From Clostridia bacterium (GTDB lineage Bacteria; Bacillota; Clostridia; Acetivibrionales; STF1-152), in NCBI GenBank assembly GCA_028280575.1, contig JANQLN010000038.1:11267-75266 (forward strand): a stretch of DNA of 64,000 nt. Reading direction: 5' to 3'. How positions within the stretch are numbered: the stretch's first letter is position 1; every line of letters starts with the position of its first letter. Made by a program: the position numbers and the translations under genes. The notes below the pieces were generated by a model. It was not told where the DNA came from. It did no database searches and worked only from the letters and a program-made list of their open reading frames with translations. This document shows, piece after piece, positions 1 through 64,000 of the stretch.

Positions 1-758
1 TTGAAAAATATAATCCACCTTGTATGAGTTTCCGTGGTTTAATATTGCTTGTTTTATTTCTTCATATAATGCTAATTTGTTTCCTTGTGGCAAACCTCTA
101 TGGTCGGACATAGTGTCAATAAAAGCAATGTACTCATCTGCATTATATATCTTTTTAAAATCAAAAAACTTCATCACAACATCTCGAAACCCATACACTT
201 TCAAATCTTCAAATCTATAACCGATATAAATTTCTGAAGGCTTTTTAAAATCTTCTTTTGATTTTTTCACAGGTCTTTTGTTTGACTGATAAAAACTGTA
301 ATAGTATTTCTCGTATACTTTTTGAATTTCATCATAAAGTTCATCACCGTCACCTGAAATCATATTATATCTAAACAAGGCAATAGTTCCGCCGTTTTTT
401 AACAAATGAAATGCTTTTGGACATCCTATTTCTGCATCTACCCAATGAAAAGCGGAAGCAGCATATATTAAGTCATAACTATTTTCTTCAAGCAACGCCT
501 CTTCAAATGTGGAGGTAATGACAACAAAGTTTTTATATTCAGCAAATTTTTCTAATAAAAACTTCGACATATTATTGCTTATTTCAACAGCGGTCACATC
601 ATATCCAGCGTTGAGAAAAGGAGTTGTTGCTTTACCTGTTCCGGAACCTATCTCAACTGCTTTCTTATTCTCACCATGCCCGCAATATTCAATAACTGCT
701 TTAAATAGTTTATTAGGATATTCTGGTCGTATTTTATCATAATTTGCAACAAATATCA
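1..758 (-). CDS. class I SAM-dependent methyltransferase (3' end runs off the window)
   Basis: Absent from the ORF track because no stop lies inside the window. The minus-strand frame from the ATG at 758 reads MIFVANYDKIRPEYP...AVEIGSGTGKATTPFLNAGYDVTAVEIS (SAM motif I, GxGxG) and stays open to position 1. Confidence 0.7.
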
Positions 759-836
759 TCAAAGTGATTTCTTTTATCACGTTCCCATCCAGTTCTATTC
801 TTCATCATTTTATCACCCACATGTTCATTTGTTTTC

Positions 837-1313
837 TCATTTTGCCTTATGCTTATACTGTACGTTTATATAGTCAATAAATGCTTGTAGAGGCTTTTTA
901 TCTGGCGGACTTATTTCTTCAGGAAGTTTATTTATATCAAACCATTTTAAACTTAAGGTTTCATTAGTTTCTGTTAGTAAATCACCTGAAAAATCTTTGC
1001 ATACATAATTGATACCAATAATATAAACTTTATCTCCATTTGGATATGTATATAACATGTCTTTTCCTGAAAAAACTCCTAACAATTCAAGATTGTTTGC
1101 TATTAAACCAGTCTCTTCCCATAGTTCACGTTTAGCCGCTTCCTCAGTAGTTTCTCCTATTTCAACAGCTCCTCCGTGCATTGCCCAACATTTGTTATCT
1201 TTTCGTTTTTGCAAAAGAACTTGTCCTTCTTTATATACAAAAACACCAGCTCCAACAGTTATCAACCTGTCATGTCCAATTTTACTTCTGATATTTTGAA
1301 TATATCCACTCAT
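837..1313 (-). CDS. NUDIX hydrolase
   Basis: Nudix box GGAVEIGETTEEAAKRELWEETGL in the 158-aa ORF. Confidence 0.9.
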   Translation of the reverse strand: MSGYIQNIRSKIGHDRLITVGAGVFVYKEGQVLLQKRKDNKCWAMHGGAVEIGETTEEAAKRELWEETGLIANNLELLGVFSGKDMLYTYPNGDKVYIIGINYVCKDFSGDLLTETNETLSLKWFDINKLPEEISPPDKKPLQAFIDYINVQYKHKAK

Positions 1314-1773
1314 ATGTACATGCCCCTCAGATATATAAATTTTCTTCTTTTAATCATAAAACAAATGTGCATTATGTTAATATCAATAATAGCATATTTC
1401 TCCATATGATGGTAGTATAGTTTTATACGCAATAGTTCTTTTTGAGCAGCGAATAAATGATTATTTTTAACTGTTTTATAGTTTTTTAGAAATGTCAATA
1501 AATCTTTGAAAAATCAAGCCTATGAAAATTAACTATTACAGTGCAATTATAAATAAAAGAAGGATTTTCCACTACCTTTGTCGTATTATGGAATTCGTTA
1601 TATAAATCAACTCTACAGTTCCCACGTTTTACTAATTATATAATTTTATTGTGAAATTGTCAAGATATAATGCTGTCAAAATGAAAGTTTTGCCCTATAT
1701 TTACCACTTTATGGTTCCTATAACAAATAGACAATATAACGGAACTTGGACATTTAATACTATCAAAGTATGT

Positions 1774-1797
1774 AATGTGTGAACAAAATAGATGCAG
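1774..1797 (+). repeat. 24-nt exact repeat, copy A (AATGTGTGAACAAAATAGATGCAG)
   Basis: Identical 24-mer at 5058-5081 (+) and 9538-9561 (-). It lies 19 nt from the stop of the truncated gene at 1816. Confidence 0.9.
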
Positions 1798-1815
1798 CTT
1801 GTATACATACTGAAA

Positions 1816-2421
1816 TCAGGGGAGCTTAGTATCCATTCCTATATGACTTGACTCATTGTTCTTATCCTTTAATGCTTTAGTTACAAGCTTTGTATCTGAC
1901 ATTCCTTTTTCAGTTAGTGGACGCAGCATATCATCTTTGACAGATATATCAGATTGTGCATGCCGCACAAAATAGATGTCCGTTTTTATTCTCCTTATGT
2001 TTCTAGTATTTTCATATAACCTAATCTGTGCAATTAATGTTTCATAAATCTTAGGATATGTACTGTTTTCAGGAAAAGCATCAAATAGTCTTACCTCTTC
2101 AATTTCATAGCCCGGAAGTTCACCAAGCTTTTCTGCACAGATATAAAAAAGCCGCCCATAAGAAAAACTGTTATCATTGCAAACTTCATAGTCGCAAATA
2201 GTCTCTATTTCTTCCGTTACTATCCCGGTTTCCTCATACAGTTCCCGAAAAGCTGCTTCTTGAACATGTTCTCCAATATCTATATGCCCACCTGCCATTT
2301 CCCATGTGGTTCTTTTTTTATGTCTGACAAGAAGCCATTGCCCAATATGTTTTACACAAATAACAACATATTTCAGGTCTTCTTCATTAACCTGTCCAAT
2401 CTTATGTATTTTGATATGCAT
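1816..2421 (-). CDS. NUDIX hydrolase fused to the first ~45 aa of a histidine-phosphatase domain; apparently 3'-truncated
   Basis: Nudix box GGHIDIGEHVQEAAFRELYEETGI is followed by IYFVRHAQSD (RHG-type phosphatase start). The ORF then ends after about 45 more residues in unrelated sequence (NESSHIGMDTKLP). Confidence 0.7.
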   Translation of the reverse strand: MHIKIHKIGQVNEEDLKYVVICVKHIGQWLLVRHKKRTTWEMAGGHIDIGEHVQEAAFRELYEETGIVTEEIETICDYEVCNDNSFSYGRLFYICAEKLGELPGYEIEEVRLFDAFPENSTYPKIYETLIAQIRLYENTRNIRRIKTDIYFVRHAQSDISVKDDMLRPLTEKGMSDTKLVTKALKDKNNESSHIGMDTKLP

Positions 2422-2440
2422 CTGTCTGTCTCCTTGCCTT

Positions 2441-2905
2441 TTAAGAATCTTTACTCAGCTTTTGCTCTATAAATTTGCGAATAATTCCACTCACAGGTGG
2501 GCCCAGATTCTCAGGCACTTCATTGAATGGAAACCACCTGAGTTCAGAAACTTCAGCAGTGTCTGCGCACATTTCTCCTTCAAAGTCATCACATACATAA
2601 ACAGTGTCCACGTTATATACTTCGTCTCCATGTGGATATACATAATGGAGTTCAGGACCAGAGAATACTCCATAAAGCCTCATAGAATTGACCTTTAAGC
2701 CTGTCTCTTCATAGAGTTCCCTTTTTGCAGCATCTTCCAGGCGTTCACCCAATTCAAGACATCCCCCATGGTAACCCCAACACCCATTGTCTTTTCGTTT
2801 CTGCAATAAAATATGTCCATTACGTATTACAATTACACTGGCTCCACAAATCAGTAATGGTCTTGTTCCTATCATTGACCTCATGGCTTTAACATAGCTG
2901 CTCAT
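2441..2905 (-). CDS. NUDIX hydrolase (paralog of 837-1313)
   Basis: Nudix box GGCLELGERLEDAAKRELYEETGL. It is colinear with the 158-aa paralog over its full length. Confidence 0.9.
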   Translation of the reverse strand: MSSYVKAMRSMIGTRPLLICGASVIVIRNGHILLQKRKDNGCWGYHGGCLELGERLEDAAKRELYEETGLKVNSMRLYGVFSGPELHYVYPHGDEVYNVDTVYVCDDFEGEMCADTAEVSELRWFPFNEVPENLGPPVSGIIRKFIEQKLSKDS

Positions 2906-3268
2906 AAAATTTTATCCATTCCTTTCTATCTATCAGTACCGGTATTAATACCTATATGAAAATAAATCATTATCTATATTAATTGTATTTAATCCCACCA
3001 TTACCACAAATACTTGTTAATTGGCTTCTTTATTTGAAAATTCATTTATACAACCTTTGTCTTCTGATATGAATAAATTACTTATAACAATAATACCATG
3101 TTTTTAAATGTGAAAAAAGTATTATTTCAATATAGTATACGGTATTGGATTGGCTATAATTTTAAGCGACTGCCTAATTTTGAAGCACTCACTTTTTCCC
3201 GGGAATGCAGATATGGGTAGTACATGGACTCATAATAATGGATAGCTTATTGAAGTTGCACTATATAC

Positions 3269-3487
3269 TCATACTGCAAAGAATACTATTTGACATCCAT
3301 ATCTTCTAAATCCCAATGATTCAACAGTTAGAATAGAGGCTTTGTTATTAACTCCATTTGTTGTAAATACTTTGTAACCATTATCCAATAAATATTTTGT
3401 AACAGCTAATGTATTTGATTTTGCATAACCTTTATTACGGTGTTTCAGGTAAGCCACAAATTTTTTAAATACTCTGTCGTGCTTCAA
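3269..3487 (-). pseudogene. GNAT acetyltransferase fragment lacking its N-terminal part
   Basis: Contains an acetyl-CoA motif-A-like HRNKGYAKSNTLAVTKYLLDNG and a C-terminal NKASILTVESLGF. It is only 72 aa and its 5' end overlaps the upstream gene. Confidence 0.45.
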
Positions 3488-3671
3488 TGTAAAGGTTTAT
3501 ATCCTCAACAATATATTTTGTTCCGGTGGTGTGCAACGCTTCATAATAGGCAGTAATATAATCTAAAACCCTGTATTTATTAAAAATACTTATAACCTGT
3601 TTCCCGGAAAGTTTCTCAGCTTTCTTATATTCTTCAATGCAAAAAACAATAAATTTTGTAATTTTATCCAT
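3465..3671 (-). CDS. DUF3791-like small protein
   Basis: Start set at MDKITKFIVFCIEEYKK, preceded by a GGAGG RBS. It is a paralog-like partner of the adjacent gene. The family name comes from recollection of the typical DUF3990/DUF3791 gene neighbourhood. Confidence 0.55.
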   Translation of the reverse strand: MDKITKFIVFCIEEYKKAEKLSGKQVISIFNKYRVLDYITAYYEALHTTGTKYIVEDINLYIEARQSI

Positions 3672-3672
3672 C

Positions 3673-3912
3673 TCACACCTCCTCAGGATATGTGATTTTT
3701 CCTGTGGTAATCTCTTCATCAAGCAAACCGTAAAGAGTTGGTGCACTAAAATGCCAAAGCTTGCTCTCCTCTTTTTCCAGCATTTCATACAGTTCTGAAT
3801 TGTACAACAATCCAGCAGCTTCTTTATTTGACAATCTTCTATTATCCATAATTAGTTGAATAATTTGTGGAATAATTAATTCAAGCATTGCAGTAAGCTT
3901 TTCGTCATTCAT
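3673..3912 (-). CDS. DUF3791-like small protein
   Basis: 79-aa ORF MNDEKLTAMLELIIPQIIQLIMDNRRLSNKEAAGLLYNSELYEMLEKEESKLWHFS, tightly packed in the operon. Confidence 0.55.
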   Translation of the reverse strand: MNDEKLTAMLELIIPQIIQLIMDNRRLSNKEAAGLLYNSELYEMLEKEESKLWHFSAPTLYGLLDEEITTGKITYPEEV

Positions 3913-3915
3913 TGA

Positions 3916-4407
3916 TTATACCTCCAATGTATTGATATATCCAGTATAATTTAAAAAAAATAATGATTGTTCACTGGTAAAGGTTATTTGATCATATAAT
4001 TTCTTGATTTTAAGCGCATCTAATGTTTGTTCTTTACTTAAAACTTTTGCTTCATACAATGCAAATGTTTGATAAACATCATCATTTGCAACTGGTCCAT
4101 ACACAGCATCATATTTTTTACCGATGTAAATGCCCTGTCTGTTTTGAAATACAAATTCAAGCCATTCTTCGTTTGGGGAGTCAAACTTCAATATATTTAA
4201 TTCTTTTTCCGCCTTTTCAATATCAAATTTATATCGACTGACAAATTGAGTATTTGTCTTTGTTCTGGTCATAACTTTACCTGCAAAGTTAATTGCCTGC
4301 TCTTTATTGGTTGTCGTATAAAAACCTGCACCAAAATCAAGCGTTCTTGTTTGACAAATTAGTTTTGGACGTTCTACAACTACATTGCTCCCATGATACA
4401 ATACCAT
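3916..4407 (-). CDS. DUF3990-like protein with an ADP-ribosyltransferase-like H-Y motif pattern
   Basis: N-terminal LYHGS, then DFGAGFYTT. 163 aa, 3-nt spacing to neighbouring genes. Confidence 0.6.
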
Positions 4408-4409
4408 AT

Positions 4410-4751
4410 TTATGACCTCCTAACCTTCTTAACCAACTCAAGCTCAATGTTTAATTCTTTCAACATTTTTTCTATTTGTCTTCTGCGCTCAATTTGTCTT
4501 TTTAACTTTTCCACATCCTCCGAATATTTACCGATGTAATCAGAAACAACACTTTTACCATCACGATAGGTTAAATAGTAGTACTCTTTTTTCTTGAGAG
4601 ACAGTGTACCCTTCGGAAGTGTAGCAAGCTGTTTTTTATATTTATTCTTCATAAATAAAATTCTTTTTTCTTCTTGTTTTATCATTTCCAAAATTAAACT
4701 CATGTAAATCACCATTATTATTGTACCCAACAATATTAATTTTGTCAACAA
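4410..4751 (-). CDS. hypothetical protein, first gene of the DUF3990 operon (the true start may be an internal Met at 4685 or 4652)
   Basis: ORF with a charged coiled-coil-like C-terminus ([28 protein letters not shown]). Its stop lies 2 nt before the next start. Confidence 0.45.
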
Positions 4752-5057
4752 AAGTTGGATATGGAAACAATTTATGCTACAACAACATCATTATCCGATT
4801 TAAAACAAACCCGTTTTTTAAGTGACTGTATTGTAAATGCTGTAACAGTCATTCCAATCCCGCCTAGTAGTTTGTGAATTTTGAAACTGCGGGTTGGATT
4901 GTACTAGGTTTTCTTGCAGTAAGACACGGAAATAACGCTCATTTATTTTTTAGAATCTTGTTTTTTTATGAATAAGAAGCACTTACATTCTAAACTAATA
5001 AAAAAAAGAAGCCAACTGCGTAAATGTAATCGACTTCTTTCGACAAAATATTCGTGC

Positions 5058-5081
5058 AATGTGTGAACAAAATAGATGCAG
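5058..5081 (+). repeat. 24-nt exact repeat, copy B
   Basis: Identical to 1774-1797. The flanking bases after the core also resemble copy A (CAGGTTATAT versus CAGCTTGTAT). Confidence 0.9.
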
Positions 5082-5181
5082 GTTATATTCGTCCACTAAA
5101 CCTAACATTTTAAATTGTATAATGTACAGAAATCACATTAACAATTTCTCTTTTTTCATAAGTAATTATGGTAATTTTAAT

Positions 5182-5835
5182 TTATTCCATTAAAATTTGT
5201 GTCATATTATTCTCTGACAACGGCTTTGTTATAGCAGTAAAAATTTCATTCATTTTAGTATAATCACAGAGGAAAGAAGTAGCACTTGCTTCAATCATTT
5301 GCTTGTTGGTTACCTGAGAAAAATCCACACTATAACCTGCATTTTCAGCCAAATATTCAATAAAGAGTCTTTGTACTCTGCCATTTCCTTCTCTGAAGGG
5401 GTGAAGAACATTGATTTCACTAAGATAATGTGCTAGACAGATTGGGATTTCATCTTTGGAGGCATCCTTTAAGTAATTCTCTTTTTTCAGCTTCTTGAAG
5501 AGTGAATCGGCATTTTGTTCTATAAATTCATAGTTGCAAAACATATTGCCTTTTGCAATATTCACCCATCTAATTTCACCTGCCCATTTATAGATATCAC
5601 CAAATATATACTTGTGAATCTTTTTTAAATGAAGCAGATTAAAATGACCTTTTATAATACTTACTTTTGCATTTGCAATTCTCAAAGATGTTATTTCTCT
5701 TTCAGCTATGCGAAGTTTTTCCCCATCTCTTATACCCAGCTTGTTTATAAGCACATTTGAATGAGGGTAACAATATCTGTGATCCCACTCATAATTGTAA
5801 TCATAACTGTTGCTCATGGCCATATCCTCTGGCAA
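5182..5835 (-). CDS. Fic/DOC family protein (AMPylase-type toxin)
   Basis: Canonical Fic motif HPFREGNGRVQR (HxFx[D/E]GNGRxxR). Confidence 0.9.
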   Translation of the reverse strand: MPEDMAMSNSYDYNYEWDHRYCYPHSNVLINKLGIRDGEKLRIAEREITSLRIANAKVSIIKGHFNLLHLKKIHKYIFGDIYKWAGEIRWVNIAKGNMFCNYEFIEQNADSLFKKLKKENYLKDASKDEIPICLAHYLSEINVLHPFREGNGRVQRLFIEYLAENAGYSVDFSQVTNKQMIEASATSFLCDYTKMNEIFTAITKPLSENNMTQILME

Positions 5836-5992
5836 CTGTATGCTTTTTTATAAGTTCAGCTATTGTTTCTTCAACCAATTCATCATTGCCTGCACAGCGT
5901 CTGATTCTTTCCTTATCAATCTTCGTAAGTGGCATGCCTTCTATTGACATTGAACCGTTAACCTCATCAATTATTTTTTCTAAATCTCTCAT
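5801..5992 (-). CDS. VbhA-like antitoxin of a class I Fic toxin
   Basis: 63 aa, directly upstream of and overlapping fic. It carries the inhibitory motif [S/T]xxxE[G/N] as SMSIEG. Confidence 0.75.
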   Translation of the reverse strand: MRDLEKIIDEVNGSMSIEGMPLTKIDKERIRRCAGNDELVEETIAELIKKHTVARGYGHEQQL

Positions 5993-6624
5993 ATGAACAC
6001 CACCTCCTATATATTATACCATAATTTTAAAAAAGATAGTTAATATTCACTAAACAGCCCTTATTTATCTGCCCATTCAAGAAAACACTTTTGTACATTA
6101 TCTGTTGCATCTTTTCTCTTAGCCTTGTATGAGGCAGTCCATATAGGTTGCACGTTTATAGTCTAAAATCTATTAGAAGTATTTATGCTTTTTTACTTCT
6201 GAAATTAAATCCTTGCAATCTTCCAAATCTTTATTGATAGTATTATCTTCATCCACTTCAACTGTAATAAGCTTTTCTTCTTTTTCTGCACTCTTCTGAT
6301 TGATTCATATTACCGCTCACAAGCCCATCCCCCTCTTTACTCCTCATATTGTGCATATAACTGTAGACACCAAACACAATGGAGGCTGAAATAATAATTA
6401 TAAAACCATCTCCCCTAGTTATTTATGAAAAGGGAATAGCTATTATTACATTTTCAGCTACAATAGACATTGAAATATATAGTAAAAAGTTTTTTTAGAG
6501 CCAATCTTCAGAGCTCAATTTCAACATCATCATGATTTACATAATCACAAAAAAGTGAACTCATACATATTGTGTTTATATATTACTCTTAGTGAGTATA
6601 ATGCTCAATGAGGCAATATTATAA

Positions 6625-8271
<1,647 letters not shown>

Positions 8272-8310
8272 CATGCACCTGTGGAATACCGGGATTATCT
8301 ACAGATATAT

Positions 8311-8344
8311 GGCCAGCTTGCATCCTGCGTGAGTTGGCCTTTTT
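8311..8344 (+). terminator. rho-independent terminator after the collagen-like gene
   Basis: GGCCAGCT...AGTTGGCC stem followed by TTTTT. Confidence 0.55.
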
Positions 8345-8441
8345 AAAATATATGGGGAATGCCGTAATATGTAAAAATTCTGTCTCACATCGGTATTATT
8401 GAGCATATGTATATATAAAAAGTATTCAAAGAGGTAACAGA

Positions 8442-9524
8442 ATGAAAATAAGCCTTTGCATGATTGTAAAAAATGAGAAGGCTACCCTTGAAAGATGTTT
8501 GTCCTCCATTAATGACATTGTAGATGAAATCATCATTGTGGATACCGGTTCAACAGATAGGACCAAAGACATAGCAAGGAAATTCACAGAGCATGTCATT
8601 GCTTTCCAATGGATTGATGATTTTTCCGCTGCACGGAATTTTGCATTTTCTCATGCATCAATGGACTACATTATGTGGTTGGATGCAGATGATGTTCTTT
8701 TGCCTGATGCCCAACAGAAACTGCTGTGTCTGAAGCAATCCCTTAATCATTCTGTGGATGCTGTTTCTATGGTATACCACGTTGACTTTGACGATAATGG
8801 AAATGTAGCACTGAATGTAAGGCGGATACGGATAGTAAAAAGGACAAAGAACTTTCAGTGGCACGGCGCCGTTCATGAAGATTTATCAGTGGCAGGAAAT
8901 ATATTGGACAGTGATATTGTCGTGACCCATAGGAAAATCCATAAGCATACTGACCGCAACCTCAAAATATATGAAAACCGACTGCGCCAGGGAAAAGAGT
9001 TCACAGCCCAGGATATCTTCCATTATGCCCGTGAATTGCATCAGCATAAAATTTATGAGAAGGCGGTAGTGTTCTATCTGAAATTTTTAGATAATAAATA
9101 TGCTTCAGAGGATAACAGAATTTTTGTTTGCACCAGATTGGCAGACTGCTATTATCAACTTGGAGATAAAGAAAAGGAGCTGGCCTATACATTCAAGTCC
9201 TTCGAATATGATATTCCCCGACCGGAATCATGCTGTCGACTAGGTTATCATTTTTTGCAGCAAAATGAGTTTAAAAAAGCTGCTTATTGGTATAAGCAGG
9301 CAATTGAATCACCATCGCCGGAAAACATATGGACTATTATCAATCAACCAAGCCGAAACTGGCTGCCACATATGCAGCTTGGCCTTTGTTATTACAATTT
9401 AGGACTGTACCACCTTTCATATCAGCATAATAAAATAGCACTTTCCTACCGTCCGGAGGATAAAGATATTTTAAACAACCTCAATCTTCTTGAAAAGTTA
9501 CTGGAACAGAGACAGGATATCTAG
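8442..9524 (+). CDS. family 2 glycosyltransferase with a C-terminal TPR-like domain
   Basis: N-terminus ISLCMIVKNEKATLERCL...IIIVDTGSTDRT...WLDADD (GT2 DxD region). The helical repeat C-terminus is rich in Y/W/L. Confidence 0.85.
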   Translation: MKISLCMIVKNEKATLERCLSSINDIVDEIIIVDTGSTDRTKDIARKFTEHVIAFQWIDDFSAARNFAFSHASMDYIMWLDADDVLLPDAQQKLLCLKQSLNHSVDAVSMVYHVDFDDNGNVALNVRRIRIVKRTKNFQWHGAVHEDLSVAGNILDSDIVVTHRKIHKHTDRNLKIYENRLRQGKEFTAQDIFHYARELHQHKIYEKAVVFYLKFLDNKYASEDNRIFVCTRLADCYYQLGDKEKELAYTFKSFEYDIPRPESCCRLGYHFLQQNEFKKAAYWYKQAIESPSPENIWTIINQPSRNWLPHMQLGLCYYNLGLYHLSYQHNKIALSYRPEDKDILNNLNLLEKLLEQRQDI

Positions 9525-9537
9525 TGTCTCTGTGGGC

Positions 9538-9561
9538 CTGCATCTATTTTGTTCACACATT
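9538..9561 (-). repeat. 24-nt exact repeat, copy C (inverted relative to A and B)
   Basis: Its reverse complement equals AATGTGTGAACAAAATAGATGCAG. On the minus strand it begins 1 nt after the CCA end of tRNA-Val. Confidence 0.9.
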
Positions 9562-9562
9562 A

Positions 9563-9639
9563 TGGTGGTCGCTACTGGAATCGAACCAGTGGCCTCTTGC
9601 GTGTCGAGCAAGCACTCTAACCATCTGAGCTAAGCGACC
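9563..9639 (-). tRNA. tRNA-Val (anticodon GAC), CCA encoded
   Basis: Hand-folded cloverleaf: acceptor GGTCGCT/AGCGACC, D arm GCTC..GAGT with GG, anticodon stem CTTGC/GCAAG with loop TCGACAC, T arm ACTGG-TTCGATT-CCAGT, A73, CCA. Position 33 reads C rather than U. Confidence 0.85.
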
Positions 9640-9764
9640 ATATTAAATACAACGTAATACATTATATATGTTTTCCATTTGATATTCAAGGCTAATTTTT
9701 TCTATTGGCCTGTATCCGGTTATCATTTTCAGCTTGAGGTAATTAACTCTTTTTATAAAAAAAT

Positions 9765-10589
9765 TTACTCAGGCTCAGTTCCTTCAATGCTGTACCAATC
9801 CAGATTTTCCAAAAAATCTTCAGTGTCATTTGACTTATCATAGCTCACTTTACGGTTATTGCAAAAGCTGTTGAATTCACAGAAGGGACAATGGTTTTTG
9901 TAAAGTTCCTGGTTAAAATGATTGTAATCAAATTCTTTAATATCAAGTATTTTTTCCCTTAAAATATTGCTAAACCTTTTATGCTTTTCATCGGAATAGT
10001 CTATCCGGGCACATATTCCAACTGGCTCAGGCTTCCAGTAATACATAGTAATTTTATCACAAGGTATATTTTTTCCGGCGGCAAGCCGCACGCGCTCCTT
10101 TAGGACATACAGATATACCATTGTCTGCAAGCTTTTTTCCAGTCTGTTCTTAAGTCCTGTATGTTTTTTATTGCTGCCATGGGTTTTCCAATCCCATATT
10201 TCTATTTTTTCATTTTTTATAATAAGCAGGTCAAAATTAGCTTCCAGTTTTATTTCACCACTAATCATCCTGATCTTGTATTCTGGTAAATATATCTCAT
10301 CCTTTTTTAATGGGAAATGTTGAATGAGTCTTCCCATCCATTTTACCAATTCAGGATAATTAACACTTGACCATTTGAGTCCGTTATCAAATCCCATGAA
10401 ATATCGTCTTGCCAGAACATGGAATTTCCGTCCTGCTTCCATTGAATTAACTATCTCTTCAGAAGGTGAAAATCTCCACCTTATACCCTCAAGATAACGT
10501 TTTTTAAATTTTAAGGGACAGCTTTCAAATGTTTTCATTGAGTATTGTGTATAGAAGAAATACATCTCATTTCTCAAATCTTTCTCCAT
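9765..10589 (-). CDS. PD-(D/E)XK nuclease, Cas4/AddB-type, with a predicted 4-Cys Fe-S cluster
   Basis: Start chosen at MEKDL after GGAGG. Motifs: FESCP (first Cys), GRKFH, FDLLII (D), EIWDWK (D/ExK), QTMVYLY (QxxxY) and C-terminal CPFCEFNSFC (CxxCx5C). Confidence 0.8.
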   Translation of the reverse strand: MEKDLRNEMYFFYTQYSMKTFESCPLKFKKRYLEGIRWRFSPSEEIVNSMEAGRKFHVLARRYFMGFDNGLKWSSVNYPELVKWMGRLIQHFPLKKDEIYLPEYKIRMISGEIKLEANFDLLIIKNEKIEIWDWKTHGSNKKHTGLKNRLEKSLQTMVYLYVLKERVRLAAGKNIPCDKITMYYWKPEPVGICARIDYSDEKHKRFSNILREKILDIKEFDYNHFNQELYKNHCPFCEFNSFCNNRKVSYDKSNDTEDFLENLDWYSIEGTEPE

Positions 10590-10768
10590 CGCTTTACCTC
10601 CACATAAAAATATCACTTACCCCAAAAATCAACCACCGCATGTTGTCTGGTATTCAGAGAACAGAAATCAGGTCTTGTAGAAAGATGGGGATGCATCTTT
10701 CTTTTATTCGAAGATTCTCAAAAACTTCATTCCATAAAATGGTTTTTAGAATCTTTAAGCATATAATG

Positions 10769-13015
10769 CTAAATCCGTTTTCTGGCTTCCGCTCTTTCAA
10801 TATATTTTTTTAGCTCAACCAGGTATTTGGACGGCAGTATTTCATTTCTTTTTCCCGGGTGAGCATGAAAACCGGAAAGATAAAGATATTCTTTTGCCCT
10901 CGTTATGCCTACATATAAAAGCCTCGCTTTTTCCGATATGGTTTCTATTTTAGATTCCAGTACATAGTTTTCCACCATTTCCCCCGTCAACTTATTTTCG
11001 AGCTCATGCTTGTAAATTGCATTCGGGTTACGGTAGTCAGGTTTTAAAAACCAGTACTCACCTATGAATTTATCACTTAAGTTAACCGGAAAGTCAGAAT
11101 AAGTAAGGCTTGTTAAAAATACGGCATCCCACTCGAGTCCTTTTGCTTTGTGGTATGTACACAGGGTAATAATACCTGGTTTCGGCTCATAGCCTTTAAG
11201 CTCCCAGACTATTCCTGCAAAATAGTTGAACGTATTTTTGGGGCTTAAAAGTTCAAATGCCAGGTCACTTAATCTCCACCTTGGATTTTGTGACATGAGA
11301 TATCTAACGTCCCCGGCAACCTTTTGAGCGACCGCTCTTTCTTCTTTGTCAAACTTAAGCTTCTCAGATATATATAATACAAGCTTCTCAACAACGGTTT
11401 GCGGAAACTCAAGAAAATCTTTTATGAGGCCAATCTTTTCTGTAAAAAACTCCCATATTTCACATTTAAGCAATTCATCAGGAATCTTATCATAATCTAT
11501 CTGCCCCCCAACCGGATAAATTATTTTTTCCACATGGCATTTAGAAAGATACTCCTCAAGAATTTTTAGTTCCTTCACTTGCTTTCCTGCTTTTTTTTCA
11601 TCCATACCGGTTTTATTTTTACCTGATCTTTTAATAAAGCACTCCAGCAGCATTTCATAAAGCTTTTCCCCATTATATGGGGATGATATGTAATCAATCA
11701 CCCTCCCCAATATCCTTATGGCTCTATTCCTTTCTGAGGAAGTATTGTCAAGCTGTTCAAAGGGTATGCCTTTAAGCTCAAGGAGTCCTGCAATATATGA
11801 ATTTTGCCATAAAGCCGGAGCAAGAATAGCAATTGTCTTATCCGGATTTTTTTTCAAGGTATATATCGCCTGCTTTACTACCGCAGCAGCTTCTTCTTTC
11901 CAGCTGCTGAATACCTTTGCTTTTACTCCATATTCCATAGTCCGGGGATTTGCATACGGATCATCTTTTCCAACAGGCTCAATATACTGCTTAATCAAGC
12001 TGTTTCTGCACTTTTCAACCGGATGGCCGTCTGTGATATAATCAACAAAATGATTTGCAAAATCAATAATATCCTTTGAACTCCTGCCGGACTGGGTAAT
12101 ATTATAGACAACCGTATTGTCATTTTCACAAAAATCCTTGAATAGCCTGAAATCACTGCTTGTAAACGTTCCACATATTGCCTGGTTGCTGTCACCGACT
12201 CTTAAGAGGTTTCCTCCTGCTATCAGTGTGAGAATATCATTTTGTATCCTGTTTGAATCCTGTGCCTCATCCTCACAAACAAAGGTATATTTTTTTCTAT
12301 ATTTTTCTAAAAGTACTTTATCTTCCTCAAGCATTCTTTTTGCATTGAAAAGCATGTCGTCAAAATCAAGGAATCCAGCCATTTTAAGCTTCCTGTCATA
12401 AATTCTGTAAATCTGCACACAGCACTTTAGCAGCGAATTGCCGGTAATACTGCTGCAAAGCTTTTCAGCAGCAGGGGCATTTATACCTTTTAGTTTAAAA
12501 TCGCCAATAGCACTGTTAACAACTCTTTCAAGCTTTTCATGCCACTTTTTGCAGATTTGCTCCAGCTTACCCGAGCTCATGTTTTCAGTGTCCACGAAAA
12601 ACATGAATGATTTTTCATTATGCCTTCTCCATTCATCAATACAACTGCTTATCAGCCGTACCTTGCTTAACTCATCTATTACTTTGAACTCCTGGTCGGC
12701 TATTACAAGATCGGGCTTTTCCTTGATTACCTGCAGGCACAGCCCGTGTATTGTTGATACGGAATATGCTCTTCCTGCTCTTATGCCTCTTAATTGAAGC
12801 TCTTTTGATATTCTCTGCTTGAAATTGTTAACCGCACTGTTCATATAAGTCACAATCAGGAGCTTTCCCGGCCTGTGCAAACCTTTTTCAATTATTCCCG
12901 CAGCCCACTGGGTGAGGCTGTAAGTCTTGCCTCCTCCGGGAATGGCAGGTACTGCACAATAACCCCCCGTATATTTTTCAACAAGTTCTTTTTGACCTTT
13001 TCTAAGTCCCATCAT
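10769..13015 (-). CDS. UvrD/Rep-family (SF1A) DNA helicase
   Basis: Walker A PGGGKTY, motif II CEDEAQDSN, GDSNQAI, QSGRSS, YHKAKGLEWDAVFL, YVGITRAKEYLYLS. Start set at the MMGLRK Met pair after GGGGGG. It overlaps the upstream gene stop by about 14 nt. Confidence 0.85.
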   Translation of the reverse strand: MMGLRKGQKELVEKYTGGYCAVPAIPGGGKTYSLTQWAAGIIEKGLHRPGKLLIVTYMNSAVNNFKQRISKELQLRGIRAGRAYSVSTIHGLCLQVIKEKPDLVIADQEFKVIDELSKVRLISSCIDEWRRHNEKSFMFFVDTENMSSGKLEQICKKWHEKLERVVNSAIGDFKLKGINAPAAEKLCSSITGNSLLKCCVQIYRIYDRKLKMAGFLDFDDMLFNAKRMLEEDKVLLEKYRKKYTFVCEDEAQDSNRIQNDILTLIAGGNLLRVGDSNQAICGTFTSSDFRLFKDFCENDNTVVYNITQSGRSSKDIIDFANHFVDYITDGHPVEKCRNSLIKQYIEPVGKDDPYANPRTMEYGVKAKVFSSWKEEAAAVVKQAIYTLKKNPDKTIAILAPALWQNSYIAGLLELKGIPFEQLDNTSSERNRAIRILGRVIDYISSPYNGEKLYEMLLECFIKRSGKNKTGMDEKKAGKQVKELKILEEYLSKCHVEKIIYPVGGQIDYDKIPDELLKCEIWEFFTEKIGLIKDFLEFPQTVVEKLVLYISEKLKFDKEERAVAQKVAGDVRYLMSQNPRWRLSDLAFELLSPKNTFNYFAGIVWELKGYEPKPGIITLCTYHKAKGLEWDAVFLTSLTYSDFPVNLSDKFIGEYWFLKPDYRNPNAIYKHELENKLTGEMVENYVLESKIETISEKARLLYVGITRAKEYLYLSGFHAHPGKRNEILPSKYLVELKKYIERAEARKRI

Positions 13016-15149
13016 ATCCCCCCGTAATACCGTCAAAGTATTCCGATAGAACTCCGTTATTCTCAAACCCACCTGAGGAAATATCAGATTCAAATGTTAT
13101 AAGCCTTTCACCACATCTTTTTATAATATTTCTCATCAAAACGGCGAGATATTTTCTTCTGTTTTCTTCCTCAAGCTCCTCTGTATATGCACTTCCCATA
13201 TCCCATGTCTTAGTAAGCACATGCGGATTCGTAAGCTCCCTTATACTCCTTGGATACCAGTTTTCACTGCTGATGCTTGTCAGGATAACCACCTTGCTTT
13301 CAATACCTGATGCCAGGAATGAAACAGGTGTTGCCAAAAACACAAAATCACCGGTAAGCTTTTCTTGAAGCTCAAAAATACTCTCCGCACCCTTTATGCC
13401 ATGACAGGCCATCTCTAAAAAATCCCTGCTCCCGTTCCTGTTAAACCGAGACACCGTATCCACAAAAGTTTTAGAACTATCTATAAGCTTTTTGGCCTGC
13501 AGTATATCATCCCTGTTAACATTTTCTTCAAGGAGTATTTCCATAAACACCCTTTGAAAAAACTCATTGATTAAAAGAGGCTTATCCATTTCCCGGTATT
13601 CCTTTATCCATGCTCTGATACTCTCGTATTTTTCCATATTATAATAACCGGTTCTTTCAACAAGGGCTGGAGAATCTATCTTTGGAAATCCTGCAAATGG
13701 CTTCTGCCTGCATATTTCACCAGAAATAATGGCACTTCTCACAGGATCAATTTTAAGTACCATTATTAAAAGATCCCTTACATGGTCGGAGTTTGGCATA
13801 ATTTTATATTGGGGATGGCAAAGCTGGGCAAGGGTGATAAGTGCTTGTGAAAACGGATTTTCCACAATTTTCTCCTTTCTCCCGATATTAAAGATACCAT
13901 ATCCCTTTTCCTTCAATATTCTTTCAAGAACATATTCCGTAACCTGATCTGCGTATGTTGATAAAACAGCAATATCCGACGGCATATAACCATCCTTTAC
14001 GATCAGGCTGTATATTCTTTCCCCGATTTTCTCAAGCATTTCACTTCTCAATTCAACAGGATCATTTCTCTCTATGGACCTGGTCATGGAGTGCTGTTCC
14101 GCTGGACCCGTTTTTGAGTCGTCCAAAGCCGTTTTCAATAGTTGGGCTGTCCCCGTATCTTTGAATGCGGCAAAGATGCTTGAATACAGTTTGTCTGCGA
14201 AGCTGAAAAGCTCAGGCGTACATGTTCTGGAACCTCTTAATTTTAAGACATCCAGCTTTTTGGAAAACCTTTTTTCCACATATTCACGGTTGCCGCCAAA
14301 GCTTTGTCCGTATCCTCCCTCGGGATTATAGGAAATCATGCATGAATACACTTTATCTATAAGAAAGTATACAAGGTCTGTCTGGGACGGTACACATTCC
14401 TCAAGATTATCAATTATCAAATGTTTGAATCTATTAAAAAGATGCTGCCTGTAGCTTTGATTTTGCAGGAGATGATTATGGTAAAGCTCAACAGCCATTC
14501 CAAAATCGAATACCCCAAGCTCCATGCATTTTTGCCGGTATGATGCTATAACACTATCCATGTCGCCATAAATTCGCCTTCTGGTTTCATCTTTTTGTGA
14601 AAGTGCACTGTAAAGCCTCTTTCCAATTTCAACATAAGGGATATTGGAAGTAGCAGCCTTAACAAGGTTTGCAGCAAGGTCTATTGAAATCCTGTCCGAA
14701 AATGAAGTAACACCTTCAAAAAGACCTTCCTTTTCCCTCCTTTTATTTATGACTTTTGCAAGCAGGTATTGTGCTGATTCAAAATTTAAAAACACAGGTT
14801 CAATGTCCCTGTACCCTATGTCCATACAGCTTTTTAAAAGCAGTGGATAGTATGTTCTCAATTCTGACTGTACAAATCCATAATATGAAGTTCTGCATAT
14901 AAGCCCGGAACCTGATAATATGGTTTTCTTTCGCCATTTCAGGGACTGCGTCCTGTTGAGCAGAAGCACCAGGATACTTTCACTAGGAGCACCGAGCCTT
15001 TCTACCATATGAATATACCTATCAAGCATAAGTAACGACTTCCCAGCTCCTGCGGCTCCTGTAATCATTATTTTCGTGTTTTTCAAAGGCATATCTATAA
15101 CCTCTTGCACATTGTCTATGTTTTTTATTATGCCGCCCTCCAAACCCAT
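13002..15149 (-). CDS. UvrD-like P-loop protein with degenerate helicase motifs (AddB-like partner without a nuclease domain)
   Basis: Walker A GAAGAGKS. Motif II is replaced by IIDNLEE. It shows UvrD-like 2A features (IAVLSTYADQV) but lacks clear motifs III and VI. No PD-(D/E)XK or Cys cluster was seen. Confidence 0.65.
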   Translation of the reverse strand: MGLEGGIIKNIDNVQEVIDMPLKNTKIMITGAAGAGKSLLMLDRYIHMVERLGAPSESILVLLLNRTQSLKWRKKTILSGSGLICRTSYYGFVQSELRTYYPLLLKSCMDIGYRDIEPVFLNFESAQYLLAKVINKRREKEGLFEGVTSFSDRISIDLAANLVKAATSNIPYVEIGKRLYSALSQKDETRRRIYGDMDSVIASYRQKCMELGVFDFGMAVELYHNHLLQNQSYRQHLFNRFKHLIIDNLEECVPSQTDLVYFLIDKVYSCMISYNPEGGYGQSFGGNREYVEKRFSKKLDVLKLRGSRTCTPELFSFADKLYSSIFAAFKDTGTAQLLKTALDDSKTGPAEQHSMTRSIERNDPVELRSEMLEKIGERIYSLIVKDGYMPSDIAVLSTYADQVTEYVLERILKEKGYGIFNIGRKEKIVENPFSQALITLAQLCHPQYKIMPNSDHVRDLLIMVLKIDPVRSAIISGEICRQKPFAGFPKIDSPALVERTGYYNMEKYESIRAWIKEYREMDKPLLINEFFQRVFMEILLEENVNRDDILQAKKLIDSSKTFVDTVSRFNRNGSRDFLEMACHGIKGAESIFELQEKLTGDFVFLATPVSFLASGIESKVVILTSISSENWYPRSIRELTNPHVLTKTWDMGSAYTEELEEENRRKYLAVLMRNIIKRCGERLITFESDISSGGFENNGVLSEYFDGITGGYDGT

Positions 15150-15382
15150 ATTTTAAATTATTGCCCAGAGTGCACTCCTAAAGCGTAATATTATTAATCC
15201 ACTAATTATACCATTTTTAAATTAATATTTTATATTGAAACAATATTTTTTCTTAATAATAAGACATTTTGTAATAATACACGTATTTATTTTTATCAGT
15301 ACTGCAAAAAGCTATTATATGTAACATCATAAATCTATGCACTATAGCTTTAAAATACACAAAGCTTTAGGAAGGAGAATAT

Positions 15383-16390
15383 ATGAATCTGACAAAAATA
15401 ACGGCCTTTTTGGTAATAGTAATGATTTTAGTATTTGCCGTGACAGCAGTCGCTGCAGGCCTTGGATGGATAGGCGGCTCGAAAAGCCGTTCGGAAGAAC
15501 AGGACGGTTTTCTCTTTAAGGGAAACATGATAAAAATCAATAGAGAAAAAGAATTTGATACATCAGAGAAAATAGAGGAAATATATATAAAAACAGTCAG
15601 CAGCAATATAAGCCTGGTGCCTGCAGCCGGTACACAACTTAAGGCAAGCCTTACCGGGCAGTTCACAAAAAACAGCAGGCAAACACCCGAATTGAAAGCT
15701 TATAAGGATGGAAATAAAATTACAATACAGGTGAATGAGATTAAATACGATTTCTTCAATTTTTTTAATTTTTTTGATAACAGGCAGCATATGAAATTAA
15801 CTGTTTATATTCCACAATCGTACTCCGGAAGCCTCAATATCAAATCTACTTCCGGGTCTGTTGACCTTCCCCGGCTGGAGCTTGACAAACTTACCTGTAA
15901 AACGGTTTCAGGAAGTATTTCCAGTGATTTGATCCATGCACATGATATAGAATCAAAGACTATATCAGGCAGTATGAATATTTCGGCAAAATGTGATTCT
16001 TTTGAATTCAGCTCCACGTCAGGAAGCTTCAAGGCCGGTGTGCTGGAAACAAAAACAGCCAGTCTTAATACTACATCGGGCAGTATTAAGGCCCAAGGCT
16101 TTACAGGAAAACTTGACGGGCACTCCGTATCGGGCAGTATAAATATTGGATTAAAATACTTAGAAGACGACATATATATAAAGACTCTTTCAGGCGGCGT
16201 TAAAATAAATCTTCCCCAAAGCTCAGAGTTTTATCTGGATTCCGTTTCGACATCAGGGAGTATAAGTTTAAGCGGTTTTGCTATAGAGCTTGAAAAGAAA
16301 ACCAGGAATTCACTTGTTGGAACCGTAGGTTCCGGTAAAAACAAAATTACAGTTAAAACCTCATCCGGCAGCCTTAATATATACAGGTAA
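15383..16390 (+). CDS. membrane-anchored DUF4097-like (putative adhesin, beta-helix repeat) protein
   Basis: N-terminal TM helix, then a repeated SGS(I/V/M/L) strand pattern (TSGSVDL, VSGSISS, ISGSMNI, TSGSFKA, TSGSIKA, VSGSINI, SSGSLNI). Confidence 0.6.
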   Translation: MNLTKITAFLVIVMILVFAVTAVAAGLGWIGGSKSRSEEQDGFLFKGNMIKINREKEFDTSEKIEEIYIKTVSSNISLVPAAGTQLKASLTGQFTKNSRQTPELKAYKDGNKITIQVNEIKYDFFNFFNFFDNRQHMKLTVYIPQSYSGSLNIKSTSGSVDLPRLELDKLTCKTVSGSISSDLIHAHDIESKTISGSMNISAKCDSFEFSSTSGSFKAGVLETKTASLNTTSGSIKAQGFTGKLDGHSVSGSINIGLKYLEDDIYIKTLSGGVKINLPQSSEFYLDSVSTSGSISLSGFAIELEKKTRNSLVGTVGSGKNKITVKTSSGSLNIYR

Positions 16391-16423
16391 AATTAACATC
16401 CCAAGAAGCGATGCCCATTTATT

Positions 16424-16454
16424 AAGACCATACTAAATTTAATAGTATGGTCTT
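16424..16454. terminator. bidirectional hairpin between convergent genes
   Basis: AAGACCATACTA-AATTTAA-TAGTATGGTCTT, a perfect 12-bp stem. Confidence 0.6.
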
Positions 16455-16481
16455 TACTTAATATTGTATCCAAATTGCTTT

Positions 16482-17777
16482 TTAAAGCAGCTTTTTGATA
16501 AAAAACATATTATCAAGCACTTCCCAGTTTTGGGGGAACGGAACACCCAGCACCCAATAGCTTACGCCTTTTAATTTATATCGGGCGGCAAGCTTGAGCT
16601 TTGCTTCAATGCTTCTTGCATCTTCAAACCATATTACATGCTTTATGCCCTGTTCATCCCAATAGTTGAACCATGGAGACTGGACATTGTAATCATAGTT
16701 TATGCTGGAACCGTATTGGGCCGCAATCCCAATGGCTTCCTGGGGGCTTACCCGCTTCGCCCAGCCGCCCTGGGGCATATACGGGAGCGGCCAATCATAT
16801 CCGTAAGTGGGTACGCCCATCATTATTTTTTCAGGTGGTATGACTGACGCAGCATATCTCACTACATCCTCTACAAGGTCAATTGGTGCAACAGCATAAG
16901 GCGGGCCACCCGACCATCCCCATTCATAAGTCATAAGTATGACAAAGTCCACTATTTCCCCATGGGCCTTGTAATCATGGGCCCCATGCCATGCTCCCGT
17001 CTGGTAATCCTCCGGTTTTGGGGCCAGTGCAGTTGACACGGGATAATTCTTAGGCCTGAAAAATGCAACCGCATTCTTAAGAAAATCATTGTAAAGCTGC
17101 CTGCTTTCAGGTAATATTCTTTCAAAATCTATATTCAATCCGTAATACCCTTTTTCTTCCATCACTTTAAGAATATTATTAAAAAGCTTTGCCTGCAGGT
17201 CATTATTTGTAAGAATTGTTTGAGCCAGTTCTGCGTCAAAGTTTCCTTCACGGAAATTAGTAATTACCATAAGCGGCGCTATATTGTATTTTTTTGCAGT
17301 ATTGAGAATTGTGGTATCATTTATACCTGTAAGCGTGGCATCATAATTTACCTGGTAACTGAATGGACTTATATAAGTAAGGTATTTGCCCACATTATCT
17401 ACTATTTTCTTTTCATTTTCTGCAGTTGAAGGTTCGATATAGGCATTGGTTTCAATAGTACCGTAATTTTTTGATTGCTGCGGTATCCTGAGGCCCATAC
17501 CAGGATATATCTGGCCCGGACTCGTAATGTTATTAAGTCTTACTATGCTTTCTACAGATACACCGAATTTTCTGCTGATAGACCAAAGGCTATCTCCAGG
17601 CATTACTATGTATGCCTGCTCCGTTGTAGGAATAACCAGTGCCTGTCCCACTACCAAATATGGTATTTCATCCAAATCATTAGCCTCCACTATACTTTGG
17701 GTGCTCACTCCAAAAGTGTTGGATATACTATAAAGAGAATCACCGGCTTTTACAACATATATTGTCAATATAATCAC
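16482..17777 (-). CDS. GH18 family spore peptidoglycan hydrolase with 2 LysM domains (YaaH/SleL-like)
   Basis: Two N-terminal LysM motifs (YVVKAGDSLYSIS..., YIVMPGDSLWSIS...) and a GH18 catalytic region YGLNIDFE. Confidence 0.8.
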   Translation of the reverse strand: MIILTIYVVKAGDSLYSISNTFGVSTQSIVEANDLDEIPYLVVGQALVIPTTEQAYIVMPGDSLWSISRKFGVSVESIVRLNNITSPGQIYPGMGLRIPQQSKNYGTIETNAYIEPSTAENEKKIVDNVGKYLTYISPFSYQVNYDATLTGINDTTILNTAKKYNIAPLMVITNFREGNFDAELAQTILTNNDLQAKLFNNILKVMEEKGYYGLNIDFERILPESRQLYNDFLKNAVAFFRPKNYPVSTALAPKPEDYQTGAWHGAHDYKAHGEIVDFVILMTYEWGWSGGPPYAVAPIDLVEDVVRYAASVIPPEKIMMGVPTYGYDWPLPYMPQGGWAKRVSPQEAIGIAAQYGSSINYDYNVQSPWFNYWDEQGIKHVIWFEDARSIEAKLKLAARYKLKGVSYWVLGVPFPQNWEVLDNMFFIKKLL

Positions 17778-18242
17778 TCCCTGGAATTTTTATATGTAAA
17801 CATAAATATTACAGTTACATATTATTCAGAGAGCATTAAAAAGGTTTCATTAACTTCAATATTATTATATCTTTTTTCAATAAAAACAAAGAAGAATTTT
17901 AACAAATACTTGTATAAAAGGACTTACAGGTATCATCCCTGAAAATCATAATAGTAAACCTCTGGAAACAGACGTAGAATGTCCTACACTTACTCCTGGT
18001 GAAAACAGCATAAAAGCAAAAGCTGCAAGTGTTGATACACCGGATATACCCTTTATATTTTTAACTTTCAGACAAAAGTTCGTATGCTTTAACCGGCACA
18101 AGTTCCACATATCAGACATATAATACATAGAGGCGGCAGATAAAAGGTATCTGGCTTCTCATAGAATAATTTAAATATATATTTAGTAATCAAATGTGGA
18201 GTGTGAAAGAATACAGCTTCTCCCTCCTATTTTTGGAAGGAA

Positions 18243-18938
18243 ATGATAACTAACATGAATTTCAGGCAATGTCCTGCGGGCTCCGTGCCTTATACTATAA
18301 GAGCCGGGGACACACTTGGTAAAATAGCTTGGACGTATAATTCGAGCGTGCAGGATATAATAGGTGCAAATCCCGGTATTACACCAACTAATTTGACAAT
18401 AGGACAGGATATTTGTGTTCCTCTTAAGATCCAGCCTTATCCTTCATGCCCTACAACCAACTATTATGTGGTTAAAGAAGGCGATACAATGGAATCAATA
18501 GCCGGATATTTCAATATTACTGTCCAACAGCTGATGTTCTCAAACTACGGAATAGGAGCCGAGGATTTATATGTTGACCAGGTCATATGTATACCTGTTG
18601 CTCCCTCACCTGTAAATGTGGAGGTAATTGTTGAAGCCCGGACACTGGTAGTGTACCGAAATGGAAATGAACTTGCGAGCTACACAATTGCGGTTGAAAA
18701 CCCTGACCTTCCTGTACCCAGGGGTACATTTTCAGTAATAAACAAAAATGTGGACCCTGGAGTAGAAGGTGGTTCAAGGTGGCTGGGCTTATCCGAAGCA
18801 GACTTTGGTATAAGAGGGATTAACTCGTCCGAATTTGTAGATGCATATTCAACAGGTAACAGCCTTGTATTGTCCAACAGTGACGTAAGTGAATTGTTTA
18901 ATCTTGTACCCGTAGGAACTTCTGTGAGAGTGAGGTAA
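18243..18938 (+). CDS. LysM x2 plus a YkuD-fold domain lacking the catalytic His/Cys (pseudo L,D-transpeptidase)
   Basis: Aligns with the next gene, but FGIRGIN...STGNSLVL replaces YGIHGTN...SNGCIRM. Confidence 0.75.
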   Translation: MITNMNFRQCPAGSVPYTIRAGDTLGKIAWTYNSSVQDIIGANPGITPTNLTIGQDICVPLKIQPYPSCPTTNYYVVKEGDTMESIAGYFNITVQQLMFSNYGIGAEDLYVDQVICIPVAPSPVNVEVIVEARTLVVYRNGNELASYTIAVENPDLPVPRGTFSVINKNVDPGVEGGSRWLGLSEADFGIRGINSSEFVDAYSTGNSLVLSNSDVSELFNLVPVGTSVRVR

Positions 18939-18943
18939 TAAAA

Positions 18944-19975
18944 GTGTTTTATAAAAAATTATTCCGCCAATGTCCTTACGGCAGTATACCTTATATCATA
19001 CAAAGCGGTGACACACTTTTTGCTCTGGCAGTGAGATTTAATACAACCGTAAATGCAATACTTGCCTTAAATCCCGGTATTATACCTGAAAGACTGTTTA
19101 TCGGACAAACGTTATGCATACCACAGCCCACCTGTCCGTCGGGTACGGAAATTTATGTAATAAAGGGTGGGGATACCATTGCCCTGTTGGCGAAAAGATT
19201 CAATACAACCGTAAGCGCAATACTTGATGTAAATCCAGGCATTGTACCTGAGAGGCTGTTTATCGGGCAGGAAATTTGCATACCCCGACAGATCCAGGAA
19301 CCGTCCTGTCCCATAGGCACCGCACCTTATACAATTAGAAGCGGCGATACACTTGCAAAAATCGCCGGAAGATTCAATACCTCCGTAGAAGCTATACTTT
19401 TTGCCAATCCGGGAATCATACCTGAAAGGCTGTCTGTGGGACAAATTATCTGTGTAGCTCAGGAAAAACCATTACTACCCGCATGTCCTACATCAAATTA
19501 CTATGTTATTACCAAAGGCGATACACTGGCCTCCATTGCGTTTACATTTGATGTAGGTTTACAGGAGTTGCTTAATGCAAATCCAGGAATAAATCCTAGA
19601 AATTTGTATATAGGGCAAGTTGTCTGTATCCCGGCAAAACCTTCTCCTGTAGGTATTACTGTCAGTATTCCTGCCAAAACACTTACCCTTTACCGTCAGG
19701 GAAGTTTTGTAAAAGCATATACCGTAGCCACAGGTAAACCAAATACACCAACTCCTACAGGGACATTCACAATTGTAAACAAGCAAATAGATCCGGGCGG
19801 TCCCTTCGGAACAAGATGGATGGGGCTGTCGGAACCCCATTACGGCATACATGGCACTAATAATCCTGCTTCCATAGGTCAGTCAGCTTCCAACGGCTGC
19901 ATTAGGATGTACAACTGCGATGTGAACGAACTTTTCAATGATGTGGCTGTAGGTACTGTTGTAAGGATATTTTAA
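18944..19975 (+). CDS. LysM x4 L,D-transpeptidase (YkuD family)
   Basis: GTG start. Four LysM repeats (YIIQSGDTLFALA and others) and the canonical YkuD motif HGTNNPASIGQSASNGCIRM. Confidence 0.85.
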   Translation: MFYKKLFRQCPYGSIPYIIQSGDTLFALAVRFNTTVNAILALNPGIIPERLFIGQTLCIPQPTCPSGTEIYVIKGGDTIALLAKRFNTTVSAILDVNPGIVPERLFIGQEICIPRQIQEPSCPIGTAPYTIRSGDTLAKIAGRFNTSVEAILFANPGIIPERLSVGQIICVAQEKPLLPACPTSNYYVITKGDTLASIAFTFDVGLQELLNANPGINPRNLYIGQVVCIPAKPSPVGITVSIPAKTLTLYRQGSFVKAYTVATGKPNTPTPTGTFTIVNKQIDPGGPFGTRWMGLSEPHYGIHGTNNPASIGQSASNGCIRMYNCDVNELFNDVAVGTVVRIF

Positions 19976-20025
19976 TTATAATTTTTTCTGTCCTGTCTAT
20001 CCTTTAATTTATGGACTCGTACCGG

Positions 20026-21243
20026 TCATTTTATACCTGCCGCCACCTCAACACAGCTTTGATGCTTGGTATCAAGCTGTCCATCCTTATGTCTGGTACT
20101 GTTTAAAAAATGTATATCAAAATGACCATGTGCCCCATTATTTTTTATCCAGTCATAGTTAGTACCTGAAGGATAATTTCCGCTTCTCCAATCAGCCCAT
20201 ACACCGCCAGGTACGCTATCATTGCCTGCATGAGGCATAGCAGTGGCGCTTGCCGCTATTTTTCTTCCATTAACCATTATGGTAACGGGACGCCTTACCC
20301 AACTAAATTCTCCTCCCCAGATTTCCTTCATTTTTTCAGTGTCTTCCAGGGTCAGGGTTTCACAGTCCGCATGGTTTGCTCCACCCGTACGCTTTGCTTT
20401 GAATGATTTGCCTGTATAAAAATCCACTACCGTAAAACTGCTTTCCCTTGGTATGACATACTGTGCCTCAGACCACCACTCCAGGAATTCACCATACTTT
20501 GCACCGGGAGTGTCCTTAACCGGAATATGATGAACGGGAATTTTTAGTATGCTTCCCACACTTAACTGTGACGATTCATTTAGACCGTTGGCATTAAGAA
20601 GTTCATAATATGGTAAGCCGAATTTTATTGCAATATTCCATATATTGTCATTTTTTTGCACCGTATAGCTTGTGTAAGTGACATAGGGCTTTGAAGGCTC
20701 TGCACCATTTAAATAAGATACCGGTATTTTTATCTTTTGGCCAATGTATATAATTGTATTTTCATCAGCCCCGTTTAATTCAAGTAAATCGAGCAGGCTA
20801 ATTCCGTATTTTTTACTTATAATGTAAAATGTTTCTCCTGCTACGACCGTATGTATAAGCTCACTTGATGATGGTATTAAAACCCTGTCACCAATGTAGA
20901 GTATTGTTTTATCGCTGGCGCCGTTTTCAGAAAGCAGCTTGTGTAAATTTATTCTATATTTTTTACTTATTATCCAATATGTCTCACCTGATTGGACTGT
21001 GTGCACTATTTGACCGGCCGACGGTACTGTTATGGTTTGTCCGGGATAGATTACAGTATTTATATCGGCGTTGTTTGCCCTCATAATATCTATAGCACTA
21101 ACACCGTACCTATAGCCGATTTCCCCGAAAGTGTCTCCCTTTTTCACAGTGTATGAAAAGCTCTGTGCAAATAATGTACCTGTGCTGCTAATGAGTACGG
21201 CCAAACTTAATACGCCCGAAATAAGCAGTTTCTTGGCATCCAT
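20026..21243 (-). CDS. secreted LysM x4 protein with an uncharacterised ~170-aa C-terminal domain
   Basis: Signal peptide MDAKKLLISGVLSLAVLISSTGTLFAQS, four LysM motifs and a His-rich C-terminus (GAHGHFDIHF). Confidence 0.7.
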   Translation of the reverse strand: MDAKKLLISGVLSLAVLISSTGTLFAQSFSYTVKKGDTFGEIGYRYGVSAIDIMRANNADINTVIYPGQTITVPSAGQIVHTVQSGETYWIISKKYRINLHKLLSENGASDKTILYIGDRVLIPSSSELIHTVVAGETFYIISKKYGISLLDLLELNGADENTIIYIGQKIKIPVSYLNGAEPSKPYVTYTSYTVQKNDNIWNIAIKFGLPYYELLNANGLNESSQLSVGSILKIPVHHIPVKDTPGAKYGEFLEWWSEAQYVIPRESSFTVVDFYTGKSFKAKRTGGANHADCETLTLEDTEKMKEIWGGEFSWVRRPVTIMVNGRKIAASATAMPHAGNDSVPGGVWADWRSGNYPSGTNYDWIKNNGAHGHFDIHFLNSTRHKDGQLDTKHQSCVEVAAGIK

Positions 21244-21473
21244 TACATAAAATCCCCCTTGGAATAAATTAACTCCGGTTTTTCACCAGGTTTACATAAT
21301 ATATTCAACATTATTACCACTAAACCTTTATGTAATTTATGGCAAGATTTTATATAAGACAAAAATTACTAAATATAAAAATAAAGTTAAAAAAACTTAA
21401 ACTTATTGCCATAATGGATAAAAGTGTGTATAATATGAGAGTAAATATTTTTTGAAATGTAGGGGGTAATAAT

Positions 21474-22676
21474 ATGGTAAATGTCATAAAACTTTTAAAT
21501 GAACTTAATAATGATGATAAACATATTCTTAGACTCATACAGAATTTAGGTCCCATAACTAAAAATAAGCTTATAGATATAACCAAAAAGAAATTAAGTA
21601 CATTAAACAGAAGCATCAATCGCCTAGAAAATGCCAGTATTATTTCCGCCTTAGGTACTGCTGATTCAACAGGTGGAAGAAAACCTGTATTGTATGATAT
21701 GGTAAAATCAAATTATTATATTTTTGGTATAGATATTTCCAGAACATACACCAGAGCAGTACTTACGGATATTAAAATGAATATTATAGACAGGTATTAT
21801 TTTACAATGGATGAATCATGCATTCCTGCTAAAACCGTAGCTTTGATTGCTCAATATATTGAAAACACCCTCAAATTGAAAAACATAGATAAAAAGCAGG
21901 TACTTGGAACAGGCATAGGCACCGTTGGCCCTTTGGAAAAGAGCAAGGGCATTGTATTAAATCCCATGAACTTCACAGCAAAAGGTTGGACCGACGTGCC
22001 TTTGAAAAAAATGCTGCAGGCCGCAACAGGCATTCCTGTATTTGTAGACAATGGTGCAAATACTGCAATACTTGCAGAATGGCTGTTTGGTGCAGGCAGA
22101 GATTGCAGTAATATGGCATATTTCAACTGTGGTATAGGAATCCGGACCGGAGCCATATCCTCCGGAACACTGGTAAGGACAATAAATGATGCAGAAGACG
22201 CATTCGGTCATATGACAATTGATGTTGACGGAGAAAAATGCCATTGTGGAAATTATGGCTGCATTGAATCCTATTGCTCAGTCATATCAATAACCGGTAA
22301 ATTTACATCTTCATTGAAAAAAGGAAGGACATCTTCTATTTCCAAAGCCTTAGAAGATATTTCATATGTGGATGTATGCCGGGCCGCCGAGGAAAGAGAC
22401 CCACTGTCCGCAGAAATAATAAAGAGCTCTGCGGCCGTCTTTGGTTCCGGTCTTGCAAATTATGTAAACCTGTTTAATCCTGAAATAGTTATACTAAGCG
22501 GACCACTCATTAAATACTCCGCTTTATTTTCTAAAATTTCTACTGAAATTGCCATAAACAAATCATTTCTCAAGGATAACACCAAGGTGATTTTCAGCAA
22601 AGGAGGCAAATTTACGGAAGATGCAATATCTTTAGGTTCTGCAGTAATGGTTTCGGAATCTCATTTGAATGCTTAG
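21474..22676 (+). CDS. ROK family transcriptional regulator
   Basis: N-terminal wHTH and the ROK zinc motif CHCGNYGCIESY. Confidence 0.85.
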   Translation: MVNVIKLLNELNNDDKHILRLIQNLGPITKNKLIDITKKKLSTLNRSINRLENASIISALGTADSTGGRKPVLYDMVKSNYYIFGIDISRTYTRAVLTDIKMNIIDRYYFTMDESCIPAKTVALIAQYIENTLKLKNIDKKQVLGTGIGTVGPLEKSKGIVLNPMNFTAKGWTDVPLKKMLQAATGIPVFVDNGANTAILAEWLFGAGRDCSNMAYFNCGIGIRTGAISSGTLVRTINDAEDAFGHMTIDVDGEKCHCGNYGCIESYCSVISITGKFTSSLKKGRTSSISKALEDISYVDVCRAAEERDPLSAEIIKSSAAVFGSGLANYVNLFNPEIVILSGPLIKYSALFSKISTEIAINKSFLKDNTKVIFSKGGKFTEDAISLGSAVMVSESHLNA

Positions 22677-22688
22677 AAGGAGGTTAAC

Positions 22689-23450
22689 GTGAAAAAACTA
22701 AAGCTACTAATACAAATTTACATTACATTTTTAAAGCTGGGAAGTATGAGCTTCGGCGGAGGATATGCCATCCTGTCTTTAATGGAACGGGAAGTTGTCG
22801 AAGGAAAAAAATGGGTAAAACGAGAGGTAATAACTGATATATTTGCAGTTTCCCAATCACTTCCCGGCGCAATAGCATTAAATGCATCAGCCTTTGTAGG
22901 CTTTTCCATAGCGGGTGTGCCCGGGGCAATAGCAGCCCTTCTTGGAAACCTGACATCCCCCGTAATAATAGTAATGATTTTATCATTGTTATATATGAAG
23001 TTTAAAGATATATCTGCGGTCCAATCTGCATTCAGGGGCATATATCCGGCAATAATCGGCCTTATATTGTATGCAGCTTACAAAATAGGAAAAACGGCAG
23101 TTAAAGGCAAAACCGGAATAACCATTATGCTGTGTGCCTTCATCCTGGCAACATTTGCCCAAATACCTCCAATACCATTGATTATATCCGGTGCAGGTAT
23201 AGGTCTTTTTATATCTAAATTAAAAAATGGATTAGACACTAAAAAAACAATTTCAATAATAGTTGGCTTATGCGGAATCCTAATTATAGTAATAACCTTC
23301 ATATTTGCCATCCTTTTTCAGCTTCAATCCAATACGCTTTTGATGGTTATTATTCTACTCTCATTATTGGTGCCGGGTATATTGACAAACCTGCCGGGTT
23401 CCGGAATAAAAACATGCAAAGGAGATGACGGCAATGAAACTACTGGTTGA
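22689..23450 (+). CDS. chromate transporter (CHR) family protein, half-size subunit 1
   Basis: GTG start. FGGGYAILSLMEREVVEGKKWV...SQSLPGAIALN matches the CHR signature. Multi-TM. Confidence 0.8.
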   Translation: MKKLKLLIQIYITFLKLGSMSFGGGYAILSLMEREVVEGKKWVKREVITDIFAVSQSLPGAIALNASAFVGFSIAGVPGAIAALLGNLTSPVIIVMILSLLYMKFKDISAVQSAFRGIYPAIIGLILYAAYKIGKTAVKGKTGITIMLCAFILATFAQIPPIPLIISGAGIGLFISKLKNGLDTKKTISIIVGLCGILIIVITFIFAILFQLQSNTLLMVIILLSLLVPGILTNLPGSGIKTCKGDDGNETTG

Positions 23451-24024
23451 AATATTTCTTATGTTTGCCAAATTAAGTTTATTTGCATTTGGAGGCGGCT
23501 ATGTAATGTTTCCCATGCTGCTTAAAGATATTGAGACCAATCAGCTTCTCAGCACACAGGAAATTACAGATGTAATAGCAATTGCCGGAATGTCTCCCGG
23601 AGCTGTCGCAGTTAATGCCGCAGTAGGTACGGGCTTTAAGGTAACCGGAAATATATGGGGTGTTATTGCTGCATTTCTTGGCATTGCCATTCCATGTGCT
23701 TTAATAGTCATACTGGTTGCCACATTCTTTTTCAAGGTATATAATAATACTGCGGTCAAAAATGCATTGTATGGCTTAAGACCGGTTATAACAGCCATCA
23801 TAATAAATGCTGCGGTCAATATTGCAGCAGGGAATCATATAATTGCTGCAAAAGCTGACGGATTAATTGCAAAGGGCATTGATTTTAATATGGGAGGACA
23901 TCAGATTTTTGAAGTAAAAAGCATATGCTTGGCAGTAATATCATTTTTACTGCTGGTAAAAACCAAAATACATCCGATTTTTATAATAATTGGCTCAGGT
24001 GTTTTGGGAATATTATTATTTTAA
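23425..24024 (+). CDS. chromate transporter (CHR) family protein, half-size subunit 2
   Basis: FGGGYVMFPMLLKDIE...IAGMSPGAVAVN. It overlaps subunit 1 by 26 nt. Confidence 0.8.
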   Translation: MTAMKLLVEIFLMFAKLSLFAFGGGYVMFPMLLKDIETNQLLSTQEITDVIAIAGMSPGAVAVNAAVGTGFKVTGNIWGVIAAFLGIAIPCALIVILVATFFFKVYNNTAVKNALYGLRPVITAIIINAAVNIAAGNHIIAAKADGLIAKGIDFNMGGHQIFEVKSICLAVISFLLLVKTKIHPIFIIIGSGVLGILLF

Positions 24025-24040
24025 ATTGGAGATGAATTGA

Positions 24041-25162
24041 ATGCCGCCACTTAGTGTACTTATAAAACCTTCATCCAGCTTATGCAACCTCAAGTGCAAA
24101 TACTGCTTCTACCATTCAATAGCTGAAAAAAGGCTTACCGAATCCTATGGAAAGATGAGCATTGACACTCTTGAAAGTATTGTAAAAAAGGGATTGGAGT
24201 ATGCAGACAGCATTTGTACCTTTGCATTTCAAGGAGGTGAGCCCACACTATCAGGACTTGATTTTTTTAATAAGCTCATTGAATTTGAAAAAAAATATAA
24301 TATTAAAAAAATACCAATAAATAACGCAATACAAACCAACGGAATGGTCATAAATGATAAATGGGCACAGTTTTTTGCCGGCAACAAATTTCTCGTAGGC
24401 ATCTCCCTGGACGGCCCAAAAGATATACATGATGCCAACCGGATAGATTTGGCCGATAAAGGCTCTTACAAAAGGGTAATGCAAACAATTGACCTTTTCA
24501 AAAAATACGGGGTCGAATACAACATTCTTACGGTTATAAACTCCTATACAGCCAGGCATATTAATAAAATATACGGCTTTTTCAAAAAAAACAATTTTAA
24601 ATACCTCCAGTTCATACCCTGCCTTGACCCTTTGGAAGAAGAACCGGGAGGACATAATTACTCCCTTACACCAGAGAGGTATACACACTTTCTTAAGACA
24701 CTTTTTGACCTGTGGTATAATGATGTGTCAAAGGACAGCTTCATAAGTATAAGGCATTTTGACAACCTTGTGGGCATGTTCATGGGATATGCACCCGAAT
24801 CCTGCGGTATGCTTGGTGTCTGCAGCTGCCAGTTTGTAATAGAAGCCGACGGAGGCGTATATCCATGTGATTTCTATGTAATAGACGAATGGTATCTTGG
24901 CAACATCAATGAAATCGGATATGAAGAGCTGAGAACAAGCAAACCTGGAATGAAATTTGTAGATGTTTCAAAGCATGTAGATCACGCCTGCAGGGAATGC
25001 CGATGGCAAACCCTTTGCCGCGGAGGCTGCAGACGTTCAAGGGAACCGTTTGTAAACGGAAAACCTGTCCTGAATTATTATTGCGAGTCATACAAGGAAT
25101 TTTATGAATACTCTGCGCCAAGATTGAGAACACTGGCGGCAAAATTCTCTCAAAGAATATAG
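24041..25162 (+). CDS. anaerobic sulfatase-maturating enzyme-like radical SAM/SPASM protein
   Basis: MPPLSVLIKPSSSLCNLKCKYCFY (CX3CX2C) at the N-terminus and C-terminal Cys clusters (CGMLGVCSCQF, CDFY, CRECRWQTLCRGGC). Confidence 0.8.
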   Translation: MPPLSVLIKPSSSLCNLKCKYCFYHSIAEKRLTESYGKMSIDTLESIVKKGLEYADSICTFAFQGGEPTLSGLDFFNKLIEFEKKYNIKKIPINNAIQTNGMVINDKWAQFFAGNKFLVGISLDGPKDIHDANRIDLADKGSYKRVMQTIDLFKKYGVEYNILTVINSYTARHINKIYGFFKKNNFKYLQFIPCLDPLEEEPGGHNYSLTPERYTHFLKTLFDLWYNDVSKDSFISIRHFDNLVGMFMGYAPESCGMLGVCSCQFVIEADGGVYPCDFYVIDEWYLGNINEIGYEELRTSKPGMKFVDVSKHVDHACRECRWQTLCRGGCRRSREPFVNGKPVLNYYCESYKEFYEYSAPRLRTLAAKFSQRI

Positions 25163-25178
25163 TTAACTTAATAGAGTA

Positions 25179-26294
25179 CTAGTCTTGTATAATCATATAA
25201 GATACACCGCGAATCATTTTAAGCTCGCCACTTAATACGGTGCTCTCTATTTTATATTTATCCTGTATGATGTCTTTTGCTACACCAACATATTTAACCA
25301 GCACATCCCACACTTTTATACTGGACCATATATTGCTGCTAAGTGTATCAACCAGCTCTTTGGTTTTATCAATATTAGATAGTGTTGCATGCTGCTTGAA
25401 AAACTCTTTGATAAATGTTATCTGGTTTTTCTTTCTTGCAACATCGCCATGGTCATGATAATTCCCATGCCTGTCGGTGCCCTTCCGGTATCTTACAAAT
25501 CCTTCGCTCTGTTCACCGTCCAGGTGCTGCTGGCCCTTTTCCAGGTGTATGTACAAGTCCTGGTAAGGATCTTCATAATTCATATCATAAGGGACATTAA
25601 TATTAACTCCTCCGAACAAATCCACAATTTCCACAAAACCATCCGGGTTTACTTTAATAAAATCATCCACTTCAATCCCGAACTTTTCATTTATTACATC
25701 TGCCACAAAGCTTATCGAATGGTATTTCTTAAACTTGCCTTCGTATTTGAGCTCATAGCCTATCCAGTAGGAATAATTAATCTTATAGGATTTGGCAAGT
25801 CCTTTTTTATCAATAAAATTTCTAATCCTGCTATTATAATCAAGATATGTATCCCTTGGTATCATTATGAGTTTCATTGTTTTTGATTTTTTATCTATAC
25901 TTATAATGCCAATGGTGTCCATTAATGTATATTTTTCATCTTCACCAAGAATAAGGATATTAATGCTTTCTTCCTCCACAAGCTTTTTTGTATATAAGCC
26001 TCCTGAAAGGATGGTTTCCTCTTCATTCTCACTTTCATCTATTATAATTTCATTATCAGCTTCAGATACCGGGTCATTATCCCAAATATCATCATCAGGT
26101 TTAGTAAATTTATCATTTACATCACTATCCCCGGGATGCAAATTATCATCATTCGCTGCCGGAACATTGTCCGGAGCGCCAATACCCCCGCCGGCAAATA
26201 AAAAAATTATCAAAATCATTATAACCAATATTGAAGGGATAACAATGGCCATTCTTTTTCTGTTACCAAAAATCTGTTTTAAAAATCCAATCAT
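25179..26294 (-). CDS. LCP (LytR-CpsA-Psr) family cell-envelope protein
   Basis: N-terminal TM and LCP core INILILGEDE...MDTIGIISID...LIMIPRDTY. Confidence 0.8.
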   Translation of the reverse strand: MIGFLKQIFGNRKRMAIVIPSILVIMILIIFLFAGGGIGAPDNVPAANDDNLHPGDSDVNDKFTKPDDDIWDNDPVSEADNEIIIDESENEEETILSGGLYTKKLVEEESINILILGEDEKYTLMDTIGIISIDKKSKTMKLIMIPRDTYLDYNSRIRNFIDKKGLAKSYKINYSYWIGYELKYEGKFKKYHSISFVADVINEKFGIEVDDFIKVNPDGFVEIVDLFGGVNINVPYDMNYEDPYQDLYIHLEKGQQHLDGEQSEGFVRYRKGTDRHGNYHDHGDVARKKNQITFIKEFFKQHATLSNIDKTKELVDTLSSNIWSSIKVWDVLVKYVGVAKDIIQDKYKIESTVLSGELKMIRGVSYMIIQD

Positions 26295-26562
26295 TAGCTT
26301 ACTCCTAAAGTCATTAGTATTAACCTATATGTAACGCCGCAATTCTATGCAATATGCCTTTTGAAACACACTGTAATTTTTGTGTATTTTAAAAGGCATA
26401 CCGCAAGATTTAGAGACGTTATATAGTATAGCATAAATTGCTAATCAATTCATGACTCAAATATTAAATAAATGTAACAATTTTCTGTTTGTTTCCAGAA
26501 GTAAAAAAGGCCGGGCAACCATAGGCCGGACCTTATCTTGTAAAGGAAAACCCGCAAAAAAA

Positions 26563-26603
26563 CCGGATAACAGAAAAAGCTTTTCTTGTCTTCTGTTTTC
26601 CGG
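26563..26603 (-). terminator. rho-independent terminator of hydrogenase operon 1
   Basis: 13-bp stem CCGGATAACAGAA/TTCTGTTTTCCGG with one mismatch. On the minus strand it is followed by TTTTTTTT. Confidence 0.7.
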
Positions 26604-26645
26604 TTTTTGCAAAAATCAAGGATGTTTCCATATAGTTTTATTTAC

Positions 26646-28394
26646 TCAGCCAACAGGATAATTTTCCCTCGTTACATAATGGGTATGGAGCAGCTCGTGC
26701 GCCTTATGGCTTCCCGGCTTTTCAAAATACTCTTCATAAAGCTTTTGGACATTTGGGTTCTCATGTGACTTTCTCACAGCCATATCTTTGTCTTCCTCAT
26801 ATATGGCTGCTGCCCTTTCCTTTCTCAAATCAATCCAGCTTCTCACATCTGAGGGCTGGATAGGCTGCCCTCCACCGGTCACACAGCCACCGGGACATGC
26901 CATAACCTCTATGAAATGATACTCCTTTTCACCTGCTCTGATACTGTCCAGAAGCTTCCTTGCATTACCCGTACCATGCGCTATGGCTGCTTTCAAGGTA
27001 ATGCCTGCAACCTCCAGTTCCACTTCCTTAATACCTGTTGTCCCTCTTACCGCTTTAAATTCAATATCTTCAAGTGTCTTCTCTTCCAGTATTTCAACCA
27101 CTGTCCTCAAAGCAGCCTCCGTCACTCCTCCCGTGGCTCCAAAAATCACACCGGCACCGGAAGCAGCTCCCATGGGATCGTCAAATTGCCTCACCGGCAG
27201 TGAAGTAAAGTCAATGCCTGCTTCCCTGATCATCCTTGCCAATTCCCTGGTAGTAAGTACTACGTCAACATCCGGGTATCCTGTGGATGAAAGCTCAGGT
27301 CTTTGGGCTTCAAACTTTTTAGCGGTACAAGGCATTATTGAAACGACAAATATCTCAGAAGGGTCTTTACCTTCCTTTTCGGCATAATATGACTTAAGTA
27401 CCGCTCCAAACATCTGGTGAGGAGATTTGCACGTTGAGAGATTATCCAAAAAATCAGGATAGTTGTGTTCACAAAACTTAATCCATCCCGGGCTGCAGGA
27501 TGTAATCAGCGGCAGCTTGCCGCCGTTCTTTATCCTGTTTATCAATTCTGTACCCTCCTCCATTATTGTGAGGTCGGCTGCCGTATCCGTATCAAATACC
27601 TTGTCAAATCCCAGTCTTCTCAAAGATGCAATCATATTGGTTGTTACCCTGCTGCCCAAAGGCATTCCGAATTCTTCGCCCAATGCAACCCTGACTGCCG
27701 GAGCCGTTTGCACAACAACGTGCATATTTTCATTATTAAGGGCATCCCAGACTTTGTCCGTATCATCCTTTTCTCTTAAGGCTCCCACAGGACAGGCTGT
27801 AATACATTGCCCGCAGTTGATACAGGGAACTTCACTCAGAGGTTTGTTAAAAGCAGAACTTACAACCGTATTAAAGCCTCTTTCGTTAGTGTCTATAACA
27901 GATACGGTTTGTATATTTTTACAAACACTTACACAGCGTCTGCATAAAACACATTTATTGGGGTCTCTGACTATTGAAGGTGAAACCTCGTCAACAGGCA
28001 TAACGTCTCTTTCTCCGTCAAACCTTACATCCTTTATATTGAGCTCTTCAGCAAGCTTTTGAAGCTCACAGGTCCGGCTTCTCACACATGTAAGACATTT
28101 TCTGTCATGATTTGACAATATAAGTTCAAGAGTAACCTTTCTGGATTCCCTTACGGCAGGACTTTGAGTCTTTATTACCAGTCCCTCGGAAACAGGATAC
28201 ACGCATGCTGCCTGGAGGCTTCTTGCTCCTTCTACTTCCACAACACACATTCTACAGGCGCCTATTTCATTAATATCTTTTAGAAAACACAGTGTGGGGA
28301 TTGCAATGTTGGCATATCTGGCGGCTTCTAGAATAGTATAATTAAAAGGCACTTCAAGCTTTCTATCATCTATCGTAATATTAACCATTTCCAT
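26646..28394 (-). CDS. hydA: [FeFe]-hydrogenase catalytic subunit (HydA type, 2Fe-2S plus 4Fe-4S N-terminal domains)
   Basis: H-cluster motifs TSCSPGW, MPCTAKKFE and EVMACPGGCVTGGGQP, plus N-terminal ferredoxin-like Cys motifs. Confidence 0.9.
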   Translation of the reverse strand: MEMVNITIDDRKLEVPFNYTILEAARYANIAIPTLCFLKDINEIGACRMCVVEVEGARSLQAACVYPVSEGLVIKTQSPAVRESRKVTLELILSNHDRKCLTCVRSRTCELQKLAEELNIKDVRFDGERDVMPVDEVSPSIVRDPNKCVLCRRCVSVCKNIQTVSVIDTNERGFNTVVSSAFNKPLSEVPCINCGQCITACPVGALREKDDTDKVWDALNNENMHVVVQTAPAVRVALGEEFGMPLGSRVTTNMIASLRRLGFDKVFDTDTAADLTIMEEGTELINRIKNGGKLPLITSCSPGWIKFCEHNYPDFLDNLSTCKSPHQMFGAVLKSYYAEKEGKDPSEIFVVSIMPCTAKKFEAQRPELSSTGYPDVDVVLTTRELARMIREAGIDFTSLPVRQFDDPMGAASGAGVIFGATGGVTEAALRTVVEILEEKTLEDIEFKAVRGTTGIKEVELEVAGITLKAAIAHGTGNARKLLDSIRAGEKEYHFIEVMACPGGCVTGGGQPIQPSDVRSWIDLRKERAAAIYEEDKDMAVRKSHENPNVQKLYEEYFEKPGSHKAHELLHTHYVTRENYPVG

Positions 28395-28421
28395 TGTCTA
28401 AAACCTCCTTTATAAGTTTTA

Positions 28422-30218
28422 TCATGCATTCTTGAATATGGCCTTGAATGGACATTTTTCCATGCAGGCTCCACACTTGATACACGCTTCCTGTTCAATC
28501 TTGTAAGGTACTCCCTTTTCACCGCTTATGCAATCAACGGGACAGTTGCGGGCACAGATTCCGCAGCTCTTACAAAGCTCATCACTGATAACATAGCTCA
28601 GCATTGACTTGCAGACGCCTGCAGGACATTTTTTATCACTTACATGTGCATCATATTCGTCCCTGAAGTATTTCAATGTACTTAAAACCGGGTTAGGAGC
28701 AGTCTGTCCAAGTCCGCAGAGGGCAGAGCTCTTTATATTTTTCGCAAGTATTTCAAGCTTTTCAATATCTCCTTCTTCACCTTTCCCCCCGGTAATTCTC
28801 TCAAGTATTTCATACATCCTTTTTGTACCTATCCGGCACGGCGGACACTTACCACATGATTCGTCTACGGTAAACTCAAGGAAATATTTAGCTATATCAA
28901 CCATGCAGTTATCTTCATCCATAACGATAAGTCCGCCTGAACCCATCATGGACCCAAGCTCAATCAGTGTATCATACTCTATGGGAACATCAATATGCCC
29001 TTCAGGTATACATCCCCCGGAAGGTCCCCCGGTTTGAGCAGCTTTGAACTTCTTGCCGTCAGGTATTCCCCCGCCTATGTCATATATCACTTCTTTCAAG
29101 GTAGTACCCATAGGTATTTCAACCAGGCCGGTATTGTTTATCTTTCCGCCTATGGCAAATACCTTGGTGCCTTTACTCTTTTCAGTCCCTATACTTGAGA
29201 ACCATTGGGCACCTTTAAGAATAATTATTGGAATGTTTGCAAATGTTTCTACATTATTAAGCACCGTCGGTTTATCCCATAGTCCCTTAACTGCAGGAAA
29301 TGGCGGTTTAGGCTTTGGCTCGCCCCTCTTTCCTTCAATTGAGGTCATAAGAGCCGTCTCTTCCCCACATACAAATGCACCGGCTCCAAGCCTTATTTCA
29401 AGGTCAAAATCAAAGCCTGAATCAAATATGTTTGTGCCGAGAAGTCCGTATTCCTTAGCTTGTTCAATTGCTATCTCAAGCCTTTTGACTGCTATGGGAT
29501 ACTCAGCCCTCACATAGACATAGCCTTGATTAGCTCCTATTGCATAGCCTGCAATTGCCATTGCTTCAATTACCGAATGGGGATCTCCTTCAAGTATGCT
29601 CCTGTCCATGAATGCTCCCGGGTCACCTTCGTCTGCATTACAGCATATATATTTTTGTTCGTTTTTTGACCTTATTGCAAATTCCCATTTCAGGCCGGTA
29701 GGAAAGCCTCCGCCTCCTCTTCCTCTAAGGCCTGATTCTCTCACTACCTTAATAACATCCTGCGGGCTCATTTCTGCAAGCACTATTCCCAGCGCTTTAT
29801 AACCCTCATATGCAATGTATTCGTCAATACTTTCCGGATTAATAATACCACAGTTTCTAAGTGCGATACGGTGCTGCCTGCTGAAAAACTCTACATTATC
29901 CAGGGATTTTGACACATCATCCGCTTCGGTATCTCCTGCCAGCAGCCTTTTTACAATTCGTCCCTTTAACAGGTGTTCCTCTACTATTTCTTTTACATCT
30001 TCAGGCTTCACCATAGTATACATAGAGCCCTCAGGGTATATAACTACAATGGGACCCTCCGCACACAGCCCAAAACAACCGGTCTTTACAACCTTTACTT
30101 CGTTTTGCAGATTGTTATTTTCTATATTCTTTTCAAGCTCACTTATTATTTTTTCCGAATTGGCCGAAGTACATCCGGTACCTCCGCAAACCAGGACATG
30201 TGCCCTAAATATCTGCAT
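28422..30218 (-). CDS. hydB: NuoF-like flavoprotein subunit of a bifurcating-type hydrogenase (HydB)
   Basis: N-terminal thioredoxin-like 2Fe-2S, GLRGRGGGGFPTG (FMN/NADH site), ESCGKCPPCRIG and C-terminal 2x[4Fe-4S] CxxCxxCxxxCP. Confidence 0.9.
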   Translation of the reverse strand: MQIFRAHVLVCGGTGCTSANSEKIISELEKNIENNNLQNEVKVVKTGCFGLCAEGPIVVIYPEGSMYTMVKPEDVKEIVEEHLLKGRIVKRLLAGDTEADDVSKSLDNVEFFSRQHRIALRNCGIINPESIDEYIAYEGYKALGIVLAEMSPQDVIKVVRESGLRGRGGGGFPTGLKWEFAIRSKNEQKYICCNADEGDPGAFMDRSILEGDPHSVIEAMAIAGYAIGANQGYVYVRAEYPIAVKRLEIAIEQAKEYGLLGTNIFDSGFDFDLEIRLGAGAFVCGEETALMTSIEGKRGEPKPKPPFPAVKGLWDKPTVLNNVETFANIPIIILKGAQWFSSIGTEKSKGTKVFAIGGKINNTGLVEIPMGTTLKEVIYDIGGGIPDGKKFKAAQTGGPSGGCIPEGHIDVPIEYDTLIELGSMMGSGGLIVMDEDNCMVDIAKYFLEFTVDESCGKCPPCRIGTKRMYEILERITGGKGEEGDIEKLEILAKNIKSSALCGLGQTAPNPVLSTLKYFRDEYDAHVSDKKCPAGVCKSMLSYVISDELCKSCGICARNCPVDCISGEKGVPYKIEQEACIKCGACMEKCPFKAIFKNA

Positions 30219-30249
30219 TTAAGACCCCCTCCTTCTTTCTTGGTTGTTA

Positions 30250-30621
30250 TTATTTTTCAGCCGCACCTATTGTATAGTCGAGACAGACCCTGCCGTTAAC
30301 AAGGTGCTCGGCAACAATACGGACAGCTTTTTCCGGAGTCATGTTGACATAGGTAACTTTAGTGCCGTTTTTCTCAAATACCTCAACAATAGGCTCCAAT
30401 CTGCATACACCTATACAGCCTGTCATAGTAACCTTGATGTTGCCAAGGCTCCTTTTGCCCAGTTCTTCAATAAATGCGTTCATAACAGGTCTTGCACCGG
30501 CGGCAATACCACAGGTTGCCATTCCCACCACTACCCTGGTACTATCTTTTTCACTGTTTCTCAATCTCACATCTTCCAAAGCTTTTTTCCTTATTTGCTC
30601 AAGTTCAGCAAGAGATTTCAT
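30250..30621 (-). CDS. thioredoxin-like [2Fe-2S] ferredoxin
   Basis: 123 aa with GMATCGIAAG...TGCIGVC. Confidence 0.75.
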   Translation of the reverse strand: MKSLAELEQIRKKALEDVRLRNSEKDSTRVVVGMATCGIAAGARPVMNAFIEELGKRSLGNIKVTMTGCIGVCRLEPIVEVFEKNGTKVTYVNMTPEKAVRIVAEHLVNGRVCLDYTIGAAEK

Positions 30622-31168
30622 TTAATACACCTCCGAATACAAATTTCAATCCTTCATTTACATAATCCTTTATCCATGCTATAATTACAGGTTGGGAAAA
30701 GTCCATCCCCTCTGTTCTTTTTTTGATATCATCGGTATCAAGACTGAAAATCTTATTGCAATTATCAAAAGTTAATATCCATCTTATATCTGTTTCAGCT
30801 CCTATTATCCCTGCCACAGTAGCTCCTATATCACCTAAGGGAGGCCTGTCAATGTGAGATATGGAGAACAAAGCCTTTACCAGCGTCCCCTTTTCTTTTG
30901 AAACCAGTTCAAGGCTGCCGCCGGACATTCTGGCCGAATCAGCCAACAGCGGCAATCCTAATCCAACCTTTCTGGTTTTTCTTGTAGTAACAAAAGGGTC
31001 TTTCACACAGTTGGCAATTCCAGGATCAATTCCCCTGCCGTCATCATCTACAGTGATTGTAAGAACATCATCGTCCCGGTCTGCTTTTAAACCGATGCTT
31101 ACCTTGCTGCTGCCGGCATCAACACAATTCCTCAAAATATCCATAAGATGGAGAGATAAATCTCTCAT
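30605..31168 (-). CDS. histidine-kinase-like ATPase (HATPase_c) protein encoded inside the hydrogenase operon
   Basis: N box and G boxes: LRNCVDAG, DDGRGI, GLGLPL. Confidence 0.75.
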   Translation of the reverse strand: MRDLSLHLMDILRNCVDAGSSKVSIGLKADRDDDVLTITVDDDGRGIDPGIANCVKDPFVTTRKTRKVGLGLPLLADSARMSGGSLELVSKEKGTLVKALFSISHIDRPPLGDIGATVAGIIGAETDIRWILTFDNCNKIFSLDTDDIKKRTEGMDFSQPVIIAWIKDYVNEGLKFVFGGVLNEISC

Positions 31169-31674
31169 TTTAACTCTTCATTCCTGTACTTATTTATTAT
31201 CCCTTCTACTTCGTCAGGTATCAGCCTTCCATATACATCGTCATTTATCATAATTACAGGCGCCAGTCCGCAGGCTCCGATACACCTGGTTGCTTCAAGG
31301 GAAAACAAAGCGTCCTCCGTACATTCACCCTCCGATATGCCAAGCTTTTCCTTTAACTTGTCGAGAATACCGCTGGCACCCTTTACATAGCATGCTGTTC
31401 CCATGCAAACCTGGATTTTGTTTTTGCCTTTAGGTTCTAAAGAAAATTGTGTGTAGAATGTAACAACGCCATAAATTTCAGTTAAAGGAATGTCAAGGAC
31501 CTCCGATATGGTTTTCTGAACATTTATAGGAAGGTACCCATATATCTCCTGCGCTTCGTGAAGAACAGGTATTAATGCGCCTTTCCTATCCCTGTGCTTT
31601 TCAATAACCTCAAGAAGCATTTGTTTTTTTTCGTCTACAGCTTCACATCTGCAGCAACAATCAACACTGCCCAT
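31165..31674 (-). CDS. hydC: NuoE-like [2Fe-2S] subunit (HydC)
   Basis: VCMGTACYVKG...CIGACGLAP motifs. Strong RBS GGGAGGG. Cys-rich N-terminal extension MGSVDCCCRCE. Confidence 0.9.
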   Translation of the reverse strand: MGSVDCCCRCEAVDEKKQMLLEVIEKHRDRKGALIPVLHEAQEIYGYLPINVQKTISEVLDIPLTEIYGVVTFYTQFSLEPKGKNKIQVCMGTACYVKGASGILDKLKEKLGISEGECTEDALFSLEATRCIGACGLAPVIMINDDVYGRLIPDEVEGIINKYRNEELK

Positions 31675-31713
31675 TTTTCAACCCTCCCGGAAAAAAATTT
31701 TTTTCTTAAAAAT

Positions 31714-31731
31714 ATGTTAAGTATTTAACAA
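31714..31731. promoter_or_regulatory. candidate Rex (redox-sensing repressor) operator
   Basis: ATGTTAAGTATTTAACAA matches 17 of 18 positions of the clostridial Rex consensus TTGTTAAnnnnTTAACAA. It lies 40-57 nt upstream of the hydC start. Confidence 0.5.
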
Positions 31732-32112
31732 AGTGTGTTAATAGTATAACAAATCTGCTTTAAAAAAACAATGATTTTCAAACAAAAAAATGTTAATTTT
31801 AAATTAATTTCTAGAGCAAAACACTTAAAACAAAGCATTATTTGTATAAAGCTTTGTTTATTGTATACATCTTAGTGCATGATTTTAAATAACTGTATTA
31901 TTAAAGGCTGCCTGTTTTTATATTGATATAGTTTCAATATCAGATAATTCAGCCTTTTATCTTTTTTATATATAAGCTTTATTAATACAATTGTACTAAA
32001 GTACACTCAATCCTATATTGTTTGTCCATAAAATACAATTACACAAACTTTAACCTATTTTCCTGCCATGCATATAATATGAGTAGAACAATATACGAAA
32101 GGAGGACAAAGT

Positions 32113-33099
32113 ATGATTCCAATACAATTAGCAGGCTTGGCAATAGCAGGTAGTTCACTGCTCTCCCAATATACTCAGGATAATAAATCGACCCCAGATA
32201 ATATAAAAAGGAATACGGGAATATTCCCGCCATTTCCTATACAACTTCCACCGATTGGCTACAAAAGAGATACAGGCACACAAATGCAAAATCCTATCGA
32301 AACATTTATAAAAGGCTTGAATTCAACAATCACTGAAATATCAAAAAGATTTGTCGGCGAAGACTATAACGCAGTAGTAAAAGATTTTATCCCGGGTGGT
32401 ACTACACTATTAAAACCTTCATTTTCCGGTAATTCAAGAGAAATCCTTTTAGCTGATTTGGATGGTGATTTACGGGATGAACTGATTGCTTCCTACAGGG
32501 AAGACCGGGAGATAAAGACAATCGTATTAAAAAAACAGGATAACAACTGGTATAAGGCTGCCGAACTTGCCCACAGGGATTACGACAGCCTGCACTTCAG
32601 GGGAACTGCCGCATTTACCAATGAACAGGGCAGGCAGTTGCTTTTAGGGATGGCACCCAAGGACAAACCTCCCGCTTTAATTGCATACTCCTTTAGAAAC
32701 GACAGCTTGAATAAGCTTTTCACCCGTGATTATCACAGGTTTGACCTTATACCTGTATTAAGTGAACACAGGAATGCACCTGCAAAATCATATCTGGGAG
32801 TATGGAATAAAAAGGACGGTATTATTCCTTTTGATATTAACCTTATGAGATGGAATGGTACCGAACTTGAAAAATATGATAATATTAAACCATATTACAG
32901 GCAAAGAGTGGTACCATATTTTGCATACCAGACAAAAAACTCACCAATGCATGTAAAAAATTGGTATAACCTGGCTGATGCCCTGGTAACCGCAGATATG
33001 CGTAACGATGCTTTAATAGCCATTAGAGCCGGTATGGCTATGAAACCGGATGAAGCACTTAGAGAGAAATTCGATGCCCTCAAAGCTACTATTTCATAG
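32113..33099 (+). CDS. hypothetical protein
   Basis: 328-aa ORF with an RBS (AGGAGGACAAAGT ATG). It contains LADLDGDLRDELIA (FG-GAP/VCBS-like Ca-binding loop pattern). Confidence 0.6.
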   Translation: MIPIQLAGLAIAGSSLLSQYTQDNKSTPDNIKRNTGIFPPFPIQLPPIGYKRDTGTQMQNPIETFIKGLNSTITEISKRFVGEDYNAVVKDFIPGGTTLLKPSFSGNSREILLADLDGDLRDELIASYREDREIKTIVLKKQDNNWYKAAELAHRDYDSLHFRGTAAFTNEQGRQLLLGMAPKDKPPALIAYSFRNDSLNKLFTRDYHRFDLIPVLSEHRNAPAKSYLGVWNKKDGIIPFDINLMRWNGTELEKYDNIKPYYRQRVVPYFAYQTKNSPMHVKNWYNLADALVTADMRNDALIAIRAGMAMKPDEALREKFDALKATIS

Positions 33100-33168
33100 C
33101 AAAGCCCTTCTAAAAAAAGCAGCATTAGCTGCATGTCCATAGGGATACACACAAAACCGCAGTTTTTG

Positions 33169-33199
33169 GAGGCAGGCAGCAGATTTTGCTGTCTGCCTC
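33169..33199 (+). terminator. hairpin terminator
   Basis: GAGGCAGGCAGCAG-ATTT-TGCTGTCTGCCTC. Confidence 0.55.
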
Positions 33200-33258
33200 T
33201 GACGTTAAACGGCTATTTCCCGGACTTCCTCAGTAAAAGCACGAGAATGCCTGTGCCT

Positions 33259-33996
33259 TTAATTTTTTAACTCTTGTATTATGCATTTTATCCTTTTTTC
33301 CTTTAATTCCATGAACATACATGGCTCAAGGATATGTGAAAGATCATGGGCGTCGGAACCAATCAGCCTTTTATACCTCTTAAAATCCGATTCTAGTGGT
33401 GAATCAGCACTATACTCCACGTATTTAAAACATAAATCCTCCGGTATAGAACCCAGGTTTGAAATTATACTGTATGAGTTCCTATCTGCATGGGCCGGAA
33501 CACATGCCCCGCCCATTGTATTAACTCTGTCCGCTACCTCATAGATACCGGCATTTATAGCATTTAAAAGCATTTTCTCTTCATTGCCTGTTATTTGGTC
33601 AAATGAATCCATAATAAGCTGCTGTCCGAAAATACCCTGCTCATTTTTTGTTTCAGGCAGATGATAATAGACATATTCACCAAAATCAGAAAGCATATCC
33701 ATATCCTCAAAATAGCAAAGCAGGTGCACCTCTTCATTTGTCATAACTTCCACTGCAGGAACAACCAGAATATCCTTATCATCTGCACACTCAACAACAG
33801 CTTTTACATTCTTTGTACAGTTGTGGTCTGTTATTGCAATTGCATCAAGCCCTTTAATTAAAGCCATATTAACAATATTATTGGGTGTCATATCGTTATC
33901 CGCACAAGGAGACAAAGCAGTATGAATATGAAGGTCAACAGCCAGGCGCCTTGAAGAAAAGCCATTACGTCTTTTATCCAGGTTTTCCGGCTTCAT
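33259..33996 (-). CDS. PHP (polymerase/histidinol phosphatase) domain protein
   Basis: VDLHIHTALSPCADN...AITDHN metal-binding His motifs. Confidence 0.8.
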   Translation of the reverse strand: MKPENLDKRRNGFSSRRLAVDLHIHTALSPCADNDMTPNNIVNMALIKGLDAIAITDHNCTKNVKAVVECADDKDILVVPAVEVMTNEEVHLLCYFEDMDMLSDFGEYVYYHLPETKNEQGIFGQQLIMDSFDQITGNEEKMLLNAINAGIYEVADRVNTMGGACVPAHADRNSYSIISNLGSIPEDLCFKYVEYSADSPLESDFKRYKRLIGSDAHDLSHILEPCMFMELKEKRIKCIIQELKN

Positions 33997-34340
33997 TTTT
34001 TCTGCTCCCTTTTTATAAGATTATGGATTTCTATACATGTACGGTGGGTTTTCATGGTTGTGCCCAATACAGGTATGCCTTCCATATCGGCTCTTTCAAG
34101 CGTATTCGATTCTACCTTTACACCCTCTGATACTATTATACATGAAAGCTCGGCAAGAAGCGCAACGGCTACTATATTTACGTGGGAATGAATTGTTATC
34201 CATGCACTTGCCTTTTCAGCCCTTGCCATCACCCAGCTCAAAAGATCACATGCATAAATATCCTCAACCTTCATGCCGAGTCCTTTTTTGCCCGCCAGCA
34301 CCTTCATATTCAATTTGTCTGCAATCATTTTTACATCCAT
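33993..34340 (-). CDS. DRTGG domain protein
   Basis: 115 aa, paralogous to 36183-36530 (VLAGKK...DLLSWVMA versus VVCEGN...DLMSDVMA). 4-nt overlap with the PHP gene. Confidence 0.65.
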   Translation of the reverse strand: MDVKMIADKLNMKVLAGKKGLGMKVEDIYACDLLSWVMARAEKASAWITIHSHVNIVAVALLAELSCIIVSEGVKVESNTLERADMEGIPVLGTTMKTHRTCIEIHNLIKREQKK

Positions 34341-34398
34341 GTTTATCCCTTATTTCCCAATGCTAGTACTCTGTGACATGCTGTGGTGAAAACCGATT

Positions 34399-35733
34399 TT
34401 ACTTTTTCAAATCTTCTTCCCCGTTTGAGGAATCATCCATAACAGGCGGCATTTTACCTTCCAGCTCCATCATCTGTATTGCCAAATCACGTACCTTTTC
34501 CCGCAGCTTAAAGATACAATCTGTTTCATGGGATTTGCCCCTTACAATATCTTCAGCTAAAGCTCTGCAAGAAGGAGCACCACAGGCACCGCAGTCAAGC
34601 CCGGGTAATTTATCGTTGATGCTTTCAAGCTCTCCCATTTTTCTAAGTGCTTCCTGCAGGTTTTCATCCAGCTTCAGAACAGGTTTATGCTCTATTTTCT
34701 TTTGCCATACCAGGTCAACCTCAGAATAATCCATCCTTTTTTCAGCACGTTCCATATACCGGGATTGTTCCAAGTGTTTTCTTAACCTGGCAGCTGCAAC
34801 AAATCCATTTTCAACCGTCAGCGGTCCCCCAAGGCATCCGCCTGTACAGGAAAGGGCCTCAACAAATTCAATATCTCCAAGCTTTTCATTTTCTATATCT
34901 TCAAGGATTTTAGCCACATTATGGATTCCATCTACCGAAAGATAGGATTCTGCCTGCAATGACAGGCTTTCTCCTCCGGAGCCTGCCCATCTTAAACCTT
35001 CAATACCCGCTTGAATTAGAACCTTATCATATTTTTTGCTTTCCATGTCCCTGACAATCCCAAGATATATATCCGCCATGGAAAGAACACCATTAACATT
35101 TGAACTGTATCTTTCATAGGATGTTTTAACGCTTGTTGCCTTAGCTGCACACGGCGAAATGAAAAAAACACCAATATCATCTTTACGTATCCCTGTTTGC
35201 TCTGCCGCTCTTTTTCTGGCAAGCATTGCCGAAACCTCCATAGGGGAATCAATTTTAACAAGGTTGTCAATCAGGGCCGGAAATCTGACCTGGATAAACC
35301 TCACAACTGCAGGACATGCAGACGATATTAAAGGTTTTGGGCAGTCTCTTTTCATCAAAATCTTTTTCACAGCTTCCGTTACTATTTCTGCCCCCCTGGC
35401 CACTTCGAAGACTTCATCGAATCCCTGCGCCTTCAAAGCTCCAAGAATGGCTTTCCTATCATATCTTGACGGAAACTGTCCGTAGAGTGTGGGGGCAGGT
35501 AATGCAATTTTGTATTGATATCCACCCAGTGCTTCCATTTTATCTGTTATTGCCTTTTTAGCATGGTATGGACACACCCTTATACACTCGCCGCAGTCTA
35601 TGCATCTCTCATTTGTAATCCTTGCCTTTCCCTTTCTTACCCTGATGGCTTCTGTGGGACATTTTTTTATACAATTGGTACATCCTTTGCATTTACTATC
35701 ATCCAGTGTAACAGAATGATAATAGGTAGTCAT
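34399..35733 (-). CDS. HydS-like putative sensory [FeFe]-hydrogenase homolog
   Basis: 2x[4Fe-4S] N-terminus (CKGCTNCIKKCP, CIDCGECIRVCP). Divergent H-cluster motifs SSACPAV, SPCAAKATS and SCTGGCLGG. Extra C-terminal Cys motif CGACGAPSC...C. Confidence 0.8.
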   Translation of the reverse strand: MTTYYHSVTLDDSKCKGCTNCIKKCPTEAIRVRKGKARITNERCIDCGECIRVCPYHAKKAITDKMEALGGYQYKIALPAPTLYGQFPSRYDRKAILGALKAQGFDEVFEVARGAEIVTEAVKKILMKRDCPKPLISSACPAVVRFIQVRFPALIDNLVKIDSPMEVSAMLARKRAAEQTGIRKDDIGVFFISPCAAKATSVKTSYERYSSNVNGVLSMADIYLGIVRDMESKKYDKVLIQAGIEGLRWAGSGGESLSLQAESYLSVDGIHNVAKILEDIENEKLGDIEFVEALSCTGGCLGGPLTVENGFVAAARLRKHLEQSRYMERAEKRMDYSEVDLVWQKKIEHKPVLKLDENLQEALRKMGELESINDKLPGLDCGACGAPSCRALAEDIVRGKSHETDCIFKLREKVRDLAIQMMELEGKMPPVMDDSSNGEEDLKK

Positions 35734-35748
35734 TTCAATTCCTCCAAT

Positions 35749-36189
35749 TTATGAGGTGAACTTTATAGCAATTTCCAATCTGGTTCCCTTGCCAATTTCC
35801 GATTCTATATTCAAACTGTCCGAATTTTTTTTTATATTAGGTAATCCCATCCCCGCACCGAACCCCATTTGCCTCACCTCGTCAGATGCGGTAGAATAAC
35901 CCTCCTTCATTGCCAAATCAATATTTTCAATGCCAGGTCCCCGGTCCTCTATTATAATCACTATTTCATCGGTTCCAATATTAACGGTAGCACTGCCCCC
36001 ATTTGCATGTATCACTGCATTCATTTCAGCCTCATACATGGATATTGATACCTTTTTTACTATTAAGGGATTAACACCTAGCTGCTTTAATTTCTTTTTT
36101 ACATTACTGGACGCTTCACCGGCAGATATCATATCCATTGCCGGTATATCATACACCAGTGTCAGGATTCCATTTGACAAATCTAACAC
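35749..36189 (-). CDS. anti-sigma-factor-type serine kinase (RsbW/SpoIIAB-like HATPase_c)
   Basis: EAEMNAVIHANGG (N box), DRGPGI and GFGAGMGLPNI (G boxes). Confidence 0.75.
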   Translation of the reverse strand: MLDLSNGILTLVYDIPAMDMISAGEASSNVKKKLKQLGVNPLIVKKVSISMYEAEMNAVIHANGGSATVNIGTDEIVIIIEDRGPGIENIDLAMKEGYSTASDEVRQMGFGAGMGLPNIKKNSDSLNIESEIGKGTRLEIAIKFTS

Positions 36190-36530
36190 CCTTCTTCTCT
36201 CATCCCTGCACTATAAAGTTTACCGCAGGCTACAAACATGGGATAATCTGTAGTCACTAATATAATATCCTTTTCTAAAGCCAGCTCTACCATTTTTGAG
36301 TCAGGTTTTTTCCCTCTGACAAAAACCACTGCTTTTATATCCATCATTTCCGCAGTCCTTATAACCTGGGGATTGATAAGACCGGTAAGCAAAAGCGTTT
36401 CATTTTTTAAAAAAGCCATAACATCACTCATCAAATCAGAGCCACAGGCAGAAATAAATTCAACATCACTGCAATTGCCTTCGCAAACTACCGAACCGTT
36501 AATTATACGTGTAATATCTTTCAGTTTCAT
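36183..36530 (-). CDS. DRTGG domain protein
   Basis: 115 aa, with LLTGLINPQVIRTAEM and VVFVRGKKP typical of DRTGG. It overlaps the kinase gene by 7 nt. Confidence 0.65.
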   Translation of the reverse strand: MKLKDITRIINGSVVCEGNCSDVEFISACGSDLMSDVMAFLKNETLLLTGLINPQVIRTAEMMDIKAVVFVRGKKPDSKMVELALEKDIILVTTDYPMFVACGKLYSAGMREEGC

Positions 36531-36658
36531 GACAACCCTCCAAAACGCATCTGTATATATTATTATATCATACTGTTAATACCAAAGTCTCAAAAATATA
36601 TTTTGCTAAAGCACTTTGCATTGTATCGGCTAAATATGACATTACATATAGTCTGCTT

Positions 36659-37267
36659 TCATTTCTTTATTATCACGGTAAAGTCGTTGTTAAGATAACC
36701 TTCTATTATATTGATTTTAGAAATATTGTCATGGGCACCGCTTATAAGGGACCCAACATCAGCAGGATTATAGTAATAGTATTTATCTTCCTTATCCTGC
36801 GATGCCGTATGAAGAAGATTAAAGGCCGCAATATTTTTTGACAATTCCAGAAATCTTTTTACCGCTTTTTTCAAAAAATCCATGTTGTTTCCAAGGTTAA
36901 TATTGAATATACCTGACGAATATATAACATCAAAAGAACCCTTTTCAAATAAATCGTCTTTAAAAATATCGGTACAAATAAAATCACCGTTAAGCTTTTT
37001 CCTTTTTGCACATTCAATCATGCTGTCAAGCAGGTCTACACCTGTATACCTGACATTTATCTTTTTCTCCTCAATAAATTCAAGCATATTACCAAGCCCG
37101 CATCCCACATCAAGCAAGCTTTTGCCCTCAAGGTCAACATTTAAAACAAGAATCTCAAATCTTTTCCTCTGGGCCTGCCTGCTCTCCCATCCCAGTATTT
37201 CATGGTCGGCCCTGCCCTCTTTGTGATTTTCCTCATAATATGTTTTTATTATTTCAACTTTTTTCAT
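36659..37267 (-). CDS. class I SAM-dependent methyltransferase
   Basis: Motif I LLDVGCGLGNM. Confidence 0.8.
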   Translation of the reverse strand: MKKVEIIKTYYEENHKEGRADHEILGWESRQAQRKRFEILVLNVDLEGKSLLDVGCGLGNMLEFIEEKKINVRYTGVDLLDSMIECAKRKKLNGDFICTDIFKDDLFEKGSFDVIYSSGIFNINLGNNMDFLKKAVKRFLELSKNIAAFNLLHTASQDKEDKYYYYNPADVGSLISGAHDNISKINIIEGYLNNDFTVIIKK

Positions 37268-37458
37268 ACTGCAGCTCCGTTTGTTTTCATTGATTTATGA
37301 ATATTGTAACACAGCATTATTTTCCCTGTAAACTGTTATTAATTCTAAGCATTATGAAGTTACATATAGAAATAAATACTCCCCCGGTATATGATTTATC
37401 CGGGGGGTATTATTATTTCTATAAAGATTATTCTAATCTGTTTTCCATATCTTCTTTT

Positions 37459-39243
37459 TTACTCTTGATACTCGTTGTATATTCCTCTTTGAGTATACTT
37501 TGTATGGAGGAGCTCATGGGATTTGTGTCCCAGCGGTTTTTTCAGGAACTCATCGTATATCCTGGTTATAAATGGATTATCGTGGGATTTTCTTATTTCC
37601 TTGCCCTCGTCTTCCTTCCATATGGCCTGTGCCCTTTTCATCCTTATTTCATTATTGGTTGGCCTGGGCTGTCCTCCACCGCTTATGCACCCACCAGGGC
37701 ATCCCATTACCTCAATGAAGTGATATGGAGATTCTCCCTTTGCTATTTCATCCATAAGTTTTTTTGCACCGCTCAAACCGCTTGTAACTGCTACCTTTAC
37801 AGTAACACCATCCAGGAATTTATAGTTTTCAACGGGATCTTCAATAAGAAGGTCTGCAACCTTTATCTGCTCAAGTCCCCTTACAGGCTCAATTTTAAGC
37901 TTGTCAAAGGGAAGCTCCCTGCCTGTAACCACTTCATATACCGTTCTTATAGCAGCTTCCATTACACCGCCGGTAGTTGCAAATATGTCGGCAGCACCGG
38001 AGGAAAGGCCCAGTGGACTATCAAATTCACTATCGTCCAAGGTCCTAAAATCAATTCCCGCATCCTTTATCATCCTGGCAAGCTCCCTGGTAGTTAAAAC
38101 AGCATCCACATTAGGAGCACCGTTATTCATCATTTCAGGACGTGTAATCTCATATTTTTTAGCCGTACATGGCATTACGGAAACCACATATATATCCTTT
38201 GGATCGCCACCAAGCCTATCTGCATAAAAAGATTTTGCCAGCGCTCCCAGCATCATGTGAGGAGACTTGCATGTGGATATATGGTCAAGCTCTTTTGGAA
38301 AAGTATGTTCAACATATTTTATCCACCCCGGGCTGCAGCTTGTAATCATAGGAAGTACTGCGTCTCCTCCATTTAGCGCACTTTTTACCCTTTGCAAAAA
38401 CTCATTGCCTTCTTCAATTATTGTAAGGTCGGCAGCAAAGTTGGTATCAAAAACATCATCAAATCCCATGTCTCTTAAAGCCGAAACCATTTTACCCGTA
38501 ACAAGGGTACCGGGCTCATAGCCGAATTCCTCACCCAAAGCAGCTCTGATAGCAGGTGCGGTTTGTATAACCACTCTTTTGCTTTCATCCAGCAAGGCAT
38601 CCCATACCTGCCTGGTTGAATCCTTCTCCATCAATGCCCCCACAGGACATACGGTAGTACACTGTCCACAAAATGCACAGTTTACAGTGCCCAAAGGCAG
38701 TTCGTCTGCAGGGCCTATTGCTGTTTTGAATCCTCTCTTCTGGGCATTCAGTACGCCTACTCCCTGTATTTCATTACATACGGTTATGCACCTGCGGCAA
38801 AGAATACATTTGGAAGTATCCCTTATAACCGACGGTGAAGATTCATCAATAAAAGTCTTCGACTTTTCACCCTCAAACCTGTAATCATGTACCTGCAGTG
38901 TCTCTCCCAGCTTCTGAAATTCACAATTCTGGTTCCTGGAGCAGCTCAGGCAGTCCTTCGGATGATCAGACAGGATAAGCTCATAAAGAACTTTCCTGGC
39001 TTTTCTCACCATTTCACTGTTGGTCTTTACTACCATACCTTCACGTACCTTAACCATACAGGATGCCTGGAGGTTTTTTGCACCTTCCACTTCAACCACG
39101 CAAATCCTGCATGAACCAATCTGATGGACACACTCCAGGTAACAAAAATGGGGAATTAATATATTATTTTCTTTTGCTGCCTCAAGTATGGTCTTTCCTT
39201 CTTCCACATTTAATTTTTTATTGTTTATAGTAAGATTAACCAT
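37459..39243 (-). CDS. hydA: [FeFe]-hydrogenase catalytic subunit, paralog 2
   Basis: TSCSPGW, MPCTAKKYE and EVMGCPGGCISGGGQP. Confidence 0.9.
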   Translation of the reverse strand: MVNLTINNKKLNVEEGKTILEAAKENNILIPHFCYLECVHQIGSCRICVVEVEGAKNLQASCMVKVREGMVVKTNSEMVRKARKVLYELILSDHPKDCLSCSRNQNCEFQKLGETLQVHDYRFEGEKSKTFIDESSPSVIRDTSKCILCRRCITVCNEIQGVGVLNAQKRGFKTAIGPADELPLGTVNCAFCGQCTTVCPVGALMEKDSTRQVWDALLDESKRVVIQTAPAIRAALGEEFGYEPGTLVTGKMVSALRDMGFDDVFDTNFAADLTIIEEGNEFLQRVKSALNGGDAVLPMITSCSPGWIKYVEHTFPKELDHISTCKSPHMMLGALAKSFYADRLGGDPKDIYVVSVMPCTAKKYEITRPEMMNNGAPNVDAVLTTRELARMIKDAGIDFRTLDDSEFDSPLGLSSGAADIFATTGGVMEAAIRTVYEVVTGRELPFDKLKIEPVRGLEQIKVADLLIEDPVENYKFLDGVTVKVAVTSGLSGAKKLMDEIAKGESPYHFIEVMGCPGGCISGGGQPRPTNNEIRMKRAQAIWKEDEGKEIRKSHDNPFITRIYDEFLKKPLGHKSHELLHTKYTQRGIYNEYQE

Positions 39244-39246
39244 AAT

Positions 39247-42200
39247 TTACGACCTCCTGTCACATCTTAGACATCTCATGGATTCTGCAATAGCATTAAG
39301 TTTGTGGAAACCAACCGCAACCTCTTCAAAGTTATCTTTTCGAAGCTCAGGGTCGAGAAACTTCATCGGAAACCTTTCATGTTCCACAATTTCCTTTTCC
39401 TCCGCCGCTTTTGGAATCTCAATATCCTCACCGGTATTTAAAATACCCTTGCCTCCCAAATAAACATCAATTTTCCTTGCAGCCTCCTTACCGTCTGCTA
39501 TTGCCGTTATTGCAGCATCAGATCCCCTTACAACATCTCCACCTGCAAAAACGCCCTTCATCTTTGTCATCATTGTATCCTTGTCGGTTACAAAGGTCCC
39601 CCATTGAGTAATTTCCAGCTCTTCCTTGTTTATAAAGGGAAGGTCTGAATACTGGCTTACAGCCGGTATTACCATATCGGCTTCAACTATAAACTCAGAG
39701 CCTTTGACAGGCTTGGGCTTTCTTCTTCCCGAAGAATCAAATTCCTTAAGCTCCATGTGCACACATTCTATTCCTTCTACATGGCCTTCACCAAAGAATT
39801 TAACAGGGGCAACAAGAGGAATAACATTAATGCCTTCCTTAATTGCATCCTTGACTTCCCTTTCATCTGCAGGCATGTCTTCAATTGTTCTCCTGTAAAG
39901 GATTGTCACTTCGCCTGCTCCAAGCCTCAAAGCCGACCTCGCGGCATCTATGGCGGTATTTCCTCCACCTATGACAACAACTTTTTGTCCAATTTTAATA
40001 TACCTTTCAAGATTTACGTCTTTCAGAAAATCAAGCCCGTGATAAATCCCTTTAAGGTCTTCACCGGGTATGTTAACCTTATTTGAAAATTGTGTTCCTG
40101 TTGAAATATATACCACATCGTGTTTGTCAATCAACTGGTAGAACGAAATATCGCTGCCAACTTCCGTATTCAAGTGTATTTTTACACCGACCTGCTCAAT
40201 AAGCTTGATTTCATGCTTTAGAATATTTTCCGGCAGTCTGTATTCAGGAATTCCAAATGCCAGGGTTCCACCTGCTACAGGCTGGGATTCATATACATCA
40301 ACATCATACCCAAGCCTTGCAAGATAGTATCCACAAGTCAGCCCGGAAGGCCCGGCACCTATTACACCTACACTTTTACCCCTCTTTGGGAATACCAGGT
40401 CTATATATGGCTGCTCATCCTCATACTTCATTACATAGTCTGCAACATACCTTTTAAGGTCGGCAATTGAAATAGGCTCATCCAACTGCGCCCTTCTGCA
40501 TTTGCTTTCGCAGGGGTGGGTACAGACTCTTCCACAAACTGCAGGAAACGGGTTCTCTTTTCTTATCAGGTTATATGCCTCCTTAAGCCTTCCGGCTGCT
40601 ATTAATGCAATGTATCCGGGAACATTCACTCCTGCGGGACATGCATTTTCACATGGGGATATGAAAAGGTCCGCACATACTCCTGCTCTGCAATACTTGT
40701 TTTTTATATGCTCTTCATATTCATCCCTGAAATTTTTAATCATGCTAAGCACCGGATTTGGTGCTGTCTGGCCAAGACCGCACATGGCTGTTTCCTTTAT
40801 CATGAGTCCAAGCTCTTCCAATAACTCAATATCTCCTTCTTTTCCTTCTCCCTGTGTAATTCTCTCCAGGATTTCAAGCATTCTTTTTGTTCCGAGACGG
40901 CAGGGAACACATTTACCACAGGATTCCTCCTGTACAAATTCCATAAAATACCTTGCCATATCAACCATACAGGTATCTTCATCCATGCTTATGAGTCCGC
41001 CTGATCCCATTATCGCTCCCAGCTTCTTGAGAGAATCATAGTCAACAGGAGTATTGAGATATTCACTTGTTATGCACCCGCCTGAAGGCCCGCCTGTTTG
41101 AGCTGCCTTGAATTCTTTCTTTTTGGGTATTCCTCCGCCAATGTCAAATATTATATCTCCCAGTGATTTACCCATAGGAACTTCCACTATCCCCGTATTG
41201 TTTATATCACCTGCAAGGGCAAATACTTTTGTTCCCTTGCTTTTATCAGTCCCGTATCCTGCAAACCACCCGCTGCTCTTCTCAACGATGGGTGCTATAT
41301 TTGCAAATGTCTCAACATTGCATATAATTGTGGGCTTGTCAAAAAGACCTGCTTCAAACGGGAATGGAGGCTTTTGACTGGGCTCTCCCCTCTCCCCCTC
41401 TATAGACGCCATCAGCGCGGTTTCCTCTCCGCAGACAAAGGCTCCTGCGCCGATTCTTATTTCCAGGTCAAAATCAAAACCGCTGTCAAATATGTTCTTT
41501 CCAAGTAATCCTGACTCTCTTGCTTCTAAAATTGCATTGTCCAGTCTTTCCACTGCAAGGGGATATTCAGCCCTCACATATACATAACCTTTTGACGCCC
41601 CTATAGCATAAGCTGATATAAGCATACCTTCAATTATGTTATTAGGGTCTCCCTCCAGTATGCTCCTGTCCATAAAAGCACCCGGGTCTCCCTCGTCCGC
41701 ATTGCATACGAGATACTTTTCATCACTTTCAGCTTTTAGTCCTGCCTCCAGCTTAATGCCTGCCGGGAATCCTCCCCCTCCTCTGCCTCTAAGGCCGGAT
41801 TTCTTGATTTCTTCAATAACCTCTTCCGGCGTCATGCCGATGAGGGCTTTGGCAGCAGCCACATAGCCATTATTGGCAATATAGGCTTCCAGCGAACTGT
41901 GGTCAATGCTTCCACAATTTCTTAGAGCTATTTTAACCTGGTCCTTAAAATAATCAATGTCCTTCAAATAGGGAATAAATTCATCTTTTTTAGAATTGTA
42001 ATATGTTTTTTCAAGCTTCATTTCCCCATTTTTCACATGACTTTCAACAATATCCTCCATATCTTCAGGACCAAGCTTTGTATAAAAAACACCGTCAGGC
42101 ATTACAAGCATTACAGGTCCAATATCACATGTCCCCATACACCCTGTTTCTATAAGCTCAACCTTATTACACAAATCAAATTTTTCCAACGCATCGGAAA

Positions 42201-42360
42201 CCGCATCCTTGACAGCAAAACATTCGGAAGATATACAGCTTGCTCCTGCACATACCAATAAAGTGTATTTATTTGACGACTGCCTTTTAACATACGCGCT
42301 GCCAATACTCACAAGATCTTCAGCAGATTTGATTCTTGTAGACCCACTCATAATACTCAC
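39247..42360 (-). CDS. NuoF-like flavoprotein fused to a GltD-like NAD(P)H-dependent FAD oxidoreductase
   Basis: 2Fe-2S N-terminus, GLRGRGGGGFPAG, ESCGKCVPCRLG, then the GltD-type region CGRVCTHPCESKCRR, VIGAGPSGLTCGYYLARLG and VVVIGGGNTAIDAARSA. Confidence 0.9.
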   Translation of the reverse strand: MSIMSGSTRIKSAEDLVSIGSAYVKRQSSNKYTLLVCAGASCISSECFAVKDAVSDALEKFDLCNKVELIETGCMGTCDIGPVMLVMPDGVFYTKLGPEDMEDIVESHVKNGEMKLEKTYYNSKKDEFIPYLKDIDYFKDQVKIALRNCGSIDHSSLEAYIANNGYVAAAKALIGMTPEEVIEEIKKSGLRGRGGGGFPAGIKLEAGLKAESDEKYLVCNADEGDPGAFMDRSILEGDPNNIIEGMLISAYAIGASKGYVYVRAEYPLAVERLDNAILEARESGLLGKNIFDSGFDFDLEIRIGAGAFVCGEETALMASIEGERGEPSQKPPFPFEAGLFDKPTIICNVETFANIAPIVEKSSGWFAGYGTDKSKGTKVFALAGDINNTGIVEVPMGKSLGDIIFDIGGGIPKKKEFKAAQTGGPSGGCITSEYLNTPVDYDSLKKLGAIMGSGGLISMDEDTCMVDMARYFMEFVQEESCGKCVPCRLGTKRMLEILERITQGEGKEGDIELLEELGLMIKETAMCGLGQTAPNPVLSMIKNFRDEYEEHIKNKYCRAGVCADLFISPCENACPAGVNVPGYIALIAAGRLKEAYNLIRKENPFPAVCGRVCTHPCESKCRRAQLDEPISIADLKRYVADYVMKYEDEQPYIDLVFPKRGKSVGVIGAGPSGLTCGYYLARLGYDVDVYESQPVAGGTLAFGIPEYRLPENILKHEIKLIEQVGVKIHLNTEVGSDISFYQLIDKHDVVYISTGTQFSNKVNIPGEDLKGIYHGLDFLKDVNLERYIKIGQKVVVIGGGNTAIDAARSALRLGAGEVTILYRRTIEDMPADEREVKDAIKEGINVIPLVAPVKFFGEGHVEGIECVHMELKEFDSSGRRKPKPVKGSEFIVEADMVIPAVSQYSDLPFINKEELEITQWGTFVTDKDTMMTKMKGVFAGGDVVRGSDAAITAIADGKEAARKIDVYLGGKGILNTGEDIEIPKAAEEKEIVEHERFPMKFLDPELRKDNFEEVAVGFHKLNAIAESMRCLRCDRRS

Positions 42361-42504
42361 CCCATTGTTATTAAATATTTTCTGTAAATAGTTAAATTTT
42401 TAACATATAATCTACGATACCTGATTTTAAGACTATAGGCATTTGCACTTGCAAAAACTGCCCTGCCGAATCCCGGCGGCAATACAATATTTATATGCCC
42501 TAAA

Positions 42505-43005
42505 TTAATAATACTTTTCCACAATATCCTGAAGCTTGTCGGGATTAACCTGCTTATACACCTTGTCATTGATTGTCATAGCCGGGGCAAGTCCGCACGC
42601 GCCTATACACCTCATAACTTCAAGAGTGAATTTGCGATCCTGGGTTGTGTCTCCTACGTCAATTCCCAGCAGTTCCCTCAATTTGTCAACAATTTTCTTA
42701 CCGCCGCGAACATAACAGGCAGTTCCCAAGCATACCCTTATGGTATTTTCACCCCTGGGTTTAGTGGAAAAGAAAGAATAAAAGGTTACTACACCATATA
42801 CCTTGGATAAGGGTACATCAAGCTTTTGGGCTATAAACTGCTGAAGCTCCATAGGCAGATACCCATATATGCCCTGTGCAATATGGAGTATTTGAATCAG
42901 GCTTCCTTCCCTGTCCCTGTACTCCTCTATGACCTTTTCAATACGATCATACTTTTCCCGGTCACTTTCCTTTACGCAGCTGCACTGCTTAACTTGAGTG
43001 TTCAT
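42505..43005 (-). CDS. NuoE-like [2Fe-2S] subunit, paralog 2
   Basis: Start at MNTQVKQ after GGAGG. VCLGTACYVRG...CIGACGLAP. Confidence 0.85.
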   Translation of the reverse strand: MNTQVKQCSCVKESDREKYDRIEKVIEEYRDREGSLIQILHIAQGIYGYLPMELQQFIAQKLDVPLSKVYGVVTFYSFFSTKPRGENTIRVCLGTACYVRGGKKIVDKLRELLGIDVGDTTQDRKFTLEVMRCIGACGLAPAMTINDKVYKQVNPDKLQDIVEKYY

Positions 43006-43436
43006 GAAAACCTCCTTGTACAGATGAATTAGCTTTGCCATTTTTTTAACAATGTTTTACAGCGGGAAAATTTTATTTTAAAATGTTTTAAATCAGCAGC
43101 TTGAGTGCCGTACCAACTGGAACGACACTATAATAACGGACCCGCGCAGCTAAAAGCATTGCCGATTGATTTAAAACTCAGCTTTTAAAGTTTTTTTACG
43201 CTGTATTACTATTCCATGTTGCAATTAACCAAAACAGTATGGATTTTTTATTGTTAAAAAAATAACATTGTATTAAGTTAAAAACATTATAACATTTGAT
43301 AATATGTTTTGCAAGCTGTTTAAGGCAAGTTTTGCGTTAAATTGTTTTTAATTTTAAACAACATAGTTGTTATAAATAGTTTTTTTCGCCGTATTGCTGT
43401 TAAATATGCCATAATCCGAAAAGAGTTTTTATCATA

Positions 43437-43471
43437 AATTTAGAGCAGGTAATATTTACCTGCTCTAAATT
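43437..43471 (-). terminator. perfect 15-bp hairpin downstream of the Cys-rich ORF
   Basis: AATTTAGAGCAGGTA-ATATT-TACCTGCTCTAAATT. Confidence 0.5.
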
Positions 43472-43515
43472 TCAAAATTTTATTTGTCAGTGCTGTGTGA
43501 AATCTACATTATCTT

Positions 43516-43656
43516 TTAATTTTTGTTTGCTATTCTTCTCATGCAGCTCACCAAAGTGCCCGTAGAACAGTGATAGTTTATACATTCGCAGCACTTCCCA
43601 TGCCTTATGCAGCTTGTGCTTGCACATGTGCAGTTCTTTTCATTACAGTTTGCCAT
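43516..43656 (-). CDS. 46-aa cysteine-rich small protein (9 Cys, 2 His)
   Basis: MANCNEKNCTCASTSCIRHGKCCECINYHCSTGTLVSCMRRIANKN, with RBS AAGGGGG 8 nt upstream of the ATG. Confidence 0.55.
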   Translation of the reverse strand: MANCNEKNCTCASTSCIRHGKCCECINYHCSTGTLVSCMRRIANKN

Positions 43657-43800
43657 AATACAATCCCCCTTGTTTTTAATCACACTCAATATAATACATG
43701 CCAAAGTACTTCCATGCAAGCCTGATATGCTTTTTCAGAATATAAAAAGAGGAAACAGCTTTTCGTTTCCCCTTTTTACAAAGTTTGACTTTTAATTAAT

Positions 43801-45537
43801 TCACTGTGCCCTTTTAATACTCCTATCCCTGTAGTGGGTGTGGAGCAATTTATGAGATTTTTCCCCAAGGGGCTCTATTAGGTATTCCTCATACAAAGCT
43901 TTTACCGCAGGGCTTTCATGGGATTTTCTTATAGGGAGGTCCGTATCTGCCTGGTATGTGGCCTGAATTCTTTTCATCCTCAGTTCATTGGTAGTTTCAT
44001 AAGGCTGCCCTCCTCCTCCAATACATCCCCCGGGACAGCACATCACTTCAATAAAGTGATAGTCAGCCTTTCCTGACCTTATAAGCTCCATAATCCTTCT
44101 GGCATTAGACAGCGAGTGTGCTACTGCCACTTTGACAGTCAGGCCTTTCAGATCAACTTCCGCTTCCTTTATCCCCTCAAGCCCTCTTATAGTGTGAAAT
44201 TCCATTCTTTTAAGATTCTTACCTGTAACAACCTCGTAAACAGTCCTTAAAGCTGCTTCCATTACTCCTCCGCTCGCTCCGAATATCACGCCTGCACCTG
44301 TAGTTATGCCAAATGGGTCATCATACTTTTCTTCAGGCAGCTTATCAAAATCAATACCCGCCTGTTTAAGCATCCTCCCAAGCTCCCTTGTTGTAAGAAC
44401 GGCATCCACATCCCTGTGCACTCCGTCTACGCTCATCTCTTCTCTTAAGGCTTCATATTTCTTTGCCGTACATGGCATTATTGATACAACAAACAAATCC
44501 TCAGGCTTCAAATTCATTTTATCAAGATAATAGCTTTTGGCAAGTGCGCCAAACATCTGCTGGGGAGATTTACAAGTAGAGACATGGTCTAAAAGCTCGG
44601 GATAATATTGTTCAATAAAATTTACCCACCCGGGACTGCAGGATGTTATCATGGGCAGCACTCCTCCGTTTTTAATCCTGGAAAGCAGCTCATTGCCTTC
44701 TTCAACAATAGTTAAGTCTGCGGTGAAATCAGTGTCAAAAACCTTGTCAAACCCCAGTCTTCTAAGGGCGCAAACAAGCTTGCCCGTTACAATGCTCCCC
44801 GGTTCCATGCCAAATTCTTCTCCGATAGACACCCTTACGGCAGGAGCAGTTTGTACAATAACATGCTTGCCCGGGTCGTTGACAGCCTCCCATACTTTTT
44901 CAATCTCTTCCTTTTCATATATAGCGGCCACCGGACATACGGTTGAACACTGCCCGCAGCAGGTACATGCTACATCAGACAAATATCTGCCGAATGTGGG
45001 CAAAACCTCTATTTCACCGCTTCTCCCAATTTTTTCAATAATATTGACTCCTTGAATTTCGTTGCATATTTCTACACATCTTCCGCATTTGACACATTTA
45101 TTAGGATTCCTTACAATGGACGGGCTGCTGATGTCTACTTCCTGCATTTCAAGTACATTTTCAAAACGGTTTATCCTGACACCTGCCTGATTCGCAATTT
45201 TCTGGAGTTCACAGTTCAAATTTCTATGGCACATAAGGCAGTCTGCATCATGGTTTGCAAGAAGCAATTCTATTATTACTTTTCTTGCTTCCAAAACCCT
45301 TCTGGAGTTAGTCCATAGGGCCATACCTTCCTCTACTTCAGTTGAGCAGGAACTGGGAAGCTCCTTTCTGCCTTCCACCTCTACAATACATACTCTGCAG
45401 TTTGCTTTAACAAATTGGTCCGGGTGATAACACAGGGTTGGAATTTCAATTCCCGCTTCCCTTGCGGCATTTAAAATAGAGGTTCCCTTAAGCACCGATA
45501 CCTGTTTACCATTTATAGTCAAATTAACTCTGTTCAT
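43801..45537 (-). CDS. hydA: [FeFe]-hydrogenase catalytic subunit, paralog 3
   Basis: TSCSPGW, MPCTAKKYE and EVMCCPGGCIGGGGQP. Confidence 0.9.
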   Translation of the reverse strand: MNRVNLTINGKQVSVLKGTSILNAAREAGIEIPTLCYHPDQFVKANCRVCIVEVEGRKELPSSCSTEVEEGMALWTNSRRVLEARKVIIELLLANHDADCLMCHRNLNCELQKIANQAGVRINRFENVLEMQEVDISSPSIVRNPNKCVKCGRCVEICNEIQGVNIIEKIGRSGEIEVLPTFGRYLSDVACTCCGQCSTVCPVAAIYEKEEIEKVWEAVNDPGKHVIVQTAPAVRVSIGEEFGMEPGSIVTGKLVCALRRLGFDKVFDTDFTADLTIVEEGNELLSRIKNGGVLPMITSCSPGWVNFIEQYYPELLDHVSTCKSPQQMFGALAKSYYLDKMNLKPEDLFVVSIMPCTAKKYEALREEMSVDGVHRDVDAVLTTRELGRMLKQAGIDFDKLPEEKYDDPFGITTGAGVIFGASGGVMEAALRTVYEVVTGKNLKRMEFHTIRGLEGIKEAEVDLKGLTVKVAVAHSLSNARRIMELIRSGKADYHFIEVMCCPGGCIGGGGQPYETTNELRMKRIQATYQADTDLPIRKSHESPAVKALYEEYLIEPLGEKSHKLLHTHYRDRSIKRAQ

Positions 45538-45548
45538 TATACTCCCTC

Positions 45549-46841
45549 CTATACGGCTTTTAATATAACGCCGGGCTTTTTAATCCTGGATGTATACTCA
45601 TGTGCGAAATATTCCATAGTAGTAAATAGAGCCGTAGGAGCAGCCTGGCCTAATCCACAGAATGCAGTTTCAGACATAACATTGCTTAATGTCCTCAAGA
45701 GCTTTAAATCATTTTGTGTAGCCGAATTACTACCGAATTTATAAAGTATTCTGAGTATCTGCCTTATTCCTTCACGGCAAGGTGTACATTTACCACAGGA
45801 TTCATGCTTAAAAAACTTCATGATAAGTCTTAGTATTTCTATAACATCATACCTTTCATCTATAACAATTACGGCACCTGAACCTATTGTCAGGTTATTT
45901 TCTGAAAGCCTGTCATAGTCAAGCTCCAAATCGAGCATGGTTTCCGGGATTAATGGTCCGGATGCTCCTCCGAGCTGTACCATTTTTATTTTTCTCCCTC
46001 CGGGAACACCTCCGCCAATATCATAAACAATTTGTTTTAAAGTAATTCCAAATTCTACTTCATAGACACCTCTTTTAAGCACATTGCCTGATAAGCTTAT
46101 AAGCCTCGTTCCGCTTGAGCTCTTTGTTCCTATTCCCTTAAAGCTCTCGGCCCCCTCAAGTATAATAAAGGGTATGTTGGAAAAAGTCTCTACATTGTTT
46201 ATTTGTGTCGGTTTGTTGTATATACCGGATATTGTAGGATAAGGAGGCTTATTCCTTGGCCGGCCCGCCTTTCCCTCCAGGGATTCAACCAGTGCAAATT
46301 CCTCCCCGCAAATATATGAACCCGCCCCTGAGCGCACTTCAATATCAAAACTAAAATCTTTTTTTAAAATTCCCTTTCCCAAAAATCCTTTGCCCCTTGC
46401 ATGCTTAATAGCCTTTTTAAGTATTCTTATCGGTTCTATGTATTCTCCCCTGATATAAATATAACCTTTTTCCATTCCCATGGCATAGGCACATATAATC
46501 ATTCCTTCTAACAACTGGTGGGGATCATTTTCCATAAGAAATTTATCCTTAAAATTCCCGGGTTCACCTTCGTCGGCATTACACACCAGGTATTTAGGGA
46601 ACACTTCGGTTTTAAGCACGGCCTCCATTTTAATCCCTGTTGGAAAGCCTGCCCCGCCCCTTCCTCTTAAAGCCGAAGCCTTGACTTCATCCACTACCTG
46701 TTGGGGTTCCATCGTAACAGCCTTTTTTAAAGCCTCATATCCTCCTGCATTTACATAAGATTCTATTGATTCAGGATTAATTTTTTCACATCTTTTTGTT
46801 AGTACAATATTCTTTAAAAATCTATTCTCTGCACTCATCAT
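45549..46841 (-). CDS. NuoF-like flavoprotein subunit, minimal form (no extra Fe-S domains)
   Basis: ALRGRGGAGFPTG and ESCGKCTPCREG. 430 aa. Confidence 0.9.
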   Translation of the reverse strand: MMSAENRFLKNIVLTKRCEKINPESIESYVNAGGYEALKKAVTMEPQQVVDEVKASALRGRGGAGFPTGIKMEAVLKTEVFPKYLVCNADEGEPGNFKDKFLMENDPHQLLEGMIICAYAMGMEKGYIYIRGEYIEPIRILKKAIKHARGKGFLGKGILKKDFSFDIEVRSGAGSYICGEEFALVESLEGKAGRPRNKPPYPTISGIYNKPTQINNVETFSNIPFIILEGAESFKGIGTKSSSGTRLISLSGNVLKRGVYEVEFGITLKQIVYDIGGGVPGGRKIKMVQLGGASGPLIPETMLDLELDYDRLSENNLTIGSGAVIVIDERYDVIEILRLIMKFFKHESCGKCTPCREGIRQILRILYKFGSNSATQNDLKLLRTLSNVMSETAFCGLGQAAPTALFTTMEYFAHEYTSRIKKPGVILKAV

Positions 46842-47295
46842 ATTCCCTCCTATAAAAAGAAATAATTTCAGATATCTTTTCAGGGGTCAAATCACCATGA
46901 ATACTTTCGCCTACCCTGATTGCGGGTGATTTGTCACAGCACCCTAAACAACTGGTTTTTTCAAGAGTGAAAATACCATCCCGCGTAGTATCCCCCATTT
47001 TTATTTTTAAAACATCCTCCAGTTCCTCGATAATACTAAATGAACCGTTAACATGACAGGGCACGTCATTACAAACTTGTATGACATATTTACCCCGTGG
47101 TTCTTTGGAAAACAGCGAATAAAAGGTAATGACACTGTAAACCCTGTTTTCCGACAACCCAAGCTCCCTTGCCACATGGCTAATCTCATCCTCGTTTATG
47201 CTGTTGTTGTCTTTTTGAGCTTGATACTCCAGCAAAATGTGGATAAGATTTTCAGGAAGCCTGCCATGCTTTTCAATTACATTTTGCAGCTTCAT
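46822..47295 (-). CDS. NuoE-like [2Fe-2S] subunit, paralog 3
   Basis: Start at MKLQNV after GGGAGG. VCNDVPCHVNG...CLGCCDKSP. Confidence 0.85.
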   Translation of the reverse strand: MKLQNVIEKHGRLPENLIHILLEYQAQKDNNSINEDEISHVARELGLSENRVYSVITFYSLFSKEPRGKYVIQVCNDVPCHVNGSFSIIEELEDVLKIKMGDTTRDGIFTLEKTSCLGCCDKSPAIRVGESIHGDLTPEKISEIISFYRREYDECRE

Positions 47296-47690
47296 AAAAA
47301 TGCCTCCCGTCTGATAAAATAAATTTATTTCCAAATAACTATATGGAACATTTTTAATTCTTGCAATATGGCTTTTGAAATAAGCAAAGCTTCCAAAATC
47401 CGTACTATATAGAATTATTACTTTAATATACTTTGTCTTTAGCGCTGCTGGAATTTCTTATTTGCTTTTGTTTTTTCAAGCATAGATAGTTATCAGTGAG
47501 ATTAAGCTGATTATAAAGTCCACAAAGATGTGCTCCAAGCAGAAAAGTTTGTTAAATTTTTATTTAAGTTATAAATATTATATCATATTTTTAGAGCTAT
47601 ATCAAGCCGTTAGAAGCATTTTGCATATGCTATTGCTCCAAATAACTTATTAACCCTATCATTATTCCTTACATATAAAAGTCATTTTGC

Positions 47691-47770
47691 GGGGTTGCAC
47701 ACCCGATGAATCGGGGAATGCCTGACCGGCAGTCAAGAGGTCAGGGGTTCAAGTCACCTTAGCTCCGCCA
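47691..47770 (+). ncRNA. tRNA-like element (degenerate tRNA or unknown structured RNA)
   Basis: 7-bp acceptor GGGGTTG/TAGCTCC, G73 and CCA. T arm AGGGG-TTCAAGT-CACCT with one mismatch. D arm CCCGA-TGAA-TCGGG (long stem, 4-nt loop). No canonical anticodon arm; instead a perfect 7-bp stem CCTGACC/GGTCAGG with an 11-nt loop competes with the T stem. Confidence 0.4.
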
Positions 47771-47781
47771 CAAAACACATA

Positions 47782-47807
47782 AACCACAAGGCTTTCGCCT
47801 TGCGGTT
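47782..47807 (+). terminator. hairpin after the tRNA-like element
   Basis: AACCACAAGGC-TTTC-GCCTTGCGGTT (10 of 11 bp). The T tract is weak. Confidence 0.35.
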
Positions 47808-47853
47808 ATTGATATCCAATTTTTAATAAAATACAATATGTATCACAAGAGAG

Positions 47854-48099
47854 GTGTTTAATATGATGAATACTCATGTCAGACCTGTGCGTGATTTAAA
47901 AAATAAGTATCCTGAATTAGCTGATATTATTAGGAATCTTGACCATGTAATTATTACAAATAACGGGAAAAGCGAGTCTGTACTTATCGGCTTTGAGGAG
48001 TTCAAAAAATACGAAGAGTTTTGCACCTACCGGGGAAATTACGTAATAAATATGAGCTATGAAATTTTCTGGCACATTATCTGCTTTATTTCAGCTTAA
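47854..48099 (+). CDS. Phd/YefM-family antitoxin with an aberrant C-terminus; no toxin partner
   Basis: VRPVRDLKNKYPELADIIRNLDHVIITNNGKSESVLIGFEEFKKYEEF, then unrelated hydrophobic residues. The 3' end overlaps the convergent GH43 gene. Confidence 0.55.
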   Translation: MFNMMNTHVRPVRDLKNKYPELADIIRNLDHVIITNNGKSESVLIGFEEFKKYEEFCTYRGNYVINMSYEIFWHIICFISA

Positions 48100-49837
48100 C
48101 CCCTTCTATTTTCATAACTTCACCTTTAGTAATGCCATTTTCATTAAAGGATTCTATTGCAATATAGTATTCTACACCGCTATTCAGACAATTTAAATCC
48201 AGCTCTGTTTGTTCATATAAAAGCCAGCTTGAATATAGTTTATTCTTAGAAATTCCCCATTTGACATTATACCCTGCAGCATTATCAACTTTTTCCCACG
48301 ATAACTTTGCCGATGTTTTGCTAGTCATAACCGCTTTTACACCTTTAGTTATATTAGGTTTTTTGCCATTACCTCTACCAAACACACGTAATCCTGATAA
48401 CGCAGCATTGCCCCCGTATGGCATTAGATAGCTAGTAAGACGGACATATCTAATGCAAGCCGGGTTATCTAAAATAATAAAATCATGAGGAACATCAGAT
48501 TTATTTGTAGTTTTGTCAATGAGTGTCTTCCAATGATGTCCATCTAGCGATCCCTCAATAATATACTTATGATTTACTGCTTTATCATCTATTGCTCGTT
48601 TTGAAATCAGTAAGTTTCCGCCATATACAAAATTTTTGTTTTCATCTGGATAACAATTAATCTCAGTAAAATTAATCTGGAGTGCATTAACTGTGCTCTC
48701 ATTTCCTAGGTCAATTTCTATCCATGGATTTATATCATTATCTTTTGCTGACCAAAATGTACGAATACTCTCATCTACAGCATTCTCTTTTTTATAGTTA
48801 TCTAATTCAGAGGATACTTTAACGTCTTTTCTAAATGATAGTAGCATCCATCCTCTCAATGCATCTTTCCACGGATTCCAATTGTAATCTGGTATATTTG
48901 TTGGATAATCTGCAAAATTCGTATTACAAAATAAGATACCATCTTCATCAAACCCAGCTGGAAATAATCCAATCCTTCGTTCAAACATATGATTAATTGA
49001 AATCCTCATAGTTGAAGCGTGCCATAGGTTCCCATATTTGTCTTCAAAAGTACTTCCATGCCCTGCTCCCTGTATAAAACCACCTGGTTTATAAGAAAAA
49101 GGATTATGCTTTGCGTATTCATAAGGTCCTAACGGAGATTCACCTACAAATACTCCATCACCATATACATTGTGCTGTGTACCAGGGGCTGAGTACTGTA
49201 AATAATACTTTCGCTTATGCTTCGTCATCCATGCTCCTTCAATGAAAGGATCATTTCCTAGCAATACTTCTAATAAGGATTTTCTTTTACGTATTACATT
49301 ATTTTCTCCATTAATTTCCCACCCCCTACATTCTGTATCACTGTTAATTAAAGGGACTTTTTCTCCTATAGGCCTCATGGTTTTCTTATTCATTTCAGTT
49401 CCATTAATTGGAGTTGCATTAGAGCAACCCCAATATAAGTATACACGACCATCATCATCCTGAAATAAATTTGGATCCCAAAATGCAAACGGCTCTGATA
49501 TCTTTTCCCATTTTCCTTCTATAGGATCTTCGCTTCTGTAAATTGGACAGTTTTTTATTCGACGAGAAGCACAGAAATACATTGCATTATCAACAACTCT
49601 AATATCAGGAGCATAATCAGTTGCTGGTAATTCAGGTGAACTATGATATTCCCATGATTGCAAATCTTGAGACACCCAAAAACCTGCGGACATAGAGGCA
49701 AATAGCCAGTATTTATCCTTGTATAACACAATAGAAGGGTCTGCTGCTTCTCTATGCATTGTCTTCCTGTTTTTATATTTTTGAAACTTGTATGGTAAGT
49801 TAATAGGATTGCAGTACATCTTATTTTTATTACTCAC
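48086..49837 (-). CDS. GH43-like glycoside hydrolase with F5/8-type-C (discoidin) and Fn3 domains
   Basis: Five-bladed-propeller-type motifs (ADPSIVLYKDKYWLF, DPFIEGAWM), FWSAKDNDINPWIEIDLG and an Fn3-like C-terminus. The family call comes from motif recollection. Confidence 0.7.
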   Translation of the reverse strand: MSNKNKMYCNPINLPYKFQKYKNRKTMHREAADPSIVLYKDKYWLFASMSAGFWVSQDLQSWEYHSSPELPATDYAPDIRVVDNAMYFCASRRIKNCPIYRSEDPIEGKWEKISEPFAFWDPNLFQDDDGRVYLYWGCSNATPINGTEMNKKTMRPIGEKVPLINSDTECRGWEINGENNVIRKRKSLLEVLLGNDPFIEGAWMTKHKRKYYLQYSAPGTQHNVYGDGVFVGESPLGPYEYAKHNPFSYKPGGFIQGAGHGSTFEDKYGNLWHASTMRISINHMFERRIGLFPAGFDEDGILFCNTNFADYPTNIPDYNWNPWKDALRGWMLLSFRKDVKVSSELDNYKKENAVDESIRTFWSAKDNDINPWIEIDLGNESTVNALQINFTEINCYPDENKNFVYGGNLLISKRAIDDKAVNHKYIIEGSLDGHHWKTLIDKTTNKSDVPHDFIILDNPACIRYVRLTSYLMPYGGNAALSGLRVFGRGNGKKPNITKGVKAVMTSKTSAKLSWEKVDNAAGYNVKWGISKNKLYSSWLLYEQTELDLNCLNSGVEYYIAIESFNENGITKGEVMKIEGVKLK

Positions 49838-49885
49838 TGATATTTCTCCTTGCTGTTTAAATTCTTCATAATTCTACAAACTAAT

Positions 49886-51268
49886 TTAATTTTCCTTTGC
49901 AGCATTCCTAGCATTCAAATCTTCAATCATTTGTTTATAGAATACTCTTGTTATTGGGTAAAAGTGTATTGCAACTATGGAGCACAGATGTCCCAGCAGC
50001 GGTCCTCCAAAGAGCATCAGCACGATAGCGTTCTGCACTGCTAACCCCTGCACATGACCACCTACTACAAATCCTAATCCAGCTAATATTGCTCCAACAA
50101 TTACTCCCGGTATTGCCATTCCAAACTTGTTAAAGAAAGTAAAAACACTTGTGACAATACCTGGAGTTCTTAAACCAGTTTTCCATTCACCGTAATCTAC
50201 ACAATCCGGTACCATGGCCCATCTGGTTTGTGAAGTTATAATTCCTATACCTGTTCCAATCGCTAATAATATTATTAATAATATGATATTCTCAAAAGGT
50301 CTGAAAATGATCATAATTGTGGGAATTATCAACCCTAAGTAACTACCCCATTTAAAAATATTTTTCTTGCTGTACTTATTAGCTAAAAGCCCTACTACTA
50401 CCCCCATAATCAATCCTATTGGAAGTATTAACATTGCGCTTACTGATACCAAATCTGTTCTTCTTAATACATGAGCGAAAAAATATACATTAACCGCTGT
50501 AGTAAAACCTGTGGCCATATCATTTGTAGCGCTTGATATTATGAGCATTTGCAAAGCCTTATTACTTTTCAACACTTCCCCCTGCTTAGAAAGAGTTATC
50601 TTTTCGCCTTTCTTTCTGTTTGGATTATATTTATCCTTGTTTTTCAATGACAGTGTAAAAACTCGCCAACCTGCAAATCCAAGTACTGCTAAAATTACAG
50701 CCCAAAGTCTCCATTGTGCTAATGGATTAGTACCAGCGGCTTCGGTAAAGGGAATAGTACCTATCATTACTATACCAACAGCTACTATCGAAGTAAGCAT
50801 TCCTGGTACCGTCAACCACACCCTTTGCGCTGGGTCATTGGTCATTGTACTCCTAGCCGAATGTACACTCATTGCCAGCATTGTATATCCCAATGTAAAC
50901 AACAAATACATCGCGGTCATATAACCGAACTTCATAGATACTTGCAAACCTGAAAACATCAATACCATTGCTAGCGGTGCTATAATACTTCCCCAAAATA
51001 TCCAAGGTCTGAATTGCCCTCTTTTTGTATTTGTGCGGTCAATCATGTTGCCAATAATCGGATCACTTATTGCATCAAACACTCTACCTATCGTCAAAAT
51101 AAGTCCTGCAAATGCGACGCTGATACCGTAGATGTCTGTTGCATAATACATGAGGTAGGATGTTATAAATACAAATAATATGTTTAAGCTAAATCCTTCT
51201 CCACCACCAAATAATATCAGTTCCTTAAGTGATACTTTTTTGTAAATACTTTGCTGTTTTTCTTTCAT
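49886..51268 (-). CDS. glycoside-pentoside-hexuronide (GPH):cation symporter
   Basis: GRVFDAISDPIIGNMIDRTNTKRGQFRPW signature. 12-TM pattern. Confidence 0.85.
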   Translation of the reverse strand: MKEKQQSIYKKVSLKELILFGGGEGFSLNILFVFITSYLMYYATDIYGISVAFAGLILTIGRVFDAISDPIIGNMIDRTNTKRGQFRPWIFWGSIIAPLAMVLMFSGLQVSMKFGYMTAMYLLFTLGYTMLAMSVHSARSTMTNDPAQRVWLTVPGMLTSIVAVGIVMIGTIPFTEAAGTNPLAQWRLWAVILAVLGFAGWRVFTLSLKNKDKYNPNRKKGEKITLSKQGEVLKSNKALQMLIISSATNDMATGFTTAVNVYFFAHVLRRTDLVSVSAMLILPIGLIMGVVVGLLANKYSKKNIFKWGSYLGLIIPTIMIIFRPFENIILLIILLAIGTGIGIITSQTRWAMVPDCVDYGEWKTGLRTPGIVTSVFTFFNKFGMAIPGVIVGAILAGLGFVVGGHVQGLAVQNAIVLMLFGGPLLGHLCSIVAIHFYPITRVFYKQMIEDLNARNAAKEN

Positions 51269-51327
51269 AATACTTCTTCCCTTTTGAAAATTATTTTTTG
51301 CTTAGTATTCTACTTGCTTTAGTTAAA

Positions 51328-53487
51328 TTATCGTATTATTATTTCTTGTTTCAACAGATATGTCTCGTCCGAACATGAACCTACCATAAACTTGTATATT
51401 CCATTTTCAAATTGCCACGACATTCCCTCCTCACTGAAATATCTCAAATTATCTAAAGGTATTTTGATATTTACTTTTTTTGTATCTCCTGCATCTATTA
51501 ATACTTTCTCAAACCCTTTCAGCAATTTTTTATGCCTATCTATCTTTGAATCAGTCATTCCTACATATACTTGTACAACTTCTTCTCCATCCTTTTCTCC
51601 GCTGTTTTTTACTTTGACGGATATATCAACAAGTTCTCCATTCTTTTTAACAGTTAAATCTGAGTATTCATATTTCGTATAGCTCAGCCCAAATCCAAAA
51701 GGATATGCAGGCTTGTTTCCGTCCTTATCAAGTTTTGTATAGCCATGATATAAATCGTATGTTATTTCATCATCCTCACTACTGAAATATGGTAAGTGGT
51801 TTTCGTCTGCAGGAATGGTAAATGGCAATTTCCCGCTTGGATTTACATCGCCAAATAACACTCTAGGCAATGCATTCCCACCTTCCATGCCACTATACCA
51901 ACTGTATATAATCGCAGGAACTTGGTCATCCCACTCTTTGGTCATAATCATTGATCCACTGATTAAGGAGACCACAGTATTTGGATTTATTCTCCCAATT
52001 TCATTAATCACATTAATTTCGCTATCCTTTAACGATAGGCTTGAGCGGTCTCCTCCTGTTGGTTCGCCATCAGCTGTTGTATAAGAGGCTTTTTTTAAAA
52101 AACCTTTAATAAGAAGAGAGCCTATATGTGAGCTTTGATTTTTCAATCCATCAGCTATTATGCTAGTATCTACATCTGACTTCTCATCTGGATTTATACA
52201 TTCACCTTCATCTCTAGCATCATTACCTGCAATTATTACCACGCAGTCACACTTTGCTGCCTCTAGTTTTGCCTTATTAACTTCACTTTCGGCACACAGT
52301 ATAATTTCTACATCATCTCCAAAGTAATTTTTAAATCCTTCTAATTGTGTAATAACATACGGTGCATATATTCTACTGCTTCCAAAGTCTCCTGTATTAG
52401 CTTTTGTCGCCAGCTTACCTACCAGCAATATCCTTTTCGCGCTTTTATCAAAAGGCAGTACATTATCTTTATTCTTAATAAGCACCATTGATTTTTCCGC
52501 TGCTTCCAAAGCAAGTTCAGTATGTTCTTTGCATGCAATCAATTCTTCTGTATACTCCATTTTATCAGGCGTATTATCAAATACCAGAACTGTTTTTATC
52601 ACTCTTTTTGCTGCTTCATCTACAGTTTCTTCTGAGATTTCACCATTCTTCACTTTTTCAAGCATTTTTCTCTGATAATGTATTGGCATAGGCATCTCAA
52701 CGTCTAAACCACCTTCTATCGCCTTCTTAGTATCTCTTACGCCAAATAAGAAGTCAGAAATTGAAAATCCTTCAAATCCCCACTCATCCCTAAGCACTTT
52801 ATTAAGCAGATAATCACTCTCGCAAGCAAAGTCTCCCCTGAATTTATTGTACGCTCCCATAACAGATGCAGCACCTGCATCAAAACACTTTTTAAAGTGA
52901 GGCAAATATACTTCTCTTAATGTTCTTTCATCACACTGAACATCTACTCTAAACCTTGAGTTCTCAATACTGTTTAGGGCATAGTGTTTAGGACAAGCCA
53001 TTACGTTATGTTCCTGCACTGCCTCTGTCAATTCTTTTCCGAATTCACCTACATGATATGGGTCTTCACCATAGGTTTCCTGTGCTCTGCCCCAAGCTGG
53101 ATGACGAAGCAAATTGATACATACACCGGCAAAGTAGTTTGCTCCCTGTGACCTAGCTTCTTTACCTATTACATCACCGATTCTTCTTTCCAAATTCCTG
53201 TCAAAACTAGCTCCTCTTGCCATTGATACAGGAAAACATGTAGAGTGCCCCATAACAATCCCTCGTGGACCATCTGTAAACTTTATAGGAGTAACTCCAA
53301 GACGTTTGCAGCCATTTGTCTCAATGGGAACTGGATTATAAGCGTTTTTATGCTTTATCATATTCTTAATAATATTCCAGTTGCCATTAAGCATCCATAC
53401 CTTTTCTTTCAATGTCATTTTTGAAAGTGTTTCATTTGCCTTTTCGTCGATTTGCTTATCAGTTAAATTACACTTTTTATTAAACAT
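51328..53487 (-). CDS. GH3 beta-glucosidase/beta-xylosidase-type enzyme
   Basis: KFTDGPRGIV, the GFEGFSISDF nucleophile region and a C-terminal Fn3-like domain. Confidence 0.85.
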   Translation of the reverse strand: MFNKKCNLTDKQIDEKANETLSKMTLKEKVWMLNGNWNIIKNMIKHKNAYNPVPIETNGCKRLGVTPIKFTDGPRGIVMGHSTCFPVSMARGASFDRNLERRIGDVIGKEARSQGANYFAGVCINLLRHPAWGRAQETYGEDPYHVGEFGKELTEAVQEHNVMACPKHYALNSIENSRFRVDVQCDERTLREVYLPHFKKCFDAGAASVMGAYNKFRGDFACESDYLLNKVLRDEWGFEGFSISDFLFGVRDTKKAIEGGLDVEMPMPIHYQRKMLEKVKNGEISEETVDEAAKRVIKTVLVFDNTPDKMEYTEELIACKEHTELALEAAEKSMVLIKNKDNVLPFDKSAKRILLVGKLATKANTGDFGSSRIYAPYVITQLEGFKNYFGDDVEIILCAESEVNKAKLEAAKCDCVVIIAGNDARDEGECINPDEKSDVDTSIIADGLKNQSSHIGSLLIKGFLKKASYTTADGEPTGGDRSSLSLKDSEINVINEIGRINPNTVVSLISGSMIMTKEWDDQVPAIIYSWYSGMEGGNALPRVLFGDVNPSGKLPFTIPADENHLPYFSSEDDEITYDLYHGYTKLDKDGNKPAYPFGFGLSYTKYEYSDLTVKKNGELVDISVKVKNSGEKDGEEVVQVYVGMTDSKIDRHKKLLKGFEKVLIDAGDTKKVNIKIPLDNLRYFSEEGMSWQFENGIYKFMVGSCSDETYLLKQEIIIR

Positions 53488-53645
53488 GTTAACACCTCGT
53501 TAGCTATGTCCAATTTTTCCACTATTCTTCAGAACGCATAATAGTTGATTTTGTGCATAGTATAGCACAATTTTCGCATTATCTATATCAATATTCTAGT
53601 ATTTGTGATAATATATCAATATAGCAAGCAGTTTGAGGGTAAGAA

Positions 53646-54812
53646 ATGAATAAAAGTTGGATTTATGAAAAAATTAATACCTACCACATGATTTCTAATC
53701 TACCAATCAGAGCATATGATATCAATAAAAATATGCTTTGTGAGTGCGGAAAAATTAAGGCTCCCTTTAGCTTCTTAGGTGGGTTTGATAAGGCAATTTT
53801 TAACTCAAAGAAACAGTTTAATAACTATAAAAATCAGAACAACGAATATTTCATCTCAATGTATGTTGATAATTCAAAAGGAAAATTTTATGTTATTGTG
53901 GGTCCATTTATGTATCATCAACTTACATACAAGGAAATAAAAAGCATGGCTCAATCCAAGAACATAATAGATGATAATATCAATAATGTAATTGAGTATT
54001 TTTCTTCTCTAATGAAAATAAAGATAGATTCACTAACCTATCACTATAAATATCTTGCACAGTTATTAGAAGTTACATATTCATTACTTAAAAACAATAC
54101 AGCAGATATTCAAGAGCAACAATTCATTGAGAAAAATAAGCTGGAATATAGAGAAATAGATTTTTATCACCATAGTTATTTAGTAGAAAGGCAATTTCTC
54201 AATCACTTTTTTAAGGGAAGACTAACAGAACTTGAACGTAAAAATATGAGCAGTATTGAACCTGGCCTTATATCAGAGGATTATACCAGAAACACAAAAA
54301 ATCTATGTATAGTTACAATTACATTGATCGAACGTTATGCTATAGAACACGGAATGGATGCTCACACTTCATTTACCATCGGGGACGCTTACTTGCGAAA
54401 AATTGAAAAGTCAAATAATATATCCGATATCAGAGTATTTTTCGAGCAATCACTTGATGTATATTCTGAAGCGATTAAAAAAGCTAACGAAATTAAATAC
54501 TCTAAGAAAATTAATGAGACAAAAAATTTCATCGACCATAATCTTTCAATGAGTTTTTCTGTACAGGATATTGCAGACTATACAAAAACACATCCGACAT
54601 ACTTATCCTACCTATTTAAAAAAGAGATTGGTATGACTATTACTCAGTATATTCTTAATGAGAAGATAAGTGAAGCTAAAAGTCTGCTAGACTTTTCAAA
54701 CCATACTCTGCAGGAGGTCTCAGATATTCTGAATTTTAGTTCAAAAAGCTACTTTATTCACTGCTTTAAGAAGGTAGTCGGTGTAACTCCAACTGTATAT
54801 AGAAATAGGTAA
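53646..54812 (+). CDS. AraC family transcriptional regulator
   Basis: C-terminal double HTH ...IADYTKTHPTYLSYLFKKEIGMT...FSSKSYFIHCFKKVVGVTPTVYR. Confidence 0.85.
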   Translation: MNKSWIYEKINTYHMISNLPIRAYDINKNMLCECGKIKAPFSFLGGFDKAIFNSKKQFNNYKNQNNEYFISMYVDNSKGKFYVIVGPFMYHQLTYKEIKSMAQSKNIIDDNINNVIEYFSSLMKIKIDSLTYHYKYLAQLLEVTYSLLKNNTADIQEQQFIEKNKLEYREIDFYHHSYLVERQFLNHFFKGRLTELERKNMSSIEPGLISEDYTRNTKNLCIVTITLIERYAIEHGMDAHTSFTIGDAYLRKIEKSNNISDIRVFFEQSLDVYSEAIKKANEIKYSKKINETKNFIDHNLSMSFSVQDIADYTKTHPTYLSYLFKKEIGMTITQYILNEKISEAKSLLDFSNHTLQEVSDILNFSSKSYFIHCFKKVVGVTPTVYRNR

Positions 54813-54911
54813 TATAATGTTATTGGTTCTGGTGCAAAAAAATCTTGCAATTAATTAATTTAGAGAGAATATGATATAATTATTATAAAAAGTTTGGGAG
54901 AATTATATCAC

Positions 54912-55500
54912 ATGAAAAACAATCTATTTAAGTGACAGCGATTTCGGACATATGATGAAGTCACTATTTTGCGTTTGAAGCAGATAATCGTATTACGAAA
55001 ACTCAGGATTCCGCTTAAAAGTATCGCCAAAGTATTACTAACAGAAAAATACAACCCTTGCGATTGAAGTGTTCCAGCAAAAACTGAGTGAGATAGGGGA
55101 CGAAATAGCTGCTTTAACAATTATTAAAAGCTTAATTCAGTCCTTTATTGAACGTTTGAATATTAAAAACGCTAAACTGCAATTGCTTGATAACGAAAGC
55201 CTATTGGAAATTGTTGATTCTCTAACTGTCTCTAAAATTAGTTTCAAGGAGGATAAAACAATGGATGACCTGAACAAAGCAAGTGAAAAACTTAACAAGT
55301 TGACAGACAAGGATGTGAGGATTGTATATCTTCCACCTGCGACGGTAGCATCGAGCCATTATATTGGCGATGAACCGGAACATAATGCGGCATCGGTGAT
55401 GGATAAATACGTGCGTCAAAGCGATTTGCCGAACATTAAACCAGATATGCGTCAGTATGGATTTAATCGCCCCAACCTTGGTCAGGGACACTTTTCGTGA
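54912..55500 (+). pseudogene. MerR-family regulator with a GyrI-like effector domain, disrupted
   Basis: MKNNLFK then a stop. The wing/dimerisation helix RFRTYDEVTILRLKQIIVLRKLRIPLKSIAKVL is in another frame and ends in a stop. The ORF resumes at 55069 and ends early within the effector domain. Confidence 0.65.
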
Positions 55501-55622
55501 TTTTACCCTGACCACTTTCACATAAGTTCTGTTAAAACTGCGTATAACATGATAAAATAAATGATGCCATACAGATGGCACCTTTTTATAGTATAATTTA
55601 AGATAAAATCCAATAAACGTCT

Positions 55623-58600
55623 ATGGGAGGAAGTCTTTTGAGTATAAAAATTAAAGGAGCAAATGCAAATAATTTAAAGAATATTGATTTAGAAATAGAG
55701 GAATGTCACACCGTTTTTACAGGCGTATCTGGTTCAGGAAAATCTTCCCTTCTTTTTGATACGATTTATCATGAAGCTCGTAGACGGCTTTTTGCTATGT
55801 TCCGCATCAATAATGAGATTGCACAGCTTTCACCTACAGAAGTACAATCAATTAATGGGTTAAAGCCGGCAATTGCAATTATACAAAATGTAAAAAATAG
55901 GAATCCTAATTCTACACTGGCAACAGCTACCGGGATACATGTTCTGCTGCGAATTCTTTATGCCAATTATGGTGTACAGCATTGCAGCAAATGTGGTACA
56001 CCATTTCATTTACGCTCTGAGGATAAGATCGTTGAAGGGATTGTGAAATTATCACAAGAAGAAAGAATAGAAATTCACGCCCGCATTCTTAACAAAGTGA
56101 AGGGAAGTCATCGAAGTTTATTACGACTTCTATATACAGATTTTCCGGAGTATGAATTTATAGTTAATGGAAAAAACAGTAAGCCTCATTCATTAGAAAA
56201 AAACCAATCACATACCATTACTGTTAGACTCAATAAAAACTTTAACAATATAACCCTGGCAAAAGTTCGTGAAATCATTAAAGTAACGAAACAATTTGGC
56301 GTAGGTTTTCTTATGCTTAGTAGATTAGATCACGGTAAAACCTATATATTGCCATTTAAACGTATTTGCCCCGAATGTAATGGGATAATTGGAAAATTAG
56401 AACCACCCCTATTTAATAAAAACTGTCCCTTTTGCAATGGAAAAGGGTGTAACAATTGCGAAAAAACAGGTATGCATCCAATAGCAGCAGCAACTACTTG
56501 GCAAGGTTATACATTTCAAAATATAATGGGCTTATCTTTGGAAGAGTTCTGGCGTTTAATTAATAGAGACAATCTCCTGCCAGCTTCCGGTGAAGCAATA
56601 CATAAAGAGCTGATAAAAAAATGTGCATCTTTACTTGCTATAGGACTTGGTTACATAAATCTTGACCGGCTTTCGCCCACTTTATCCCGTGGAGAATATC
56701 AGAGGCTACAAATAGCAAGGGCAATGGCTAACGACTTAGAGGATGTTATGTATCTTCTAGATGAACCAACCATCGGTTTGCATCCTGCAGAAATTAGAGA
56801 GATTTTACCGACTATTGGCAAGCTCAAAGGAACTGTTTTAACAATTGAACATGATAAGCAAGCCATCTTGAGTGCTGATCGATGTATTGAATTAGGACCA
56901 GGAGCTGGTGAAAACGGTGGCAAAGTCACCTATATTGGTAATCCTTCCTCATTACCGGGTATGGATGATGTAATACTCACAAAAAGGTATCCAGTCAAGC
57001 CTACATCATTTATTGATGTAAAAGGAGCAAAGATACGAAATTTAAAAAATATTGATATTTCAATACCAATCAGATGTTTGACTGTCATTGCAGGTGTATC
57101 TGGTTCAGGGAAAAGCACATTGGTAGAGGATGTTCTTTTGCCATCGTTTATCAAAAATAAAACAGTAGCGTGCAAGGCGATTAGTAGCCCCATTAAAAAG
57201 GTAATGTTTGTTAACCAAGCCCCCATTGGTTTGAACACTAGGTCCAATCCTGCTACCTATACACAACTTTTTAATGACATTCGAGAATACTTTGCTTGGC
57301 AAACAGGTTTATCTGTTTCTGACTTTGTACCAAGTCCAGGTAAAGGCGCCTGTGTTTATTGTAATGGACTTGGAGAAAAAGAAGTTAAGATGCGGTATCT
57401 TCCTTCTACATGGTTAAAATGTCCCGTCTGTAATGGTAGTCGATATAATAAAGAGATTATGTCTAATATGATATTCATTGGAGAGAGAGGACTTTCTATA
57501 GCTGATTTTTTAGATTTACAGGTATCCAAGGTATGGTCACTGGTTGTAAACGGTACTTTATCCTTACATGATTTCCCCAAAGCAGAATCATTTAAAGCAA
57601 AGCTGCAGGCACTTATTGATGTTGGGCTTTCCTATATCAAATTAGGGCAACCGGCTCCAACGTTATCCGGTGGAGAAGCTCAAAGGGTAAAATTGGCAAA
57701 AATTTTGGGACAACGAATGGCTTCTGAAATGCTACTTATATTTGACGAGCCTACAACCGGACTCCACAAAAAAGATGTAGAAAGGATACTTTTGATATTT
57801 GACCGTCTGAAAGAAAAAGGGATAACTGTTCTTGTTATTGAACATAATGTGGATGTGATAAGGCATGGAGATTGGTTAATTGAACTTGGGCCTGGTTCTG
57901 GACCTGCAGGCGGAGACCTTATGTTTATGGGTCCTCCTGAAGAATTGGCTTCTTCAGGTACAAAAACAGCCCTTTCTTTACAAGAGGAGCTGTTTAAGTC
58001 ACAAGCAGTTGCTCCTTGTAAAAAAGAAAGCAATTCAATTTATGTAAATAATGCCTATGCTAACAATTTAAAGAATATTTCATTAACAGTACCCAAAAAT
58101 GAAATGGTTGTGATTACTGGTGTATCCGGATCTGGGAAATCCACTTTAGTAAGGGATGTTATTGAAGCAGAGGCAAAGAGACGCTTCTTAGAAACCCTTA
58201 CTACCTATGAACGTTATAATATTCATGAAACAAAGGGCAGTGACGTAGAGAGTATTAGCGGTTTAGGGCTTGCGTGTACCATTGCACCGGAAAAATGGAT
58301 GTATAGTCCTAGGTCTACAATTGGAACAATTACAAGGATTTATGAAACGCTAGGGATTTTATACGCTAGAATCGGAAATCGAAATTGTCCAAATTGCAGT
58401 ATCTTGATGAAAAACGTTCAGGATGGTTGGTATTGTTCTCATTGTGAAAATCATTACCCATACCCTGACCCGAAGAGCTTTCTTCCAAGCAGCTATACAG
58501 GCGCATGTACAGTTTGTCAAGGTGTTGGAACAGTACAACACCTTAATGAAAATAAGATTATTGTTCAAATCGACAAACCTTTACTAAAAGGGGCTATGTA

Positions 58601-60464
58601 TTCCCCAGGTTTTTTTCCAAAAGGATTTTTAGGAAAACCAGGAAATAGCGGTTATTATTTAGTAAGAGCCTTTGCAAAACGATATGGTTTTGATCCCGAA
58701 TACACACCATGGAAAGATATGTCCAAAGAAGCCAAACAAAAATTTTTGTTTGGTGACGAGAAACCCATGACCGTACGATTTGAAAATACAAAAGGGAAGG
58801 CATATACTCAAATCCTGCCATTTCCTGGTTTTCAAGGATGGGTTATAAATTGGGATATAGGAGGCACATACACGGATCGTTTGTGCTGCCCTGGATGTGG
58901 TGGCAGTGGATTAAAGCCAGAGTTCAATGAAATTACCTTGTTAGGTTATAACATTCATGAGTTATGCCAGATATCTATTGAAGAACTAAACATAGTATTA
59001 AAAGATACAAAAGAAAAAGCAATTAGCATTCCGTTACTGAGAAAAGTTTGGTATAGCTTAGAACAAAAACTACAGTTTATGCTCCAAACTGGTTTGTCTT
59101 ATGTTAACTTAGGACGTTTTTCCTCCACACTTTCTGCCGGTGAAGCACAACGAATTAAATTGACTACATTACTGGAAAATGAAATGAACGGCTTATTAGT
59201 ATTGTTGGACGAACCAACACGAGGGATGCATAGTACCGAAGTGTCCAATCTCATAGACGCACTGATAAAAATAAAAACAAGGGGCAACACCTTGATAGTG
59301 GTAGAACATGACACAAATGTTATGCAAGCAGCAGATACTATGATTGAAATTGGTCCTAAAGCAGGTAACCATGGTGGAGAGATTGTTGCTTCAGGCAAAT
59401 TGGAACAATTGTTGCAACTAGATACCGTTACAACAAAATGGATAAAATCACCTTATCCTTACGTAAAACGTACTCGAAGACAACCTAAAGGATTTGTAAC
59501 AATTGTAAACGCAACTGAAAATAATCTAAAAATAGAAAAGTTAGATATCCCACTAGGGACATTGACAGGAATATGCGGAATATCAGGTTCTGGGAAAAGC
59601 ACGCTGATTACTGATACCATTGCACGTTCACAAATTAAACGAAAACAAACAACTTCCGTTTCATATGAATTGATGGCAACCGGACATTATGAATCCATCA
59701 TTGGCATTCCGAAAAAAGTTGTGATGGTAGACCAGTCAAAGGTTGATATAACGAATATTGCGAGATATATAGGAATTGATAAGCTGTTAATTGAGATTTA
59801 TCAAAGTAATGAGGCTTCCTTTGTTAAAGGACTCAATCAATATTCTTACAAAAAAAATTGTACCGAATGCGGTGGCAAGGGAAATCAAAAAGTGGATATG
59901 GAATTCATGGAGGTTATTCATGTTCCATGTGAGGCTTGTAATGGAACAGGATATGGACTGGAAGCATGGGAAGTAAAAATTAAAGGATATTCATACCCCA
60001 AATTATTCCAAATGAATCTGGAAGAGCTACATCAACTTTGGGCAGAGCATGATAAAATTGACCGAATATTAGGAAGTATTGAAGAGGTTGGGCTTTCATA
60101 CCTTTTATTAGGCCAACCACCTCATTCCCTTTCTTCTGGCGAAGTTCAACGTCTAAAGCTTGCAATGGCATTGCTTAAAAAAGAAAGATCTGGGACCCTT
60201 TACATTTTAGATGAACCAACCGTTGGTTTGCATAATGAAGATGTGCAGCTTTTGATTAATGTATTGAATAAGCTGGTGGAAAAGGGGAATTCGCTATGGG
60301 TTGTGGAACATCATATGAATATGCTTGCTTCCTGCGACTATTTAATTGAACTTGGCCCCAAAGGCGGTCCCCAGGGTGGCAGAATTATAGCACAAGGTAC
60401 ACCGGAGCAAATGTCACAGTTTAATACACCAACCGGAAAAGAATTGGAGGTAATACTTAAATGA
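55623..60464 (+). CDS. tandem-duplicated UvrA-like ABC ATPase (4 nucleotide-binding modules, multiple Zn-finger modules)
   Basis: Four Walker A motifs (GVSGSGKSSL, GVSGSGKSTL, GVSGSGKSTL, GISGSGKSTL) are each paired with a signature plus Walker B (LSRGEYQRL..LLDEPTIGLH, LSGGEAQRV..IFDEPTTGLH, LSAGEAQRI..LLDEPTRGMH, LSSGEVQRL..ILDEPTVGLH). CxxC pairs occur in both halves. The start is more likely the TTG at 55638, 6 nt after GGGAGGAAG. Confidence 0.85.
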   Translation: MGGSLLSIKIKGANANNLKNIDLEIEECHTVFTGVSGSGKSSLLFDTIYHEARRRLFAMFRINNEIAQLSPTEVQSINGLKPAIAIIQNVKNRNPNSTLATATGIHVLLRILYANYGVQHCSKCGTPFHLRSEDKIVEGIVKLSQEERIEIHARILNKVKGSHRSLLRLLYTDFPEYEFIVNGKNSKPHSLEKNQSHTITVRLNKNFNNITLAKVREIIKVTKQFGVGFLMLSRLDHGKTYILPFKRICPECNGIIGKLEPPLFNKNCPFCNGKGCNNCEKTGMHPIAAATTWQGYTFQNIMGLSLEEFWRLINRDNLLPASGEAIHKELIKKCASLLAIGLGYINLDRLSPTLSRGEYQRLQIARAMANDLEDVMYLLDEPTIGLHPAEIREILPTIGKLKGTVLTIEHDKQAILSADRCIELGPGAGENGGKVTYIGNPSSLPGMDDVILTKRYPVKPTSFIDVKGAKIRNLKNIDISIPIRCLTVIAGVSGSGKSTLVEDVLLPSFIKNKTVACKAISSPIKKVMFVNQAPIGLNTRSNPATYTQLFNDIREYFAWQTGLSVSDFVPSPGKGACVYCNGLGEKEVKMRYLPSTWLKCPVCNGSRYNKEIMSNMIFIGERGLSIADFLDLQVSKVWSLVVNGTLSLHDFPKAESFKAKLQALIDVGLSYIKLGQPAPTLSGGEAQRVKLAKILGQRMASEMLLIFDEPTTGLHKKDVERILLIFDRLKEKGITVLVIEHNVDVIRHGDWLIELGPGSGPAGGDLMFMGPPEELASSGTKTALSLQEELFKSQAVAPCKKESNSIYVNNAYANNLKNISLTVPKNEMVVITGVSGSGKSTLVRDVIEAEAKRRFLETLTTYERYNIHETKGSDVESISGLGLACTIAPEKWMYSPRSTIGTITRIYETLGILYARIGNRNCPNCSILMKNVQDGWYCSHCENHYPYPDPKSFLPSSYTGACTVCQGVGTVQHLNENKIIVQIDKPLLKGAMYSPGFFPKGFLGKPGNSGYYLVRAFAKRYGFDPEYTPWKDMSKEAKQKFLFGDEKPMTVRFENTKGKAYTQILPFPGFQGWVINWDIGGTYTDRLCCPGCGGSGLKPEFNEITLLGYNIHELCQISIEELNIVLKDTKEKAISIPLLRKVWYSLEQKLQFMLQTGLSYVNLGRFSSTLSAGEAQRIKLTTLLENEMNGLLVLLDEPTRGMHSTEVSNLIDALIKIKTRGNTLIVVEHDTNVMQAADTMIEIGPKAGNHGGEIVASGKLEQLLQLDTVTTKWIKSPYPYVKRTRRQPKGFVTIVNATENNLKIEKLDIPLGTLTGICGISGSGKSTLITDTIARSQIKRKQTTSVSYELMATGHYESIIGIPKKVVMVDQSKVDITNIARYIGIDKLLIEIYQSNEASFVKGLNQYSYKKNCTECGGKGNQKVDMEFMEVIHVPCEACNGTGYGLEAWEVKIKGYSYPKLFQMNLEELHQLWAEHDKIDRILGSIEEVGLSYLLLGQPPHSLSSGEVQRLKLAMALLKKERSGTLYILDEPTVGLHNEDVQLLINVLNKLVEKGNSLWVVEHHMNMLASCDYLIELGPKGGPQGGRIIAQGTPEQMSQFNTPTGKELEVILK

Positions 60465-61474
60465 ATAAGTTGTCCTTGTTATTGACGAATCCATCTCATT
60501 GCCTTCGATGGCAGGTTGTCCGTGACCTTGGTTTGGAAACAGAAGAACTTGTAGAGCTTGAGGAAATGCGAAGACAAGATGCGATTTTACAAACACTACT
60601 GAAATTCCAAAATTCAGATGGTTCTTTTCGTCCAGATAAGTTAACGGCTACCAGTTCTGTTATACAAGCAACGGCTATAGCACTTACGAAGCTGGAATTC
60701 TTTGGGTTTGACAATTCTATGCCGGAAGTAGAACGTGCAGCTTCTTATCTTTTTTCGATTCAGCACAAAGATGGTTCTTGGCCATGTCAGAATGTTGACG
60801 TAGCAGATGGTGAAGCGTACGACATGGTGCCCCTTCAAACAGCATATCCGCTTTGGGGGCTTGCCAGCGTAGGGTATGCGAAACATCCTCAAGCAGAAAA
60901 AGGTTATGATTGGCTTCTTTCCAAACAGCTTGATGATGGTGCCTGGCCAGTGGGTACCGCATCAGGAAATTATGGGTATATTGCAGGTTACAGAAAGCTT
61001 CCAAATTCAAGACAGGGATGTCGTGTAAATACAATCTGTGCACTCCTTGCATTTTCTTATCATGAGGTAAGGAAAAAGGATACGAAAATACGCAGAGGAT
61101 TAGATGTGCTCCTTGGAAGACAAACCTATGACCGGTACTGTATGGGATATAATGCTGCCCGTTGCATTGGTGTTGAGCCATCCTCCGGCTTTTTCAGCTA
61201 TTTTGCTTATCATGATATTGTGATTATAGCTGAGTTAGTAGTAAGATTTGGTGGGGGTTTGCAAGACAATAGAATAGAAAAGTTAGTCATTTTTGTTAAT
61301 GAATGCCAAAATCCAATGGGATTATGGGAATATGAAAAATCTCCTGCGGTTACTCATTGGCTAACTTACAGACTTGGCAAAGCGATAGAGAAAATTGAAT
61401 ATAATGACAGTTGGATAAATATAAACCCTTCTGTTTCGCTGAATGCCTACAAAAAAGGAAAAATAAGGTTTTAG
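60461..61474 (+). CDS. prenyltransferase/terpene-cyclase-like (alpha/alpha toroid, QW-type repeat) protein
   Basis: Repeated Q-x-x-(D/M)-G-x-(W/F) motifs: FQNSDGSF, IQHKDGSWP, KQLDDGAWP, CQNPMGLWE. ATGA start/stop overlap with the UvrA-like gene. No DxDD or DDxxD motif seen. Confidence 0.65.
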   Translation: MNKLSLLLTNPSHCLRWQVVRDLGLETEELVELEEMRRQDAILQTLLKFQNSDGSFRPDKLTATSSVIQATAIALTKLEFFGFDNSMPEVERAASYLFSIQHKDGSWPCQNVDVADGEAYDMVPLQTAYPLWGLASVGYAKHPQAEKGYDWLLSKQLDDGAWPVGTASGNYGYIAGYRKLPNSRQGCRVNTICALLAFSYHEVRKKDTKIRRGLDVLLGRQTYDRYCMGYNAARCIGVEPSSGFFSYFAYHDIVIIAELVVRFGGGLQDNRIEKLVIFVNECQNPMGLWEYEKSPAVTHWLTYRLGKAIEKIEYNDSWININPSVSLNAYKKGKIRF

Positions 61475-61521
61475 TAAATTATGATAAAGCGTCACAAGAG
61501 AGCTTATATATCTACAATAAA

Positions 61522-62289
61522 ATGGCCTGTATGACAGATTTGAAAATTGGTGATTATGTAAGATTTAGAAAAATGGCTCTTGCAGCGGAGGACATTAAAA
61601 ATACTGATATAAAGGTTGTTGATCTATCGCTTAAATATGGATATAAATCTCCTGAAGCGTTCACAAGAACTTTTCAATCTTTTCATGGAATGCCGCCAAC
61701 AGTTGTTCGAAGGCTTGGGATATCCAAAAACTATCAACCAATCTCTTTTCAAATAAAAATTACCGGAGGTAGTATTATGACTGGTTTAAATTCATTGACT
61801 CGTATTGAAGAATTGGATAACGTAAAAGCAGTTTCTTTTCAGGCAAATTGTGATGGTCCTGAAACACCAGCATGGAATCAATTGCGGGAATGGGCTATAA
61901 AAAACTTGAACGACTACGAAGCAAGGAGGTATATTGGTTTTGCACCGATGGGACATCATCCTACAGGCGAAGACAACGATTTTCACTAATATAAAGCCCA
62001 AATGTTATTATATAGTGAAGAAGGATACAACGGCAATTTTTTTGGAATGGAGGTAATTGAAGCGCCGAAAGGATTATTCCTTGTTGGAGATGTAGTGTTG
62101 AATGAGTTTCACGAAGATGGGACCTTAGACTTAGGTGCGTCAATGAAAAAATCATCACAGATTATTTATGAGTGCATGTTGAACATGGGTGAATATGATA
62201 TAGATTTTGACGGAAGGACTTATTTAGAGGAACACATTTTCCCGGAAGAATGGTTTGTGGCTGATGATCCCTCAAAAATTCTAATTTGA
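61522..62289 (+). pseudogene. AraC-HTH/GyrI-like effector-binding regulator, N-terminally truncated with an in-frame stop
   Basis: Only the second AraC HTH is present (LKYGYKSPEAFTRTFQSFHGMPPTVVRR). The GyrI-like domain is interrupted by TAA at 61987-61989 and continues in the same frame as ORF 62002-62289. Confidence 0.65.
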
Positions 62290-62571
62290 GTTTAAGTTTT
62301 GGCTTCCTATAAAAAAGAAATAGTTTTTACATTTTGTCAACAATAAATTCCTTTTAATCTATCCCAATCATCCTTCACAAATTCATCAGGCGGAGCCTGG
62401 GATTTATGGATACCGAATTTAGCTTTAGTAACAAGAATTGGAAAGTGTTCATCTATTTTGTACACTAAAGACATGATAAGGTGACAAACCTGTTTTTAAA
62501 TAAAATGGCTTGAAATCAGGATTTGTCGCTTTTCATCTTGTCAGAAATCTAAAAGTATAAAGGAATATCAA

Positions 62572-62595
62572 CAAGCCAGAGGGACTTGAACCCTC
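62572..62595 (-). other. tRNA 3'-end remnant (T arm plus acceptor-like tail)
   Basis: The minus strand reads GAGGG-TTCAAGT-CCCTC, a perfect T arm with a canonical T loop, followed by TGGCTTG. No matching 5' half was found upstream. Confidence 0.45.
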
Positions 62596-62664
62596 ACATA
62601 ATAAAATGCGGCCGTGACGGTTTTAGACTGTTGCAGTTTTTTGTATGCTTAATAAAATATTTGA

Positions 62665-63060
62665 ATGGAGGAATTAACTATGACCAGAAGTGAATTGATC
62701 AAAGCGGGTATTCAAGCATCCTTTGAAACCGGTACATCCAAGATGGCAGACAAAATCTGCTATGGTTATTCAAAAGCTCCTAAGGGCAGTTTGACCATCA
62801 ATGAAAAGAAAGCTCAAATTATGCGATTCATTTTTGACCGCTATCACTGCGGTGACAGTTTAGGGAAAATCGTCAATACATTGGCTGAAAAGAAAGTGGC
62901 CTCCCCATCCGGCAAAGATAAGTGGAACCGTAAGGTTGTGGGATTGTCCAATGAAAAATATATTGGACAGGTTCTGCTTCAAAAGACAATTGTTCAGGAT
63001 CGTCAGCAAATCAAAAATAATATTAAAACACAGTATCTTCTAGAAGATGATTTTAAATGA
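62665..63060 (+). pseudogene. large serine recombinase fragment (central recombinase domain only)
   Basis: CYGYSKAPKGSLTINEKKAQIMRFIFDRYHCGDSLGKIVNTLAEKKVASPSGKDKWNRKVV..NEKYIGQ. It lacks the N-terminal catalytic Ser domain and the C-terminal zinc-ribbon/coiled coil. Confidence 0.7.
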
Positions 63061-63178
63061 TTAAAATTAAATCTTTAACTTTTTTCTACAAATTGATGTT
63101 ATAATATTATAGTAATAAAAGATAGCCTTGAAATAGTAAAATGAATAATAAAGATTACTATTTATTCAAAATGGAGGG

Positions 63179-63922
63179 ATGAAAACAATGCATATTAAAT
63201 GGAGAGCAGTTATAGTTACTACTATTTTAGGAATATTTATGTTATCAATATTTTTCGCTAAATATTATGCTGATAATAAAAAAAATAACGAAGTAGATAA
63301 TTCTACTGAATATAATAATATAAAAAAAAATAAACATGATATGTCCAAAGAACAAATTATTAAATGGATAGAAGAACAAGGAGAGAATGACACATATTAT
63401 TATGATGGACTTTCATATGAACTAGCCAATTTAGATAATGATTCTGAATTGGAAGTAGTTGCAAAAATTGAGGCTGGAGTAAATTTAGGGCAATTCTTTA
63501 TTTTTGATAAAAAACATGATGAAAGATACCACTTAATAATAGAGCTAGATTGGAAAGTAGAAAGTTGGAATTTATATAATCCTATAGCTGATCCTGTAGA
63601 AGTTGGAAACAAAAAAATATTTGAAATAGTAACTAGGACAGGAGGTACAGGAGTGGTTGTTTGTGAAGTTTATTTGTGGTATATAAAAGATGGAGAGTTT
63701 ATTCAAGCATGGAAAGGAATATTAAAAGAGCGATCAGTTTTTCAAGATGAATATTTTTTAAAAATAGGTAATTATCAATTTAATAATGAAAATAATCAAA
63801 TATATGCATGGTTAAGCAGTTATAAATATAAATTAGATGGAGTTACGCTTGAGGAGAGTTATGGAACTAATACGATGACTTACAGATTTGATGGAACTAA
63901 TTTTTGTTACATAGCACAATAA
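63179..63922 (+). CDS. membrane-anchored hypothetical protein
   Basis: N-terminal TM (AVIVTTILGIFMLSIFFA) and a very AT-rich gene. It contains ELANLDNDSELEVVA (FG-GAP-like loop). Confidence 0.55.
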   Translation: MKTMHIKWRAVIVTTILGIFMLSIFFAKYYADNKKNNEVDNSTEYNNIKKNKHDMSKEQIIKWIEEQGENDTYYYDGLSYELANLDNDSELEVVAKIEAGVNLGQFFIFDKKHDERYHLIIELDWKVESWNLYNPIADPVEVGNKKIFEIVTRTGGTGVVVCEVYLWYIKDGEFIQAWKGILKERSVFQDEYFLKIGNYQFNNENNQIYAWLSSYKYKLDGVTLEESYGTNTMTYRFDGTNFCYIAQ

Positions 63923-64000
63923 AACAACCTGCAAAGCATCGTAAAACCAGCCCAATAAGTTTTTTAAATTTCATATTTTAAATGGTGCATATATATTAGT

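Follow-up and report, generated by a model that had tools for sequence, protein, structure and literature searches.

A single-chain double UvrA encoded together with an alpha/alpha-toroid protein: a recurrent, mobile gene pair with a possible role in DNA surveillance

The presence of a double-length UvrA gene that runs directly into the gene of a small toroid protein raises the question of what such a pair does, and whether the two genes belong together at all. The locus lies in a 64,000-nucleotide stretch of a Clostridia bacterium contig, here called the window. A sequence-only reading of the window had proposed two coupled open reading frames of 1613 and 337 amino acids, and both their coordinates and their lengths proved exact. 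We label the single-chain double UvrA UvrA2x. The two genes share one transcript with overlapping stop and start codons, as had been proposed, and the features of the locus are as follows.

55623..60464, + strand: UvrA2x gene, 1613 aa, assigned from the open reading frame, TIGR00630, matches to UvrA structures in the PDB and motif conservation in 119 homologues
60461..61474, + strand: toroid gene, 337 aa, predicted cytoplasmic alpha/alpha-toroid (QW-repeat barrel), assigned from PF13243 and an AlphaFold2 model
60446..60464, + strand: coupling junction, with a GGAGG Shine-Dalgarno sequence, a 10-nt spacer and ATGA

The Shine-Dalgarno sequence of the toroid gene is at 60446-60450, and at the junction the ATGA combines the UvrA2x stop with the toroid start (sequence ...AAATGAATAAG).

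Judged by its motifs and profile matches, the 1613-aa protein is a covalent double UvrA, predicted to act as a single-chain pseudo-dimer. It contains four Walker A motifs (aa 34, 491, 833 and 1319), four signature motifs (aa 354, 681, 1170 and 1503), four Walker B motifs, four H-loops and twelve CxxC pairs that make up six zinc modules, and the four ATP sites and six zinc modules hardly vary among the 119 homologues. Summed over four stretches from the two halves, its scores against the NCBIfam class I UvrA models are above threshold, at 1223.2 bits for TIGR00630 (cutoff 729.8) and 1221.4 bits for NF001503 (cutoff 1147). These results bear out the earlier description of a double UvrA with four ATP sites and zinc modules in both halves. 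In a PDB search, either half matches solved UvrA structures at about 490-500 bits, and the two halves are only 29% identical to each other.

55623..58028, + strand: half 1, aa 1-802, with NBD-1 (Walker A 34, LSRGE 354) and NBD-2 (Walker A 491, LSGGE 681)
58029..60461, + strand: half 2, aa 803-1613, with NBD-3 (Walker A 833, LSAGE 1170) and NBD-4 (Walker A 1319, signature 1503)

Half 1 aligns with residues 4-283 and then 585-903 of Thermotoga maritima (Tm) UvrA, and its variant NBD-1 signature, LSRGE, is fixed in 118 of the 119 homologues. Half 2 aligns with Tm residues 2-125 and, after a jump, 248-912. The alignments and profile searches indicate that the halves have lost complementary domains throughout the family, half 1 the insertion domain and half 2 the UvrB-interaction domain. 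Since each half is missing a different accessory domain, the pseudo-dimer has one of each and not two, with collapsed zinc knuckles remaining where the lost domains had been.

55995..56366, + strand: UvrB-interaction-type domain (sole copy), aa ~125-248 of half 1, PF17760
56424..56459, + strand: collapsed Zn2 knuckle (C268, C271, C276, C279) at the canonical insertion-domain site of half 1
58386..58445, + strand: collapsed Zn1 knuckle (C922, C925, C938, C941), UvrB-interaction domain deleted, half 2
58518..58886, + strand: insertion (DNA-clamp) domain (sole copy), aa ~966-1088 of half 2, PF17755

All four cysteines of each knuckle are conserved at 100%. In half 1 the spacing from the first Walker A to its signature is only ~317 aa, and a profile search found no PF17755 in aa 284-458; in half 2, PF17755 (UvrA_DNA-bind) reaches 32.2 bits (cutoff 23.2), and the domain is flanked by the Zn2 cysteines C962/C965 and C1089/C1092. 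The reverse holds for PF17760, which a profile search did not find in half 2, where the alignment skips from Tm 125 to 248. The idea that the UvrB-binding domain was lost from both halves therefore stands for half 2 and fails for half 1, and with half 1 keeping this domain and half 2 its insertion domain, the halves are not both class-II-like as had been suggested.

The sole UvrB-interaction-type domain, flanked by the Zn1 cysteines C121/C124 and C249/C252, led us to consider whether UvrA2x is an alternative front end of excision repair that loads one host UvrB instead of two, with the toroid as an accessory that makes lesion recognition broader or stricter, or that controls the ATPase. Along its full length the domain aligns with its canonical counterpart (Tm UvrA 110-256). 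Its family invariants are D134, G161-S162-H163, T165, H197, R216 and G226, and with Arg216 retained (96% conserved), UvrB may still be its partner. The insertion domain and every DNA-side zinc module are also kept, and the full-length score passes the UvrA thresholds of NCBIfam. However, the PF17760 match (profile positions 2-102 of 109, E 2e-4) reaches 21.4 bits and stays below the 23.3-bit cutoff, and where canonical UvrA has what we take to be the partner glutamate, the UvrA2x family carries Ala or Val. In addition, neither uvrB nor uvrC occurs near the pair at any of the roughly 80 loci, and an obligatory, tightly co-diverging toroid is left unexplained. We consider this explanation unlikely.

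The 337-aa partner has QW-like motifs at aa 50, 101, 156 and 283, and a motif scan found no DxDD, DDxxD or NSE/DTE motif, in line with the earlier account of four QW-like repeats and no catalytic aspartate motif. Pfam places it above threshold with SQHop_cyclase_C (PF13243, 48.6 bits, cutoff 26.1), below threshold with the protein prenyltransferase beta family (PF00432, 22.0 bits against 26.5), and NCBIfam cyclase models give 41.7-48.4 bits, far below all of their cutoffs (322.7-851). AlphaFold returned a confident alpha/alpha toroid with a single barrel (pLDDT 88, pTM 0.89), for which Foldseek found fold-level matches only (TM 0.33-0.49), with squalene-hopene cyclase and related cyclases at the top. 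Squalene-hopene cyclase is also the top match by sequence, but in PDB profile alignments homology to known cyclases is confined to the QW hairpins. The pI is near-neutral (7.0; family range 5.6-9.0), and the toroid is therefore no obvious DNA binder. The family is small and clearly bounded (28 clusters in one search and 61 representatives at E <= 1e-30 in another), and its conservation is on par with that of the ATPase. Across 86 unique sequences, 33 positions are at least 98% conserved, and 14 invariant residues make up a polar cluster: R16, E29, Y120, Q126, Y177, R178, C187, R188, T191, H201, R234, D252, D269 and W300. Several of them fall in one loop.

60953..61033, + strand: invariant toroid loop, G165...A175-G-Y177-R178-K-L-P-x-S-x-x-G186-C187-R188-x-N-T191, at least 98% conserved in 86 sequences

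Together with H201, R234, D252 and D269, this loop is a candidate functional site. The YRKLPxSxxGCRxNT loop, H201, R234 and D252 have no counterpart in the PDB profile alignments. At the level of sequence, the invariant C187, H201 and D252 are residues of the kinds that form the Asp/Cys/His zinc site of prenyltransferase beta subunits, and whether they could be placed to form such a site would depend on their geometry.

Does the adjacency of the two genes mean anything? A check of co-conservation across genomes found the pair adjacent in every informative locus, in two domains of life. In a toroid-seeded search, the UvrA2x gene was adjacent and co-oriented in 64 of 64 informative loci, and in an ATPase-seeded search the toroid gene was likewise adjacent and co-oriented in all four. 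The 4-nt stop/start overlap is kept in most intact loci, and also in L073, L079, L080 and L081. The survey covered about 80 loci from at least ten phyla, among them Chloroflexota, Actinomycetota, Bacillota, Bacteroidota, Bathyarchaeia and Asgard archaea, with a patchy phyletic spread that takes in uncultured anaerobic archaea and Listeria integrative and conjugative elements (ICEs). Median identity is about 53% for both proteins across the two domains, and the two diverge together (Mantel r = 0.95, a value reached by 0 of 999 permutations). The adjacency is no local accident. That the toroid is a small enzyme of terpenoid or prenyl chemistry which simply happens to be in one operon with a UvrA paralogue could be argued from Pfam and NCBIfam placing it nearest to the squalene-cyclase C-terminal domain; its 48 bits against the cyclase cutoffs, homology limited to QW hairpins, the missing DxDD/DDxxD motifs, the lack of isoprenoid genes among the nearest neighbours, and above all the universal pairing where checkable, conserved overlap and co-divergence make this extremely improbable. 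Full-text literature searches found no published description of the pair or of the toroid, in agreement with the earlier statement that no described system has this pairing.

To see what the pair travels with, we looked at its neighbours. No conserved third gene was found in the ~80 loci, and the neighbours are very heterogeneous (the 121 nearest belong to 120 unrelated Pfam families), so the module appears self-sufficient. Tn916-family ICEs of Firmicutes carry the pair repeatedly, in five contexts and with a WYL regulator behind it, and in Bacteroidota it is likewise cargo of mobile elements. A conjugation module (VirB4-like AAA_10, NlpC/P60 and TpcC), a sigma70_r4/HTH_16 module and an integrase or recombinase, by which we recognised such ICEs, were found at L070-72, L074, L082, L083 and L084, with only the downstream ICE module visible at L074, where the contig begins at the UvrA2x gene. 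Only related ICEs have the WYL regulator, which may serve the ICE rather than the pair. Other transporter, repair and sensor neighbours are sporadic only: in L081 an MFS gene runs one base into the UvrA2x gene, in the actinobacterial locus L054 a DrrA-type ABC ATPase lies 37 nt downstream, and AlkD-like genes adjoin the pair in four Hodarchaeota loci.

Mobility of this kind, together with the patchy distribution, could point to anti-phage or anti-plasmid defence, in which UvrA2x would recognise foreign or modified DNA and the toroid would be an effector or co-sensor. The adjoining WYL/WCX regulators are of a kind common near defence systems (PADLOC lists WYL as CRISPR-associated), and the best match of UvrA2x in the defence library is the ABC ATPase mad3 of the methylation-associated defence system MADS (PADLOC PDLC04135; 397.6 bits summed over six stretches). 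That similarity is at the level of a UvrA-like ABC module, the profile covering a single module in 374 positions, and UvrA2x also matches the mad8 ATPase profile at 159.7 bits. MADS is an eight-gene operon whose authors' detection model makes MAD6, MAD7 and MAD8 mandatory (10.1101/2023.03.30.534895), but MAD6-8 do not flank the pair as separate genes at the examined loci. The toroid matches no PADLOC model, and the pair offers no nuclease, NADase, protease or membrane effector. PADLOC matches among the 121 neighbour ORFs are sporadic (11 families, each in one or two ORFs), no conserved defence island occurs among the surveyed loci, searches of phage and viral collections did not find the pair, and ~53% median identity over two domains of life is unusually conservative. 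The defence role offered by the sequence-only reading thus gains nothing from guilt by association, and we regard it as doubtful.

The same reading had proposed that the pair is the self-resistance remnant of a vanished biosynthetic cluster, of the DrrC/Ecm16 type, whose product would be a DNA intercalator. Such a role is known for class IIa UvrA paralogues (PMC9328131), and the DrrA-type ATPase directly downstream in L054 would fit it. However, no PKS, NRPS or other biosynthetic cluster was found in the about 80 loci or among the 121 nearest neighbours, the architecture differs from class IIa (fused, with a UvrB-interaction-type domain kept), and uncultured anaerobic archaea and Listeria ICEs carry the pair. 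This origin is very unlikely.

The flanks of the window copy are decayed.

54890..55500, + strand: decayed MerR-type regulator, a MerR_1 HTH fragment with stop codons followed by a truncated GyrI-like/Cass2 domain
55565..55580, + strand: terminator-like hairpin and T-run, 43 nt upstream of the UvrA2x start, a consensus match only
61411..62289, + strand: AraC-type HTH fragment (HTH_18 at aa 44-101), then a broken frame
62665..63060, + strand: large serine recombinase relic, middle 'Recombinase' domain only (PF07508, E 4.8e-9)

Both the decayed drug-sensor flanks and the recombinase fragment had been anticipated, and the tRNA remnants had been too; ARAGORN gives only a tRNA-Val at 9563-9639, none near the pair, and a permissive Rfam scan of 53-64 kb returned nothing credible. 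The broken frame after the AraC-HTH fragment looks GyrI-like by eye only; Pfam finds no family in aa 104-192 of the AraC fragment or in 62002-62286. The recombinase relic shares 31% identity with aa 169-265 of the terminal recombinase of the ICE that carries the pair in L082. Of the ICE features only this fragment is present in the window, and the window copy is not counted as cargo of a Tn916-family ICE.

The reading that we prefer, and hold tentatively, is that the pair is an autonomous, horizontally mobile, two-protein DNA-surveillance module for adducts or xenobiotics, in which the toroid has taken over the downstream role of UvrB. Like a UvrA dimer, UvrA2x would search double-stranded DNA for distortions of the helix, and the toroid would dock on it, most plausibly at the single re-tuned UvrB-interaction-type domain, and replace UvrB as the downstream factor. 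The barrel and polar cluster would then bind a bulky moiety exposed by the ATPase, or process it chemically; this moiety could be an adduct, or else a compound bound to DNA or intercalated into it. Overall, cells with the pair would tolerate xenobiotics that damage or bind DNA, with classical excision repair bypassed or modified, and the pair may protect against DNA-binding drugs. Such tolerance would explain why Tn916-family ICEs carry the pair in a resistance-cargo slot beside a WYL-type regulator. We also infer support for xenobiotic surveillance from the MerR/GyrI-like and AraC sensor relics around the window copy, and the MFS, DrrA-type and AlkD-like neighbours seem to point the same way. 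By analogy, Ecm16, a class IIa UvrA paralogue that gives echinomycin resistance by ATP hydrolysis without UvrB or UvrC (PMC9328131), may serve as a precedent for UvrA-family resistance outside UvrB/UvrC.

A bolder version, which we think quite unlikely, makes the pair an ancient two-component lesion pathway parallel to UvrABC in Bacteria and Archaea, including Asgard archaea, with the toroid as an enzyme acting on the adduct. Here the UvrA pseudo-dimer would hand distorted DNA to the toroid and not to the helicase-nuclease UvrB/UvrC, and the helix-N-terminal Cys187-Arg188 with His201 and Asp252 would reverse, capture or cleave the bulky adduct. If true, DNA repair would gain its first alpha/alpha-toroid protein, and direct-reversal or adduct-removal chemistry would be guided by a UvrA-type sensor.

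Compared with known systems, the toroid is closest in fold to class II terpene cyclases (2sqc, drimenyl-diphosphate synthase and MstE), which have QW hairpin repeats and an alpha/alpha barrel as predicted for the toroid; prenyltransferase beta subunits and the thioester domains of complement/alpha2-macroglobulin are the other alpha/alpha toroids compared. The squalene-hopene cyclase family has two barrels and DxDD, whereas the toroid is a single 337-aa barrel with neither DxDD nor DDxxD, and unlike the cyclases it is cytoplasmic and linked to a UvrA-type ATPase, not to isoprenoid genes.

Class II UvrA proteins are ATPases of the UvrA family at work outside classical repair. They are single units of about 750-850 aa, and those of class IIa have neither the UvrB-binding domain nor the first zinc finger (PMC9328131). 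Half 2 of UvrA2x resembles class II/IIa proteins (Deinococcus UvrA2, 2vf7; DrrC; Ecm16, 7sh1) in missing the UvrB-binding domain, but half 1 keeps a domain of that type with Zn1, and half 2 keeps the four Zn1 cysteines. UvrA2x is also fused, has an obligatory toroid and lies outside biosynthetic clusters, and its halves score lower against 2vf7 and 7sh1 than against class I structures.

Class I UvrA (TIGR00630/PRK00349; PDB 3pih, 2r6f and 3zqj) loads UvrB and works with UvrC in nucleotide excision repair and, like each UvrA2x half, has two ABC modules and three zinc modules, and Walker A, Q-loop, signature, Walker B and H-loop are common to the ABC modules of both. Where class I UvrA is a homodimer of ~940-aa chains with both the UvrB-binding and the insertion domain in each protomer, UvrA2x is one 1613-aa chain of diverged halves with one of these domains each, that of half 1 giving a weak profile match. 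The class I signatures read LSGGE, and in UvrA2x two are fixed as LSRGE (NBD-1) and LSAGE (NBD-3). Unlike class I UvrA, UvrA2x comes with an obligate toroid partner and without uvrB/C linkage. A catalogued family of similar overall plan is PRK00635 (NF001885, 1809 positions), a double-length UvrA equivalog that we take to be the ~1790-aa UvrA of Chlamydiae and that shows covalently duplicated UvrA proteins to be catalogued already. UvrA2x scores 848.6 bits against it over three stretches, far under the cutoff of 3054, and therefore represents a separate lineage of double UvrA.

Both of the overlapping open reading frames (ORFs) proposed in the sequence-only reading were confirmed to the nucleotide on the plus strand, one encoding UvrA2x, a double UvrA in a single chain, and the other an alpha/alpha-toroid protein (hereafter the toroid). 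The pair is flanked on both sides by the relic of a regulator:

54890-55500, upstream of the pair: relic of a MerR-family regulator, C-terminal part of the HTH only, with stop codons inside
55623..60464, plus strand: UvrA2x gene, 1613 aa ORF
60461..61474, plus strand: toroid gene, 337 aa ORF, overlapping the end of the UvrA2x gene
61411-62289, downstream of the pair: relic of an AraC-type regulator, second HTH only detected (HTH_18, aa 44-101)

At the junction, GGAGG-N10-ATGA, the toroid start codon overlaps the UvrA2x stop codon and is preceded, across the N10 spacer, by a good Shine-Dalgarno sequence (GGAGG). After the MerR relic, still within 54890-55500, comes an ORF covering a GyrI-like/Cass2 effector domain from its start to position ~57. 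The AraC relic overlaps the toroid gene by 64 nt at its 5′ end and has its frame broken at ~61990; by eye its downstream part looks GyrI-like, with no Pfam match there. A fragment of a large serine recombinase, of the type ending some integrative conjugative elements (ICEs) that carry the pair, also lies downstream, and nothing further of an ICE backbone was matched in the window. The tRNA remnants that had been reported near the locus were searched for and not found. Further out, the window holds an intact sugar-utilisation unit (49886-54812), whose minus-strand genes encode an MFS_2 glycoside transporter and a GH3 beta-glucosidase and whose AraC regulator is divergent (53646-54812); at ~54 kb, where the genes switch orientation, the sign of the GC skew changes too. 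On the other side, at 63179-63922, is an ORF of 247 aa, hydrophobic in an N-terminal segment, for which Pfam gave no significant match.

UvrA2x matches the UvrA model TIGR00630 of NCBIfam with 1223 bits in four stretches, and carries four each of the Walker A, signature, Walker B and H-loop motifs along with twelve CxxC pairs. Each half (half 1, aa 1-802; half 2, aa 803-1613) scores ~490-500 bits against solved class I UvrA structures, and the two are only 29% identical to each other, which marks the fusion as ancient and not a recent tandem duplication. In a residue-level alignment half 1 is contiguous with residues 4-283 of Thermotoga maritima UvrA, UvrB-binding domain included, and lacks ~110 residues at the expected site of the insertion domain. 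Half 2 matches residues 2-125 and resumes at 248, skipping the UvrB-binding domain and keeping the insertion domain. Pfam scans of sub-segments agreed: the UvrB-interaction domain (PF17760) was found at aa 132-229 of half 1, over nearly the full profile with only 21.4 bits, and was absent from half 2, and the insertion (DNA-clamp) domain (PF17755) was found at aa ~1011-1070 of half 2 and was absent from half 1. The domain losses of the two halves are complementary. The proposal that both halves are class II-like therefore holds for half 2, which has lost the UvrB-interaction domain, and fails for half 1, which has kept it.

Across an alignment of 119 full-length homologues, the Walker A Lys of each site (K40, K497, K839 and K1325 in UvrA2x), the signature Ser/Gly/Glu, the Walker B Asp-Glu and the H-loop His are essentially invariant, and the signature motifs are fixed site by site as LSRGE, LSGGE, LSAGE and LSGGE, in that order. 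The six zinc modules are 100% conserved. At the site of the UvrB-interaction domain (Zn1), half 1 has C121/124 + C249/252 flanking the UvrB-interaction-type domain and half 2 only a 20-residue knuckle (C922-C941); at the insertion-domain site (Zn2), half 1 has a 12-residue knuckle (C268-C279) and half 2 has C962/965 + C1089/1092 flanking the insertion domain. By this layout and the domain losses, UvrA2x is a pseudo-dimer of UvrA in one chain, in which each accessory domain occurs exactly once. These features show UvrA2x to be a single-chain, asymmetric UvrA-type ATPase that is predicted to be catalytically intact.

The UvrB-interaction-type domain of half 1, at aa ~125-248, aligns end to end with the canonical one, and its conservation indicates that it is under selection. 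R216 is 96% conserved in the family, and a family-specific invariant patch is formed by D134, G161-S162-H163, T165, H197 and G226. In the Geobacillus stearothermophilus UvrA-UvrB interface, a Glu six residues after the Arg equivalent to R216 is presumably part of the UvrB contact, and at this position the UvrA2x family has Ala or Val. With the Arg kept and the Glu replaced, the partner of this domain may be UvrB or the toroid or both of them. It is conceivable, if unlikely, that UvrA2x feeds the UvrB of its host with the toroid as a specificity factor; the retained domain and R216 fit such a role, the Ala or Val fits it less well, and neither uvrB nor uvrC was found near the pair in the surveyed loci.

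In Pfam the toroid matches the squalene-hopene cyclase C-terminal repeat domain at 48.6 bits, above the threshold of 26.1, and it has four QW-like motifs. Neither DxDD nor DDxxD is present in its sequence, and a terpene cyclase was rejected by motif and by score. The AlphaFold model is confident (pLDDT 88, pTM 0.89), and its Foldseek neighbours are alpha/alpha toroids, namely squalene-hopene cyclase, drimenyl-diphosphate synthase, MstE, thioester domains and farnesyltransferase beta, at TM-scores of only 0.33-0.49; in profile alignments homology is restricted to the QW helix-hairpins. Conservation reaches 98% or more at 33 positions in 86 unique sequences, among them the polar residues S12, R16, E29, Q101, Y120, Q126, Y177, R178, C187, R188, T191, H201, R234, D252, D269 and W300. 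Many of the conserved polar residues fall in a family-specific loop, AGYRKLPxSxxGCRxNT, without counterpart in solved structures. This cluster suggests a specific binding or catalytic site as opposed to a passive hydrophobic sponge. The pI is near neutral, and no obvious signal peptide was seen in the sequence by eye.

The toroid family is rare. A word-seeded search of 5.8 billion proteins returned 28 clusters, and an exhaustive profile search of 1.84 billion returned 61 representatives at E <= 1e-30, beyond which only generic QW-repeat proteins were matched. Scanning one genome per species gave 69 toroid loci, and in all 64 with upstream DNA a UvrA-like gene, ~4.8 kb where complete, lies immediately upstream on the same strand; the other five, without a UvrA-like match, begin at a contig edge. 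Intact UvrA2x copies are 1590-1720 aa long and most keep the 4-nt overlap. Starting from the ATPase, the toroid was directly downstream in all four contexts found (Xylocopilactobacillus, Theionarchaea, Aminicenantes and one 936-kb contig). That the adjacency might be unique to this genome, as the sequence-only reading had allowed, is clearly not the case. Over 45 genomes, pairwise identities of UvrA2x and toroid correlate at r = 0.95 (Mantel test, reached by 0/999 permutations), with a median of ~53% for both. Set beside the recurrence and this correlation, the idea that the two are coincidental operon partners is scarcely credible. At the level of sequence, UvrA2x is shown to be strictly co-inherited, and by its arrangement co-expressed, with a dedicated toroid.

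Hosts include the bacterial Chloroflexota, Actinomycetota, Bacillota, Bacteroidota, Spirochaetales, Patescibacteria and Aminicenantes, and the archaeal Bathyarchaeia, Theionarchaea and several Asgard lineages. Two distant full-length toroid relatives are on contigs of <2 kb, uninformative for a different partner. In two loci all that precedes an intact toroid gene is a C-terminal piece of the double UvrA, an ORF of 612 aa in Bathyarchaeota CP070784.1 (L030, locus positions 8166-11035) and of 348 aa in Actinopolymorpha sp. B11F2 (L050, 8916-10942); each is a copy in decay or else a minimal variant. In L075 and L076 a frameshift divides the ATPase gene.

When the flanking ORFs of the 69 loci were clustered, no family occurred in more than 13 loci, so a conserved third gene was rejected; the commonest, ABC-transporter ATPases (13/69 loci), varies in position and strand from locus to locus. 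Pfam assigns the 121 nearest neighbours to 120 families, of which the commonest was seen five times. No biosynthetic cluster was found near the pair in the surveyed loci, and descent from such a cluster is very improbable. PADLOC matches are sporadic among the 121 neighbours, and an association with defence islands was rejected. The pair was not found in phage genomes or viral contigs, and plasmid carriage was rejected, as plasmid matches were generic squalene-cyclase genes only.

Listeria monocytogenes (for instance assemblies GCA_048628655.1 and GCA_025436155.1) and four metagenomic contigs have the pair in the accessory-gene slot of Tn916-family conjugative elements, between TpcC/NlpC-P60/VirB4-like conjugation genes and sigma70_r4/HTH_16 regulatory genes. 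A WYL-domain regulator follows the pair in these Firmicutes ICEs, and pair-carrying ICEs terminate in a tyrosine integrase or a large serine recombinase. Bacteroidota provided one further context, a conjugative transposon in which the ATPase gene carries a frameshift. The two genes are shown to form a self-sufficient, horizontally mobile module. Anti-phage or anti-plasmid defence is a conceivable but unlikely role for it; carriage on conjugative elements speaks for such a role, the merely sporadic PADLOC matches among the neighbours against it.

Several neighbours deserve mention in their own right. WYL was rejected as a system component, being confined to related Firmicutes ICEs, and so was DUF3795, which is limited to two or three loci. 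In L074 (5983-6408, Firmicutes ICE) and L079 (12105-12440, Theionarchaeon) the toroid gene is followed by one for a small Cys-rich DUF3795 protein; the two proteins are 28% identical, and L004 gave a weak third match. This protein could serve as an accessory component in some loci. Three Listeria monocytogenes assemblies (L070-L072, 15560-21014) carry a UvrD-type helicase and a DUF2813/AAA_15/AAA_21 ATPase (a Gabija-like pair) and a SIR2_2 gene, in L070 and L071 just outside the integrase end of the ICE, so that the element has landed next to a host defence island. The Tn916-family element of L082 also encodes an ArdA anti-restriction protein and an HEPN_AbiU2 protein (923-2294), upstream of its conjugation genes. 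In L081 an MFS transporter gene (LacY/nucleoside-H+ symporter type, 4976-6001) overlaps the double-UvrA start codon at 6001 by 1 nt, suggesting co-transcription, and L080 has a nucleoside transporter of CNT type ~320 nt downstream of the toroid. Four Asgard loci, all from Hodarchaeota and including L044 (10563-11321) and L046, have an AlkD/AlkC-like gene with HEAT repeats ('DNA_alkylation repair') downstream of the pair, at a distance of ~0.3-1.7 kb, which may reflect shared synteny among relatives and not functional linkage.

One explanation, which we regard as quite possible though not probable, is that UvrA2x and the toroid form a complex in which the ATPase would scan DNA for distortions and the toroid would take the downstream role that UvrB has in excision repair, perhaps by binding a bulky adduct or a compound bound to DNA, or by processing it. 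We favour it because Ecm16 is a precedent for UvrB-independent UvrA paralogues (PMC9328131) and because of the resistance-cargo position in Tn916-family elements, the WYL regulator and the scattered transporter, AlkD-like and drug-sensor neighbours.

Few DNA-damage sensors have been studied as thoroughly as UvrA; to our knowledge, the division of labour between the protomers of its dimer is unclear, as are the roles of its paralogues outside excision repair. The UvrA2x family is a natural single-chain UvrA 'dimer' with one UvrB-interaction-type and one insertion domain fixed, which, with its asymmetric signature motifs, makes it a ready-made tool to dissect asymmetry in UvrA function. We know of no link between the alpha/alpha-toroid (squalene-cyclase type) fold and DNA transactions, and an obligate, equally conserved partner of this fold indicates a downstream step other than UvrB/UvrC. 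Among uncultured Chloroflexota, Bathyarchaeia and Asgard archaea the module is widespread, and it is also on Tn916-family elements in Listeria monocytogenes and other Firmicutes. The same slot is where these elements carry resistance genes, so a role in tolerance of genotoxic drugs, disinfectants or microbial genotoxins would have practical relevance.

UvrA2x is a UvrA-family protein, above the NCBIfam UvrA cutoffs, but differs from class I UvrA in chain organisation and in domain complement per protomer. It is not a class II/IIa UvrA, since half 1 retains Zn1 and a UvrB-interaction-type domain and the biosynthetic cluster context is absent. Nor is it a member of the catalogued double-length UvrA PRK00635, scoring 848 bits against a cutoff of 3054, and its likeness to mad3 of MADS is at the ATPase-module level only, the other MADS genes being absent. 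Full-text literature searches turned up no paper that describes the pair or a fused UvrA class of this kind. We rate UvrA2x as a sensor of UvrA type in which both the architecture and the obligate partner are new, and the pair could represent a categorically new repair or tolerance pathway.
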